Of a stretch of DNA of 62,717 nt, positions 1-62,717 are shown piece after piece (positions within the stretch are counted from its first letter, which is position 1; each line of letters starts with the position of its first letter). This stretch comes from Dimargaris cristalligena (Eukaryota). The stretch covers positions 1-62,717 of the forward strand of contig ML002236.1 in the NCBI GenBank assembly GCA_003614675.1, given 5' to 3'. The notes under the pieces were generated by a model. It ran no database searches. It was not told the DNA's origin and saw only the letters and a list, made by a program, of their open reading frames with translations. The translations under genes and the position numbers were made by a program.

Positions 1-1731
1 GGATTTGGGGCCTTCCTTGACCAGCAGCAGGAGCAGAAAAGTCAGGCAGAGGAACACAGTCATGAAGACTCCGCTCACGGCCGTGAAGTTTTCACTCCCG
101 TCTTTAGTCCGGAAGCGTTCGGCGAGGGCGGCTTCGATTTGGGCGGTGGCACCTGTGATAAGATTGGCCAGTTGGGTGGTGAACCCCATGAACAGGGCAC
201 GGTTACGGGAGGGTCCCACTTCGTGGAGAAACACGGCCAATACACCGTTGAAACCCCCGATGAAGATGGTGATAAACACGGCACCTAAAATGATCTGGTA
301 GTGGAGAGGGGCGAACACGAAGAGGGGGACGAAAGCGAGGGCGAGCGCAATGGAACCCAGCATGACCCGCTTGCGGCCGAGGAATTGGGAGAGGTAGCCC
401 GAGGTCGTGGACCCAATCATCGTGCCCAAGTCGCGGCTAATGAGAGCTACGGTTATGAGGGACACGGGGAGTTTAAGTTGGACTTGAATGATGGTAGGGA
501 ATAGATCCTAGTACATTTCGATACGAACGGTTACAGGCGAGGGTGGTGGGGGTAGAGTATTAGGTTAGATAGACAAAACTTATATAGGGGTACCAAAGTA
601 AGGGTCGGGGATAGGGGCCAGTCTACAACGGTATGCTACACAGCGGAGCCCATCGCCTTTCCGAATATCCCGGGAACACGAGCTTAGTGGGCACTAAATA
701 ATACGGCCCGGATTTCTCAAACTTACGGTCAGACTCCGGTTGACAAACTGCAGGGAGGAGATGAGCAGCAGCATGTGTATGACGGTCCGCTTATATTGCT
801 TCACATCGGCAAAAAGAAGGGAAGCATAGCCACTGGGGGTCTCCGGCGTCCCTTCGCCGGGGTTTAGAACCAACGTGCCCTTCTCGGTCGCCGATTCCAG
901 CTGTTCCAATTGCCGTGCCTGAGCTTCAGCCCGGGCCCGCAACCATTCGGGACTTTCGGGTACCCAAAACCGGAGCAAGATAATGAAGACGGCGGGGGCC
1001 ACACTGATCCAATATAGGGGTCGCCAGCCGATGCGGGGGAACACCAGGAGATGGAGAAGGGCGGCCATGATATTACCAAACGGGGAGGCCTGGTGCAAGA
1101 TACCCGAGAACAGCCCGTGGCAGGCGGGTGGGAGACTTTCCATGGTCATGGCGGCGCTGAGGGCCCATTCGCCGCCCATGGCGATGCCAAAGATACTCCG
1201 GAGGAAGGCGAACACGGCGAAATTAGGGGCGAACCCCGAACATAAACTGATGAGGGCACAGATGGTAACATTGGCGATTAGGGGCCACCGCCGGCCGTAG
1301 CGGTCGGCTAATACCCCGAACAGGATGGCCCCCACCGGACGCATGGCCAAGGTGACGGTCGTAGCAACGGCCATTTGGGAAATACTGATGCCGAAAGTGG
1401 CCGCGACTTCGCTGAGTGAGATGGAGGCGATGTAGAAATCCATGGCTTCTAAAGCCCAGCCTAGGAACATGGCCATAAACACCAGGTGCTGCCGGGGCGT
1501 CATTAACCTGAGGAGTGCCCAGGCGTTCTTGCCATCGGGATTCTCCCCGGCGGCGGCCTGGGAGTCTTTGGCCGTGGCCGTCATCACTGATAGGTCGGAG
1601 GCGGGTGAGAGCGGGGAACGGTTCATATTGACATGTTGGCTGGTCGGGTCCTCGACGGTGTAGGCTTGTAAATCCAGGAGCCGGGACTCCTTCTTGTCGG
1701 AATCGGCGGGGGTAGGTTTACCCGCTTCCAT
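1..1731 (-). CDS. JEN1: Jen1/sialate:H+ symporter-family carboxylate transporter (MFS); 3' end runs off the window. Exons 1731-727 and 507-<1
   Basis: MFS motifs: LRxxG-like MRPVGAILFGVLADRYGRRWP, FGIAMGGEW and ESLP..RGLFSG-like. Intron 726-508 has GTAAGT, CTAAC and TAG, and joins RSLT|DLFPT in phase 0. Exon 2 is open with further TM helices (SQFLGRKR). Confidence 0.85.
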
Positions 1732-4570
1732 GATGATTTACGAGGGAGACTGGCAATCAATCAAGAAAATCAAAGGCAAGGTGTGGGTGTGGGTGTGGTG
1801 GTGGCAGTACAAGTGAACGAGACCGGAATCATAAAACCAAACACGGAGTGATGGGCTAAAAAGATATTACCGCTAAGATCACTGTTGACCATATCAGTGA
1901 TTACAGGTGCGCTTCGATCAGGCTGAGACAAAACCCAGCAAAAATGAATGGTTAAAGCCAAGCCCCCTAGCGGTCTTGCAGTGCTTTAAAGGGAATAGGA
2001 CAGGACAAGGTTCGAGACTTAGGCCGGTGATCCCGATGGATACGACTCACTCTCGGATAAATGGGCAATGATGTAGGCTACCTCATTCCTGGTTCCCGAT
2101 TTCGTATTTTATATCATCGGCCCGTCCCTTTTTCCATATGACGGGTGCCCCCTTTTTCTCCCTAAAGATTGGGCTTGCCATTGAGTCCATGTGTACGGTT
2201 TTCCGAAAGCGGAGGGAGTCAGTAGTCCCTCACCCCCTCCCTCCTCCCCTTGGCGACTGCTTGTCGCACTCTCCTGCGGCCAGGCCATCTCCCCTTTCCC
2301 CATATCCCAAGATGATGGAATGTCCATCTCAGGAGAGAGAATCCCACCCCGTCCTCCTCCCAATTGCCCGAATGAATAAGAGGAGGCCGTAGCCCCGCCT
2401 TGGCGTGTACTGTTTAGCCCGGGAGAATGGCCGCTTCTTCAACAACGGAAGTCACCTCCTCCTCCACTGGGCGAAGTCCTCCGATCGAAGTGAATGCTAG
2501 CTGGCTTGACTGGGAATACATTTTTATACGGACCGGTGGCGGACTTTTTTGCATGGCGCCGTTCTTCGGGAGGGAACAGGGGAAAGCGAATTCCTCCCAC
2601 CTGGATACCACGGCTAATTGACGCCTGCTGACCCCGCGCTCTTTATGAAATGGGTGGACTCAAGGACCAAAGATGGCCTAATCCCCTGGCATGGCCCCCA
2701 GTATATTTGCATGGCCCGCTAAACCGCACGTATGACCAGAGTCCCACTCGCAACGGGGCCTTTCGAAATGGTGTCTTTAGTATAGGTTTCTCATACATGA
2801 CAACTAATTATTATTATTTTGAGGTTAAAGGGCCCCTACTACTATCCTAGTTAGGATGTGGTTCAAAAATTAAATTCAGCCTTTTCTCTCCCCTCCCCCT
2901 GATCTGCAGCAACCTGCACTATTTCGCCAATTTTTTCAATGACTCTGACTAGCATTCCCTATTTGGCTATTGGCGAGGGATGCGATTTCATTTGACAGTA
3001 ATTTACAACCCCCCCCCTTCAGCCTCAATCCCCCCCTTCTCCCATCAATCAAATCCGGCTATTCCCATTCACTCCCTATTTTAGGCAACCAACCAATTTT
3101 GCTCAATACTGGTGATTTTTCGGATTGACCAATACCCCTTTCCAATATTTGGTCGAGAATAATGCTTTGCTCTACAGCCTTTTGGAAACCCGGAGACGTG
3201 GAATTCGTGCATGGCGGTGGACATGACTATTCAATGAATGGAACACATTCTGCCCAGCGATAAGGAGTCAAGTCTATTCACTGCGTGTGAGTTGGGCATA
3301 AACGGTGGTGATAAATAGTATTATTTATTTATTTATGGTTAACAATAAAACGAATACGCCCAAAACATTAGCTGACCGGCAAGTAGGCGAGGGGACCGCC
3401 ACCAACCGCTAATATGGAAGTAGTACCCTATCCATTGGCACTCTCATTTGGGGGTCATGCTGTAGACAGCGTGCTATCTGACTACACCCTGATACGGCTA
3501 TTTTTAGATGAACCAACGGTTGATTCTTCATCCCAACCCCTGATACATCTGCAAGGGGTACTTTAAACATCGCCCAACAACCCCAACACAACCACGAAAA
3601 GTACTCGTGTCAAGCTAGCTGCACATGCTGAAAGGGCATGGCCAAATCAAGCCAATCCAGCACGACAGTCCGAAAAGGGTCGGCATGTACGGTCGACCCC
3701 CTTGCGGTAATGATACTTTGTACCACAGAAGGTGGTTAGCAGAACGCATTGGCGATAAGGCTACATGATTTTTTTGCCACTTCACTTTGATAGATGGGGT
3801 GCCAAGATTGACCAGTATATATAAAAACCTATATTCAATGGAATTCGGGTTCAGTAGATAAATACATGTAAATTTGGGTATTGTAATGTATATATATAAT
3901 ATAAAAAGGTGTAGCCTCGAGTGGCGAAAGGGCAGTGTTGAACAAAAAAATCCACCCAGACTCCAAAAGTAAGGGGTGCGATACAGCAGGGGGAGAGGAG
4001 ATTCATGAATGAGGATGGTCGGTTCATAATTGCTATACGGCTGTAAAATGGCAATAACATAAAATAACGATAAAAATAGGCCAAGTAAATGTAAAAAGGT
4101 ATGTAACAATCAGACGTCCTAGACAAGACTGGATGAAAGGAGGAGTAGAGCCAACTATAATGGTGAATAGTCAGGGGGAAATCATAACTGATCCACGAAA
4201 AATAAATGAAGATTACGGGAAGTAAAAGGGCGTGGCAGCCGTATCATTAGAAATGGAACAAGGCAAGGCCAGACGCCTACAGCTAAGGGGGGCCATATGG
4301 GCAATTATGGGTTCGGAAATTCAAACATGCAAAAACTAACGGAATATATGGATCATTCAAGACAATCATTGTCTCTAGATAGAGAGGCCCACTAAACGAC
4401 AGCTAATCAATAGTGAAACTACATAAGAAGCAAATAAGTAGAGAACTAGGTGAGGGGGAGTATGTAATACATGGCATTTCGATGGTCCCGTTTTAGATCA
4501 TCGAGTAAAGAGAATTAGAGTATGGGGGAAGAGTGGAGCGAAAGATGGCCGGCCACTTACTAAGGTCCGC

Positions 4571-5654
4571 TTAGGCTACAATTAGAGCTTGGATAACCTT
4601 GGCGGTCTTGAGCTGGTCATCCGAAAGGGGTGCAATCGACTCTTCAACGGGTTTCCCCAGATGGAAGAAACGCACTTTCGTGGTAACGGCATCGAGTCGC
4701 TCCTGTTGGCATACGTAGGCCTTGACCATGGCCATGGTATCGCTGGGCAGTAGCGGGACTTTAACATCCTTCCCTGTGCTAAGGCGAATAATGATGGATT
4801 TGCGTGCTAGAGGCACGGTAGAGCCCAACTGGGATGGGTTACGGGGGGAAGAGGCCTGGGGCAGCTTCTCCCCCAATGATCCCGACGGGGGGCTTAGGGC
4901 GGGTAATGCACGAGCACTTTGGGCGTCGAAGGATCCCGTTGGGGGATTCTGGGACGATGTAGTAGATGTAATAGGAGTAGGAGATGTGGTATATATAGGG
5001 TGGTGAATAATGGGGGCCGTTTTCCAAAAGGCTTTAAAGTGGTGGCCCATTCCATCTTCTAGTGGCGTGGAAGATACGGAAAAAGAAATAAAGAACATTA
5101 CTACTAACCTTGACCGACTGGCTCTCGGCCGGCGACAGGGTATGGTTGTCATAGGTGGACGCCTCGTCAACGAGGTTAGACGGGTCCTGGATACAGTACA
5201 CCGGAATAACATACCGGTTGCCCAGAATATCGTAACAACCATCGGATAGACGACCGGTGGGTACGGAAATCTGGGCCGAATCCACGATGGCCTGGGCCAG
5301 TGCACTAGTGTCGGCCGAGCAGACGAGCTGGAGGGCCTGCCAGATTTCGGGGCGGCCCTCGTAGGTGGGGGCCGTATCCCAGAAGGCGGTTCGTTCACGC
5401 TCCAAGGTTGCCCGGGTTAGGCGGGGCAGCTCGGACTTCCAAGTATAGAGTCGCTTCGCTACGAGGGGGCGGTTCCCGTCCTGGGCCAGCGTTTGGGTCG
5501 GCTGGGCATTGGGGTCGGGGGCAGGAAAACCGAGGGACGCGGGGATTAGACTGGGCGAAGACCTGGCACCGGGGGCAACTCGGGCCGTGTCCATGTGGTG
5601 CCCATGGCTCGTAGCCTGCTGCGACTCTTCAGGAATGGATAGACAGCCGCCCAT
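4571..5654 (-). CDS. Ubiquitin domain-containing protein (UBTD1/2, DC-UbP family). Exons 5654-5109 and 4948-4571
   Basis: Starts MGGC (myristoylation/palmitoylation-type). DC-UbP signature LERERTAFWDTAPTYEGRPEIWQAL...CYDILGNRYVIPVYC. C-terminal ubiquitin-like domain (IRLSTGKDV..VRFFHLGK). The GTTAGT...CAG intron joins two ORF-track frames in phase 0. Confidence 0.88.
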
Positions 5655-7094
5655 GTTGAAGTTATATATAAATATATGTATATATATGTGGGGGGGTAGT
5701 AGGGTGGAGGGGGTATAGCAAGACAGGGCTAGGCAAACCGCTGGTAGGGAGGGAGGAAAGGCGAGGTGGTAGCTGGGCTTGTAAGAGGAGGAGGAGGAGG
5801 ACAACGGGAAGGCGTCAGTCTGAGTCAACAATACGCAAGCAATAAAGAAGGCAAGGTATAAAATGGGTCAAGTGCCCCACTACTCTAAATACTGGCCAGG
5901 TGCAGAAAATAAACGCAACGGAAAGGGTGACAACGGAACGAATGCACGCGACAGGGAAGAAGGGTGGGTGGGTGGTGGTGGTCCAAGCACTTGGAAATCA
6001 GGGTTGGAGAGCAAGGTAAAAACGGTCGGATTGTGGTGCTTCGCAAACGGCCAGAGCAGGCGAGTGAATAATGAACACGAGGCGAACCAAGTGAACCGCA
6101 AGGAAGGAATTCGGTGTTGTACAATATAGTGTAAGCAGCGTATAGATGAGCCGAAGGACATATACGGTCACCAAAAAACTAACCCTTCGAATAAAAGAAT
6201 AGAATAGGTTCTCCCTTTTACAACCCCCCATTCCCCTTTTCTTATCCACCCATTACAGCCAGGTTATTGGAACCGCACAGTACTGTATAAGGCTCGTAGG
6301 GAGCCACTACTACCACTACTTGTCGCCGAAGCCTCTCCCCATCATCCCTCCGGTTATATAGACTAGACGAAATTTGACGGGAGGCAACCCGGTGTGGAGA
6401 GCCAGTATTATTGGGTCTTCTTCCACCTCGGATTAATTCCCTACACCCCCCCATTCCCCAACATGCAATTGCCTCAGCAAGATCAGCGATAATTATTCAT
6501 AACCCCCAGTCGCTAATGTCAGATATATACACTCGACGAGCCTCCGCGGATTGTCACTCCCCTGTCGTATGCTTCAGAACGACTAATTCCCTTTGGACTG
6601 TAAATGTGTCTAGAGTTCTAATTGCTTCATCTTAGCTCCAACATTGCTGAAAGCAGGTGGCTGCTACTCCCCCCTCCTCTATTATTGGTTCACCCGAGCC
6701 TATGCAACCACAATAATAGTAAAGATCACTTTACTACACTTACCCATTTCAAAAAGAGGGGCAGGATCAGCTGGTCTAATTACACATCCATGACCACAGC
6801 CAGAGTGACCTGGTCATCATCTCCTAATGGGGGTTTACATGGGGGAGTTGCATCTCAATTATCCCTCCATTTCACACCCAAATTCCTTCCAGCCTAAAAA
6901 GCCACCTTTCGGAAGAGCCGTGGTTCGTATAAAACGACCTTATTCTGACTTTATTAGATGGTAAAAATATTCTATAGGGCTGCTATAAATTAGGATCCCC
7001 CAATTCAACAAACAGTGGGTGGTGTGTCATGAGGTGAAGTACCGCTTCCACTTCAACTCAGCGGATACATTCTTCACTACTAACAACATCCCTC

Positions 7095-9328
7095 TCATTG
7101 CTGTTTGCATTCAGGCGCCCGCTGCTGGCTACGGGGCTAGACCACAACACAGATGCACCGAAGGTATTCAAAAAACAAACAAACATAGAGTATAAATATC
7201 AAATCGATTAGACCAGGTGGGGCAGCGGGTGTATTTATTTGGGCATTGGCATTTGGAATAGTGCAATGGCACCACAATATGGCGCCCACCAACTCAAATC
7301 ATATTGATAAAAAGGGGGGAAGCAATGATGGAAGAATAGGGGAAAGGAGAAGTCTAGCCATGCATCCGAGAATCGCCACCCAGACGGGTAAGGATTATCA
7401 TCATGATAGCTGGGTTATGTAGCACATGGAGAGCGGGGGGAAGAAAAAGGGTGGGGAGGAATTAGAAAAATACAGTGACTGGATTCTACACAGCGGCAAA
7501 AACAGTGGTCAGTGTAATCAAAGGAATGGTAAAATAGGGGGTAAATGGCCAGAGCCAGTCAGTAAAGTGGTGGGGAGGGTAGTTCCCCCCACCGACTTCC
7601 ACAACTGACAAGGGCCAATTATAAAGGAATGTAATTGGAAAATGCACAGGATGGGTATAGGAAAAAAGGGGGGAGAAAGTAGAAGGTTGGGGTTATGGTA
7701 TAGGAAATGAAAAGGGCCACATGGGTGGGGGGGTTGCTTTGCAATGATCAGAGGGGAATCCAACGGGAATATACGACTAAACAAGACGCCCGCGGGGAGA
7801 CGAAAGGACTTAAAAAGCACACTACTCTAAATGGGAACAGTTTACTGTGAGCCAGAAAATGGGAATATGCATTGAAACAAAGTGGGAGGAGGGGGGTAAA
7901 AAGGGGAATATAATTAGATCTACGATAAAAGAGAGGGTCTAACCTAAAAATTGGAATCTAAATCTAAAATCGAAAGCGGGTAAAGTAGAATTCCCTCGGA
8001 TTCGCACCCCATCTAGAATCCACACTCCCATGGATATCTCAACATTGAGCTAGATCAACCTACTAGACAGCACCACTTACCTCGTCATCATCATCATCGT
8101 CGCTCTCTTCGCCGTAGAAGTCCTCACCATCTTCCTCGAAGTCGTCGTAGTTCAGACCTTCGTATTCGAGGGCCTTTCCGGTGAACCAGTCAACGGCGTG
8201 GGGGATGATCTTTTCCTTGAACTCTTCGCCGATTTCGTAGTCGGCCTCAATCTGGTCCTGGAGCAGGTCAAGCTCATCTTCTTCCTCGGGCGCCTCGGGG
8301 ATGGCGATGGTATCGAAGAAACCAAAGAAGGATTCGGTGGGGATGTTCTTCTTGACTACCCGGGTCTCGTTGGTGCTCTTGTTGCGCTGCTTGCGGGATT
8401 CGACGGCCATGGTCAGGTCCTTGCCTTCGTTCCAGTTGATGGAGTCACCCTCGGCGTGGTCGAAGACGATGTCGCCGATGCTGGGGTTGGTCTGGTAGAA
8501 GTAGGTCTTGGTCAGCTTGGTGTTGGTGAAGAATTCGTTGGGGGCAAAGGTGAATACCAGGCGGAAGGCGTGCTCGTCCTCCAGGTATTCCAAAGTAATG
8601 TCGGTCAGGTGCTTGAGGGCCTCCTGATCACGGTCGGAGATGAGTTCATCGATCTGGCCATGGTTCTTCATGCAAGTAAGCCAGAACTCGGGGACACCGG
8701 TCACGGGGGAGTCGGCATCATCGGTCTTGGCGGCGGGCTCCTCCTCGGCTTCATCGTCAGAGTCGGCGTCGACCTTCTTACCGGCCTCGACCTCGGCATC
8801 AGTGGGCTCCAGGGAACCGTTGACCACCTGGGAGCGCTTCTCGTACAGGGGCTTGTACAGACCGAGGTACTTCTTCTCGAGGGCGAAGATCTCCTTGTGG
8901 AACTCGGTCTCGAGCTTGGCGTGCTCGGACTGGTAGCACTTGAGGCCATCCAGACGGCGCTGGACGGAGGCAGGCAGGGACTCGATGTAGCCAGTGGGGG
9001 CACCAATCAGAGAACCGAGCTTGCCCTGAAGGTCAGAGACGAGCTGGGCGTTGGGGGTGAAGGAACCGGCCATTGTGGTGGAAGTGTGTTGACGGTTGTG
9101 AATGGGGGCGGTGACGATGGGGGTGTTGTGAGGGGTGGGGGCAATGAAGTCGTCCTTTTTGTCTTGGCTCTTGATGTTGACGCCTGGGAAGGGGGGGAGT
9201 AATAGTAGTAGATGGAGGAGGTTGGGAAGGATCAGTAAACGAAGGGGAGTAATGGGGGTGGGTCGAAGAGGGAGAGAGGGGTCGGGGTATTGTGGACTAA
9301 GCTTACCTTGTGGGCTAGTCCGTTCCAT
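7095..9328 (-). CDS. NAP1: Nucleosome assembly protein 1. Exons 9328-9307, 9183-8081 and 7136-7095; probable 5'-UTR intron 9506-9399
   Basis: APTPHNTP N-terminus, YIESLP, GVPEFWL, FAPNEFFTN..LTKTY, SFFGFF, DYEIGEEFKEKIIPHAVDWFTGKAL and an acidic tail. The small last exon encodes PRSQQRAPECKQQ*, the typical NAP1 CaaX-like end. Confidence 0.95.
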
Positions 9329-11445
9329 ATGGGGGATGTGGGGGAGATAAGGTAAAAGAGGAGAGAGGGTGTCGGGGCAAGCAGTACGCCGAGCGGTGCT
9401 AAGGGGATATATAAATAATAAGGATAGAAGTGAGTGAGAGGAAAGCAAGAGTGGTGGAGACAGTGGTAGGAGAGAAGAAAAAAAAGGGGGAAGCTTGTCA
9501 ACATACAGTGAGGGTGACTAAAGCGAGAGGTGTAGAGAGGAGAGGAGAGGAGAGGAGAGCAGGCAGAGAGAGAAGCAGGGAGAGAAGGGCTGCCGCTCGA
9601 GGAAGAAAAAAGAGAGTAGATAGTAGTGGCGATGATAGGTGGGGGAATGGTGGTGTGTGTGTATGTGTGTGTGGGTGGGTTGGGTGGTGTGTATGCAGAT
9701 TTTTTCGGCCAGAGAGAGAGAGAGAGGGAGGGAATGTGAGAGAGTGTGCCAATGTGAGACGAATAGGGAAAAAATAGGAGAAGGCCCCCAGTGATTGGCT
9801 AGCGTCCCCCACCAGGCCGGTCGGTCAGAGAGGACTGGCAGTTGCACCAACTAGGGCCGGGTTGTTCGACTGGCCAGGCCACTAGAAGACCGCCTCCCGT
9901 AGGTGTAACGGCCACCACAGGGAGTAGAGTGACTGGTATCATCTCCCCGCCGAACCACCAGTTATCTCAAGGATGGCCGTTTTGATGCACCCACCGGTGG
10001 CTATCTTTCGAGCCTAGCTTTGGCCGAAGAGGCCTGGGTCGAGCACTGGAAAAATCGGATACGTTGTTGAAACTCACCCATATCCATAATACCCACACAT
10101 CCTCACACGCAGAATCAGGCCATTCATCGCTAAGAAGACTTACCTACCGATTAGGCCAGCTGGCCAATTGTCAGCCTCTTTGGCTCTTTGCAAGCCACTG
10201 CACTGCCGGGGTGGATCCCACATGCCCACTGTAGTGGACGAACACTCAATAAAATATCCCTATTTATTTATATAAAAAGCGAAAAAAAAATGCGGAGAAG
10301 AAATGCACCAAGTGGATGAAACCCCCGCACCGTCTATTTACCGTTTCTTTCCAAGGAAAACGGATGCTACCGCATACATGGTTCAGAACCAACGGCCAGA
10401 GTAGCATAGAGGGACGGCCTATTTACCCGACAACCATGTATGCGCTCATCTATCTATGCATGCATGCATGCATATAGGGAAGGGTAAACATATAAAAGCG
10501 ACTAACACGGGTCCTTAATGGTATGTGCGTAATTCCTGGGCCGCTCCCTCCATTAATCGCTACGACATAGCCTTTGGCCTTTCGCGCACCCCTTCCATTG
10601 CTTTCTTTGACTATGGTTAGCTGACCAGTCAATCTCACCTCACCTACGCTGCATCCATTGAATAGTTAGTTATAGGCGCATATTGGCTCCCTCCTGTAAG
10701 GGTATACTCGTAGGTCACCCAAAAATCGCCACCCCCCAAAAGAAAGGATGAGAAAAGCGACAATCCCTTCCCGGATGAAACGAACGGGGGGCATATAGCA
10801 GGTAATTTAGGTGGAAGTGGGGGCTAAAAGGGGCGCATTGGACTTGGAGCGGCAAGAGGCACGAATAGACAGCAGCGGGGGCGGGTTTTATAATCGATCA
10901 ATGTGATGGCTGGCTAAGCAGTTTACAGAAGACTGTCCAGTCAGTAAGTCTCTCTAAATATACTATAATCAGCATAAGTGGTGGGATATTACAAAATAGT
11001 TCAGATAATATAGAATGGTTGGCCCGTTGGAGCCAAGCCAATTTATTCCCTCGCGCAGTACGGCTGTTCTTGCTGGTTCTCCATTGCTTCACGCATTCAT
11101 CCTTTGCTCAGAGAAGGGTATCCTTCCTTAACCGATTGCTTCTAATCCGATTGTCTCGTCTCATTCTTTGGACCAGTGTTCTCTCCGCTCTTAATTTCTT
11201 TTTTATTTTATACCTTTTCTTTTACCTCTGCCCCGACTTTGTTGTCTAGTTAAAGACAGGTCTTCCTGACACCGTTTTGTTTGGCTTCCTTTTCTTGGTT
11301 CCAATATTTTACCTGCATTACCAGTTCCCAGTCTTCCCTGTCTGTGGCCGTCACTCTGTTCAATTCACACTTATATATATCTTTAGAGCAAGAGGTAGAA
11401 AATCTTTTCACCGGCATCAATTGCACCCCTTCTTCCGCCGCACAC

Positions 11446-12480
11446 ATGGATCCTTCTAATTCTGGCGAACAAGGCCCAGCGGGGAACGACCAGTTTCTCC
11501 CGTTGGCCTTTTTAGAGCACATATACCAGTCCGGTTACTCCGACGAGGCCCTTGAGGACTTCATCCATACCCTTCAAAACAACCGGACCCTAGAAACCGC
11601 CCGCGTTTCCCGCCAAGTTCGACGAAGGGCCCAGGATACACAAGACCGTGCGCCCACCACCGCCGCCCCCCCACGCCGTTCCACTGGCTCAAGCAGTCCC
11701 GAGACCCCGCCGGCTAGCGATTCGGGGGCCACTCGCCCGCGACAAACTTCAGGGTTTCTACCCATCGATCGACTTGACGAACCTCTGAGCCGCCGCACCC
11801 GTGTCGGAGCCGACCGGGTCCCCCGTCGTCCCGCTGACCCCGGTCCAGGCCCTATTATCAGCGACCACGTCCGCTTCCATGGCCAGTTTCTCCCGGACCA
11901 CCCCAAATTCAGTCGGCTCCAGCGCCTGGTTTTTAATATCGACAGCTGTGACGGTGGGGCGGTCCCGGAATACCCCGTGGAAGCCATCCTTCACCCCGAC
12001 AGCCGGGTCTACAGCTCCGAGAAACCCCGCAATATCAACATCTGCCTGCGCTTTAACAAAGACTTGAGCAAGGCCAACAGTTCCGTCTTCACCGTTGGAT
12101 CCATCGCCGCCTATGCCCCCATGTCCTTTTATGATGCGCCATGTGCAGACCTGATGTTCTTTATCGCCTCCACTCGGGTGAGTTTCCGCGAGTTGGGGCG
12201 CTACGATAACTTCACCTACGGAAACTATATGCATTTGATGGACAGGATGAAACGCAACGCCTGGACCCCTAATGAACGGGAGTTGCAGCCCATTGCCTTC
12301 TGCCGCCTCGGGATCGATAATAACTTCACCGTTGAGCAGGACGTAGCCCCCGTATCCGGTTCCTTTATATACGTCAAACTGTTGCGGTCCCATGCCTCAT
12401 CCAAGAAGATCGATTTACAGTATGTCGAAGTCCGCGGCTTCACCGGATCGTGTATATCCTACTCCAGCGAAATTAACTAA
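11446..12480 (+). CDS. Uncharacterised fungal protein: low-complexity N-half plus C-terminal galactose-binding/discoidin-like beta-sandwich
   Basis: 344-codon intronless ORF from the first ATG, with coding-like GC3. IDSCDGG...VEAILHPDSRVYSS...NICLRF...VSGSFIYVKLL...IDLQYVEVRGF recalls a conserved fungal hypothetical family (muskelin-N/discoidin-like fold). The family call is from memory, not a search. Confidence 0.7.
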   Translation: MDPSNSGEQGPAGNDQFLPLAFLEHIYQSGYSDEALEDFIHTLQNNRTLETARVSRQVRRRAQDTQDRAPTTAAPPRRSTGSSSPETPPASDSGATRPRQTSGFLPIDRLDEPLSRRTRVGADRVPRRPADPGPGPIISDHVRFHGQFLPDHPKFSRLQRLVFNIDSCDGGAVPEYPVEAILHPDSRVYSSEKPRNINICLRFNKDLSKANSSVFTVGSIAAYAPMSFYDAPCADLMFFIASTRVSFRELGRYDNFTYGNYMHLMDRMKRNAWTPNERELQPIAFCRLGIDNNFTVEQDVAPVSGSFIYVKLLRSHASSKKIDLQYVEVRGFTGSCISYSSEIN

Positions 12481-13533
12481 GCGAGACCCGTTAGCATACA
12501 CATCTCCCTTCTCCCGGACCGTTGGGTTGGATTCACCTAACTATTGTATCCGGTCTGACAGGCCCGTGCGGTAGTTTCCCTCCTTTGTCTGCCATTTTAC
12601 TGTAATCTCTGGGACTGTCGACTGGCACCCCGAGTCGGCGGAGGGTTTTGCTAATCCTCCTATTTTCGTTTTCGTTTGGTATATTAGTCGATTCATCCTC
12701 TATCCATCTGTGCGTTAGTGTCTGAAGGGTGGGATCTGTGTACTTTTATTAACACCGTCGTCCCCTTCATTTCACTTGTATATTTACTTTCCCCGGTCCA
12801 GCCTGCACCGTCCCTGCCATCTCTTACCATTTTCATCCACCTCCTGGTCACGGGTCATTTTATTCCGCCTCATATTGTGCTATTTTTATTTTATTTTACT
12901 TTATTTTATTTCTATAGATTTAAAAGTCTACCATCTAAAATCCCTTTTCCATGTTCCGCACCATACTTATTGTAATCATCATCATCATCATCATCATAAT
13001 ATAACCCACATACGTTGCAATTCCCTATTTATGTACTGCGTATCCAATAACCGGGAGGTAATACACATACGATTTGCCTTGACTTAAATATAGGGCCTGT
13101 ACACACACGGCCCTTACATAATAACCGCAAGTAGATGGGTCCACACTAGTGTTGTTTTATTTAAGAAAGTCGGTTCATAAAGACGTGGTCATGAGAAAAA
13201 GAGTAAAAGAAAGTGGCATTAGTCAGGCTCACAATATATATATGTATATATATTTATTTATTGAAAAATAAGGAAACCGCTAATTGCAAAAACATAAATA
13301 ACGGGGTTGACGGGATGATAGTCTAGTGTGGCAAGAATGCCGGGGATGGTTCAATCGGGTGTAGAAGGGTGTGTTGAAATGGAGCGTAAGATGGCGAGCT
13401 CCCACCCTGTTCGCCCATCTCGTCTCTGAAGTAGAGAGAGGTGGGGAAACATGAGAGACCTCTCTCGGCAATAAAGGGACGGCGATGCGGGGGCAGGCTA
13501 TATTAGAGAAACAAATGCAATGAAATGCCGAGC

Positions 13534-15364
13534 CTATTTCTTGATGGTCACCAGCTTGACGTCGAAGACGAGGGTGGCGTTACGGGGAATATCCGGTGGG
13601 GCACCCTGGCTACCGTAGGCAAGCCCGGCGGGGATAGTCAGACGGCGCTCACCGCCCTCCTTCATACCGACGATACCCTGGTCCCAACCCTTGATGACCT
13701 CACCGCGGCCCAGGACGAAGTTGAATGGGGTGCCCTTGGTGTTCTGGTCAAAGACCTTGCCGTTGGTCAGCTTGCCGACGTAACGCATGCCGATGCGGTT
13801 GTTCCGCGAGCACTCCTTACCCTTACCAATGACGCTATCTTCGATGATCAGACCACCGGGAAGGGTGACCTTGGTGGGCTTGGCGGGAGTGGTGGCCTTC
13901 TTTTCGGCGGCCTCCTTCTTGGCCTGAGCCTTGGGGGTTTCGGCAGCCTTCTCCTTCTTGTCGGCGGACTTGGGGGTGGCGGCAGCAGCGACTTCCTTCT
14001 TGGCCTGGGCCTTGGGGGTTTCGGCAGCCTTCTCCTTCTTTTCAGCGGCAGCGGCCTTCTTGTCCTTCTTGGCCTGGGCCTTGGGGGTTTCGACAGCAGC
14101 AGCAGTATCCTTCTTCTCCTTCTTATTGGGGGCCTTGCCACTTTCGGCCGTTTTGGCGCTCTTGGCGGATTCCTCGGCCTTGCGCTTCTTGGAGTCCTTC
14201 TGGGTGCTGGCAGGAGTCTCCTTGACGGGTTCGGGGGCCTTGACGGGGGTCTTGGCATCAGCGATGATCTTCAAGACTTCGTCGCGGAGGTCCTCCTCAT
14301 CGATATCCTCAATTTCCTGGTCTTCTTCGATCAGTTCGGCGTCATCCAGGTAGTCGTCGTCATCGCTTTCGGAATCACTGGCGTTGTCAGCGGACTTGAC
14401 GATGCTGATTTCCCGGATGCGACCGGTCTGGCCGGCATCTTCGACGTCCGAGTCGTCTTTGTCGTCATCATCATCATCGGACTCGTTCATTTGTTCCAGG
14501 AGCTCTTCGATGGTGACACCGTATTTCTTGGCGAGTTCCTCGACAGACAGACCCTCATCTTCGGAGTCCAGTTCGGAGAGTTCCTCGTCGTCATCCTCGC
14601 TGTGGCTGCAGGGGCAACCATCCCCGTGGTCGTGTTCCATGCCCTCCATGTCGTCGGAGTCGATTTCGTCATCGTCGTCTCCGTCCCCGTAGATGTCCTC
14701 CTCGGGGGTGTAGTTACCGGTAAGGTGCACGGCGTTGGAGCCGTTGAGGAAGAATGTGACCTGCTCACCCTCGGTGAAGGTGATGTTCAGGGGCTGCTGC
14801 TCCAGCTTGCCGGGGAGCAGAGAGCACAGAACAAAGGACTTGTCGTCCACGGTCACCTTGACGACGGTCCGCTGGTTATCGGCGATCTTTTCGTCGAGAG
14901 CGGCCATGGTCAGGCAGAAGGAGGCGTCCACCTTCTGCATGTAAGCCTTATTAGGCTGGATTTGAAGACCTGTGTGGGTGGGAGATGATCGCGTGGCGGA
15001 TATCCAATGGATAGAGTATTGTATAATTGATAAACAAGACGGGTTGTTAGTACACAAGTCACGCAATAGGTCGAGGAGGGGGGCAATAATCACCATTTGG
15101 GAAGATTGCTTATTGATGCCGTGTAACCTGATAAACTGGTGTGATAAATATACGACGGTATATAGCTAGGTCGGACACTCTAATCGGTGAAGTGACGCGC
15201 GACGCGGTGAGAGATCTCACCAGCAGGAGTAGGTCTAGGTAGACTGGTGGTAATGAAGAAGGGGTTTAGGCCAGAGGAGGGGAATTGGCCCTTGATCCTC
15301 GGAATCTTTCGACTGGAAAACTACTGACACGGTGTGTCGACTTACCCCAGAAACCACACAACAT
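13534..15364 (-). CDS. FPR4: Nucleolar FKBP-type peptidyl-prolyl isomerase / histone chaperone (Fpr3/Fpr4 family). Exons 15364-15346 and 14969-13534
   Basis: MLCGFWG|LQI nucleoplasmin-like N-domain (VHLTGNY), acidic tracts, K/A-rich region, and a C-terminal FKBP domain ([14 protein letters not shown]...[26 protein letters not shown]...[13 protein letters not shown]). Confidence 0.93.
13905..14100 (-). repeat. Intragenic repeat encoding three ETPKAQAKK units in the basic region of FPR4
   Basis: Near-identical DNA blocks CTTCTTGGCCTG(G/A)GCCTTGGGGGTTTCG occur three times on the + strand. Confidence 0.8.
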
Positions 15365-15778
15365 TTTGGTGTAGGAATGTGTATATATGTATATATGGGT
15401 ATGTATTAATGTACTGTAGTAGAGTTACAAGAAACAGAACTTAGCAAAGTTAATGGGAGATGGTAAGTACGGGCGAAACGATAAATATAAAACGAAACGC
15501 AACCAACAAGGCTTCCAAGGGATACGCCAACGGACTGCACTAATAATACACCGCCCAGGTCTGGAAAACCTTCGGCAGCTCGGGTGGTGAAAAAAAAAAC
15601 AAAGAAAAAAAGGGCCTGAGTATAAGGAAACCAATTGACTTTTCCACCGCCATTAATCTTTCTACCTGTTTTTTTTCACGCCTTCTTTGCACAGGCTGCG
15701 CCTCATTTAAGCCTTGGGCTCTTTCCTGTCCCCTTCCCTTTCCATACAAGACTGCCTCCTCATTCATTTCTGGTTCCG

Positions 15779-15832
15779 AATTGACCGGAATGGTCTGGTC
15801 CAACTGACTGGAATGGTCTGGTCCAATTGACT
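15779..15832. repeat. 23-bp tandem duplication (about 2.3 copies) in the FPR4/GET3 divergent promoter
   Basis: AATTGACCGGAATGGTCTGGTCC / AACTGACTGGAATGGTCTGGTCC / AATTGACT. Confidence 0.85.
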
Positions 15833-16359
15833 ATATATCCTTGCCCTGATTTTCGAACACGTGATGCAGGGCGATGCAATAGCTTGTCGGGCTGACTTGG
15901 GTATGCTATGTTCTACAAGGCCTGTCTGGCCATATTCCAGGATGTGTGTGTATACTTCTCAATCTGCCTTGGTGCGCCTCCAAAGCCGCTTGGTGTTTAT
16001 CCATGCGGTTGCCATAACATTACCATTTACAATCCAACTCAATTAACTACATACTATACCTTATAACCGCCAACCGCTCTAGAGCAGCGCCACTCCATTG
16101 AATTGGAGAGAGCCATTGACATTGATACAGGCTCCTGGGTTTCGAAGCTGTTATCAAACCAACCGCATGTTCCACCTTGTTGACTGGGCTGCCCTATTCG
16201 TGACTCTCCGCAAGGGTCACACTGGCTCTCTCCAGGTTTTAGCAGCATACACTCTGCCTAATAACAATACCCCAGGCCCACTTGCCATAGCTCTGACTCC
16301 TCATCTCTCCCATCATTTATATTCCCTCCCCTAGCCTTATTTACAATATATTACACAAT

Positions 16360-16663
16360 ATGTCCGACGACGAATTCCAGCCCCTCGAGCCCACTCTGCA
16401 GAATGTACTAGATCAGGAGTCCCTCCATTGGATTTTCGTCGGTGGTAAGGGTGGTGTCGGCAAAACCACTTCCAGGTAGGTCAGCAACGACTCCATCCGT
16501 TCGACAGCTTCTCTATTCGGTTCCTCGTCGCAAAAGGACTCTTATGCCCCCGGTCAGCTCAGCCCTCAGGGGGTTTAGTCTGCGCATTCCACCGTTTGCG
16601 CTTTTCAGGCGGTCATCTCCAGCTCCCATCGATGTATGCATGGACTAATGCATATATACATCT

Positions 16664-16697
<34 letters not shown>

Positions 16698-17584
16698 GCT
16701 CTTATCCTCCGCCCTTCCGCAGTTGCTCCCTCGCCGCCCAGCTGGCTCAGTGCCGCGAAAGTGTCTTACTGATATCGACCGACCCCGCCCACAACTTGTC
16801 CGACGCCTTTAATCAAAAGTTTTCCAAAACTCCGACACTGGTCCATGGCTTTCCCAATCTGTACGCCATGGAAATTGACCCCACTTCCAGCATCCAGGAA
16901 ATGCTTGACCAGTCCGAGGGCGGCGCCATGAGCGCCATGATGCAGGACCTGGCCTTTGCCATTCCCGGCGTGGATGAGGCTATGGGGTTCGCCGAGGTCA
17001 TGAAGCTCGTCAAGTCTATGGAATACTCCGTTATTGTCTTTGACACTGCCCCCACCGGCCATACCCTGCGTTTCCTGTCCTTCCCCGCGGTTTTGGAGAA
17101 GGCCCTGGCCAAAGTATCCCAGCTCAGCGGGCGTTTCGGCCCCATGCTCCAGCAAATGTCGGGGATGATGGGCGTCAGCCCTAACCAGGAGGATATGTTC
17201 GCGAAGCTCGAGAGTATGCGGGAGGTCATCACCGAAGTCAACAACCAGTTCAAGGATCCCGAAAAGACTACCTTCATTTGCGTGTGCATCGCCGAGTTCC
17301 TTTCCCTCTACGAAACCGAGCGGATGGTCCAGGAGCTAACGTCGTACCATATCGATACCCACAATATCATCGTGAACCAGCTGCTGTTCCCCAAGGCCGA
17401 CTCCAACTGCGAACAGTGCTCGGTCCGTCACAAGATGCAGCAGAAGTATCTCGAGCAGATTTATGAACTGTACGAAGACTTTCACATCATTCCCCTCCCA
17501 TTGCTCACCGGCGAGGTGCGCGGCGTGGATTCCATTAAGAAGTTTTCGCAAATGTTGGTGACGCCCTATGTGCCCCATCAATAA
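16360..17584 (+). CDS. GET3: Get3/ASNA1 ATPase for tail-anchored protein targeting. Exons 16360-16475 and 16723-17584
   Basis: [14 protein letters not shown] deviant Walker [48 protein letters not shown] and a CxxC Zn motif (CEQC). Confidence 0.97.
16663..16697. repeat. (CA)n(TA)n compound microsatellite in GET3 intron 1; similar tracts at about 19231-19262 and 39223-39247, and (CAT)n at about 12975-12997
   Basis: Directly visible simple repeats. Confidence 0.85.
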
Positions 17585-18376
17585 TCGATGGGTTCGGCCT
17601 TCCCCCTCCGCTTCCACTGTTTCATCTCTCGGTTGCTTTGTTTGATTATAACAATTAAAGATCTATTTGGCTGTCGGTGGCTTAGACACCCATGGTGGGT
17701 ATTCGCATGCATTAATAGACTACTGCCTAATGGGGTCGTCATCACCCATTGGCCCAAGTGCGAGGCACTAAGCATTGGTTGGTTGTTGTAACTATCTAGT
17801 AAGGAAAATGATAGTAAGTAAGGGAGGTGGGGTTCTATTGCCTACTATTATAGGCAGGGTTATATAGTTCCTTCCCCCTGCCGAGGTTATGCAGTCCCAG
17901 ATGTTGTATGTCGTCCCCCGCTGCCACTTGCACCTTGCTGGATAATAATAACCCCCCACAACCTCCAATATTAAAAGAAATAGCTCAACTCAACTGGGTT
18001 CATTCACCTGTATAGTGTTCCGGTCGCTGATTTACACGTTTACCGGGTCTGAGCCAATTAAGGGCTTAGTCTAAAAAAAAACACCATGTTCCAAGCTATT
18101 GTGCTCTATCCCCTTCGGGTAATATCCTCCCGCCCTCATTATATATGTTCGAGAAACCAGGACGCCGCCGGAGGAGGGCTCATCTGGTTAACGCCAACAC
18201 CCTTGTATCCTGGTCTCACTTGGGCTATTTTCTATATTATATACCGCTTCTTACTCACCGGCTCGACTCCCATTGCTAACGGTCCTTCCATCGTCGGGTC
18301 TGCCTTTCCTACCTTCCATTAGGGTTAACTCAGCCCAGCCTAGCCCTACTCTGCCACATTGCATGTCTCTTCCACA

Positions 18377-19230
18377 ATGCTCAACCCTATAGTGCTCCTT
18401 CGCATTCTCATCCTGGCCGTGGTGGGTCTGCTCTTGCTGACCGCCTATGTCTACCGGTTCGCAGCCTTTTGCCAATGGGCTACTCCTAGTATGTACTTTA
18501 AGCCCTTATTGAGTTAGTGGGGGGTTTAACCTCCGCCTTGGAAAGAATGCCCCTGGGTGGGTTCATTTACCCGGCAACTTTAATCCCCTGCACAGGGAAT
18601 ATATATCAATCGAATATCAATCTGACTTGTTGGGCCCTGTAACCAAAATTAACCACGTATTCCAATCATATATATATACAACTCTCTTTCATCTACGCCC
18701 CGCCCGATAATCCAGATTCCGAAGTGCGTATGGCTCTTTTTGCTGACCCCCAGATGGAAGGTGATGCTAAACTCCATCGGGAACCCCGGAAAGGTACGTT
18801 TCGTTTTTATCAGCATTCTAAATCAAGCTTCGAGCTATAACTGTCGGGTGAATGGGCTTGATTTTCCACCTGGGACATTCCCCAATGCCGTGCTTATCCA
18901 AATAGGCGATACCTACCCTCCACATCCCCACATCAAGAGCATTGCCCATTAACATTATTGCATATACTGTTTGGTCCAAATGAATCGTATAGGCCATTAC
19001 GACTTGCTATTCAACGACCATTTTCTTCGACATACCGTGAAAACCGTATTCCATGAAACCAAGCCGAGCCACATTATGTTCATGGGTGACATTTTCTCAA
19101 ATCAATGGATATCAAGCGGGGAATTCGCCTCACGTTTGGACCGGTTTAAATGGACTACTGGACAGGTGAGTATATCAATTGGATATTATTTTCTGTGGTA
19201 CTGGTGCTATCAGACCTAAATGAGAATATT

Positions 19231-19263
<33 letters not shown>

Positions 19264-20594
19264 ATGGTGTATAATTTAATGATCCGTCGGAATACATCCG
19301 GTAACACACTGCAGCTGATCGTACAACTCTCGTTTCATCGTGCCCCCCATTAGATGCCTTTGATTCTTGCCACCTTCTCACACTTGTATTGACCTATACT
19401 GTATGCTCTCGTCTTACCTCCAAACGAAAGTTACCGGGTGACTTTTTGCCCACAGGATTCCCTCTCTACAACTTGTCGGGTAACCATGACATCGGCTATG
19501 GTCGGGACACTACCCCCGTAATGGTGGAACGCTGGGAGAAAGACTTTGGTTTGGTCAATCACCAGTTCGTTATACTAGCGGACCATCCGGCGGCTCCCAA
19601 AGTTGTCATGCTAAATACCCAAAATTTGGACCATTCCCGCTATGCTTCGGTGCAGGAGGCGGCCTGGAAGTTTCTCCAACAGGTATCTGAGGAGCAATGG
19701 GCGACTCATTTCACCCACCCCCTTCTCCTGTTTCTCCACATCCCCCTTTACAAACCGACCGGGCTCTGCGTTGACCCACCCGAAATTAATGTCAATACCC
19801 GGGATGAGATTATCGATCAGACGATGCTGTCACCCTGGATCTCCCGTTATATTCTCTACTGCCTGCGACCGACGGTTATTCTAACGGGTCATGATCACGA
19901 GGGCTGTAAAACCGAGCATCGGGTTGGTCCCGTCGAGGCCAAGTCGATAGACATGGTGGCCCTAAAGCAGTGGTGTCAAGCGGACCCGCATACGCTAGAG
20001 GCCGGGATTGCGCCTTTTGAAGCGGCCCTGCCCGTAACCGTGGACAATTGGGCACCGACGTCCGACCCTCTTCGCACCACGTCCCCGGAGTCCATTCGTG
20101 ATCTGCAGGAGCTGGTCGTACCCGAAATCACCGTGCGGTCGATTATGGGTGACTTCAATGGTAACTCAGGGCTGTTTGAGATTGTAGCCAAACAAGGCCC
20201 CCGCCAATGTAAGTCGAGTCTGTGATTACCCCCCGTTATACTACTATTCCTGCCCTGTCCTTATTTGAAGGGATGGTTTACCAGTGAGCTGCATCCATTA
20301 TCTTGATCAACGTGCTTCAGTCACTCGAAACCAAAGCGCGGTCCTCACCTCATGTACAAAACTGCATCTTTCTGTCACACATTTTTGGGTTGGACCATTG
20401 ACCTTCATACAGACGAGTACCAATACTACTACCAGGACTGTCGGTTAGGGCACCACGTCTATATTCGAGTCATACTTATTGTTGATATAATAGCCCTGCT
20501 GCTTTTGGTGGCTGCCTTAATTATCTACCCCATTTCGGGTTGGGGATTGCGGGCTCTTATTACTGGTCATCGCCACATTAAGAAACAGTATTAA
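18377..20594 (+). CDS. TED1: Ted1/MPPE1(Cdc1)-family GPI-remodelling metallophosphoesterase. Exons about 18377-18488, 18716-18793, 18993-19165, 19431-20208 and 20413-20594
   Basis: N-terminal TM anchor; calcineurin-like motifs ADPQMEGD, MGDIFSNQWI, GNHDIGY, HIPL and GHDHEGC; EITVRSIMGDFNGNSGL; C-terminal TM. Splice phases are consistent. Confidence 0.88.
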
Positions 20595-21485
20595 ATGCCC
20601 CATTTGGGCTTCTATTTTCTTATTGACATTCTGATTTCGCGAATTTTATTTCTGCACCACTTTAACGGTTGAATGGGCTGACTCATCCAAAGGTACTACA
20701 TGATGATTAATTAAACTATCCAATAATAGGTACCTAAGTGATGCCAAGAGTTTAACGTATGTCTTTACATATTGTGTGTGGTAGTGTATGGTGTCTTGTA
20801 GAGTAAATATATCTCGCTGGTCGTATATTCCATAGTTAATATTTTTTCTTTACACTAGCCCCACTACGATTGTTAATGGTTAACGACTTATGGTTAGGTA
20901 TTATTTAGTGTGTAATTGTTAAACCATTGGGGACATTTGCCTGAGATTCTGAAAATTGGCCATGCCGATGCTCTCCGGTGGAAAAGTATATCCCATACTG
21001 GGTCAAAAGCTCAGACCGGTCAGGGTATATCACGTGAGTAACCAGGTCTTCTGGTGCTATGCCAGCCACACCACCACAACACACCCTAAACCATGGGTTA
21101 GAAATTGCCGCAGTTGTTGGTAATAAACATATTTCTGTTTTTATATTGGCTTTAGTCAAGAAGCAGCTCTGTGCACCTCAATAGCCTCTGTCCTATTTCG
21201 GCATTTTGGTCTCTTCATTCCGTGGCAAATTGTGATATCTCATTACCAGCCCTAAACTCCCGAAACCAACCAGTTCAACCCCAACCCGAATCGGCCTCTA
21301 CTACTCCCCGCTGGCCCTCATTCCCACCTTACTCGTCCCCAACCCTGACCCTGGCCCATCTCACCTCCCTCCGCCTCGTACGTAGACGCGCCCGGCTCAT
21401 CGCAACTTTTGCATTCCGCCCCACCCCCTTAGTATTCCCAGTTGGGTCTATTGGCTATCGTTGTTTACTGCGCTCGTCGTTCGCC

Positions 21486-24400
21486 ATGGCCCAGTCCTCC
21501 AATCTAGCCAAATTTTTCCAGAGGTTTCAACAGGGGGCTGCTAAACCGGACAAGGCCGCTCCCGCATCCCCCGACTCGGTCGATTCCACCGGCAAGACCG
21601 ACTCCGTCATGGGTCGGTCCACCCCAGCGGACCGCAAACGCCCCCCGGTCATTTCGTCTGACGAGGGCTCCGATAATGAATCCACCGCTCCTGCTACTCC
21701 GAATGGGGGGGTATCGGCCCCAGCTCTCCCGCAGAAAGCCGATGCTAAGCCTAATGCAGGTTTCTTTTCGGCGGCCCCCGTGCCTAAAAAGGCCAAGCTG
21801 GAGAAGCTGGTGAAGAAGGAGAACGGGTCTGGTAGCGATTCGGACGATTCGGTCTACGAACCCGCTTCCGTCGAGGAGGACCTAGCTAATCAAGTGGCGG
21901 ATGCCAAGATCCAAAACGAAAAGGCGTCACCCCAACCGGCCAAGGCGGCCAAATTGACCAAGACCAAGAAACCCGCCAAAAAAGCCGCTGATATTAACCT
22001 GCTGGCCCCCAAATCCGTGATCCAGGAATTCAATACATTAATCGAAACCCATGTTCCTTACGGGGCCATGTGCTACATGTTCGAAAGAGTCGAAGAAACC
22101 ACCAAGCGGCTACTTATTACCGATATCCTGACCCACTTCTTCCGGCGGGTAATTGACAAGGCTCCCCAGGATCTACTTCACTGTGTGTATCTCTGTATCA
22201 ATCGGCTGGCTCCTCAATATGACGGGCTGGAATTGGGTATTGGTGAATCGCTCCTCATTAAGGCTATCGCTCAAGCGACTGGCCGAACTAATGCCAAAGT
22301 AAAGAGCGACGTGGCCCGGTTAGGCGATATGGGTTTAGTGGCTAAGGTAGGCTATTCGTTTTTAACAGCGCTATATTTGGGTGATAGGTATCGTCTATTT
22401 CATATGTCACTCTGACCGCCTATCCGTAGCGTGTGGTAGTATACTGTATAATCTCTGGACCACACGCCCTACTTTATTTTACACATATTTCTGCAGCTAA
22501 TTTATAATCATTTTTGGGGAATTTATGATACTGCACCCATCGCTTAATTTTTGCACATCATTAGGAGAGCCGCAGTAACCAAAAGACCATGATGGGCTCC
22601 CGCCAACTGAAGGTTTCCTACGTCTTTACGGCTCTTAAACAAATCGCTACTGCATCGGGAACCAAGTCTACCACTACCAAAGTGGACAAGATTAAGAGCC
22701 TGCTCGCAACTTGCCAGAATAACGAGGCCAAGTACCTGATGCGGTCCCTTGAGGGTAAACTGCGCATCGGTTTAGCGGAACAAACTGTGCTTATTGCCCT
22801 GGCTCATGCCTTTGCCCTGAATAGCCTAACTAAGCGACTATCGGAGGAAACCTTGGCCGAGGTACTCAAGGATGCCACCGCTACCGTCAAAACGGTCTAC
22901 AGCGAATTGCCGAGTCACAACGTTCTCATTCCGGCTCTTCTTGAGGGCGGTATCCAAAACCTACATGCCACTTGTAAACTGACCGCGGGTATCCCTGTCA
23001 AACCCATGTTGGCTCACCCGACCAAGGCAATTTCGGAGGTACTGGACCGGTTCGAGGGCCAGCTGTTCACCTGTGAGTATAAGTACGACGGAGAGCGGGC
23101 CCAGATCCATCGGTTGGACAACGGCCAGATCACGATTTTCAGCCGCAACTCCGAGAATATGACGGCCAAGTACCCGGATCTGGCCGAAAAGTTACTGCGG
23201 GCGGTGAATCCCCAAACCAAGTCCTTTATCCTTGACTGTGAGGCAGTAGCCTGGGACAAGTCCCAACAAAAGATACTCCCGTTCCAGATTCTCAGCACGC
23301 GGAAACGGAAAGACGTAAAGGAAGAGGATATTAAAGTGGCGGTGTGTATTTTTGCGTTCGATTTGCTGTATCTAAACGGTCGGTCCCTGTTGCGGGAGTC
23401 ACTTGTCCAACGACGGGCCAAGCTGCTGGATGCGTTTCAAACCGTAGATGGCGATTTTCAGTTTGCTAAAGCCGTGGTGGCCACCGAAGTCGAGACCATT
23501 CAGACCTTCTTGGATGAGAGTATTCGAGGTAAGCCGGCCAGGTATCTATAAAGAGTGTACTGTACTATAGGTTAAAATATCCGCTAGGCTAAGTGTCATT
23601 CTACCCCCCCCTTTCTAACTCCGTTCAGAATTTTTTGCCATCCTCCCCCTTTTTGCCCTCCAGATAACTGCGAAGGGCTTATGGTCAAAACCCTAGACGG
23701 CGAGGAGGCTACCTACGAACCGTCTAAGCGATCGCGCAACTGGCTGAAGGTAAATTTTTACAAACTCATTGGACTATCCCATTTTATTGCATTAGTTGAT
23801 AGTGAGAAGGTATCACAGTCCCAATTTAGATGCGTTTGTCGAATTAAATTCTGATATATATTTAGATGCATCGGATATATACTCTTCGCGTACATTCTTG
23901 TTCTAACGTATTTGATGCTCATTACCAACAACTCATATCTACATTACCCCCTCTTAGGTGAAGAAAGATTACATTATGGGGATTGGTGATTCATTGGATC
24001 TCGTCGTAGTTGGAGCCTACCTCGGGCGTGGTAAGCGCACCGGTGTGTATGGCGGATACTTACTGGCCTGCTATAACCCCGATAGTGAACAATACGAGAC
24101 CATCTGCAAGGTAAGCCTCGACGACTGTTAAATTCATTAGCCCCGGCGACACCACCATACTTTTGTTTATTGCCCTGTCGCCATTGTGGGCCACTGGTTC
24201 CCGTTCACAGTTCGCTGAGTTTTCACCATTAGACCCCTTACTAAAAAATACCTCAATATTTTTATGTATAATGCGCTTTTCGCTTTCATAAGATTGGAAC
24301 CGGGTTTTCGGAAGCTGACCTGGAGTCCCACTATAGCGAGTTTAAGGATCTGATTATCAGTCAACCCCGTAGCTACTATTCATTCGGAGACAGTGCCAAA

Positions 24401-25046
24401 CCAGATGTGTGGTTCAATGCCAAGGTTGTGTGGGAAGTCAAGGCGGCAGATTTATCGATATCGCCGGTTTATAAAGCGGGCATTGGAAAAGTAAGTAACC
24501 GAGTACAACAGGATGCCTTTGGTATGAAGACCCCGGTCAGTCAATGATTGGGATTAAATGTACTATTATGCATATTCTCCTCGCATATCCCAACTCTTAA
24601 TTATGGCTAATTTACCTGGTTTACTTTTCTGAGGATCCGAGATTGCTTTCATTAACTGACCATGTTTTTTGCCCATTGATGTCGCCCTATTCACCCATCA
24701 ATTCTATAGGTTGATAACAACCGGGGGATTTCCCTCCGTTTCCCCCGCTTTATCCGCATCCGGGATGACAAGTCAGCGGAAGATGCCACCAGCTCTGATC
24801 AGGTAAGTGGCTGACCAGCCCATTTATAAGTTGCCCAAGGGTATTTCCATAATACTGGCGGATTGTCTATTTACCTTACTTCCATGGCTTCATAACCAGC
24901 TGGATCTACTTTGGTTCTAACCCGAGCTTACAATATTTCCTTACTTCGGGGGTATCTATTTGTTCTAAAATTTACAGGTAGCCGAAATGTATCAAAGCCA
25001 GAAACTCAATACTGCCAATGGTGCGGCTAGTGACGATGACGATTAG
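21486..25046 (+). CDS. CDC9: DNA ligase I. Exons 21486-22346, 22565-23528, 23664-23749, 23958-24110, 24293-24490, 24710-24802 and 24978-25046
   Basis: PIP-like [26 protein letters not shown], adenylation motif [43 protein letters not shown] and [16 protein letters not shown]. Confidence 0.97.
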
Positions 25047-25917
25047 TTATTTGCACCGAATAATATACTTCTATACCAACTGTTAGCGGTATTGGTTTTG
25101 GGCGCTCGTGTTTTTATTGTCAATTGAGGGCACATTATGTTTATATTCATCCATCAATTAGCGGAGAGATCGAATTGTCAATCAGCAAGGATGTATTTTT
25201 TATGGTAAATAAAGATTTAAGAAAATAGAATGTCCAATTGGGGTGAATGTACATTTGTGGGCCTGTAGTTGGTATGTCAGCCGAATTTCAGCCAAATTAC
25301 CATTTGCTGCAACACTCACCCCGTACTAACGGGTCATTTGTTATGATGCACGGGATAGTCTCATTCATTATGTTGTGCTCAATACTATGTGTGCTAGGCG
25401 TAATGGTGTTTTGGTCCGAAATGGCTTTAGAAGGTGACTTTGTCCCTAACCAAACCAACTTGGCCCCGCGAGATATTTCACTCTATTAGTCACGTGCCTA
25501 CGGGGGTAGACCTTGGGTTTCCCTACTATAGATCCGCCCCAACAGTGAGCAATAAGAACACACTTGCTTGAGCCTCTAATACCACTGACCTGCTCACTCA
25601 CCTGCTTATCCCAACCTATATCAACAATTGGGCGAGATAGGCACAAGCGGTCGTCTGAATCGGAATGAGCTGCTCGTCAATGGCTGTGTTTCGGATTCGG
25701 ATGATTGGGAACAGCTTTCGAGGTTAACGCAGAGTCCTTTCCCCTCTCTTTCTGCTGCTAAATTCAGCGTGTACTTCATTCCGACTGATCCGACATCTCG
25801 CCCTCATTATTGTCACAGCGCCCTTTAACAGAACATCCCTTTCAAAATCGAATTTTCCTTTACTTATCTTGTACTGTTCGGTTCCCTCTTTACTTTGAAT
25901 AACAAAAGAATATCACC

Positions 25918-26760
25918 ATGCGGCCTACTCTGCTCGCCCATCGCCTCACTGTCCCCCTTCAGCGTTCCGGTGAGTACCATCGGCACCCCCCGCTTGTCGC
26001 TATTCCCGCCTATGATTAAAGCCAGTTCCCCAGCAGGTCTACAACAATCCCCAGACTATTGATTGCCATTACGCTCCGCGATTCTCACTAACCCCCCGCC
26101 CCGGTTTATAATATATCCTGAATTATCTATCCTTCATACGCATGTCTCCGTCGGTCCTACTTAGCTTACGGCGTGCGCACCCCTGCCGTGGCTGCATTCA
26201 GCACATCGGCCGCCAGTCGCGCCTATATCCCCCATCGTCGCCCCGACGAGCCCGAGGAGTTCTACAAAAATGCCAACGTGATGGACCACAGCGCCAAGGC
26301 CCTGCTTATCACCGAACTTTTCCGCGGTGCTTGGATTACTCTGGAACATTTTTTCCGCCCGGCCTTTACCCTGCACTACCCCGCCGAGAAGGGCCCCCTC
26401 AGTCCCCGCTTCCGGGGTGAGCACGCTCTCCGCCGCTATCCCTCCGGTGAAGAACGGTGTATCGCCTGCAAACTGTGCGAAGCCATCTGCCCCGCCCAGG
26501 CCATTACCATCGAATCGGAGTCCCGTGATGACGGCAGTCGCCGTACTACCCGCTACGATATCGACATGACCAAGTGCATCTACTGCGGGTTCTGCCAGGA
26601 AGCCTGTCCCGTTGACGCCATTGTCGAAACCGCCAACTACGAATACTCCACCGAAACTCACGAAGAATTGCTCTACAACAAGGAGAAGCTGCTTAATAAC
26701 GGTGACAAATGGGAAACCGAAATCGCCGCTAACCTCGAGGCTGATCACCCCTACAGATAA
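25918..26760 (+). CDS. NDUFS8: NADH:ubiquinone oxidoreductase 23 kDa Fe-S subunit (TYKY/NuoI). Exons 25918-25969 and 26165-26760
   Basis: Arg-rich presequence, [36 protein letters not shown] and a second 4Fe-4S motif [12 protein letters not shown]. Confidence 0.98.
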
Positions 26761-27526
26761 TCCCTCCCCGGGATATGGTCTGTCCCCGGCCTGGTGCAAT
26801 ATGTGGGTCCTTGGTGTGTGCCCCATTAGATCTCTCTCTCTCTCTCCTTTAATTATTTATATTATGCCTATTCGCTGTAACTTCCTACCCCCCCCCTCTC
26901 TCTCTCCCTTTTCCACTCCATTTTTGTAACGGGCCGAATACCTTCATTATCTGTGCCTGTTTAGGAATCGTTTTAACTAAGCGCTTTGTTGAGTCCAGTT
27001 TCAGTGGCTATTGCCTCTGTTCTATCCATTCTATGCACGCGTCTCACCTATCTTGGTTTTTAGTCTCGTATTGTTCCGAAATCTCAATAAATTCGTGGAA
27101 TCGGCCCTTGGCTATTTATTTATTTTTGACATTTCTAAGGACGTTGTGGTCGAATTGAGCGGCTGATAGGGTACAGACTATAAATCGGGTCGTTATCCGT
27201 GTATAACTTTATCATTAATTTATTAAGCTAAACGTTGGCCGGGGGTAAGTCAAAGCTTCATCCTATCCCTAAACTGAGAGGACCGGAGCCATACATACCT
27301 CGCCTTAGTTTCAGGTTTCCCATTTCGCTTGCCTAATGAGAAACCGCATGGGCCAGTTCATTGAATCTCGTTGCTCTTTCTTTTGCCGATGTTTGAAGAC
27401 CTTTAACTAATGCTCATTAAGGGGCTGATTTCATCCCGTCCTACTGTTTCTTATTTCCATAATACCCATTGCAGGGACACCCGCTGCATTTCCTCTTCCA
27501 TTCCGTTTCGCAGAATCACAGTGACC

Positions 27527-30112
27527 ATGGGCAACGACCCCGCATTACCGCAATTCCCCAAACCCGCCGATTTCGAAACGGACCCGCGGGTGGACGTCAT
27601 TGACGAGTCAGGCAAATGGGTGTTCACCGACGAAAATGACGGCCTTGAGTATGAGTATGACCCCCAGCTGGCCGCTTGGTTTCCTTTGGTAGGTAACTGA
27701 CCTTGCCGGGCTCTAATATCATATAACCTAGCAATTGCTACGGCTCCTATCGCTTTTTTGCGATTGGTACTTATGCCAAGGCTTATTTAGCCGATACCTC
27801 ATAATTGTTTTACCATTAATATTACTATCTATATATTTATTTAAAAATAACAGTGGAATGAAGCGCTAGTCGAATCCCAGCAATCGGCCTATGGTGGGCT
27901 GGAAGAAGTAAGTGTATTTTTTTAGCACATGTCCCATGATATACTCGGAAACATACCTTCGAATTTATTTTTATGACAAAGTATGCAATACTAGACTAAC
28001 CCCAATTCTTTCCGAAATTGAACCATTTGAAATATCGGGGTTTCAATGAAAAGGAACCACTGCGCACCGAATTGGCAAGTGAAAAACGTAAACGAATCCT
28101 AGAAGCACAGACAGTAAGTATTTTGCCTGGTATTATGCATTCATTTATATATCTATCCATTCATGTCAAACGGAGCAATATATTATGCCATTTTGAGCGT
28201 TAACTGTATCATAGTATGGGCTGACCTTAAAAATCCAATACGAGTAATTTTCAATGCTGCTACGGCTCTCTCCTTCTTTACACGCAACTCCTCTACACTG
28301 CAATATCAAATAGCCGAACAAACGGCAGCATCAGTCTGACCCGGCTCTTAAAAAGAATATCAACAGGAGTATATATGTACAGGGCCTACCACTCGACGTG
28401 ACCGTTGCCGAAATCCAGGAAACATTTGGCCGTTTTGGAATCATTATGGAAGACTTTGAAACCAGTAAGTTTGATATACTCACTATTAAAATCCTCACAA
28501 TGGTATCGTATTCAAGACTAAAGGCACTGCGGTGAAATACCCGGGGCCCCAAACTGAATCTACAGTATATGTATTTATTTTTTTCATTTATGGCACTGGA
28601 GCATACTTTACGCTAACTGCTGCATTATCTGATCTTGCTGAATTTTGGGACAGAACTGCCGAAAATTAAACTGTATAAAAAGCCGGATGGCACCCTAAAG
28701 GGCGACGCACTCATCACCTACTTTAAACCCGAATCGGTGTCACTCGCTATTACCCTGTTGGACGAATCACCCTTTCGCCCCGGTGCAAGTACAAATATCC
28801 AGGTCGCCGAGGTAAGCTGGTTTTTTCTAATCCATAAGAAAATCGTCGATACCAAGGTCAATCGGCCCTGATAACCCAAAGTATTGCCGATTCTAACTAA
28901 TGTTGTTTCATTACCATCTTGTCCGACTAGGCGGAATTTAAATCTAGAGAGTCCTCGGATGAGAAACCTGGCCAGCCTTCCAAAACCAAACTAGATCCCC
29001 GGCTTAAAAAACAACGCCTGCAAAAAATGGAGAAGTAAGTCTGCCGATTATATCAGCTCAATTCAGACGACTTTATGATATTACCTGTCATACTATACAA
29101 CCTCACATTTGCTTGTTTACAACTGGCTAATTTATGTACATATACTCTTGTGGTGGGACTCTGCTCGCTATTATGTTACTGTATAGAAAACTCGCTTGGT
29201 ATGAATCAGACGAGCCCGAAGTCAGCGACCGTCATAAGCGAGTGGTTATCCTCAAACATATGTTTACTCTGGCGGAGCTTGAGGTAAGTGCCATCGGATA
29301 TTTCAATGCCTAGTACTGGTACCTCTGACCCCTATTTTATACACTATATACAAAATTGTGATTCCTTGCATTGACCGTTATAGCTCTTGGGCTACGTATT
29401 ATTCGATTATATGCATTTCAGGAGGACCCGACTCTTCTGCTTGACCTAAAGGAAGAAGTCCGATCGGAGTGCGAAAAATTAGGACAGGTCACGGCGGTTA
29501 AATTATTTGACGTAAGTATTGATCTACCGAACATTTAATATACAGACTAACCGCGTCTAGACTGGTCTATATTGTAATAGTTTTGGTCATTATCCATCAG
29601 GCTATTTGTTGGCCTAGCTAACCAGGGTTGTTTTTATTATTTATTTGTCGGGCTGCTTACTTGGTGTGGATTTTTTAGAAATCTGAGGATGGCGTGATTT
29701 CGGTCAAATTCGTCGACAAGACCAGTGCCATTGCATGCGTTGAGGTAAGTGGCACAAAGTAATTTATTGAATAGCTACGAAGGCCGGGACCAGTAGGATA
29801 TATAGGAGCAACTTCAACCTGGATGGCAGATTCTGACTGTAGGTCGGAGTCTGAAATATCCTATACCCTACATTTGTTAATTGAATATGGAGTATTAAAC
29901 ACCTTCGACTGGGATATCCGATTTTTATATATATATTACTATCCATCATTTAGCTTATGGACGGCCGGTGGTTTGGAGGCCAGCGGGTTAGCGCCCAGCT
30001 CTACGACGGTAAAACACAATACGAATACTCCAAATCCAACGAATCGGAAGAGGCGACCAAAGCACGCCTTGAGAAATTCGCCGAGTGGTTGGAAGAGGAG
30101 CCGGATTCCTAA
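27527..30112 (+). CDS. CUS2: U2 snRNP-associated splicing factor Cus2/Tat-SF1 (RRM + UHM), about 10 exons
   Basis: EYEYDPQLAAWFP, SIYVQGLPLDVT, FGIIMED, KIKLY..DGTLKGDALITY.KPESV.LA, RVVILKHMFT, DLKEEVRSECEKLGQV, LMDGRWFGG and RLEKFAEWLE. Exons about 27527-27688, 27854-27907, 28053-28094, 28314-28464, 28654-28811, 28931-29034, 29187-29283, 29422-29511, 29679-29744 and 29954-30112. Confidence 0.92.
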
Positions 30113-30813
30113 TTTGTTTTTAGTTGGGTGGTTGACGATGTACTATGTTGGTTGTCTATAAATGATAGATACCGGGCCAAAAAATGTCAGTATTATTGCT
30201 AAGGCCTGGAGGAGATACAAAAATCAACATAATTGTACAGGAATCTGGATGAAACGCAAATAATTACATAGGCGGCCGGTACACATTGAACCAGTGCAGC
30301 CAGCCTGTTTCATTAAATGATTTTATTTGCCATACAGCTAAACTGAATCTCCTCCATGTACTTTAGATATCATTTGCTAGATGGATGGTGCTGACCAGTG
30401 CGATCCTCCACTCCAATAGTATCTGCTATTGCAGTCATATACAGGTAAAATGGGAAGCAAGTATATTAATTGACAATAATTATAATGGCCGAACCCAGAA
30501 ATATATATAGAAGTATCAGGGGACATGCGGCATCTTAGCGAAGGGTGCTATTTTAAAGTTCACCTCAAGGCTGCCATGCGTAAGGAGAATTCCATCGCGA
30601 GGTTTCATATTCCGCTCCAAGCCTTGCTGGATGAGCAACAGTTCTGACTCAGGCACATGGGGTAGCTCACGCAGGTCCCGCCTATAGCTTCTGCTTCTCT
30701 GACCGGTATTTTTTATTTCGGCCTGTTGCATTTACTGATTGTCTTTACCATCTTGTCCATCTTATTATCGCCAAGTACCCTCCCCAGACAACACTCCTTA
30801 CCAATTCAGCATA

Positions 30814-31403
30814 ATGTCGAAAGCCACTCGTGCGCTCGGTCTGCTTAGTGCTCTTTTCGTGTTTTGGGTGGCGGTTCTCCTAAACTGGATCCCCCTTCCG
30901 CTTGGCAAAACGATTCACGACGAGATCTGGCCCGTGGTAAGTACACCGTATTATACCACCGACCCCCCTGGTTTCCGTCACCCTTGTGACATTGGGTTTC
31001 TTACCCGAGTACTGCTTCATCCTTCGTCATTCCGTAGTCCTCGCCGGTAGTATCATGTGAGATGGTCCATTTGGCCGTGCTCTAAGGTTACTTTTTTTTT
31101 GATAGAGGAATGAATAAAGGGCGAGCCCAACCGTGGGGAATGGGCCAGCTTGCTCATCTTCGTTTCCCCCCACTCACTGCGACACCTGTCACTAATTCTA
31201 AACATTTCGTGTTTGCTCTATTACACTGTCTACCCCATACGCCTCAGTTACCCTTCGAATTCCTGGTCGGACTGGGGGCCTACCTGCTCGGCAGTGTCGG
31301 CTACGGACTTCTCGTTTTCCGTGACTGCCCCGAGGCCTATCATGAACTGGTACAGGAAATCGAAATGGCCAAAGCCGACCTGACTCAAAACAAAATCATT
31401 TAA
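30814..31403 (+). CDS. DPM3: Dolichol-phosphate mannosyltransferase subunit 3. Exons 30814-30936 and 31248-31403
   Basis: About 92 aa with two TM helices and the DPM3 signature LVGLGAYLLGSVGYGLLVFRDCPEAYHELVQEIEMAKADL. Confidence 0.92.
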
Positions 31404-33793
31404 AAGCATCAACATTTCCCGATCATGATTTCCGCAAATCTAGCCGCCCGTTTACCTTTAGCTATCAAATAATAGCACATCGACTTTTCTACTAGCCATT
31501 ATAGGGCTTAATATCACCACATTTGCTGGGTTGCGTTTTTATATAATATATATGTATGTCAGTACGTGAATTCTAGTTGAAATAATCGATCAACTACTCC
31601 AGATAGTGAATATATTTGCCTTTTAATGACTGGGGTGTCTATTATTTCGGCAAATAAAGCGGTATATATATATACGTGTGTGTGTGTGTCTGTTCGTGCG
31701 CTTGGCCACAGCCAGCTTTTCAGCATGACAAGCCGATGAATGATGCGTTGGTCGTTATAGTAGTCACCTATATACATTCTTTCTTGGCTGTTTCCCAGTA
31801 AAAATCCAGTGTCACCTTGTTCATTTCATAAAACGAGGAATACGGCCTGTCCTTTTCGACTAAATTACTACTGCAAGTGAACCCAGCCAAAATGGTGCCG
31901 ATATGATTCAATACTTCTATAGTAGCTTGAGTAGGTTGGTCAAAACAAGGATGAATCTAGTGTATATTAGACATTAGTTCTTGGGATGGCCACTAACATT
32001 AGATAATAGACTTAATATTGCTTGGGGGGGTATTTGTGGGCGACATACTTTAGGGGGTGGATTATTGACAAAATAGTTGGGGCTAGCGAATTTTGCTGTA
32101 GCCATGTGTAGTGATAGGTGTAGTGAATTAAACTCCCGTTCGGAAAGAAGATGTCATGAGAAGGGTACCTCTGAAAGCCCCCGTATTAAACTGTGATTTC
32201 CGCAAAGTACTAGACGGTATATGCATGCATTGAATCCGAAAGTACTGCTGAAATGCTGCCAAGAATACCGGTGGGCAGCACTACTGTCGCACTAGGATTT
32301 TATTTGAATATTACGCATCGAACCTCCATCTAACATTATATAATTATGCATTTCCTCTTGAATGCCCCGTATGTTGCTGTTGGCACTTTGATTGCACTCA
32401 CTAGGTCTAGGAAGCCGGCCAATGTATAATAATGGGAATGATAAGTGGTATCCGCCATCGTCCCGATTAGTGCCGAATGGAACCAATGTTGTCCATTTGG
32501 ATTTTACGTTTCGAAGCGGCATTCTGTCTGCCACGACCCATGGCAAACCGATGCCTTGAAGCACTAAACTGCCAAGAAATCGATCCCCATAGTTGCCATG
32601 CGAATTCATAGGTTGCCCAATCTTCGAAGAATGTCCATCATTAATTGGGAACGATAAAAGATAGGTCGACCCACTTAGCAGCTTCCAGCCACTACTACTG
32701 GGTCACCAATGGGCATACCATATTCCCGGTCAATTTATCCCGTATTAACGCATTTCCCAATGGCGGTGCCTTGTTTGGGACACCCCTAAAGATCCACCCT
32801 AAGTGTGGCCCCCACATCCATTTATACAATCGATTCTTTAGAATGTGCGAAATTGCAAGTTTGGATGGTGGCTGAGCAAATAGTACCGAGTGGGTAGGAT
32901 GCTGTTGCTTGAATGTTATTCGCGGCGAAGGATCTACCCAGAAGCAACCCCAAAATCAGTGTCGTTAAAAGCGGCCGAATGTTCCATGTGGATACAAAAT
33001 GGTTGACAGTTCATCCAGGGATGGGCTGACCTGGGTTGATATATATTACCTGCCGTTCTCGGGCTGACATGATTGGAAACTACAATATATGCGCGTAAGA
33101 CACTATTGCGGACACGTCAGGCATTGTTCGCCCTGCGCATAAATCGCCAAGTTGGCGGAACATCCCGCGGGTAAGTGGCCCAGGGTAGTCTTGGCATGTA
33201 TGCACTGGGAACCCTTCCCCTCTTAATAACCCCCAGGCGCATATACTCAAGGCACGCCCATACATCGCACCCCCCTCTGGTTCAATGCAGACCGCGGCCG
33301 ATTAAATTTATTCCTGGGTCGCAGTCATGAGCGGATTACAGCCTGCATGTCACTACGCTATGTTCTCTCGCTATCTTCATTTAATGAGAGCCGTGACCAT
33401 GTTTTTACCCCGATTATATGCACATACCCCAGTATATATATATATTGGCCATTCTGGCCTCCTTGCAATAGCCAACTCTACCCTTGCGTGTAATATCCTA
33501 TCGTTTCCCCCCTTTTTCAACCTGTATAGAGAAGCCTGTGCCTTATAGCAGTCCAGTTGGCCTGATCGAGTTCCCTTGTCCGAGCTATCGCCGACACCAT
33601 TCCATTTCTGTGCTTCTTTATTCGCATTCACCAAGCCCATCCGTTAGAAGGTACACGCGTTCTCGGTTGCTTCCACCTATTAACGCTGTGTCTCATTTCG
33701 CCGTGGTGAAACTCCACCAAAGTCAACCTCATTCCATCGCCCAGTTCATCTCTGTCCCATTTACTGGTCTCCACCGCTTTTGTTTTCCATAGC

Positions 33794-36700
33794 ATGGCCA
33801 ATGTGACCATTCTGGAACACGCCTGTCGCCATGTCCATCAGGCCGCTGACCCCTGCCTCTTCATTCGCACCGAGTGTGCCGATGTGAGTGGTATGGTCAA
33901 CTACCTGGAAATCTATTACTGCCAAACGCCGTTACTCCACGGCCTTACTCTAGTCCTGTTTCTTGGCTGGCTCTGCTTCTTGTTCACCTGGGTGGGCATT
34001 TCCGCATCCGACTACTTCTCGCCCAATCTCACCTCGCTGGCCAAATACTTCCACATTCCAGATAGCCTGGCCGGGGTAACTTTGCTGGCATTTGGAAACG
34101 GGGCGCCGGACCTATTCGCCACCTTCAGTGCCATTCGGTCGGGTAGCGGAGCCCTGGCGCTCGGGGAGTTGGTCGGTGCCGCCGCCTTTATCGCTTGTGT
34201 TGTCGCTGGCTGTATGCTTATCCTCTATCCCTTCCAGGTCTCGGTGGTGCCGTTTTTACGGGAAGTAATATTCTTTGCCCTAACTCTTAGTATCACCACC
34301 TGGATTGCCTGGGACCGAAAGGTCACTTTATGGGAGGGGGTGTCCCTTATCGTCTTTTACATCATCTACGTCCTGGTGGTGATGATAAGTACTTGGATGG
34401 AAAAAAAATACTTCACTCGGCGCTTTCTGATCGACCAGGCTCGCGCCGAATACGTTGACTGGGGGCAGGCCCAGGACTTGGACTTGTATAACCAGCTAAC
34501 CAACGCCGGTCACGAATACAACCGCCATGCGGGCCCATCGGTCCGCCTATCCGAATCGGCCTCAGAAAGATCGGCCAGTTCCCCCATAGCCCCTATTATT
34601 CGTATCAATAGTGGCGATTCCATCTCGTCTCAACCGTCCTTACTCATGCATCCCGATGATGAGGACAGCGACAGTGTCCGGAGTGAGTTGGTACCTCTAG
34701 TTCCCAAGTACTCCCCCCATCGATTAAGCCCCGGTGCATTGCCACCAGTCCCACGGTCGCCCATAGATCAGGATGAAATGATCCAGCCCAATGCCTGGCT
34801 TCGGCGTAAATCTCTGCTGAGCGCGATTGAGTTTCGCGATTTCTTATCATCCCTTCCACTTTCCCCGAATGCGCCACCTCTAGCCTCAGATACTGAGCCC
34901 CTGCCCCGTTCCCCCCACCGCCAACCTAATCTCTCCATGTCGGATAATCGGCTTTACCCAACTGCATCATATGCCCCCGATGACCACTATACCCGGTCAA
35001 AAAGTGACGCTGGACCGTCAAATCCTTTGCGCATATCTCGTAATGCGCCATTGGCTGAGCCGTCGACATCCAGCTCTATGGATATTTCCTCACCTATAGC
35101 ACGGAATGGCATCCCCCAATTAATTATTCACCCATCGACACCCAAGTCAAGCGAAGCGTCCTTGAATTCGGCCAGATCCACGTCGCCGGAACCCTCCAGC
35201 CCATCTCCTGCTCATCTGGGACACGATTTAACACCCCCACACCGCAACCGACCAGTGGGTCTTCGACTCGAGATCCCCAGGACCACTTCATCCCGCTCGC
35301 TCCTCTCGGTGGAGAATTCGCTGCTGTCAGCCATTTCCCCACGCTCAGTTGACGATGAGCTTCCCTTGACTACGCCCGGGTTTGTAACCCCCGGGTCCGC
35401 ATATTCGGATTACTTTGGCTCGGCCGAAACCAGCAGCCATCCTTCACCTTCCCTATCACCGTTGCCTAACCACCAACTGCATTCGTCGGAGCCAATGGGT
35501 CAAGTCACTTCGCTGCCACTTCCGAGTCCCTGTCAGCAATCGGATGCATCGCAGGTGCTAAGTCGGGTTCAATCCGACCCCTTTACTCACCGAGTAGCAA
35601 CTTCTCTGGAAACAGGTACCCAAGACAGCCAGTCTTGGTTGCCACGCTCCCCGTACTCGGCCCCAGCGGCGGGTGTCCCTGCGCGCTTCGAAAAGCTTAG
35701 ACTGACGGGATACCATGTGTTATGCCACTGCATCCCTACCATTAGAAGTTGGCCAATGGCCCATTTTTCCCACCGCCTCTTTATTCTCTATACAGCACCT
35801 ATAATTTTAATACTCAACATGACGGTCCCAATTAGCAAATTTATATCTTTTGAGCCCCCAGCCGCTCATGATAATTCATCTCCATATAAGACATCATCTC
35901 AAGGCACAACCGTCGGACCTCCAACACCACTGCCCGCCGAAGTGGTGGAGAATGATCTTTTCAACCGCCAACGATCAGCAACCTATGATTCGGACGAGGC
36001 GGACAGCGCATCCGATACCCCTGCTGAGATGGCTCCCACAATCGGCCCCTGGGTCGATGCCCATCTGCCCCTAGCCCGAGTCGGCCACCTTGCCCGGCTG
36101 CTAGTAATTTCCTTGCGCTGCGTCATTATTCCGGCCTTCATCGCATATGCCTTTGACCATATATTCGAATGGGAAGCACCCTGGGTTATCTATGTTGGTT
36201 TAGCTCTAGGGGCCGTTAGTGGGCTGGCTTTTGCCAGCGTTTCCTTGCCCAAACTGACTCACCAGATAGGGATGTGCTTTCTTCAGCTATGGCGTTTAAT
36301 CCGAACATCGGTCCTTTTCCGACGCCGATCGGAATTTCCATCGAACGATCCATCAAGGGCCACCAGTATCCACTCCAGTACTCCAGTCGGCCGCGAACCT
36401 CGAATTGCACAACATCCTCTGGCCTGGGTGGCCAGGTCGCCCTCTATTCGCACACTTCTTCCCGCGTGTGTGGGGTTTGTTTCGGGGATTAGCTGGGTTT
36501 ACCTGACTGCTGACGAAGTTGTGGCGCTGCTCCAGTCTTTGGGTATCATTTTAAACATCAGCGAGGGTATTTTGGGACTTACGGTGCTCGCTCTGGGTAA
36601 TAGCCTCGGTGATTTCATGACTAATTTAACCATCGCCCGGATGGGGCTGCCGGCCATGGCCTTGTCCGCGTGCTTCGGCGGCCCTATGCTAAACATCTTA

Positions 36701-36952
36701 CTGGGTATTGGTATTTCAGCCACCACTTTGACCTCGACCACTCAGGGTAACTACCCCCTCCCCGTATCCAACACCGTGTTCGTTTCATCCCTGGGCACTA
36801 TTTTCTGCATGTTGGTCATGCTATTTTGGGTGCCTGCCAACAATTACCGAATGACACGTGGTTTGGGGTTTATTCTCATTTTCGTTTATTGTCTCTGCAT
36901 GGGGATCAATATGGTATTGGAGTACAATGATGAAAATCACCACGGTCATTAA
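33794..36952 (+). CDS. Cation/Ca2+ exchanger of the CCX/NCLX (Ecm27-like) subfamily
   Basis: Alpha-1 repeat AGVTLLAFGNGAPDLF, alpha-2 repeat LGLTVLALGNSLGDF, and MALSACFGGPMLNILLGIG. Cys-rich N-terminus (NYLEIYYC) and a very long S/P-rich cytosolic loop. Intronless 1052-aa ORF. Confidence 0.92.
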   Translation: MANVTILEHACRHVHQAADPCLFIRTECADVSGMVNYLEIYYCQTPLLHGLTLVLFLGWLCFLFTWVGISASDYFSPNLTSLAKYFHIPDSLAGVTLLAFGNGAPDLFATFSAIRSGSGALALGELVGAAAFIACVVAGCMLILYPFQVSVVPFLREVIFFALTLSITTWIAWDRKVTLWEGVSLIVFYIIYVLVVMISTWMEKKYFTRRFLIDQARAEYVDWGQAQDLDLYNQLTNAGHEYNRHAGPSVRLSESASERSASSPIAPIIRINSGDSISSQPSLLMHPDDEDSDSVRSELVPLVPKYSPHRLSPGALPPVPRSPIDQDEMIQPNAWLRRKSLLSAIEFRDFLSSLPLSPNAPPLASDTEPLPRSPHRQPNLSMSDNRLYPTASYAPDDHYTRSKSDAGPSNPLRISRNAPLAEPSTSSSMDISSPIARNGIPQLIIHPSTPKSSEASLNSARSTSPEPSSPSPAHLGHDLTPPHRNRPVGLRLEIPRTTSSRSLLSVENSLLSAISPRSVDDELPLTTPGFVTPGSAYSDYFGSAETSSHPSPSLSPLPNHQLHSSEPMGQVTSLPLPSPCQQSDASQVLSRVQSDPFTHRVATSLETGTQDSQSWLPRSPYSAPAAGVPARFEKLRLTGYHVLCHCIPTIRSWPMAHFSHRLFILYTAPIILILNMTVPISKFISFEPPAAHDNSSPYKTSSQGTTVGPPTPLPAEVVENDLFNRQRSATYDSDEADSASDTPAEMAPTIGPWVDAHLPLARVGHLARLLVISLRCVIIPAFIAYAFDHIFEWEAPWVIYVGLALGAVSGLAFASVSLPKLTHQIGMCFLQLWRLIRTSVLFRRRSEFPSNDPSRATSIHSSTPVGREPRIAQHPLAWVARSPSIRTLLPACVGFVSGISWVYLTADEVVALLQSLGIILNISEGILGLTVLALGNSLGDFMTNLTIARMGLPAMALSACFGGPMLNILLGIGISATTLTSTTQGNYPLPVSNTVFVSSLGTIFCMLVMLFWVPANNYRMTRGLGFILIFVYCLCMGINMVLEYNDENHHGH

Positions 36953-38454
36953 CTCTCCCCCTCCCAAAATGAGATGATGGGCTTGGATATCTCTTCACAG
37001 TGACGGCGGCCGCGACCCCAGTCCCTTCCCACTAACACATAAGTTTTTTTTATCCAGACTGCCTGTTGGTTTTTTAAATGGGCATCGGCCGTCACTCGTT
37101 TGCTATGTATTTTATTTCATCGGGTGCATCTAATCCCATTTCGTAGACAACCAGCTCACCTCATCATTGTGAAGGCCCTAGTACATTGATATCTTCCCCA
37201 TATAGAATAAACCACAGAGACGCCTTATGACTTGGCCATCTACCCGATTCACACCGCAACTGCCAATCCCGCTTAAATCGCTTGACTGCCTATGATTTAT
37301 TAATACAGTTTCGTTTGGCTAGTGTATATAACTTAGACCAATCATGGATGTTCTGGTTCGAGGATGGTCCCAAGTTCACACTAAAGCTGGGGAGGGGATG
37401 CATCCAGTTCCATAGTGTGTATGCCGCCAAATATATTTGCCAACTAGTTCCTTTTTGGTTGCTCTAAGGGTACCGCATTAATTAGGCTGGTCTGACCATA
37501 ACCTATACACTCTTTAAGTGGCAAATGTATATGGGGAGTTCCTTTAGCTATTTCTAGCTCATTGGTCACCTGCTATGGCTACTCAGCTACCATTTTAGTG
37601 GTTGGAGGATTGGCCGATGTTACCAGCAACCCCCCTTGCGTCCATACCAAGGGATTGTCCAATTGCCAAGCTCACATCAAGGACTAGTATTGTGCCATAC
37701 GGCATTTACTGAAGCAAGGGAAAGCTGACCACCAAGACCACTCTGCTATTTCTTATCCAAGCCTACCTAGTCTGTATTTAATAGAAATGAGTTACCCCCT
37801 TGATACATGGTAAATGGTCTAATTAGTCTGGATTACCAGACAGAGTTGCTAAATAGTTGGCGATCCGGTGCTGGACCAGTTGCTGGTAATTGGGCCCTCT
37901 ATATTCGACCGAATGGGTTTTATTACATCACTTTACATGGATCGTGTGGGGCCTGCTCAACCGAATTGTAGAGTTGGCATATGGGGGAGGGGTTGATATG
38001 GGTGTACTTACTTAATATAGCTAGCCAAACCGTGTGCCCATTGGCCTATCGGCTAAGTTGGAGGGACTGTTGGGACTGAATGTCTGGGAATCGCTATAGT
38101 AGTTTGAAAACAATTCCCTTTTCCTTGCGGGATCGCCGCTTTGTCCATCATCTGGTGCTATATATAATATTACATTCGCCATTGCCTCCCTATCTGGCTG
38201 TCCGTTGCCCCTATCTCTCTACCTTCTTAACCCTCCTCGCTTTTTTCGTTGGGCTACTTTAGGTCCAGGCCACCTTGCAGCTATCATCTATTTTCGACCA
38301 CCATAATAGATCTGGAAGATTATTGCGTACAGTCGATTTTGGCTATCTAAAATTTTACTACTGGCTGTATTGGTTAATTTAATTATTTTTGTACCGAAGT
38401 TTCATTTATTGTATTATTTACTCTCTTTTCCGAATGCTATAAACCTCCCCATAC

Positions 38455-39218
38455 ATGGGCACGGATTTGAGTATTGCCGCCTGGGCCATCCGAGAGGGCT
38501 TGCTTAACGCATTAGGGATATCTTTGGTGAACCTAGTATCCATTTACAACCTCTACCACTCGGTGCTCACCCTGTATCGGAACCGCCAAATTATCCATGT
38601 ATTCACTTTTTTAATGAATTTGGGTGTTCTAATACTCTCCATCGGCATGAACCTGCGTGAAGTAGCCCAGTATACCTGCCGGATCTACGCCCGGATGTTC
38701 TATGCCGCCTACTTTTGCTGTTCGCTCTTCAGCGGCCTCGTCCTATTAACCAAGTCTTATTACGCCAGCAACTTCAAACGCAAGATTCTATACCCTCTGT
38801 CGGCGGGCCAGTTCGTCGCCTTGGTGGTCCTCCTCGTCTCTTTTAACCGAATTAAAGTAGTGCTGAATGACCAATCCCAGCAGTGCGACGTGGTGCTAGA
38901 CCGGGACACGTTCGTACCTGCCATGGCCTTGGAGTTTGCCCTTAATCTCGCTTACTCGGTTCTCTTTTTACTCTATATATTCCAGGCTAATCGTCGGTTC
39001 GATTCATCCCTGTATGCGGTGCTGTTCCGGGACGGCATGGTTTACTGGTTGGTGACCTCCATCTTCCCCATCATTCTCGCCCTGGCTGCCTTCATTCCAA
39101 CCCTTGCCGAAGCCTTTACCGGCTTACTTGTTGGCTACCGTAAGTTATCCCATCTAAGTTTTATAATATGGCCATTCAGAGGCGACCACTGCCCTGCTAC
39201 CATCGAGAATAGAGAAGC

Positions 39219-39253
<35 letters not shown>

Positions 39254-39454
39254 TGGACAACCTTTATGTCCGGATTTTGTAACAGTCTGCTAAATTTTCT
39301 CAATAATATTTTAATTTGACATGTATACCTTTACCCAATAGTTATAGTAACTACCTATATTATCACCTGGCAGTTGAGCTCCGCCCGCCGAAAAAGAATT
39401 AAGAAGCGAATTGACATAGCGGCTATGCCTCCAAATAATGTTGAGGGCCCTTAA
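38455..39454 (+). CDS. Orphan seven-transmembrane (GPCR-like) protein. Exons 38455-39139 and 39342-39454
   Basis: Seven hydrophobic segments after splicing (C|GTAAGT...TAG|TT). Cys at the top of TM3 and Cys in the TM4-5 loop, LFRDGMVYW before TM6, basic C-tail. Confidence 0.75.
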
Positions 39455-39956
39455 ATTGAGCCCCATGTACCCTACTGCAAATAGTGAATATTTGTTACCA
39501 ATCCCCCGAAAATCCGGTTGATTTTATATATATATATATTTGTATAAACTGGTGCGAATAACGTTTAGTGAGGTCTATATGGCCATGTATATTTTACATC
39601 ATATAATAAATACCTAAAGTTGGATCTTAATCTAAACATCGTTCGGTGATACGAGTTACGATAATAGCTATTTCGAATCAGCTAGCTGTGCCATGTCCCT
39701 CTAAGGTAAAGGCTTATCCAACCCATCCTATAATGTTATTTTAATTTACGGTAATGTATATTTGTGTAAGCAGTTTCGGGAACTTCTATAAGCGGCACTA
39801 AGCAATAGTTTACGAAGATCTGTACTACAGTAGCTATGGAGAGGCAAGACTGGCCCTCTATTGCTATTAATACTGGCATAGGCATTCCTGATCGTTGTCT
39901 ACAATCGATCTAATGCAGGGCTGTGCAGCTTGGCGGAATATACCCACCATTATTAC

Positions 39957-40100
39957 ATATGGGTGAACTTCAACCCAACTGTATAAGATTTTACACAATA
40001 TGTGTATGGGATAATATGTGGGAGAATAATTTTTGACCAGTAATATTTACCTTGTCAAATGGATTATTCGTTATACAGCCTGGATGAACTTCTGCCATAT
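39957..40100. mobile_element. MITE-like element, copy 1 (144 bp)
   Basis: Near-identical to 59364-59501. Imperfect ~30-bp terminal inverted repeats (ATATGGGTGAACTTCAACCCAACTGTATAA ... TTATACAGCCTGGATGAACTTCTGCCATAT), with ATAT at both ends. Confidence 0.75.
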
Positions 40101-40338
40101 CAATTGGTATGACTTCATCTATGCTCTGGTTGCCCTGTAATGTCGCCTAGGCAATTGATGTTATTGGGTTGAAATGTATATAACGGTATTCTATTATACA
40201 TGTTTATTTGTATCAACTGTTAGTTGACTTTGGATCGGTGAAATCTAGCTAGCAAATCCATGGAAACTGAAAATGAGGGATAAATAAAGGAATCTAATTA
40301 CCCACTGGATAGCTGAGCGTACAGCATAATCAAGAATA

Positions 40339-42793
40339 TCAGTGAAACAATGGGTGCTGAAGAGCCTCCTGGGCCGTAATACGCTCATTGGGATCTAGAG
40401 CAAAACATTGCGTGAGTAGGTCGTATACTTCGGGCGGAAATACGGCTAGACCGCCGGAATTGTATACTTTGACTAGCCTATCAAACGGTATCGCGCTTTC
40501 ACGAACTGTAGGAACGTTCGTAAAGAAGGCCCGGTCTGATAAAGTGCGCATGTAAGGAATATAGGAAATAAGTGTATTGGATAAAGATAGGTTGCAAAAT
40601 ACTTGCAATTAGCCCATGGGTTTGATAACCAATATTCCTCTGGTACTCTGTAATTTTTATTCAAGAAGCAGGGCTGTGCTATCTAGGCTTCGCACTCCAA
40701 GCTTCGAATATCGATACATTTCCGCCCATTCTATTTACAGTGGACCAAAGGTACTTACCGTGAAGGGAGGCCACGCGCTCCATTTCCTTCTTTCCGAACA
40801 GTACCCCCATCTCGAGCAGCGCTTCTTGGTCGTCGGTGGAGTTGAAGAACGGGAAGCGGTGGGTCAGGATACTCAGCATAATAACGCCAACCGACCAGAT
40901 ATCAATTGCCTGGGTCTGGTAAGTCACCTTGAGCAGCACTTCGGGGGCTCGGAATCCCCGAGTTCCAGCGCGATTGGCCCGGACCGAGGGGCGGAGATCG
41001 CGGCGGAGTATGCCGGGGCGCTGGCGGGAGTCCACGATAGTCGGGGTCTGTTCAACGGCGGGCCTACGTGGGTATAGCGAGGTCGAGGCGCCTAGCGAAT
41101 GGGTATGGGGGACGACTTTCTTGCTTTTGTGGTTAAGAGGAGTAGCCGGTTGGGTGGGTTCAGCCTGGCCTCCTCGGGCCCCGGCGGTGTTCATTGTGGA
41201 CCCTCTGACCGCCGGGGACGGCTGAGTCGATTGCGGTGTTTTTTGAGGATGGTAAAAGCGGAGGGAGGATTCCTTGAGACGTTGGCGATAACTCGGTTCC
41301 GATGTTTCGGCAGTTGGTTGGGTTCGACTGACTTGAGGGGTGGAAGTGGTTGAAGAGGCGTCGTAGTTCTGCGTTGGGCCAGTCACGGATTCGTACCGCA
41401 TAGGGGTGGGCGTCTTTAAAGGGTTGGGAAGCGGAAAGGGGGTTATGGTAGAATATGTGCTACGGTCTATGTCCGGGCCAGGGGCGGGGATAGTGGCGGA
41501 TAGACCATTGAGAGCCTGGCTCGTCAGAACTGAGGCACTCCAATTCTGAGCGGATGTAGGCCGGTTGGCTAGGGAATTAGATCCAGTCGATGTTGGTCGC
41601 TGCGGAGTTTTCAGGCCTGTGGGGGGCTCGACCGGATGCTCCATATACTGAGCGAGACCAAAGTCGACCAAAACGCCATGCTGGGTGTCAATATTAAATA
41701 GAAAATTACTCGGTTTTACGTCGCGGTGGAGGATTTTGTGTCGGTGGGTGTATTCCAAGGCACTGAAAAGACAGTATAAATATCTTTTGATTTGCTCCAG
41801 GTTCATGGTGCGGTAATAGTCACGGAAATCGTGGTGCTGGAAGTAAGGAAGCACAACTAGCACCTGGTCTTCGTGACGCAATGCGGTAATTAGGGGTCCT
41901 ACATGGGGATGGCCGCTGTTAACGGGATATGGACGTTCCGATGCCAGGAATGGTGCCAACCGGGAATACCGTCGGGAAATAAATGCAATACGGTTATACA
42001 GGGAAAGGGGTGGGTTAGTCGGCTGCCATACCCAAATTAGCGTGGTTAGGCTGCTCGAAGTGCTCTTTGGTATAACAGAACAACGGTCCGGATAGCTAAT
42101 GGACTTACGTGAGATCTTTGAGGATTTGAATTTCGTTGGCAATACGGGCGGGGCTACTTGTCACATAGATTTTCTTAACAGCGACGTATTTCCTAGGCTC
42201 CCGACTGGGAGGTTGGTGGGAGCATGGGTCGTTGGTCACCTTAGTACGCTTACTCTGGTGCAAAACTGGCCTGTCGTCGGCGGGGGTGGGGGCGACATCC
42301 CAATACCGGTTGTCGTATTTGCTGTAATTGACATCAACGGCCTTGTATACACAGCTAAAGGTACCTGTGTTTAAGTCGAAACGGCGGTAGAGATAGGGTA
42401 GATATGGTTAGTATATATGAAGCGGGAGGGGCACATCGGCGGGTTGGTCCCAGGTGTAAAAGACTCGGACATGACTGGGGCTCCATATAGGTTTGGGCGC
42501 TCGAAGGATAGCCTTCAACCAGCCAACGGAACTGAATGGCCTTCCCAGACGAGGTGGTACTAACCTTCACCAATTTTGCTAATGAGCCGGTACTGTTTGG
42601 CTACGGCAGGGAAGTTCTGTTCGAGGTCTTCCATCTCCTTGAGGACTTCATCACATACGGCTTCCTCCTCGCTATCAGCCTCGCTGGTCTCTTCACTGGG
42701 CAGCTGCGACGAGAGGTGCGGGGTTGAATTGGACCTGGCAGGGCCAGAATATGGCATAGCGGCCTCTGACTCCGAAGGGTTTAGGCAAGACAT
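40339..42793 (-). CDS. CDC7: Cdc7/Hsk1 (DDK) Ser/Thr kinase. Exons 42793-42565, 42364-42109, 41915-40759 and 40535-40339
   Basis: KIGEG|TFSCVYKA, VALKKIYVTSSP.RI.NE, HRDVKPSNFL, LVDFGLAQ, the Cdc7 hallmark RANRAGTRGFRAPEVL, IDIWSVGVI and RITAQEALQHP. Long kinase insert. Confidence 0.96.
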
Positions 42794-44672
42794 GGTGGTA
42801 AATGAGAGGGCAGGTGTACAATGTATAGGAATGCAAAGGAAGTGGAATGCGATATTGAGACAAACGCGCCGACAAACTAAGAGCAGAGGTATTCGGAAAA
42901 GGCGGAGTTTTCGGCAAGACCTACGCCGCTACAGGGAACTCGATAAAGTAGGCAGCGCCTGTCATAAAACGAGGCTAGCTAAAGGGATTGTTGACCCTAC
43001 TACTCTTCTAAGTGGCTGATTTGACAATGAGGAGTATATCCCACGGAGCGGTGGAAACTCTACATCATTTGACCGGGTAATTTGGAGTTGGTGTTATTGG
43101 CTTCTGGTGAAGTTCAGGAAACTAGGCGAGGTGGGAATATAATAGTGGTCACCTGACCGGATTCCGCCAAATACGTGGGCGTTATATCCACAATGTTATT
43201 TGAATTATCCGAAAACCGCCAGCCGGTGTTCGTTTCCGGCTGGCAACACATACCAACCCGGCCTTGACGCACCAATTCGACCTGACGCAGCTTTAATGGC
43301 TCCATACCCTAAATCAATGATACGTATTATAATTGCCGAATACTATTTAAAGTCCCGTCCCGCCTCAGAGCCCCGACGTTTCATTTTAAGGAAGTGGTCT
43401 GGGGGATGGAGGGAGAGGCATATGGATACATAGTGTTCGGGGGCAGTTCTTTTACCAAGAATAGAGATGTAGGCTAAAATGGGTTCCAGTCGGGTCTCTA
43501 GAGGTAGACTTTGAAATGAAGGGTTGATGTGGTGTTAATTGGACAGTCTGCGGGTATTTCAAATGTGTTGTCATCACTGGCTAAACGACCCCTCCTGAGT
43601 GATAGACTATAAAAGGACCGGACCAGGGACCCTTGGATTTGATATACTGGCACAGGATTCATTGTGGCTATCATGTCTAGCTATGTAATATGGGGGAAAT
43701 TCCAATGGAAGGATGGCCAATTACAATATATGGTGACATCCCCATTCTAATAGGGTTTGAGGTGTATGAATAAGGGTCGGGTAATTATGGATGTGTCGGC
43801 AAAAATCAATGGGTACCAAAATTCATTTAAAAATAATTACCGGCATTGTTCGGTTCTCATAAATGGACGGAATAGCATATTAAATTACTTCTCTAGTCTA
43901 TGATACTTCCTATAAAACGGGCACAGTCCTTATTAATAAACGCGGTATCTATTGCTAATCGGTAAACCCGAAAGCCTCACGTTGTTTCGACTGTTGAAGG
44001 TGGATGCTGAATCTTCATCCATTGATTGGACGGAATCCGTTACTCGAAATGTCAACGATGTACTATGCAATTTGTCTTGAAAAGGTTAGCCCTAGGTGAA
44101 TTATTCTTGGTGAGCCAGTATCTGAGAAGGCTGACTATTTCTATTGGAAGCTGTCCTCTTTTCCCCATTTCGGGTCAGTTGATCTTGAATGTATGTATTC
44201 ACCACCTCCGGTAGGAGCAGAAGAATCAGTGTGAGAAGTCGGAGCAAAAAAGGAGGGATTGGCCACCCTTCCAGTTGAATAGAGCGTGCCTACCAGGCGT
44301 TTCCCTATAAAGCGCCTAATTTAAACAGTTGTACATTGTCTTACCACTAGGAGATGTGCACTATGTGGCCGAGAAGGCCCTTCTACCCAATGGTTTTTCC
44401 CCGATGGCTGGGCGAAACAATAACATGAATGGAGAGGGCCTATAGTAAAACCCTTGGCTTTCGAATGTCCGAGACAGAACACTTATTTTATCTTTCCTTC
44501 TCCATCATATTTTTATTATTTTTGCTCGAGACTACCAACAACACCCTTGTCCCTGTATTCCAACCATTATAGTTTACCTGCTTTATAGCTCTTTATTTTA
44601 TAATCGTCGAAAATATACTAACCGCGGGTATTTAGCTCCATACCCGACTCTTGGCTAACAATTCTATAACTT

Positions 44673-47600
44673 ATGAGTGAGGCCGTAGGCAAAATAAAAC
44701 ATATTGTTGGCAATGTAAGTCCCCCCCTCCCAATTAAAGGCCGCCGTCCTACGCAATACTGCCCCCCGGAACGTCCTATACCAACCTTTTATGACCACCC
44801 TAGACAGGTTTTTGGATATCCGCCCCATTGCATTAGTAACTTTATCAGTTAGGAAGAGGAATCTGTAATTTTTGATACACGCCATTTGTCTAACTGCTTA
44901 TACTTGTCACCTTGTATGATACATACACCCCACACATCACGCCCTGTCCGTTGCCAGGCGCTGACTCGTAAAGAGACATCACCCGCTGACATTGTGGGCC
45001 TTGTCGACCTAGAAAGCGTTAGGGCCATAGATAACCCGACCAGGGAGAACACGGGTGAGGATTTCTCAGTCACGAGACCACTTTTGAATGAACAGAGCTC
45101 GGCAGCAACAAATTCCGATAGAACCTACGCTCCCCAAGGAAACCCATCGGATGGGGACGGGAAAACCTCGTCAAGCGAACCCACCCAACAACCCGCGGCC
45201 AACTGCAATTCATCTGATACCAATGGTGTAGGGCAATTGCCAGACTGTGATTTGCAATCACCGGCCATACCGCCTGTCGCCCCCAATGACCCAATCTTAA
45301 TCGAAGACAAGAAGGAGCTCGAAAAGCCGGAAACCTCGTCGTTCTGGGAAACATCCAAGGCTGCCACCGTTTTTACCACCATCGACGCATTTCTGCTGCT
45401 TCTCTCCATGGTGGTCTTCATCTCGGTAAGTAATATCCATTATCACTAATGTGGGGGTGTAACCAGCCGGATAGGGCTTTCAATGTTATAAACGCCGGGC
45501 TTTTTTGAAATCTAACTACATTGCCGTGCACCATTTACTACAAATTGTCCATCTGTCCTATTCCAATGCGGGTTTCCGACCGGCAACCCCGAATAGAACT
45601 CGTTTGTTCTTTCTACGGACGCCCACCCGAGGGAGTTTCCGGTCGCTCGAATCATCCTGGATTTAGTTTGCACAATAGCCATTCTTGCGTTCTACGTATT
45701 TTACTGGAAAATGAGGGTAGTACAGGTGGTTTGGTGGACCTGGATCCTGGTTATGGTTTTTGGCATCAGTGTTATCATTGGAACGGTCCTGTACTTTGTC
45801 CTACCTGTCGCTTCGAGCCAGTACCTAGGGGTTAGCTACGCGGTAAGTAACCTCAAACCAGGCGAGCTGTTAATTTTTTTTTAGAAAACCTTATACAACC
45901 TCTATTTATTAACACAGTTATTTGTAATATGCGCCAAGGCAACAGTGGGTACACCTATTGCCAATATATCCACCATATAAGCAGCGAAAGTACTGAATTC
46001 CTAATCACTTCCTAATGTCCGCTCAACTGGACGCTTTTTCCCTCGAACACCATTCTAGTCAACCCTGTATTTCCTCAGGTTCGTTTTACTGGCCGCTGCC
46101 TTGGAAAGACTAGTTGGTCAGTACCACGCGGCTTTCCGACTAGTCGACGATGCCTATAACCAAGTGATTCAAACCAGTAAGTAGCAAATATCCTCGGGTG
46201 TTGTATTGCCACCATTTATTATTAACCTAACTAAAAAATGTAGAATTGTCTGGTCCATAATATATTATGAAATTTTCGACAATTCCATGCCTGTGACCAT
46301 TTACAACAAATACCTTTCTAATCACCGTCACTTCTCGCATGTGTTTTTTGTCGATATTTCGCCCCTATGTTAGTGACTCGACTGTTTTGCTACTGGATGG
46401 CCATTAGCTCTCTCTTACAAACGGTCGTTTACTTCGTTATGCACGCCGACGAGAATCTAAATTTCAGTTTTGGCGATACCATGTACTACGTGATTTTGTG
46501 TCTCATTAACGGCCCGACCGATAGTATCATTGAGGATAATCCCGCCTCCCGGGTGCTCGTATGTTTGTTGATCATTGGCATTTTCGTCGTGATTCCATTG
46601 GAATTTCAAAAAATTAGCGATGTATTTCAGAAGCGGTCTCAGCAAGAGCGTCCAGTCAAACATACATCCGAGAAGAATGTGACCGACATCTTTGTCTGCG
46701 GCTACCTAACCCTCACCAGTGTACAGGCCATTCTCAACAGCATCGATGAGAGCACCTCGCTTCGTAACGTCAAGAAGCAAGTCACCTTCATTGACCATCA
46801 GGCGCTGCCTGAAGAGGTTATGAAACTGATCACCAGTCGTGAATACCGGCACTACGTCGCTTTCATTAAAAGGTAAGCATATCGGGTTTCGAGCTGTAGC
46901 CTCCATCGATGGGGTCCACCCCAACTTCACTATGACTTAAAACCAGCAATCTAACACTTTAACTTGACCATTCTTTTGTGGACCCCCGTTCTCCCTTTGC
47001 ATTCGTTAGAGTTTCTTTTGATTACTCGTTTTTGCTCGAGCTTAACATCCAGGATCTGGATATATTCTTGGTCATTACCGACTATGATTCCACGATCCAC
47101 TCCGCTGAGTATATGGATTCCTATTGTGTTTCGAAGACAATGGTAAGTGCGCCTTTTATTCAGGGAAAACAGCGGAAGATTGACACATACGAACTGGCCA
47201 AGTCTAACCTATCCAAACGCCCCCCCCCCCTTTCCTTCATGGCATTTAATCGGAGTTTTTCTATTTTTATTTTTGCTTAATTTGGGATGCCGTGTACTCC
47301 TATTCCTTGCAAAAACCACCTGATTGGGCCCACACCAGCGCATCTGCCAGTTTTTATGGTTGCAGAACATGAACAATTCAGTTCGCACGCAGGTCATTCT
47401 CCGCTCCTCGATGAAGTACCTCCGCAAATTCTCCAATTGTCAAGTCATTTGTTTGGACGACAGTATAGTAAATATGTTGGCCAGCAATTGCGTGGCGCCC
47501 GGGATGGCGACTCTGCTCTACCAATTGGTCCGCGATAACTTCTCCAGCGTAGCCACCACCTTTATCTCTCTCGTCTTTAACAACTGCAACCTTAAGGAAA

Positions 47601-49887
47601 TTCGCTTATCACTTTTCCCGGCCAAGATCGATCCAAGTTACCAGAGTTACTCAAGCGAAAGTATTTTTTACGACTTTCTTCATTATGGTACCAGCTACAA
47701 GTCCATAGTCGGTGTAAGCGATACCCAACCACCCCCACCCACCCAAGACGACCCCGATCGGAAACTCAACTACTTTCAATACAAATTGGCATCGCATGTA
47801 AACCAAGCCAAGGAGGGAGGGTCCGTGATTTTATTAGAGCGGCATAAGAGAGGCACTGCGACTAATGATGTTGGTCGTGATCCGGAAACGGGAGGAACCC
47901 GGGGGGCTAGGCCTCATATATCCAAACGTAATAGGAATGCCAATATCTTAAAAACCCGAGCACTCAATGACCTGAACTGGGGGACACTCATTTTCCGTTG
48001 TGCTTGGGAACCCCTCCTCAAGAAGTTCAAGGAACTATTTCAGGACACTTCGGTCTACGTAAATGTGGAGGCCTTTGATGGAGACTCATCCTCCAAGTCG
48101 AACTCGAAAACACCGGCCGCCTTTTTTGGACCGTCGTACATTGGTGAATTCTCCAACCCGTTGCCAACTATTACTGACCATTTGATTGTGTGGGACTTTC
48201 AAACCGAATTCGAGCGTGTATCCATTCCGTTACTCAAACGCCTACGTGGATTAGCAGGCGAATCCACTGAGATTCTGTACCTGAACGGTGCTTCCCTTCC
48301 CGCTGATGTACTTGATACAATTAGCCAAATCCCCAAGGTAAGTTATTATATTGACTCAAGGTGCAGTAGAGATGGCCAGCCATGGTTATGAATGGCCGTA
48401 TATATTTTCCCATCAGTACACACTAGGACTGTCCAATTACTTATGTAAACTTGTTTGGTTAATCGATATTTTTGCTACCGCGGCCACAATGGTCCTCTAT
48501 GTGCGATTTAATACTGCATTGTAGGTTCAGCTAATACCGACATCATTGGACTCGGCGAATAACCTTAGCCAAATCAGCATCAAGACTGCCCGGTCGGTCA
48601 TTCTCTTGCATCGGATCCACGAAGAAAGGTGCGTATTTTCGGAGCATCGGCACTTTGGTATACTATGACCGACAATATCAGAATAACTTGATGCCCCAAA
48701 ATTTCTAAGTCATTGGATTAACGGGTTCCTTCGCCCCTGTTCTTAATTATTGCGTTTCGTCCATTTAGATCGGAAATACTGAAAGATTCATCTGTCTATA
48801 TGGCGGAAAACTACATTCGCAGCCGACGGCCTTATATTCCCATCATCAAGCGCTACCCCTGTAATGTAGTGGGTACAAAGAAAAGCATTGTGCGCCAATT
48901 TGCGAAGAATTACTTTGGTAAGTACAGTAGTCGCTATAATGTCGAAAGCGGCTTTCGTGTGCTTTTGCCCGTACTTTGCTCTGCATAACTCCAACCTGTA
49001 GCTACTCATTTCTTAACGGGATATAAGCATCAAAAATTTGGAGTACGTCCCTGAACCGTTGTATTGTTCAATGCAACGGGTTCGGGCTCCAGTAGGACAT
49101 GCCCTCTGAGTAATTAACACATTTCCGTATCCATCGTATTTACTGTGTACGGCCATCCCATTGTCCATCTTACCACATTGTTAATGCGGAATAGAATGGG
49201 TCTATAATACCTGGCGCCCTATTATCGCGGGTGACGCTGTTTTCACTGATATATTCTATTATCTCATGAACAGTCCCCAGCATATCGGAAACATCTCCCA
49301 ACTTCTGTTCCCAACTAAAGGATCTAAGGCCAAATGGTGTTCGATACCGACGAAGTACTTCGCTGGTTGTAAGTATACCATGGTCTATTTTAAAAAACAC
49401 CACGAGTTCCGGGCCATTATCTTCCTCGGTTCTTATTTCCACCCCTCACATACTTGGATACATTGCCCAACTCAGAAGACTTTAAGGGCCTTGATCTATC
49501 AGAGATTGCAATGTTAACCTACTCTTCCTTTACAATCACTCTTCTACTTATTGTATGGGACCTCCAACCAATTTAGACGACTCTCCCTCTGCTACTAAAT
49601 CCGATCGATGGTACGCAGCTGTCTATAACAAACTTATGGAGAAGGGAATCAGTGCAATAGGGGCCACTACCCATGAATCTTACAAGACGAAATGCTTCAA
49701 CCGGATACTGTGTCTAGTTCCACGGACCAATTTGGAGCTGGGGCCAGAGGACCAGATTCTGTGCCTTATTCCGGACTACCTGGACATTGCGAAAATTAGG
49801 GAGTACTTGGCGGCCCCCGATGATACATCGGCGAACAGCTCCTATTCGGCAATAGTTCCCCACTTTACCGAACTTCCGGCCGTATAA
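44673..49887 (+). CDS. Highly divergent Slo/BK(KCNMA/KCNT)-like 6TM channel with tandem RCK domains, about 11 exons
   Basis: Spliced S1-S4 (exons 44958-45425, 45597-45842, 46059-46176). S5-pore-S6 from 46374: FSFGDTMYYVILCLINGPTDSIIEDNPASRVLVCLLII. IFVCG; RCK1 motif VICLDDSIVNMLASNCVAPGMATLLYQL (BK: [28 protein letters not shown]); RCK2 DHLIVW, I.TARSVILL and RPIIAGD. Confidence 0.75.
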
Positions 49888-50959
49888 TGGGCCATTTGCC
49901 CTCTGTAGCATGCTGTGTTTATGCTGCAGGGCGAATCTATTTTTCATTATTTATATAGTTAACAACCAATATGGCCAACTACGGACACTGCTGGACAGCT
50001 CTTAAACTGTGTGTGCCTACTTAGTGAAAGGGTGGAGACTGTGGCTGTTGCTATTAAACTACTATAGTTTTAATACATGCCTTTCGTCAGTGGTATAGCT
50101 CAGCCCAGTTTTAATGCTACCTCATTTTTAATCTAAGAGAGCTAGTCATTAACGCGATGCCGCCCATACTGGCATGTTTCATAGTTGGATAATATCTGCC
50201 ATCCAAGCGCAGTTACCATTTCTGTATCTGACAGTCTAAACCGTCTCTGGGCCGATGATTGGAGTTGACGGGGAGGTATTCCAAGCATTCAGAAAGCGCG
50301 AGCGATATTGGTTATTTTCGATCCCTAAGTGGCTCTAGCCGGACTTGCAACTGTCCAATTAAACAGATAGATACTGGGCGAGACAAGGGTATTATGCAGA
50401 TATATTGTAACAGAGGTCGGGGAAGGTTATAGGATATGAGCGGGCTTGTTCAAGGGAAGGGGAATACAGGATACGAATATATAGGGGCATGGATTGGATA
50501 ACCACTTCCTAGTAGCCATGTGAAGGGAGAGCGTATATGTCCCACTATCCGCCGATGGGGAATATAAATCGTCACAGGCCATAATCGAGCCAGTCCGCCA
50601 CCCTGCAGGCCACCAATGGCAGTCGGTTGAATGCCCCTACTGCTGGATATGCAAAGCACCCTTTAACCTCCTCTACGTTCAGTAGTGTTTACACATGCCC
50701 AAGTCACACACCTCTTTGCTGATACGTCCACATGGCGCTTCTCCACTCTACTACTTACTTACTGGCCAGCAAACGGTATATATATATATATACATTAATA
50801 GACGGGGCGTTTTGTGCTTTTCGCCAGCCGGTTATATTGCCTACATATTAAATCCAGCCCCTGTTCTCTCTCCCACCACCAACTCCAACTTCAACCCTAC
50901 ACCACCGCTACCGTTGGCCCATTTGCCCATTCATTCCCCACCAGCTCATTTCTCCCCCA

Positions 50960-51733
50960 ATGCTCGACGTTCAAGGTAAAGTTGCCGTCATCACCGGCGC
51001 CTCCGCGGGTTTCGGCTGCCGACTGGCCCAGCGCCTCCACGCCAAAGGTGCGCAAGTGGTTTTAGGCGACATTGACGTTTCCGAGGGCCAGGCATTGGCC
51101 GACCAACTCAACCGAGCGCGCCCCGATTCCGCTGTATTTCAAAAGTGCGACGTGTCCCAAATAGCGGACAACCAAGGCCTTTTCGACCTGGCCGTCCGGC
51201 AGTTTGGTACCGCCGATATTATGATCAATAACGCCGGGGTGGCCGAGTCGCACCCCGTTTTCGCCGAGGACTCTACCACTCAGGCCTGGGAAAAGCTCCT
51301 TGCCATTAACTTACAGGCCGTTATTGCGGGCACGCAGTACGCCGTCAACTACTGGCTCCGTCACCGCAAATCCGGGGTGGTGGTCAGCGCCTCCTCCGCC
51401 TCCGCCTTCTCGTTCTTGCCTATTTCCCCCGTTTACGCCGCCACCAAGGCCGCTGTCCTGCACTTTACCTCCAATTGCGCTACCCTGAAGAAACAGGGCA
51501 TTCGGGTCAACGCCATCGCCCCGTTCTTCTCTAATACTAACCTTGTTAAGCAGGGTCGCCAGGACAATAAGCACTTCGACCGACTTGTATCCGGAGCCAA
51601 GATGGTGGACCCGGAAATGGTGGTTGATGCCTATATGCGCTGTATCGAAGACGAGTCCCTAGCTGGCGAAACCTTATCCATCTTGCCTAAATCTGGTATC
51701 CAGATCTTCCATCCCTACTACCCCAAACTGTAG
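50960..51733 (+). CDS. Classical short-chain dehydrogenase/reductase, 15-hydroxyprostaglandin dehydrogenase-like
   Basis: TGASAGFG Rossmann motif, CDV, NNAG, catalytic YAATK and IRVNAIAP. Ends in -PKL. Confidence 0.9.
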   Translation: MLDVQGKVAVITGASAGFGCRLAQRLHAKGAQVVLGDIDVSEGQALADQLNRARPDSAVFQKCDVSQIADNQGLFDLAVRQFGTADIMINNAGVAESHPVFAEDSTTQAWEKLLAINLQAVIAGTQYAVNYWLRHRKSGVVVSASSASAFSFLPISPVYAATKAAVLHFTSNCATLKKQGIRVNAIAPFFSNTNLVKQGRQDNKHFDRLVSGAKMVDPEMVVDAYMRCIEDESLAGETLSILPKSGIQIFHPYYPKL

Positions 51734-52479
51734 ATTGATTCACTGAGGCATTCCATAACGCATATAAAGCTGAGCGCCTCTTCGAATCCCATATTAACTT
51801 GGTAATATCTGGGCTGTCCTTTTTTGTTATCAAACTGCAGTATTTAAGGAGCTCGATAAGTCGATAAACAAACTTCATTAAGAATATCCGGCCCGTTGTA
51901 ATATATTGTAATGCTACCGAGATTCCAAAATGACACGCCCTAAAAGATAAATGCGCACTCTTACATATATTGGATGTGCGCAAGCATTTGAAACGATTGG
52001 GCTGGAATAGGTGACTCCTCCTCCTATGTAAATACAACTTAGCGAACTGGTTAGTTTAGAATGTTCAATGTTTTAATGATAGAAATGTTAAATCCTTGGT
52101 GAAAAATCAGGCAAACCTCGCGTAGAATGGCTCGTTCGAAATTTAAAATAACGGTGGATAAAGATAATACAAAAGACCTAGGGGAATAGCCGGTTTCATC
52201 GAATTGCCGAATAAAGCAGCGATAATCCGACCAGTTGCAGATTTAATGTCAAAAAGACTAATCCCCGTATAAAAAAATATTGTAAGCAATAAAGTTGCTT
52301 TCATAATGTATAAGAATAAGTACAGGGAACTTGTGGAAATGTAGAAAAAAAATAACACATGAACACGACTTAAATGTCCACGGCGGATAGAGTTGAGGAA
52401 AACGGGCAATTCATATAGTAGGCTAATAGCACGTTCCTCGATGATGAAATGATATATATTTTGTAACCCCTGGCCAATA

Positions 52480-54150
52480 TTATGAGTTACTGGTCAGTGA
52501 CGGGTTAGCCGGGGGTGCCAATCCGTGAGTGCGGATGCTGAGGGCCCCGGCGCCCTGGGTGAGGCATGCGTCGGATTTGGTTTTGGCGAGGGGGGCCCCG
52601 GGAAGGGAGGTTGCCTCGGTTCCCATACGCTTGGCCGAGTTGGTGGTAGGCAGGATGCCGGAGTGGGAGCGGGGCAGGTCCAAAAGATGGCCCATGCGCT
52701 GAACCTTGACCTGTAGATAACGGTTAGCCTCCGCCATGACCCGGGAGGCGCTGGAGGGCGTAGCGGGACTGCCCGGTTGGGCGGACCGCGGGGCGGAATT
52801 CGGGTTCGAGAAGGTAGCCCCAGCCCGGCGGGGCTGCTGGGTCTGGTTGGGCAGTGGATACAGGTGTTTAGACGACGATAAATGGCTATGCACTCCGTCA
52901 CCGGGGGACAGCGGCCAGATTAGGGTGGAGGGACTGGATACGTTCGACGAGGCGGAATTGAGAGAAGTGACCGACGCGAACCGGTTCAGTTCCTTTGGGA
53001 GGGAGTTAGTGGGGGTTACAGAAGCCAGTTCAAAAGCGGAAAGGGGGGTTTGTGGGGCCTGCTTAGTATCCTCAGTCAACCGGAGAGAAGCTAGCTCGAG
53101 GGCGTCGGCGGGACTGTCTAGTCCGGAGTTGAATTGGGGACTCGGGCGGGGGGAAATATCGCCACTCGAATCGACCAGTAATTCCTGGTCCATATCATCT
53201 AGGGCCCCGGGGGTATCGTTCCACCAGCGGGGGATCATGGGTACCCGCTCGTCGACTAGGATCCCGGCATCCTGAATCTGCTGGATCTTATCGGGGTTAT
53301 TCGTCAACAGGCGAATGCGATTCAGCTCCAAGTCCCGGAGCATGGCGTAAGCCACATCATAGTTGCGGGCGTCGGCGGGGTGATTGAGCATCAAATTGGC
53401 AGTAACTGTATCGTGGCCCATGTCCTGAAGATTATAGGCGCGCAACTTGTCCATCAAACCAATCCCGCGGCCTTCCTGGCGAAGATAAATGACGACACCT
53501 CGCCGTTCAATCTGCATCAGGCGCATGGCCTCGGCCAGTTGGTAGCCACAGTCACAGCGGACTGAGGACACAGTCTCGCCGGTAAAGCATTCCGAGTGAA
53601 TACGGACCAGGGGGGCTGGGCCGGTGAAAGCATCGTCGCCATCAGCTTCGAGTATCTCTGATGAAGGGGAGCCAGAGTGAGCCAAGGATCCTGCCTCAGG
53701 ATTCGGCCGGGGCTTGGCCCCACGGATCAGCCGGTCGGCTTCTGTTTCGTCGGCCCGGGCCTCGTTCAACGAAAGACTATCGATATCATCGCCAAACATA
53801 ATGGCCAGATGCTCCTTCTGGTCCGCCGAGTTACGGTAGAGGTACAGGTAGAACTGGCCATCCGGATAAGGGATACGGGCACGGACTTCGCACCAAACGC
53901 GAACGGGGTCAGCGCGGGTAGCGGTGGCAGTGGGACTGGTGCTGCTTGGCAGGGAGGAGGTGGCTGACGGAGTGCGGGCCAACTCGGGGGGAGTAAGCAG
54001 GGGGATTTCCACGGGGGCCGCCCGCTCACCCAGGGAATCAGTGGTCTGGTTCATCGACTCGAGCAGCTTAGGCAAGATGTGGGTGAGAGAGTTGTCGCTA
54101 CCGGCCGGGGAGTCGCAGCAGCAGTGGGGGTTGGCTTGATGAGGAACCAT
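52480..54150 (-). CDS. RIB1: GTP cyclohydrolase II (riboflavin biosynthesis) with long low-complexity extensions
   Basis: LVRIHSECFTGETVSSVRCDCGYQL (Zn-binding Cys), YLRQEGRGIGLMDKLRAYNLQDMGHDTV.AN, RLLTNNPDK and YLQVKVQRMGHLL. Confidence 0.96.
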   Translation of the reverse strand: MVPHQANPHCCCDSPAGSDNSLTHILPKLLESMNQTTDSLGERAAPVEIPLLTPPELARTPSATSSLPSSTSPTATATRADPVRVWCEVRARIPYPDGQFYLYLYRNSADQKEHLAIMFGDDIDSLSLNEARADETEADRLIRGAKPRPNPEAGSLAHSGSPSSEILEADGDDAFTGPAPLVRIHSECFTGETVSSVRCDCGYQLAEAMRLMQIERRGVVIYLRQEGRGIGLMDKLRAYNLQDMGHDTVTANLMLNHPADARNYDVAYAMLRDLELNRIRLLTNNPDKIQQIQDAGILVDERVPMIPRWWNDTPGALDDMDQELLVDSSGDISPRPSPQFNSGLDSPADALELASLRLTEDTKQAPQTPLSAFELASVTPTNSLPKELNRFASVTSLNSASSNVSSPSTLIWPLSPGDGVHSHLSSSKHLYPLPNQTQQPRRAGATFSNPNSAPRSAQPGSPATPSSASRVMAEANRYLQVKVQRMGHLLDLPRSHSGILPTTNSAKRMGTEATSLPGAPLAKTKSDACLTQGAGALSIRTHGLAPPANPSLTSNS

Positions 54151-55122
54151 AGTCACAGTGTTACTGTTGAGAGGTACGGGGAAGGGTTATAGAAGTCTAT
54201 GGAGGGACAATGGCCAAAGAACGTCGTGCGGATCGGTCGTAATACTAGTACGCTAGTAAAATATATTAAATAACGAGTCGAGTTGCTGGAACACGGCACA
54301 CGGATTTGCGGTGAGTCTGACTAGGTTAGCTGAGCGTGGTGTAAAGCACTAGGAGGTCGAGACGGGAAGCGAAGACAAAGAGGGCTAGTGAGAATAGAAT
54401 AAGCTAGACAGCGTTCAGGACTGTATAAGAAATGCTACACGAAGGAATGCCCGTGTAATAATACCGGCGAGTGAGATAGACGAAGAAAGACTGGCGTGGG
54501 TCGCCGGATATATAGATATTCAGGGTTAATTAACCACAGTCTAAACTATAGATATTAGCTAGGGACAGGAATGAAGAAAAAGGGAAAGTGACTACTAAAG
54601 GGTCCAGGGAAAGGGATGTAATAATACAGTACAGGAGGTAGGTAGGAGACCAGGGTGGTCTTGGAAAGGAGTAGAGAGCACGAAAGTTATATAGGGTAGA
54701 AAAGAGTACAAATGGCCAAGGTGTAGTAGAATAGGTAGACTGGCTAAATTAACTAGTATGTTATATACTAGGCTAGTGTGCAGGAAAAGAGAGCGTGGCT
54801 CGGTAAAAGGAAGCAGCAGCAAATGAGCCTTAAGGGGAAATAGGGTTAATATAAGTGTGGCGGGGGACACGCTAAAGTGAGGTTCAGCCGACCAGGTGGG
54901 ACGGCAATTGGGCCTATTAAATATATATGAATCAGCTGGGGGAAAAGTTGACTGCTAAAGGCTGATGATATATCCCAAAGCGAATATGGTATATACTCAA
55001 GAAGGGAGGTCACGTGTAACAAATTGTAAAGGTGCCAAATGTTGCTGACAATAACAGCAAAAGACGAGTGGTTGGACTAGTAGAGCAAGAGAAGACACCC
55101 CTGCGATTACTAATAGAACTGG

Positions 55123-55140
55123 TTAGCTCTGGATCAACAT
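55123..55140 (-). promoter_or_regulatory. Candidate uORF (MLIQS*) in a putative long RIB1 5' leader
   Basis: The only minus-strand ATG between 54151 and 55370; reads ATG TTG ATC CAG AGC TAA. Confidence 0.4.
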
Positions 55141-58100
55141 AAAAGCGGCCAAACTGGAACAAATGGTGGTGAACAGCGCGAAATATTAATGGCCAAGGGG
55201 AAATGGTACAGGAAGAGGGTAGAGCAGTGAAAGGCCCGGGCACTAATGCGGCAAGGTGAGGAGAACTATAGTAAACTGAGAAGGGAAGAGCGGTGGAGTA
55301 CGTAATGAGGGGAGAGGGCCAAGAGGGGGCGATTGACTGCTTTTATGGCAGGAGAATGGCCACTATTTGGCATTGCATGACTAACCCGATGAGTGGGCGA
55401 TTGGCCCACCCTTGTCCTGGCCCACCAATCACCATAGTGGAGCGCAGTCTCCCTTTTTCCTCTACTGGCATTTCTTCGTTCTTTTCCCGTCTATAGTTCC
55501 TCACACCATCCCCATGGCACTGGGTGTGGGCGACTCATTGGGTGTCATTAAGGAAGCGAACTAAAGTGTGGAGGGTTAATTCAGATGATTCCCCTGCATC
55601 TCCAAACCATATTTTATAGCCCCCCTTTGCTTCGGGCGAGCCGGGTCCCCTTACCAAAACTAGCCCAATTGGCGGAAACTGAAGAGTCAACTCTATACGT
55701 TAAACTCTCCACTATTTAGTCGGTGTAAGTCTCCGCTCGGGCGTCTGCAACAGTTCACCAAGCGTGAGTTGACTAATTCTACACCTTGGCCCAGTCCAAC
55801 ACGATGCATGTTAATCACTGCAAATGTACCTTATCAACTGGCGCCCCCATGCGGCCATGTAGTCTACGAAATGCGCAGGGGAAAGTAGGATTGCCCTCTT
55901 CATTTTCCACCCACTGTCCCTCTCCGCGTTAATACGTCTTTCGAATGATAGAATCGGCATTCCTACTGGCGAACAACAGAACAATTGCATACCATTCCGC
56001 CAGTAAGGGGGCCGTCTCTCGACCCAAATGGCCTGTATTGTTCGTAAAATACCCTGTCGACATTCTCATTAGCTTGGATCATAGCCCACCACCATTCAAT
56101 GATGGCTAGAGGCATCCTTCCTGGCCTCCAAAATATCGCCATCGTCCCCATGCCGATTAGGAGGGTCGTCCGAGAACTGGTGACCCCCGCCCGCCTGGCC
56201 ATCATCACCCTCCAATTCGGGATTTCGCCACCACTCGGCTAACGAAGAAATCGCTTTAACCATTATACCAAGGCATGGCCATAGCTGAATCATCGGCCAC
56301 TAAGGGCACAGGCCGGAAGGGAACCATCCTCCCCCTAATCATCACTTCCGTTCTACCAAAAGGTCAATATTTGGACCACATGCCCCGGGGCGGCTTGGGA
56401 GACGATCTCAGCCCGGCTGGTCAACCACAACAACAACTATCGCCACCGCAGCTCGAATTGATGCTCGCCATTAGGTAGTGTCACCTTTTTCCCCATTCTC
56501 CTTCTTCACACGTTGCCCGTCAAGTTGTTTCATTGGGGGTGGCATCGTTCACAACCGTTCACTGTTTTCAGATCATTCTGTATTTGGCCAGACCGCCCGT
56601 GCACAGGGTCTTTATCACCACTTTTTGCCTCACCTCATCCCCTTCTCTTCGGTTTCCCTCACTAATGGCTGTGGTAACCGTTGATATAAACAACCCGCAT
56701 GGCCCTATGACCGGGGCGTGGTAATTTAAACCGGGTAACATTAAACCTGTTCCATATCCAGTAGGTAAAAATAATCGCCTAGGCCTGCCATTGTAAAGGC
56801 TGATGGAGTGGACTCCTTAATGGTGATTCCATGGCAGTTCGCCAATAAACGACTGTAATTTCAGGTGTAAAGCAATGGGTCCGCTGGATCCCCTTTTCCA
56901 TTTTCAGGGGGCAGACCCAAAGGCCGCTGTGCCTTTCACTCCCATTCATCGACCGGTGTTCCAAGACGTTTCCGGTAGTACACCTTTCTTTATTGATTTT
57001 TTAGGACATATTGGCATTCCGGATCAAGCGACAGTGGTCAAGTGAGGTCCACAACAATACGTGGCCTCGAAATTGGGCGATTTGGGGGAAAGTCAATTGT
57101 AGCTAAATAGGCCGGATCACCGGGTAAGTCGCTCACTCAAGGCAATGGTCATATTCCCCGTAATTTAACCCGAGCCGGTTACCAGAAATGAACATACATG
57201 GTCGGATAACTCAGTCCGGCTGAGTGGAGTGGGGCGGCGTAAATAATTTCCATTTCATCGATGTGGTCGGCTAGAATGTGACCAAAAAAAATATTTAAAA
57301 TATGTGGTTGGTATGTTTGAGGTCAATAGTATGGTCACCAACCGATTGACCCACCTAGCCATTTTTTTCCTTCTTCTTTTGATGACACTAATCATCTTCT
57401 TCAATGTGTGAATCATTCCACTGCCATGGCAATGGCGTAATGACCGAGGTCGGCAAGGGAAAATCCCCATGCTGGTCACATGCGGAAGGTAAGTCGCCGG
57501 GATATACTGCAAATGAAACTAGGGATAAAAAACTATGGCACTTGTAGGTATTTAGTAAAGCGCTTCTAACCATGCATTGAATACCCATTCCTACTGAAGG
57601 GGGGGGGACACTTGGACTCATGAACTAAGATTCACAGTAGGGAACTGTTGATTGTCGGCGGTAGGCCATCCCCAAACTCCTTCACAGTGGTTCTGCTGGC
57701 ATCTTAGACTACGTATAAGGCATACTTTATTATACAGAGTCGTTGCCTAATTAAAGGAATATTAGAGATCCATAGACCAGATGGGATGGACACAGAAGAT
57801 AGCTAGTTTGGGCTACGACCGGGGTGGAAGCCAAAGGAATTAGCCAAATCGACCACCGCGGTTAGAATTACTCCCAGACTGCCCGTCAATCGCAAAATGA
57901 AGCACCGAAGGGGGTTGATCTGAAACACCCAGTTATCCAGTTAAAAAGGGGGCGGTGTTCAGATTTCATTTCCGTGAAACAAGATTATAGGGATGGACGG
58001 GGGAGGAGGGGCAGAAGTAAAGGACGGGGGAGGGAAAGTAATGAAAATATGAAAATACCGAAGTTTAGATGGCCCAGTATGCCTACGCGATCGCCACCGT

Positions 58101-59363
58101 TTCGTCTTTACTACCAGTCGTTAACTGTGTAAATGGGTGGTGGTGAATCAGCGATGATGTAAACAAAGGACCGTCTGCGGAACCCCGAAATCCGCTGTCC
58201 AGCTGACCACCAGTGTCCGGAAATGGGCATAATAGAAGACTGTGTCACAGCTAGTTCTGAAACGATACCTGCTCTACTACACCCCCTCTCCCGACACTCA
58301 TTTTTCTTGCAAATAGGCTATCACCACTAAATACGATTTAATTTTGACCTTATATTATAGTTTCCAGGTTATGAAAGTACTCAGGCCATAATGCTGGTGG
58401 ATGCAACGGGAATACTGCCTGGTGGAAGGATGATTATCCAAGTGTCCCGTTTGGGGGAGGGTATAATAAGGAAAAAATCGGGAATACCCATACCCAACAC
58501 TGTATACGATGGCACTTTAAATGGATGTAGAAAAAAAATGCCATGATGATCACCACAATGGGCCAGTCCATATTAGGCAACTAGTGTTCATTCAGTGGGT
58601 TTGGTAACTGGGAACCATTACTTCTATTGGGAGAAATATTTGAATGTGAGTAATTTGACCCAGACTCAACAAGGGTTAAATCAAGTTAGCGCTGAAGTAT
58701 TTGCCTGGGATGCCTCTGGAAAGCGGTTAACGAGGTTCGCGTATTATGCTGGATTTGAGGATGTAGAAGCGAGCCAAATGCCAGGATAATCAAGGCAATT
58801 AATTTAATCCACTAAATCCCTCACTACCATGTAGCAACGACCTGTTTTGGGCAATGCAAAATTCTGAGGGCCAGTATATACCTATTCATGATCGAGAGGG
58901 TAATGTAAGTCATTGGCGGTGAAAGCGGTTTTCGAATAAGCGCCAGTAGCAGGGTGCGCGTATCAGCGCATCGATTTGAATACCCTAATAATTAGCGTGT
59001 GAAGAGCAGGTAAACGGGGGTGGACCAGGATAGGAACTGAGTGCCTCAGGCTACCATCCAGCGGCTGTTTTGGGACTCTCCCGCTCCTTCTTAAAAATTA
59101 TTTTAGGTGGGGATAGTGTTATTGCGTTTCACTTGGATGGGCCAGGGGCACCAATTAGGAACCACTGTGTTTATACGTTGCCAAAAGGATTAGCAAAATA
59201 TATTGCAGTTGAATCCCTATTGCATCAGCCAGAAAATTAAATCAGGGTAGTGGGTATAAAGTAGCAGTGATTGCAAACAGCCCAGTAATGAGGTATTCTT
59301 TTAATGACGGACTACTTCTTCAATATAACTCAGATACCAGCTGTGAGTTGCCACCATATGTAG

Positions 59364-59501
59364 ATATGGGTGAACTTCAACCCAACTGTATAATTTTACA
59401 CAATGTGTGGGATAATATGTGGGAGAATAACTTTTGACCAGTAATATTTACCTCATCAAATGGATTATTCGTTATACAGCCTGGATGAACTTCTGCCATA
59501 T
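59364..59501. mobile_element. MITE-like element, copy 2 (138 bp)
   Basis: Same orientation as 39957-40100 and near-identical to it, with a few indels and substitutions; same imperfect TIRs. Confidence 0.75.
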
Positions 59502-61493
59502 GCATTTACCACAATTTAACCGCACAAATCTCATACATCTAAATATAACTCGTCTTTGACCTACACCTTAACAATTATTCACTATGTGAATGTGAATCCC
59601 TGACTGTCAACTTTGACTGTTTTTTTTTTGTATTATTTTGTGATCCCTAATAAGGGGGATCAACTCCCACAAAGTATAGGGGAGGTTCAGTCCGACTACA
59701 TAACGAAAAATCGGTTTGACGAGGCGAATTTATTGGGTAAACACCAATTCCCCATCTGCTTTATTATATCCATTTCATTCGATCCCCTTCCTATACAGCC
59801 CTATTGAATTACACGCATGCGTTGATGTCCACTAGCGGATATAGGTTACGTGCTTTGCCGGATTTTTCATTGGTAAAATAATTGATAGCACTATTTACGC
59901 ACCTGTACACCAGGGTAAAATGAGTCACTACTGTCTTATTAATCTGACAATCCCATTCAAAATATATATGATGGACCTGTCGAGTCATTTCCGAATTAAC
60001 ATATACGACCAACGGAAATGATCCATCTGACCTAATATTTATTGTCTGATCTACATGTCTATCCACGCCCATCTGGATGGCAAATTCCTGGCCAACCATT
60101 TATTAGGCCGCATGACCACCCTGGGACTGTGCCAGAAATGCAGGTAATGTGAACAACAATCACTGAAGACCGCCAATCCCTTAGTTAACCCACCCCACTA
60201 AGGCCACTCAATTGTGCTTCATGACAGGAGGGACAGATGTAACTGAGGAGCCTCACCAATTATTCAAAAGCGATCCCTGTGTGCAGTGTGTTTAATCGTG
60301 AAATGCAATATCCGCAGGAGGGAGTGGTGGTGGCTTGGTGGGAAAGACTAGCGTTTAATTGCCTATGCCAGTTGATACTGTATTCCTTCAGATCCGGCAG
60401 TTTATCCGAACAGGGGAGGGGGCGCATTATCCCCCAAGGTCGCCTTATGCATGGCCGCCTGTTCGGTAAGCCTTTATTTTAACGGTATTAGTTCATTGTC
60501 ATGTTTCCTAACAAGTTAGGTTTCCGTGTTACCCTTTACAGGTTCTTTAATCTCAGGCTTGGTCATTGTTAGGGAAAGATCGGTCACTTAGACAAACCAT
60601 TGTCTAAAAGTCCAACGGCTCACCTAGGATACCGAATCCCAAAGAAGTAGACGCGGGAATTTGCCATAGGCTATATTTGAAACAAAGTAAAGTCGTAATC
60701 TATTTTAAGTAATGGGGTCCCCATGACCCCGTCCAGTAATGTTAGAGGTCCCATATTTTTGTCAACATCCCTTATTTATTCACAACAACTTAAAATAAAG
60801 TGAAACTAGTTAGTGAGTGGACTTCCGCGAGTTTGATATGCTATAGCTGTAGACAGCAAGTCAGTTGATTGAGATGCTGTAGAAAATGACCTTTGCCATT
60901 ATAACCCAGCACGGTTAAACGTGTCCCATGTTGATTTATTTATAGGAAACATACCGGATTGGTAAATTGGGTGAGTTGGTTTTTAGATATACCGTTCGAC
61001 CACCAGGGCTGCGAAATTAGATTAAATACATTAGAGGTCTCATTATTTCCATTGTTGCCTGAGCTCATTGCTTGACTGGTGGTGATGTAAAAACCTCACT
61101 TAAAGCTAATGGGGCCTGCATCATTGAACGTAGGTAGAGATATCCGGGCAAAGCAGCTATAGACAAAGCAATGCTAATTGGGTATAGAAAATAAACATTG
61201 TCTCACTGAGACATGCATATTTGGGCAGAAGCAGGTCGGAGTGAGGATCTGTATAAACTAAGCTAAGTGTTCAAGAGTAAATAGTTGTAGATGTTAGTAT
61301 CTAACTCACTGATCAATAAATATATAATCTTATTTGTTCTAACTGATAACATATATACAGAAAAATATATAGGTTTCTTAAGACTCTGGCAATGGAAGCC
61401 AGTCATATAATTCAAAAATAATATCTATATTAGAATGCATCTCCCCCCAGGTGCTATTTACCATATTGGATATTTGGAGTAATCCTATTAGTC

Positions 61494-62375
61494 TGTCACC
61501 CAGGTTAACCACTCTTAGTCCATCAAGAGTCCCAAGGATAGGCTTCTAATTGTAGGTGGGGCTTAGACTTGGCTAAGCAGGCTACTAGTATCAGGTACAG
61601 GTACTAACTAATAAAGGCTAAGTGTAGGTATAGGTAAGGGACATGGAGTGGGTACACTTACTAGTCAGTACAAGGGGGGTGAGTATATATAATATTTATT
61701 AAGTAAACAAGGGGTAAGAATAAGCTAACAAATCTAACTGGCCCCAATGGGGCCTAGTTATATATACATAGGGACAACTCCAGTAGGGGGTCTTAAGAGA
61801 AGGATACTACTAAGACTAATGTAAAGATTAATAAGCTGACTAGATAGTTGTGGGTAGCTGGAAGTCTCTGAGGGTAGCTAGAAGAGTCTATAGATTAGTA
61901 CTAGTGTATAGAACTGTCACTCAGGTTAACCACTCTTAGTCTGTCAAGAGTCCTAGGGATATGCTTCTAATATTAGGTGGGGCTTGGGCTTGGCCAAGTG
62001 GGCTACTAGTATTAGGATAGAGCATAGTGCTAACAAATAAAGGATAATGTAGGTAAATATTAGGGATGTGCAGTAGGTATACTTACTAGTTAGTACAAGG
62101 GGGTGAGTATATATAGAGTTTATTGAGGTAAACTGAGGGTATGAAATAAGCTAAGGCATTGAACCAGTCCCAGTGGGGTCTGGTTATATATACATAGGGA
62201 CAGCTCCAGAGGGAGGTCCCAAGGGAAATACTACTACACCTAAGGTATGGATAAGTAAAGAATCTGACCAGATGGCTTCGCATTGGGAAGACTCTTATAG
62301 GAACTGGAAGAGTCTTATATCAGTGAGTTGAGTGTTTGGAGTACAAAGTGTTGGGGTTGAATGAGTAAGGTTACA
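61494..62375 (-). mobile_element. Two tandem degenerate LTR-like units (about 421 and 461 bp), probably retrotransposon solo-LTR relics
   Basis: Direct repeat with a 421-bp offset (TGTCAC.CAGGTTAACCACTCTTAGTC at 61494 and 61915). Unit 2 is bounded by TGTCAC...GTTACA (TG...CA ends). On the minus strand a TATATATAA precedes AATAAA. Strong CpG depletion. Confidence 0.65.
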
Positions 62376-62717
62376 TAATAAAAGATGACCCCATAGTACC
62401 GGGGGTGACTATGGGAGGGTTAATATGGTACTATAAGGCCTAAATAGGATGGTAATCATTAGGTCTGGATTAAGTTGGATTAGGAGGGCTGATAAGAACT
62501 GAAATCAAATCCTTAAAAACTGAACTTTATTTGAAAAATAGATGATAAAAAGGGAAATGTGATGATAAACTTACTGTTCCAAGAGGTAGTAGCAAGGGTG
62601 AATATTTATATTTGAAAGGGGAAGCCTAAATAAAAAGATGGATGAATAATAGAGAAATGGAGAGAAGGTCCCAGAAGATTGGATGACTAAGCAAAGGGAA
62701 AGGGAAGGGAGTTCCTT

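Follow-up and report, generated by a model that had tools for sequence, protein, structure and literature searches.

How does a fungus whose genome has yielded one ATP-dependent DNA ligase supply that enzyme to its mitochondria, when no in-frame AUG precedes the one at the nuclear start? This question is raised by a gene on the forward strand of Dimargaris cristalligena contig ML002236.1 (assembly GCA_003614675.1), whose 62,717 nucleotides make up the window. Two-start ligase I genes are described in budding and fission yeast (10.1101/2024.01.21.576553), in agreement with the precedent invoked by the original prediction, yeast CDC9 with its two AUGs; they are also described in Arabidopsis and a red alga (PMC3914683). 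In D. cristalligena, an upstream in-frame AUG of the CDC9 type is absent over 110 codons, and a CUG at 21351 is the candidate for its replacement.

Gene identity and the nuclear start

Spliced protein alignment defines a coding region of seven exons at 21486..25046 on the forward strand, interrupted by introns at 22347-22564, 23529-23663, 23750-23957, 24111-24292, 24491-24709, and 24803-24977. These alignment-derived introns are used throughout in place of a de novo splice-site model, which was noisy and found none of them. The product has 807 amino acids when counted from the AUG and would have 852 from the CUG. It contains the DNA_ligase_A_N, A_M, and A_C domains, with KYDG as the KxDG motif. 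Solved-structure matches rank ligase 1 chains (E ~1e-199) far ahead of ligase 3 (1e-47) and ligase 4 (1e-35), and the homologs retrieved are headed by a 100% match from Dimargaris cristalligena, with Cdc17 proteins of Dispira, Dimargaris, and Tieghemiomyces next. Judged by domain content and homology, the gene is LIG1/CDC9, encoding DNA ligase I of Dimargaris cristalligena.

The AUG at 21486..21488 lies in TTCGCC ATG G, a context ranked at the 91st percentile among the control AUGs, and the N-terminus encoded from it agrees with where Dimargaritales orthologs are annotated to begin. The PIP-box-like N-terminus that it opens (21486..21518, forward strand) was recognized by ortholog comparison and is of the Q..L..FF type: Q-x-x-x-L-x-x-F-F directly follows the Met and aligns with the ortholog consensus MxxxQxxLxxFF at a spacing one residue longer. 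The PIP box consensus itself is one residue shorter than the LIG1 spacing. Human LIG1 carries its PIP box in a similar place, at residues 2-9 (PMC1865074). On the strength of these comparisons, ATG 21486 is the nuclear start, standing before a PIP-like box.

Public gene models of LIG1 treat this region differently. One places the start 197 residues too late; another, the model from a second D. cristalligena assembly, joins the ligase to the gene upstream of it by way of the AUG-less open frame described below. The original prediction held that standard annotation would miss a CUG-started isoform; faulty models are indeed in circulation, and the isoform itself is a matter for the argument that follows.

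Control starts and scoring

The coding model was trained on 663 kb of the D. cristalligena genome. From 122 candidate starts, 96 lacked an upstream coding signal, and 81 of these were retained as controls after removal of starts with coding-like in-frame leaders and of five entries from the window. The 81 controls are predicted gene starts, with a few antisense shadows among them; taken in three frames, they give 243 control windows. A composition score was fitted to separate 21 AUG-started presequence-like stretches from these 243 windows.

Leaders in this genome are C/T-rich, so that open frames and acid-free peptides are common: 20 of the 81 controls have no stop for 45 codons or more, and no Asp or Glu is encoded in 82 of the 243 windows. 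The sequence facts on which the original prediction drew hold up, as detailed below, and two of them lose their value as evidence at these frequencies, namely that the frame is open and that the peptide is acid-free.

The upstream open frame and the candidate CUG start

The frame upstream of ATG 21486 was predicted to be open and free of ATG. This is confirmed, and the open frame extends back to 21156, a distance of 110 codons with zero in-frame ATGs. An open frame of this length is matched by none of the 81 controls, and a CUG start gives no reason for it. Counting all frames, the closest ATG upstream is at 21093 and reads Met-Gly-stop.

CTG 21351 (21351..21353, forward strand), the candidate start of a mitochondrial precursor, is in frame with ATG 21486 and separated from it by 45 open codons. 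Its surroundings, ACC CTG G (21348-21354), had been called ideal; they rank at the 91st percentile of the 81 control AUG contexts. The original prediction missed a second in-frame CTG (ACC CTG A) at 21345..21347 on the same strand, 47 codons before the AUG and at the 54th percentile, which may serve as a weaker additional start. This second CTG overlaps CTGAC, a branch-point-like pentamer. The 65 codons farther upstream (21156..21350, forward strand) are open, rich in Pro, Ser, and Thr, and leader-like; under the preferred model they would belong to the 5' leader, and under the splice alternative discussed below to a coding exon.

LIG1 has, in sum, a near-cognate in-frame codon in good context with neither a stop nor an AUG between it and the main AUG. 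An in-frame RNN-CTG-G situated 20-70 codons upstream occurs at one of the 81 controls, and none combines a near-cognate codon that has a purine at -3 with an Arg-rich, acid-free peptide after it. A hairpin downstream of the CUG was looked for and none was found (z = +0.94), so that context alone would set the rate of CUG initiation.

The presequence-like extension

The 45 codons from the CUG to the nuclear AUG (21351..21485, forward strand) encode a peptide with an amphipathic N-terminal half. Its predicted translation, with eight Arg and no Asp or Glu, is reproduced here, and Lys is absent as well. At least eight Arg are found in 0/81 in-frame control windows and in 3/243 windows of any frame. 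Across the extension, the ligase frame holds most of the Arg, eight as compared to two and four in the other frames.

Cleavable presequences are 20-60 residues long, Arg-rich, and acid-poor, and form a positively charged amphipathic helix (PMC7723863); the extension shows each of these properties. Its composition score of 6.1 is reached by 2/243 control windows and equals or exceeds that of 17 of the 21 AUG-started presequence-like stretches. The score is negative farther upstream and highest for windows that start at 21345-21363, which is to say around both CTGs. The hydrophobic moment is 10.9, as compared to a median of 6.9 in the 21 positives, and is reached by a single control window of the 243.

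The end of the extension bears on how the precursor might be processed. The original prediction saw in the terminal R-S-S-F-A a resemblance to an MPP site. This reading is downgraded here, as the residues overlap the start context. TTCGCC ATG G also precedes the cytosolic AlaRS and the second AUG of ValRS, and because this context is common to them the F-A end carries little weight; an R..FA ending occurs in one of 81 controls. The R-10 motif has preferences at the -8 and -5 positions. A better candidate is the R-10-type pattern formed by R37, L39, and S42 (21459..21488, forward strand), which occurs at none of the 81 controls and is a pattern match noticed post hoc, the motif being defined as in PMC7723863. 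After predicted cleavage by MPP and then by Oct1, the protein would begin at Ala47, which follows the nuclear Met.

Two other measures served poorly as discriminators. The coding-model score was set aside, since it is near zero for the extension and no higher for presequences that start with AUG; its frame contrast in the extension is weak (+2.2 versus +0.6 and -6.6) and weaker than in four AUG-started presequences, which counts against the CUG model. A leader-profile scan was dropped as a marker of starts, as it peaks near the second AUG in four dual-AUG genes.

Taken with the ortholog architecture set out below, these properties make it very probable that the 45 codons specify a mitochondrial presequence, as AUG-started ortholog extensions resemble it in place, length, and composition.

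Orthologs and other likely dual-targeted genes

The closest parallel is found in Dispira simplex, of the same order. Here, a 43-residue AUG-started extension with 4-5 Arg and no Asp or Glu precedes a PIP-like Met in two records (P0003, P0122). The two records may be alleles; high duplication is described for this species (PMC9866270). The ligase I genes of the two fungi are alike in the position of the extension and in its Arg-containing, acid-free character, and differ in that the D. simplex extension starts with an annotated Met and has no alignable similarity (BLASTP of the D. cristalligena extension against the D. simplex protein gave no alignment). Across other Dimargaritales, an annotated extension is present in 2/7 records (1/5 species), and five records from four species have none.

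For the CTG and the open frame, whose conservation the original prediction proposed to check in related genomes, the comparison covers the same species at the protein level. A second D. cristalligena assembly keeps 70 codons open with one Arg-to-His change and no Met, and has Leu at both CTG positions.

A wider survey covered 222 ligase I proteins, many of them from related agarics and hence not independent. A PIP-like start is present in 130, of which 97 begin there, 29 carry an AUG extension of 11-62 residues, three carry one of two residues, and one is partial. All 29 annotated extensions contain at most one acidic residue. Among 80 metagenome loci, 20 fungus-like ones were examined for a PIP-like start, which was found in 11; seven of these 11 have an upstream in-frame ATG. 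One locus (L113) is cut off. Another (L045) has a stop six codons before the PIP-like Met, so that an in-frame extension is not universal. L085, considered as a second non-AUG case, was set aside: a branch-like GCTAAC and a CAG lie near its contig end, and it is probably spliced. The contig L093 is open for 37 codons with no ATG; an ATC, in the context GCC ATC A, stands before an Arg-rich stretch. This AUG-less, presequence-like leader hints that the same swap may have arisen independently in another fungus, and so that it may recur on ligase I.

Within the D. cristalligena genome, ValRS, CysRS, HisRS, and CCA1 each have two in-frame AUGs around a presequence-like stretch of 38-69 residues, the first AUG lacking a C-rich context and appearing weak. 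The name ValRS follows motifs that we take to distinguish it within its Pfam family. AlaRS is duplicated in this genome. LIG1 shares the layout of these four genes and differs from them in its candidate start, as all four of the likely dual-targeted genes that were checked use two AUGs. The leaky-scanning layout is therefore in use in this organism, and near-cognate starts are not the rule. A second ATP-dependent ligase was searched for in the organism's own genome and none was found. LIG4 was not found either, so that the searches may have missed LIG3.

Alternative explanations

One possibility would be that the 135 bases are an ordinary 5' leader or proximal promoter, that the Arg codons derive from CG-rich elements, and that the joining of mitochondrial DNA falls to another enzyme, or to ligase that enters the organelle without this peptide. 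Several observations fit this explanation beyond the frequency of open, acid-free leaders noted above. The stretch contains 13 CpG, a number reached by 3/81 controls, and at 21386 it holds the sole ACGCG between 20601 and 21486, which we take to resemble a G1/S promoter element. The near-zero coding score of the extension is accompanied by a leader-profile score that is high throughout 21320 to 21440. A second ligase could be missing from a 2220-contig assembly in which LIG4 was not found, and none of 34 Mortierellaceae ligase I records has an annotated extension. Against this, AUG-started presequences of D. cristalligena likewise score near zero for coding and are leader-like too, and the Arg codons cluster in the ligase frame. 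Composition, moment, CTG context, and R-10 pattern coincide here at levels reached by 0-1 of the 81 starts or 1-2 of the 243 windows. In Dispira simplex, moreover, an AUG-started presequence-like stretch of nearly equal length stands in the same place. An ordinary leader is on this evidence an unlikely explanation.

The second alternative retains an AUG start, supplied by an upstream exon spliced into the open frame. The mitochondrial SerRS gene of this genome provides a precedent: it looks AUG-less, yet can be modelled with an AUG exon farther upstream and a GTAAGT intron. For this reason, the 119 ATG-donor-acceptor combinations at LIG1 were enumerated. The sole intron with a GTRAGT donor is a GTGAGT...TAG intron at 21034-21155, which would join an exon running from ATG 20962 or 20968 to 21033 (the whole model spanning 20962..21155, forward strand) in phase with the open frame and give an extension of 132-134 residues. 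This arrangement would account for the 110 open codons, and it has further merits: the donor is of the consensus type; the TAG of the acceptor is also the stop codon that limits the open frame; and the first 30 residues of the spliced product score 2.4, the median for presequences. A comparable splice model is possible in 5/81 controls (1/20 of those with long open leaders).

The details of the exon and intron argue the other way. GTA begins 6/6 LIG1 introns, as compared to GTG here, and the GTGAGT donor overlaps the palindrome TCACGTGA, which is similar to a bHLH promoter site. A branch site of the CTRAY type is absent from the last 60 bases of the proposed intron, as it is from 2/6 true LIG1 introns. 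With a score of -9.9 the exon looks non-coding, and the surroundings of its ATGs do not resemble those of a gene start, with 7-8 of 64 controls scoring as low and one true mitochondrial start at -4.6. The spliced product would be about twice the length of the longest annotated extension (range 11-62 residues) and would place the Arg-rich helix behind some 90 residues. Splicing closer to the helix fares no better. There is no AG from 21274 to 21383, and hence no acceptor just before the helix. The acceptor at 21385, which has a CTGAC 41 bases before it, could be used only with GTTAGA or GTAATA as donor, and it lies in a region of 50% C as compared to 21-34% in LIG1 introns. A spliced upstream AUG exon is thus quite improbable. 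A micro-exon from ATG 21093 was rejected for its non-consensus GTTAGA donor and a product presequence score of -5.0, and a sequencing error of an ATG is made unlikely by the Leu, not Met, in the second assembly.

Proposed mechanism

In the dual targeting by leaky non-AUG initiation that was originally predicted, the presequence is supported by ortholog architecture, and the CUG start enters as the simplest way to make the presequence-like stretch. We infer a single LIG1 mRNA, with transcription starting at about 21100 to 21340, that would yield two proteins by leaky scanning. The proposed sequence of events involves: initiation by a minority of ribosomes at CUG 21351, and perhaps by some at 21345, to make the 852-residue precursor; import of that precursor into mitochondria, directed by the 45-residue Arg-rich amphipathic presequence; and trimming by MPP and Oct1 to about the nuclear N-terminus. 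Most ribosomes would scan past the CUG as far as the strong AUG 21486, giving the 807-residue nuclear ligase with its putative PCNA-binding box at the front. CUG 21351 would in this way replace the weak first AUG of the orthologs.

With the alternatives weighed, a CUG-started mitochondrial LIG1 isoform made by leaky scanning is the probable reading of the sequence. The broader statement, that a CUG starts the only mitochondrial DNA ligase of D. cristalligena where Dispira simplex, in the same order, uses an AUG, is one toward which the comparison leans somewhat.

Discussion

The proposed gene resembles S. cerevisiae CDC9, S. pombe cdc17, and Arabidopsis LIG1 in that the same enzyme carries a presequence between two in-frame starts, with the nuclear start near a PIP box. 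It differs from them in its first start, which is a CUG here and an AUG there, and in that the D. cristalligena case is a prediction from sequence.

Near-cognate starts for mitochondrial isoforms are familiar from other enzymes. In yeast, GRS1 uses a UUG start for its mitochondrial isoform. Among fungal tRNA synthetases, weak AUG and near-cognate starts have been swapped several times, and the 'DualNCC' cases include yeast AlaRS and, in Cryptococcus, LeuRS with ACG and ArgRS with AUU (PMC7049704). Of the synthetase examples cited in the original prediction, yeast AlaRS finds its place here; for GlyRS, PMC7049704 lists a near-cognate start in S. pombe only. LIG1 is like the 'DualNCC' synthetases in pairing a near-cognate upstream start for the mitochondrial form with a downstream AUG for the other form. 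It is unlike them in being a DNA ligase whose partner compartment is the nucleus, in a Zoopagomycota mycoparasite. The same principle underlies yeast cryptic non-AUG mitochondrial isoforms, in which upstream near-cognate codons add a targeting signal; CDC9 and the word 'ligase' are absent from the main text of that study (PMC6582344).

Neither a non-AUG-started ligase I nor non-AUG starts in Zoopagomycota were found in the literature searched, a body that leaves most subscription journals outside it. What would be new is ligase I as a CUG-start gene; the mechanism of non-AUG initiation is itself already established.

If the CUG start is real, ligase I would join the essential dual-targeted enzymes whose mitochondrial form can alternate between weak-AUG and near-cognate starts, and early-diverging fungi would be added to the range of the mechanism. 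It would also explain the faults in public LIG1 annotation, both the late start and the fusion to the upstream gene. By the same reasoning, of the 130 ligase I records in which a PIP-like start is present, the 97 that begin at that Met may hide extensions of their own.

The 5' end of the ligase gene

Two public models of the D. cristalligena DNA ligase I gene look wrong at their 5' end. The 609-residue record (P0001) begins at an internal methionine (window position 22077), 197 residues too late. The second record (P0121; 1192 residues), from a second assembly, joins the upstream gene to the ligase by way of the AUG-less open frame, the fusion region occupying window 18377-21485.

The sequence upstream of the candidate CUG start contains a minimal Met-Gly-stop frame (window 21093-21101), located 258 bases 5' of the CUG and in the fairly strong context ACC ATG G. 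Provided that transcription begins 5' of 21093, this would be an upstream open reading frame. Further upstream of the extension lies the palindrome TCACGTGA (window 21030-21037), and the extension itself carries a single copy of ACGCG (window 21386-21390); we take these to resemble bHLH and G1/S promoter sites, respectively. The leader of a metagenome ligase locus (L045) also contains TCACGTGA, together with ACGCG-like runs.

Other genes of the D. cristalligena genome

In this genome (G000), the mitochondrial SerRS (locus L175, contig C157) has a long frame lacking methionine in its first 207 codons. We infer that its presequence is split between a putative upstream AUG exon (L175 1498-1537) and the frame from position 1745 onward, which a GTAAGT intron (1538-1744) would separate. 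A class II synthetase frame (L177 1904-3601, contig C754) has no evident presequence; its motifs are presumably those of a bacterial-type homodimeric GlyRS, and the 7 matches of the genome search include no further GlyRS-like one. In contrast to yeast, where AlaRS is encoded by a single dual-start gene, D. cristalligena has two AlaRS genes (L030 on contig C1568 and L033 on C509): one looks cytosolic and the other carries a presequence.

Repeated searches of the same genome found no DNA ligase IV, which may have been missed by the searches, fallen in an assembly gap, or been lost. Separately, one of two PIF1-family matches (L182, contig C18) contains internal stops, and the frames around it look to us like a Helitron-type element.

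Ligase I N-termini in other fungi

A fungus-like ligase I contig from a metagenome (L093), which looks spliced, has 37 open codons without ATG ahead of its PIP-like methionine. Here, an ATC in the context GCC ATC A is followed by an Arg-rich, acid-free stretch; L093 328-433 is a second candidate non-AUG presequence. Among Mortierellaceae ligase I records, an annotated Arg-rich extension is present in 0 of 34 (P0004, P0006-P0014, P0016-P0026, P0028-P0039 and P0041). This family may use another mitochondrial ligase, or its ligase I may have a hidden start.

Follow-up and report, generated by a model that had tools for sequence, protein, structure and literature searches.

A Slo-type channel gene of Dimargaris cristalligena with a non-GYG pore loop conserved across Dimargaritales

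Slo channels and other pores with RCK rings

The calcium-activated channel Slo1/BK (KCNMA1; also Slo3/KCNU1) is the described system closest to the fungal protein presented here, being its best profile match as well as its best structural match. The two share the order of their parts, namely a voltage-sensor-like domain, a pore helix, S6, RCK1 and RCK2, together with an RCK1 block of the VICLxxxxxxxLAxxxxAPGxxTL type and, on prediction, the inter-subunit packing of the pore helix on S6. Unlike Slo1, the fungal protein lacks TVG[YF]GD, the Asp run of the Ca2+ bowl and the S0 helix, and it keeps a single S4 arginine. The S4 of Slo1 carries an RxxRxxR arginine series. Slo2.2 (KCNT1, Slack) is the top single-sequence PDB match of one of the two fungal gene models, P0002 (phmmer, 3.1e-4, with Drosophila Slo at 1.1e-3), and resembles it in having six TM segments, an S4 with few charges, and neither S0 nor a Ca2+ bowl. 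However, Slo2 keeps TVGYGD, and profiles favour Slo1 over Slo2.2 for both fungal groups described below. To our knowledge, every functionally studied Slo-family channel is a K+ channel. Among the titles and abstracts listed in a literature search, none describes a fungal Slo-like channel without GYG, and none of the papers listed connects the genera Dimargaris, Smittium and Coemansia with potassium or other ion channels. The sole mention found is a sentence in a preprint on Marchantia SLO that refers to "Slo2-like channel genes in ... fungal species" (bioRxiv 10.1101/2021.06.01.446568); the gene list of that preprint may include members of the family discussed here.

Two further systems combine an RCK ring with an altered filter. 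According to PMC6697748, CASTOR has an RCK ring without TVGYG; initially taken to conduct K+, it proved to be selective for Ca2+ and regulated by it. In outline, CASTOR/POLLUX/DMI1, as tetrameric channels with an RCK gating ring and no TVGYG, work in the way proposed for the fungal protein; they belong to a different family, with a filter of ADS/AGNHA, and CASTOR is described with four predicted TM segments against six in the fungal protein. KtrAB/TrkAH share one conserved glycine in the pore loop and an RCK-type cytoplasmic ring (PMC6888753). KtrB differs in carrying four pore repeats in one chain, with the RCK ring as a separate protein, whereas the fungal protein has one pore domain per chain and tandem RCK domains fused to it.

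Gene structure and Slo-type architecture

The gene is an intact BK/Slo-type channel gene of the mould-parasitic fungus Dimargaris cristalligena. It runs from ATG to stop at 44673..49887 on the + strand of the window, which is the whole stretch of 62,717 nucleotides that was analysed. The fungal origin proposed in the initial annotation holds, the source belonging to Kickxellomycotina. Two public models describe the gene, P0001 with 12 exons (1005 aa) and P0002 with 11 exons (1037 aa), and in two D. cristalligena assemblies it is annotated as a hypothetical protein only. Both models were regenerated exactly by joining exons of the window, with every intron GT..AG, and they differ in the choice of one acceptor (45597 or 45726) and in an optional intron at 47798-48022; the exon structure is based on these two annotations and on homology. 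The pore exon (46374..46872, + strand) extends from the end of S5 through the pore helix, the filter-equivalent loop and S6 into RCK1, of which it encodes the first strand and helix. Position 46374 is a true exon start, preceded by AG at 46372-46373 and in phase 1, and positions 46376-46627 (+) of the window translate to TRLFCYWMAISSLLQTVVYFVMHADENLNFSFGDTMYYVILCLINGPTDSIIEDNPASRVLVCLLIIGIFVVIPLEFQKISDVF. This exon is 100% identical between two database records on different contigs (62717 and 72737 bases). A sequencing error was rejected on this identity and on the retention of the motif in relatives. A mutually exclusive GYG exon was also rejected, because a search of all other frames of the gene span for G[YF]G gave five matches, all out of frame or beside stops, and hence no usable exon.

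In the AlphaFold model, a disordered N-terminus of about 143 residues precedes six TM helices, and each chain contains one pore helix with its loop and two Rossmann-like domains. The helices span residues 147-177, 186-209, 213-238, 250-278, 283-314, 324-337 (the pore helix) and 348-381. All parts lie on the + strand and are numbered by P0001. The S1-S4 voltage-sensor-like domain (residues 147-278; 45354..46136), delimited by model helices with pLDDT of about 70-90, is interrupted by introns at 45426-45596 and 45843-46058. The pore helix (residues 324-337, FGDTMYYVILCLIN; 46469..46510) is a DSSP helix in the model and aligns to the Slo1 pore helix. The S6 inner helix (residues 348-381; 46541..46642) was placed from the model and the clade alignment, in which R351, V354 and P366 are invariant and E368 and K371 near-invariant. 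RCK1 (residues 394-567; 46679..47533, with introns 46873-47009 and 47143-47338) shows alternating strands and helices in the model, and RCK2 (residues 708-981; 48179..49812, with four introns) is assigned from Pfam Slo-like_RCK together with the model.

Membership in the Slo family was read from several kinds of comparison. Pfam Slo-like_RCK matches residues 707-821 (E 1e-8, 35.3 bits, cut-off 24), BK_channel_a matches residues 537-568 (E 5.3e-5) at 23.9 bits, below its gathering score of 26.8, and Ion_trans_2 reaches only E 0.19 on the pore exon. Against the PDB, the Dimargaritales clade profile matches Aplysia Slo1 at 1.9e-20, human Slo1 at 8e-18, Slo3 at 1e-10 and Slo2.2 at 2.2e-6, and its positions 280-863 align to 3u6n, a Slo1 gating ring solved in isolation (E 3.7e-20); the profile of the wider fungal family matches Slo1 at 4e-19 and Slo2.2 at 7e-15. 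In a Foldseek comparison of the AlphaFold model with the PDB, all of the matches listed, to rank 46, are Slo1 or Slo2 (best E 3.5e-23), at 13-15% identity to the solved Slo chains. The initial annotation had proposed a Slo architecture of 6TM, pore and tandem RCK, to be abandoned if profile or structure comparison showed no such fold; Pfam, the PDB profile searches, and AlphaFold with Foldseek all bear the architecture out, and the Slo fold was found.

Other families were considered and rejected. CNG/HCN membership is excluded by the lack of a cyclic-nucleotide-binding domain, Pfam at E<=0.1 giving only Slo-like_RCK and BK_channel_a. For CASTOR/POLLUX/DMI1, there is no Castor_Poll_mid match in Pfam at E<=0.1 and the filter is not ADS/AGNHA. 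Trk/Ktr/HKT membership is excluded by the model, in which each chain has a single pore helix and loop and not four membrane-pore-membrane repeats.

The S4 of D. cristalligena, LYFLRFVLLAAALER, holds one conserved arginine in the clade alignment (R259, invariant), next to the nearly invariant F260; neither the RxxRxxR series nor an S0 helix was found in the clade S4 alignment and the AlphaFold model. In RCK2 there is no Asp run, and the stretch equivalent to the Ca2+ bowl, KRYPCNVVGTKKSIVRQFAKNYFEWVYNTWRP, is basic; it lies between IPII and the P..AGD motif and was placed by eye from these flanking motifs, HMMER having left it unaligned to Slo1. The most acidic 10-residue window of the C-terminal 45% contains four D/E and lies away from the bowl position. 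Judged by eye, the wider family has no Asp run at this position either. The Dimargaris pair P0016/P0035 presents a partly acidic stretch there, NPDEFLLDVEDQF.

The filter-equivalent loop and its conservation

The hexapeptide N337-G338-P339-T340-D341-S342 (46508..46525, + strand) stands opposite TVGYGD in ungapped register. Translation of the exon puts the pore helix, LINGPTD and IIEDNPASR where the initial annotation had placed them, and its central claim, that the K+ signature is absent, is upheld: there is no GYG, and T-V-G-[YF]-G-D is matched in neither register. Its pairing of INGPTD with TVGYGD is probably off by one. That register comes from a single gapped phmmer alignment to Drosophila Slo, which then misaligns the invariant Arg351. 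The ungapped alignments, made to GYG-bearing channels, to Aplysia Slo1 and profile to profile, all set NGPTDS opposite TVGYGD, so that the invariant Gly falls on Val. In either register, the Tyr and both GYG glycines are absent. Model confidence in the pore loop is moderate, with block means of 70 (residues 331-340) and 60 (341-350). We know of no characterised tetrameric cation-channel filter in which a Pro directly follows the conserved Gly.

Conservation was measured at the protein level over 658 well-filled columns of ten Dimargaritales homologues. LCLINGPT is the top-ranked 8-residue window, at 0.91 against a mean of 0.49, and since these homologues share only 21-35% identity with the D. 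cristalligena protein, the motif is beyond chance. Identity in this range also excludes that the related genomes carry one and the same sequence through cross-contamination. N, G and P are conserved in 10/10 and T in 9/10, and only 15 columns are invariant, N337, G338 and P339 among them. Across all 14 Dimargaritales protein records, from six species, the loop reads NGP[T/S] (13 NGPT, 1 NGPS), and GYG occurs in none. The NGPT clade is monophyletic in the tree, with support 100/100. Branches within it are long, 0.9-2.9 changes per column (0.93 for the D. cristalligena terminal branch), a length that relaxed constraint outside the pore would explain as well.

In a search of 1.84 billion representatives, the pore exon used as a 165-aa query retrieved 20 proteins (E<=1e-3). 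Chytrids, an aphelid and Kickxellomycotina supply a wider family, which was gathered by searching with a pore-to-RCK1 alignment of seven members; a search with a 13-sequence full-length alignment returned two D. cristalligena records only, low-complexity words having probably crowded out the relatives. All 29 wider-family proteins are without GYG, all 29 keep the Gly, and 26 of them read [ST]GL[STQR]. Compared by hhalign, the Dimargaritales and the wider clade align with a probability of 99% (E 2e-18), ungapped through the pore. The concern raised at the outset, that close relatives might keep GYG, can be put aside, as they do not, and the replacement motif is conserved above every other part of the protein. 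Judged from these alignments, the non-GYG loop is an order-specific clade signature and not an oddity of one gene, the clade lying within or next to a fungus-wide Slo-like family devoid of GYG. The gene product is very probably a genuine Slo-family protein under constraint, with a non-GYG pore loop that defines its clade.

Assembly, ion preference and competing readings

Each chain comprises six TM helices, a re-entrant pore helix with its loop, the inner S6 and two cytoplasmic RCK domains. In the mechanism we propose, four such chains would surround a central pore, and their eight RCK domains would form a gating ring, in which the binding of a cytoplasmic ligand would open S6. This ligand would be something other than Ca2+ acting at a Slo1-type Ca2+ bowl. 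At the filter, N-G-P-T-x-(D/E/S) has taken the place of TVGYGD. An ESMFold2 tetramer of residues 280-385 gave a median score of 0.32 (one run 0.21) against 0.00 for the best control, with contact agreement of at least 76% and pLDDT of at least 60. The score is barely at the mark, from a run without alignment, and the mark was calibrated on two copies, not four; it was reached by 21/30 proteins solved as pairs of one chain and 0/23 solved single chains, and on eukaryotes by 17/29 against 0/30. The predicted interface packs the pore helix and loop (325-339) against S6 of the neighbour (351-366), as in K+ channels. The pass may stem from the predictor's memory of solved tetrameric Slo structures.

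With both glycines and the tyrosine gone, no four-site carbonyl filter is possible. Being the most strongly conserved element of the protein, the loop most likely forms the lining of a functional pore that favours a different ion. The acidic residues D326 and D346 at the outer mouth and E368 at the inner one are near-invariant and suggest cations. A tetrameric cation channel of altered selectivity, gated by RCK domains, is the most likely identity of the protein. The best explanation overall, to which we assign a probability of roughly 0.6, is a selection-maintained Slo member whose replaced filter lines a working pore of another ion preference. Its parts differ in strength. We consider ion conduction probable, whether by a homotetramer or by a heterotetramer that includes paralogues. 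That it prefers something other than K+, as a non-selective cation or divalent-permeable pore, we place just short of an even chance. Among the functional alternatives of the initial annotation, a non-selective or Ca2+-permeable channel or a silent subunit, sequence gives no decision, because the published precedents, CASTOR and KtrAB, go both ways.

The reading that survives best beside it keeps a preference for K+, with the single-glycine loop working like the P-loops of Trk/Ktr/HKT. We regard this as unlikely. The Gly is indeed invariant, in 14/14 Dimargaritales records and 29/29 wider-family proteins, and in the ungapped register the S/T that precedes it in the wider family stands opposite the Thr of TVGYG; xGL[ST] and xGP may resemble individual P-loop sequences of the superfamily of K+ transporters (SKT). 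Yet in that same register the Gly occupies the Val position and not that of the first Gly of GYG, the Dimargaritales have Asn at the Thr position and then Pro after the Gly, and the chain is of the homotetramer type, not the four-repeat SKT type. According to PMC6888753, KtrAB, with one conserved glycine per P-loop, is very selective for K+ over Na+. Because KtrAB is selective with most of the signature lost, "not K+" is unestablished for the fungal protein.

Quite unlikely, in our estimate, is a protein that does not conduct at all, either a regulatory or sensor subunit accompanying conducting paralogues or an RCK ligand sensor with the membrane domain as anchor only. Several paralogues occur per Dimargaritales genome (D. 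verticillata P0007, P0010, P0016; Dispira simplex P0023, P0024, P0041) and could co-assemble, the pore might be blocked or distorted by the proline of the filter loop, and the voltage-sensor charges are down to one conserved Arg. However, a silent pore is not expected to carry the most conserved 8-mer of the protein or the invariant R351, V354 and P366, and the paralogues found so far are all without GYG, so that the family offers no known canonical partner that conducts. In a last reading, the gene would be a decaying paralogue, or the product of an assembly or annotation error, with a functionless filter. This reading, for which the two disagreements between the gene models and the long terminal branch might speak, is largely refuted and highly improbable, as the frame stays open over 11-12 exons separated by GT..AG introns, two records from different contigs carry the identical exon, 14 records from six species conserve the motif, and the gene span holds no alternative GYG exon.

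Returning to the selection-maintained pore of other ion preference, a broader scenario can be put forward tentatively. Early-diverging fungi, namely chytrids, aphelids and Kickxellomycotina, may possess a Slo1-derived family that long ago ceased to be a K+ channel and now forms a distinct RCK-gated class, for example Ca2+-permeable or non-selective, with the filter [ST]-G-L-[ST], from which the mycoparasitic Dimargaritales would have radiated a subclass of new selectivity whose filter, N-G-P-T, contains a proline. If such a family exists, it would represent an unrecognised cation-entry or release pathway in the fungal signalling toolkit, and would add a ligand-gated cation pathway to lineages whose ion-channel repertoire is scarcely studied. 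Should the replacement loops conduct, they would be natural experiments in re-tuning the K+-channel scaffold to another ion, in parallel with the plant channels CASTOR/DMI1, which passed for K+ channels before recordings were made. Automatic annotation names some of these fungal records calcium-activated potassium channels, and these names are best regarded as misleading, as the proteins have neither the K+ signature nor the Ca2+ bowl. Additionally, the presence of several paralogues in obligate mycoparasites suggests a possible connection with haustorial physiology.

The Slo-like channel gene and its fold

The pore-bearing sequence belongs to an intron-rich gene on the forward strand (ATG at 44673, stop at 49887), whose two annotated models were rebuilt from the window. 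An exon search returned these public models, P0001 (1005 aa) and P0002 (1037 aa), both 100% identical over the pore exon and annotated solely as hypothetical proteins of Dimargaris cristalligena (Kickxellomycotina, Dimargaritales), on contigs of 62717 and 72737 bases. Joining the window exons by coordinate reproduces both proteins exactly, with GT..AG introns without exception. The pore exon (46374-46872, forward strand) follows directly on an AG (46372-46373) and continues the phase of the preceding exon. The interval flagged by the initial annotation, 46374-46625, is the first half of this exon, and its in-frame translation, TRLFCYWMAISSLLQTVVYFVMHADENLNFSFGDTMYYVILCLINGPTDSIIEDNPASRVLVCLLIIGIFVVIPLEFQKISDVF, is exactly the one reported there. 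No GYG-type exon, GYG being the core of the canonical K+ filter TVGYGD, is found in any other frame across the gene span.

The two models differ solely at the third-exon acceptor (45597 or 45726) and in an optional intron, 47798-48022. This intron, with weak sites (GTAAAC..CTCAAG), sits in the disordered linker between RCK1 and RCK2 and is spliced out in P0001. The P0002 acceptor at 45726 removes (region 45426-45725) a membrane helix with a near-invariant Asp, D192. This helix, present in the longer third exon of P0001, is common to relatives, and P0001 is therefore used for residue numbering.

The proposed Slo architecture of six transmembrane helices, pore helix and RCK domains is confirmed, because sequence and structure searches agree. 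Slo-like_RCK scores above its Pfam cut-off (E 1e-8) and BK_channel_a slightly below its own (E 5e-5), with no other domain in the protein at E<=0.1; the pore exon alone gives a weak Ion_trans_2 match (E 0.19). The phmmer matches among PDB sequences are Slo2.2/KCNT1 (3.1e-4) and Drosophila Slo (1.1e-3). Far more telling is a profile built from ten Dimargaritales homologues, which returns Aplysia Slo1 (1.9e-20), human Slo1 (about 8e-18), Slo3 (1e-10) and Slo2.2 (2.2e-6). The AlphaFold model (26-row alignment, mean pLDDT 61, pTM 0.53) contains six transmembrane helices and two alternating strand/helix domains, with a disordered N-terminus and inter-RCK linker and a membrane domain mostly at pLDDT 70-90. 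It places the pore helix at residues 324-337, the pore loop at 338-347 (moderate confidence, block means 60-70) and S6 at 348-381. Foldseek against the PDB gave at least 500 matches, every one listed, down to rank 46, being a Slo1 or Slo2 chain (best E 3.5e-23, identity 13-15%), and structural look-alikes in the ESM Atlas are likewise BK-type clusters. The fold and family themselves are already known.

Replacement of the filter and its conservation

The filter-equivalent residues are N337-G-P-T-D-S342 (46508-46525, forward strand), which are set against TVGYGD in all ungapped alignments, namely with GYG channels of the same search, with Aplysia Slo1 and in profile-profile comparison. The absence of GYG noted in the initial annotation stands, but its pairing of INGPTD with TVGYGD is seen in a single gapped phmmer alignment (Drosophila Slo), which puts the invariant Arg351 out of register. 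As judged from these alignments, the register is uncertain by one residue; both GYG glycines and the aromatic residue are missing whichever applies.

An exhaustive HMMER pass with the pore exon over 1.84 billion representative proteins (E<=1e-3) gave 20 matches: the protein itself, 8 from Dimargaritales, 7 other non-GYG fungal-type proteins and 4 short GYG channels, the latter being metagenome records. With cluster members, the NGPT clade comprises 14 protein records from six species (D. cristalligena, D. verticillata, D. xerosporica, Dispira simplex, Dispira parvispora and Tieghemiomyces parasiticus), reading NGPT in 13 and NGPS in one. When ten clade proteins, 21-35% identical to the query, are aligned, no other eight-residue window of the protein is as well conserved as LCLINGPT (0.91, mean 0.49, 658 well-filled columns). 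Just 15 columns are invariant, among them N337, G338 and P339, as well as R259 (S4), R351, V354 and P366 (S6) and G401 (first RCK strand). Relatives retaining GYG had been named as part of the sign of a decaying copy; all 14 records read NGP[T/S] instead, and the pore loop has not decayed.

A profile from the pore-to-RCK1 region of seven of the more distant matches recovered 26 proteins from Chytridiomycota (Blyttiomyces, Chytridiales sp., Phlyctochytrium, Irineochytrium, Zopfochytrium, Chytridium) and Kickxellomycotina (Coemansia, Smittium, Furculomyces, Dispira, Dimargaris); an aphelid member (Amoeboaphelidium) came from the HMMER pass. Neither the exon search nor this profile search had Mucoromycota or Dikarya members among its matches. 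GYG occurs in 0 of the 29 wider-family proteins, and the glycine is kept in all 29. The form [ST]-G-L-[STQR] is read in 26, the exceptions being SGS (aphelid) and VGP (a Dimargaris pair). In ungapped register, [ST]-G-L-[ST]-[ST]-[DK] lies opposite T-V-G-Y-G-D, and the profile of this set has E-values of 4e-19 with Slo1 and 7e-15 with Slo2.2. At the position facing the GYGD Asp, nearly all chytrid members have Lys (SGLSTK; one SGLSTG), and those of Coemansia, Smittium, Furculomyces and Dispira have Asp (TGLSSD, TGLTSD, SGLSTD), a clade-wide charge reversal adjoining the pore loop. The Dimargaris pair, P0016 (D. verticillata) and P0035 (D. xerosporica), each about 1555 aa, reads T-V-G-P-N-D, a third Slo-like lineage that may be an intermediate form.

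In a maximum-likelihood tree of 31 rows and 326 columns, with three GYG channels set as the outgroup and both near-duplicates and several Coemansia rows omitted, the NGPT clade has support 100/100 on a long stem of 2.22 changes per column, two long branches within it being flagged unreliable. The [ST]GL clade (95/97) has an internal order that tracks species groups, and the VGP pair forms the third lineage, with no firm branching order among the three. Dimargaritales therefore carry members of the general family and their own expanded subclass. Within the ESM Atlas, Ion_trans_2 is found in 28% of a Zoopagomycota BK-like cluster (65 members) versus 91-99% among the other BK clusters listed, oomycete ones included; the low rate fits a degenerate pore and suggests that automated pore detection fails throughout the fungal Slo-like family.

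The literature searches returned no paper describing fungal Slo-like channels that lack GYG as a family. The nearest mention is a single sentence in the text of a Marchantia SLO preprint (bioRxiv 10.1101/2021.06.01.446568), on 'Slo2-like' genes in fungal species. Conserved replacement filters appear undescribed at two levels, the fungus-wide [ST]GL[ST] and the Dimargaritales NGPT.

Predicted assembly, gating and a possible conducted ion

The best-supported reading is an RCK-ring-gated tetrameric channel with a rebuilt, strongly constrained pore loop. Four chains would form the channel, the RCK ring would serve as its gate, and the rebuilt loop would take the place of the GYG filter under strong constraint. 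A joint ESMFold2 prediction was made for four copies of residues 280-385, the alignment being unused. The median score of 0.32 (best control 0.00) barely reaches a mark calibrated on two copies, not four, and one run gave 0.21. This mark was reached by 21/30 proteins solved as same-chain pairs and 0/23 solved as single chains, and on eukaryotes by 17/29 and 0/30. Contact agreement was at least 76% and pLDDT at least 60. The predicted interface places the pore helix and loop (325-339) against the neighbour's S6 (351-366), a contact between subunits that matches standard K+-channel packing. Because Slo tetramers are solved, the score may mirror likeness to solved structures.

Slo1 has an Asp-rich Ca2+ bowl in RCK2, flanked by the conserved IPII strand on one side and the P..(A/S)G(D/E) motif on the other. 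Unlike Slo1, the stretch placed here by these flanking motifs, KRYPCNVVGTKKSIVRQFAKNYFEWVYNTWRP, is basic, and by the same placement no NGPT clade member has an Asp run at the bowl position. P0016 and P0035, in contrast, have a partly acidic stretch there, NPDEFLLDVEDQF. S4 has a single conserved arginine, and the AlphaFold model has no seventh (S0) helix. With neither bowl Asp run nor S0 and one S4 arginine, the name 'calcium-activated' used in some sources is unsupported. Three near-invariant acidic residues, D326 and D346 on the outer side of the loop and E368 at the inner end of S6, would suit a cation pathway.

Sequence does not tell which ion would be conducted, since two published precedents bracket the possibilities. 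CASTOR, with an RCK ring and without TVGYG, was long taken for a K+ channel and is actually a Ca2+-regulated Ca2+ channel (PMC6697748), and KtrAB, with one glycine left per P-loop, translocates K+ very selectively with Na+ present (PMC6888753). Altered selectivity, non-selective or divalent-permeable, is put at a probability of roughly 0.45. A K+-preferring channel, for which KtrAB speaks, is unlikely, and a non-conducting protein somewhat more so. Decay or artefact is highly improbable against a motif in the best-conserved window that is shared by 14 records of six species. Some of the probability is assigned to none of these readings.

Neighbouring genes

Five neighbours are, by Pfam, ordinary fungal housekeeping genes: a nucleosome assembly protein (8063-9517, reverse strand), an ATP-dependent DNA ligase (21156-23551, forward), a protein kinase (40679-42160, reverse), a short-chain dehydrogenase (50852-51733, forward) and GTP cyclohydrolase II (52480-54186, reverse). 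The N and M domains of the ligase lie in two adjacent frames, and the gene is therefore probably intron-split. A long open frame of 1080 aa (33710-36952, forward strand), lying some 8 kb 5' of the channel gene, carries two sodium/calcium exchanger domains (Na_Ca_ex, Pfam E 4e-50); the closeness of these two cation-transport genes is probably coincidental.
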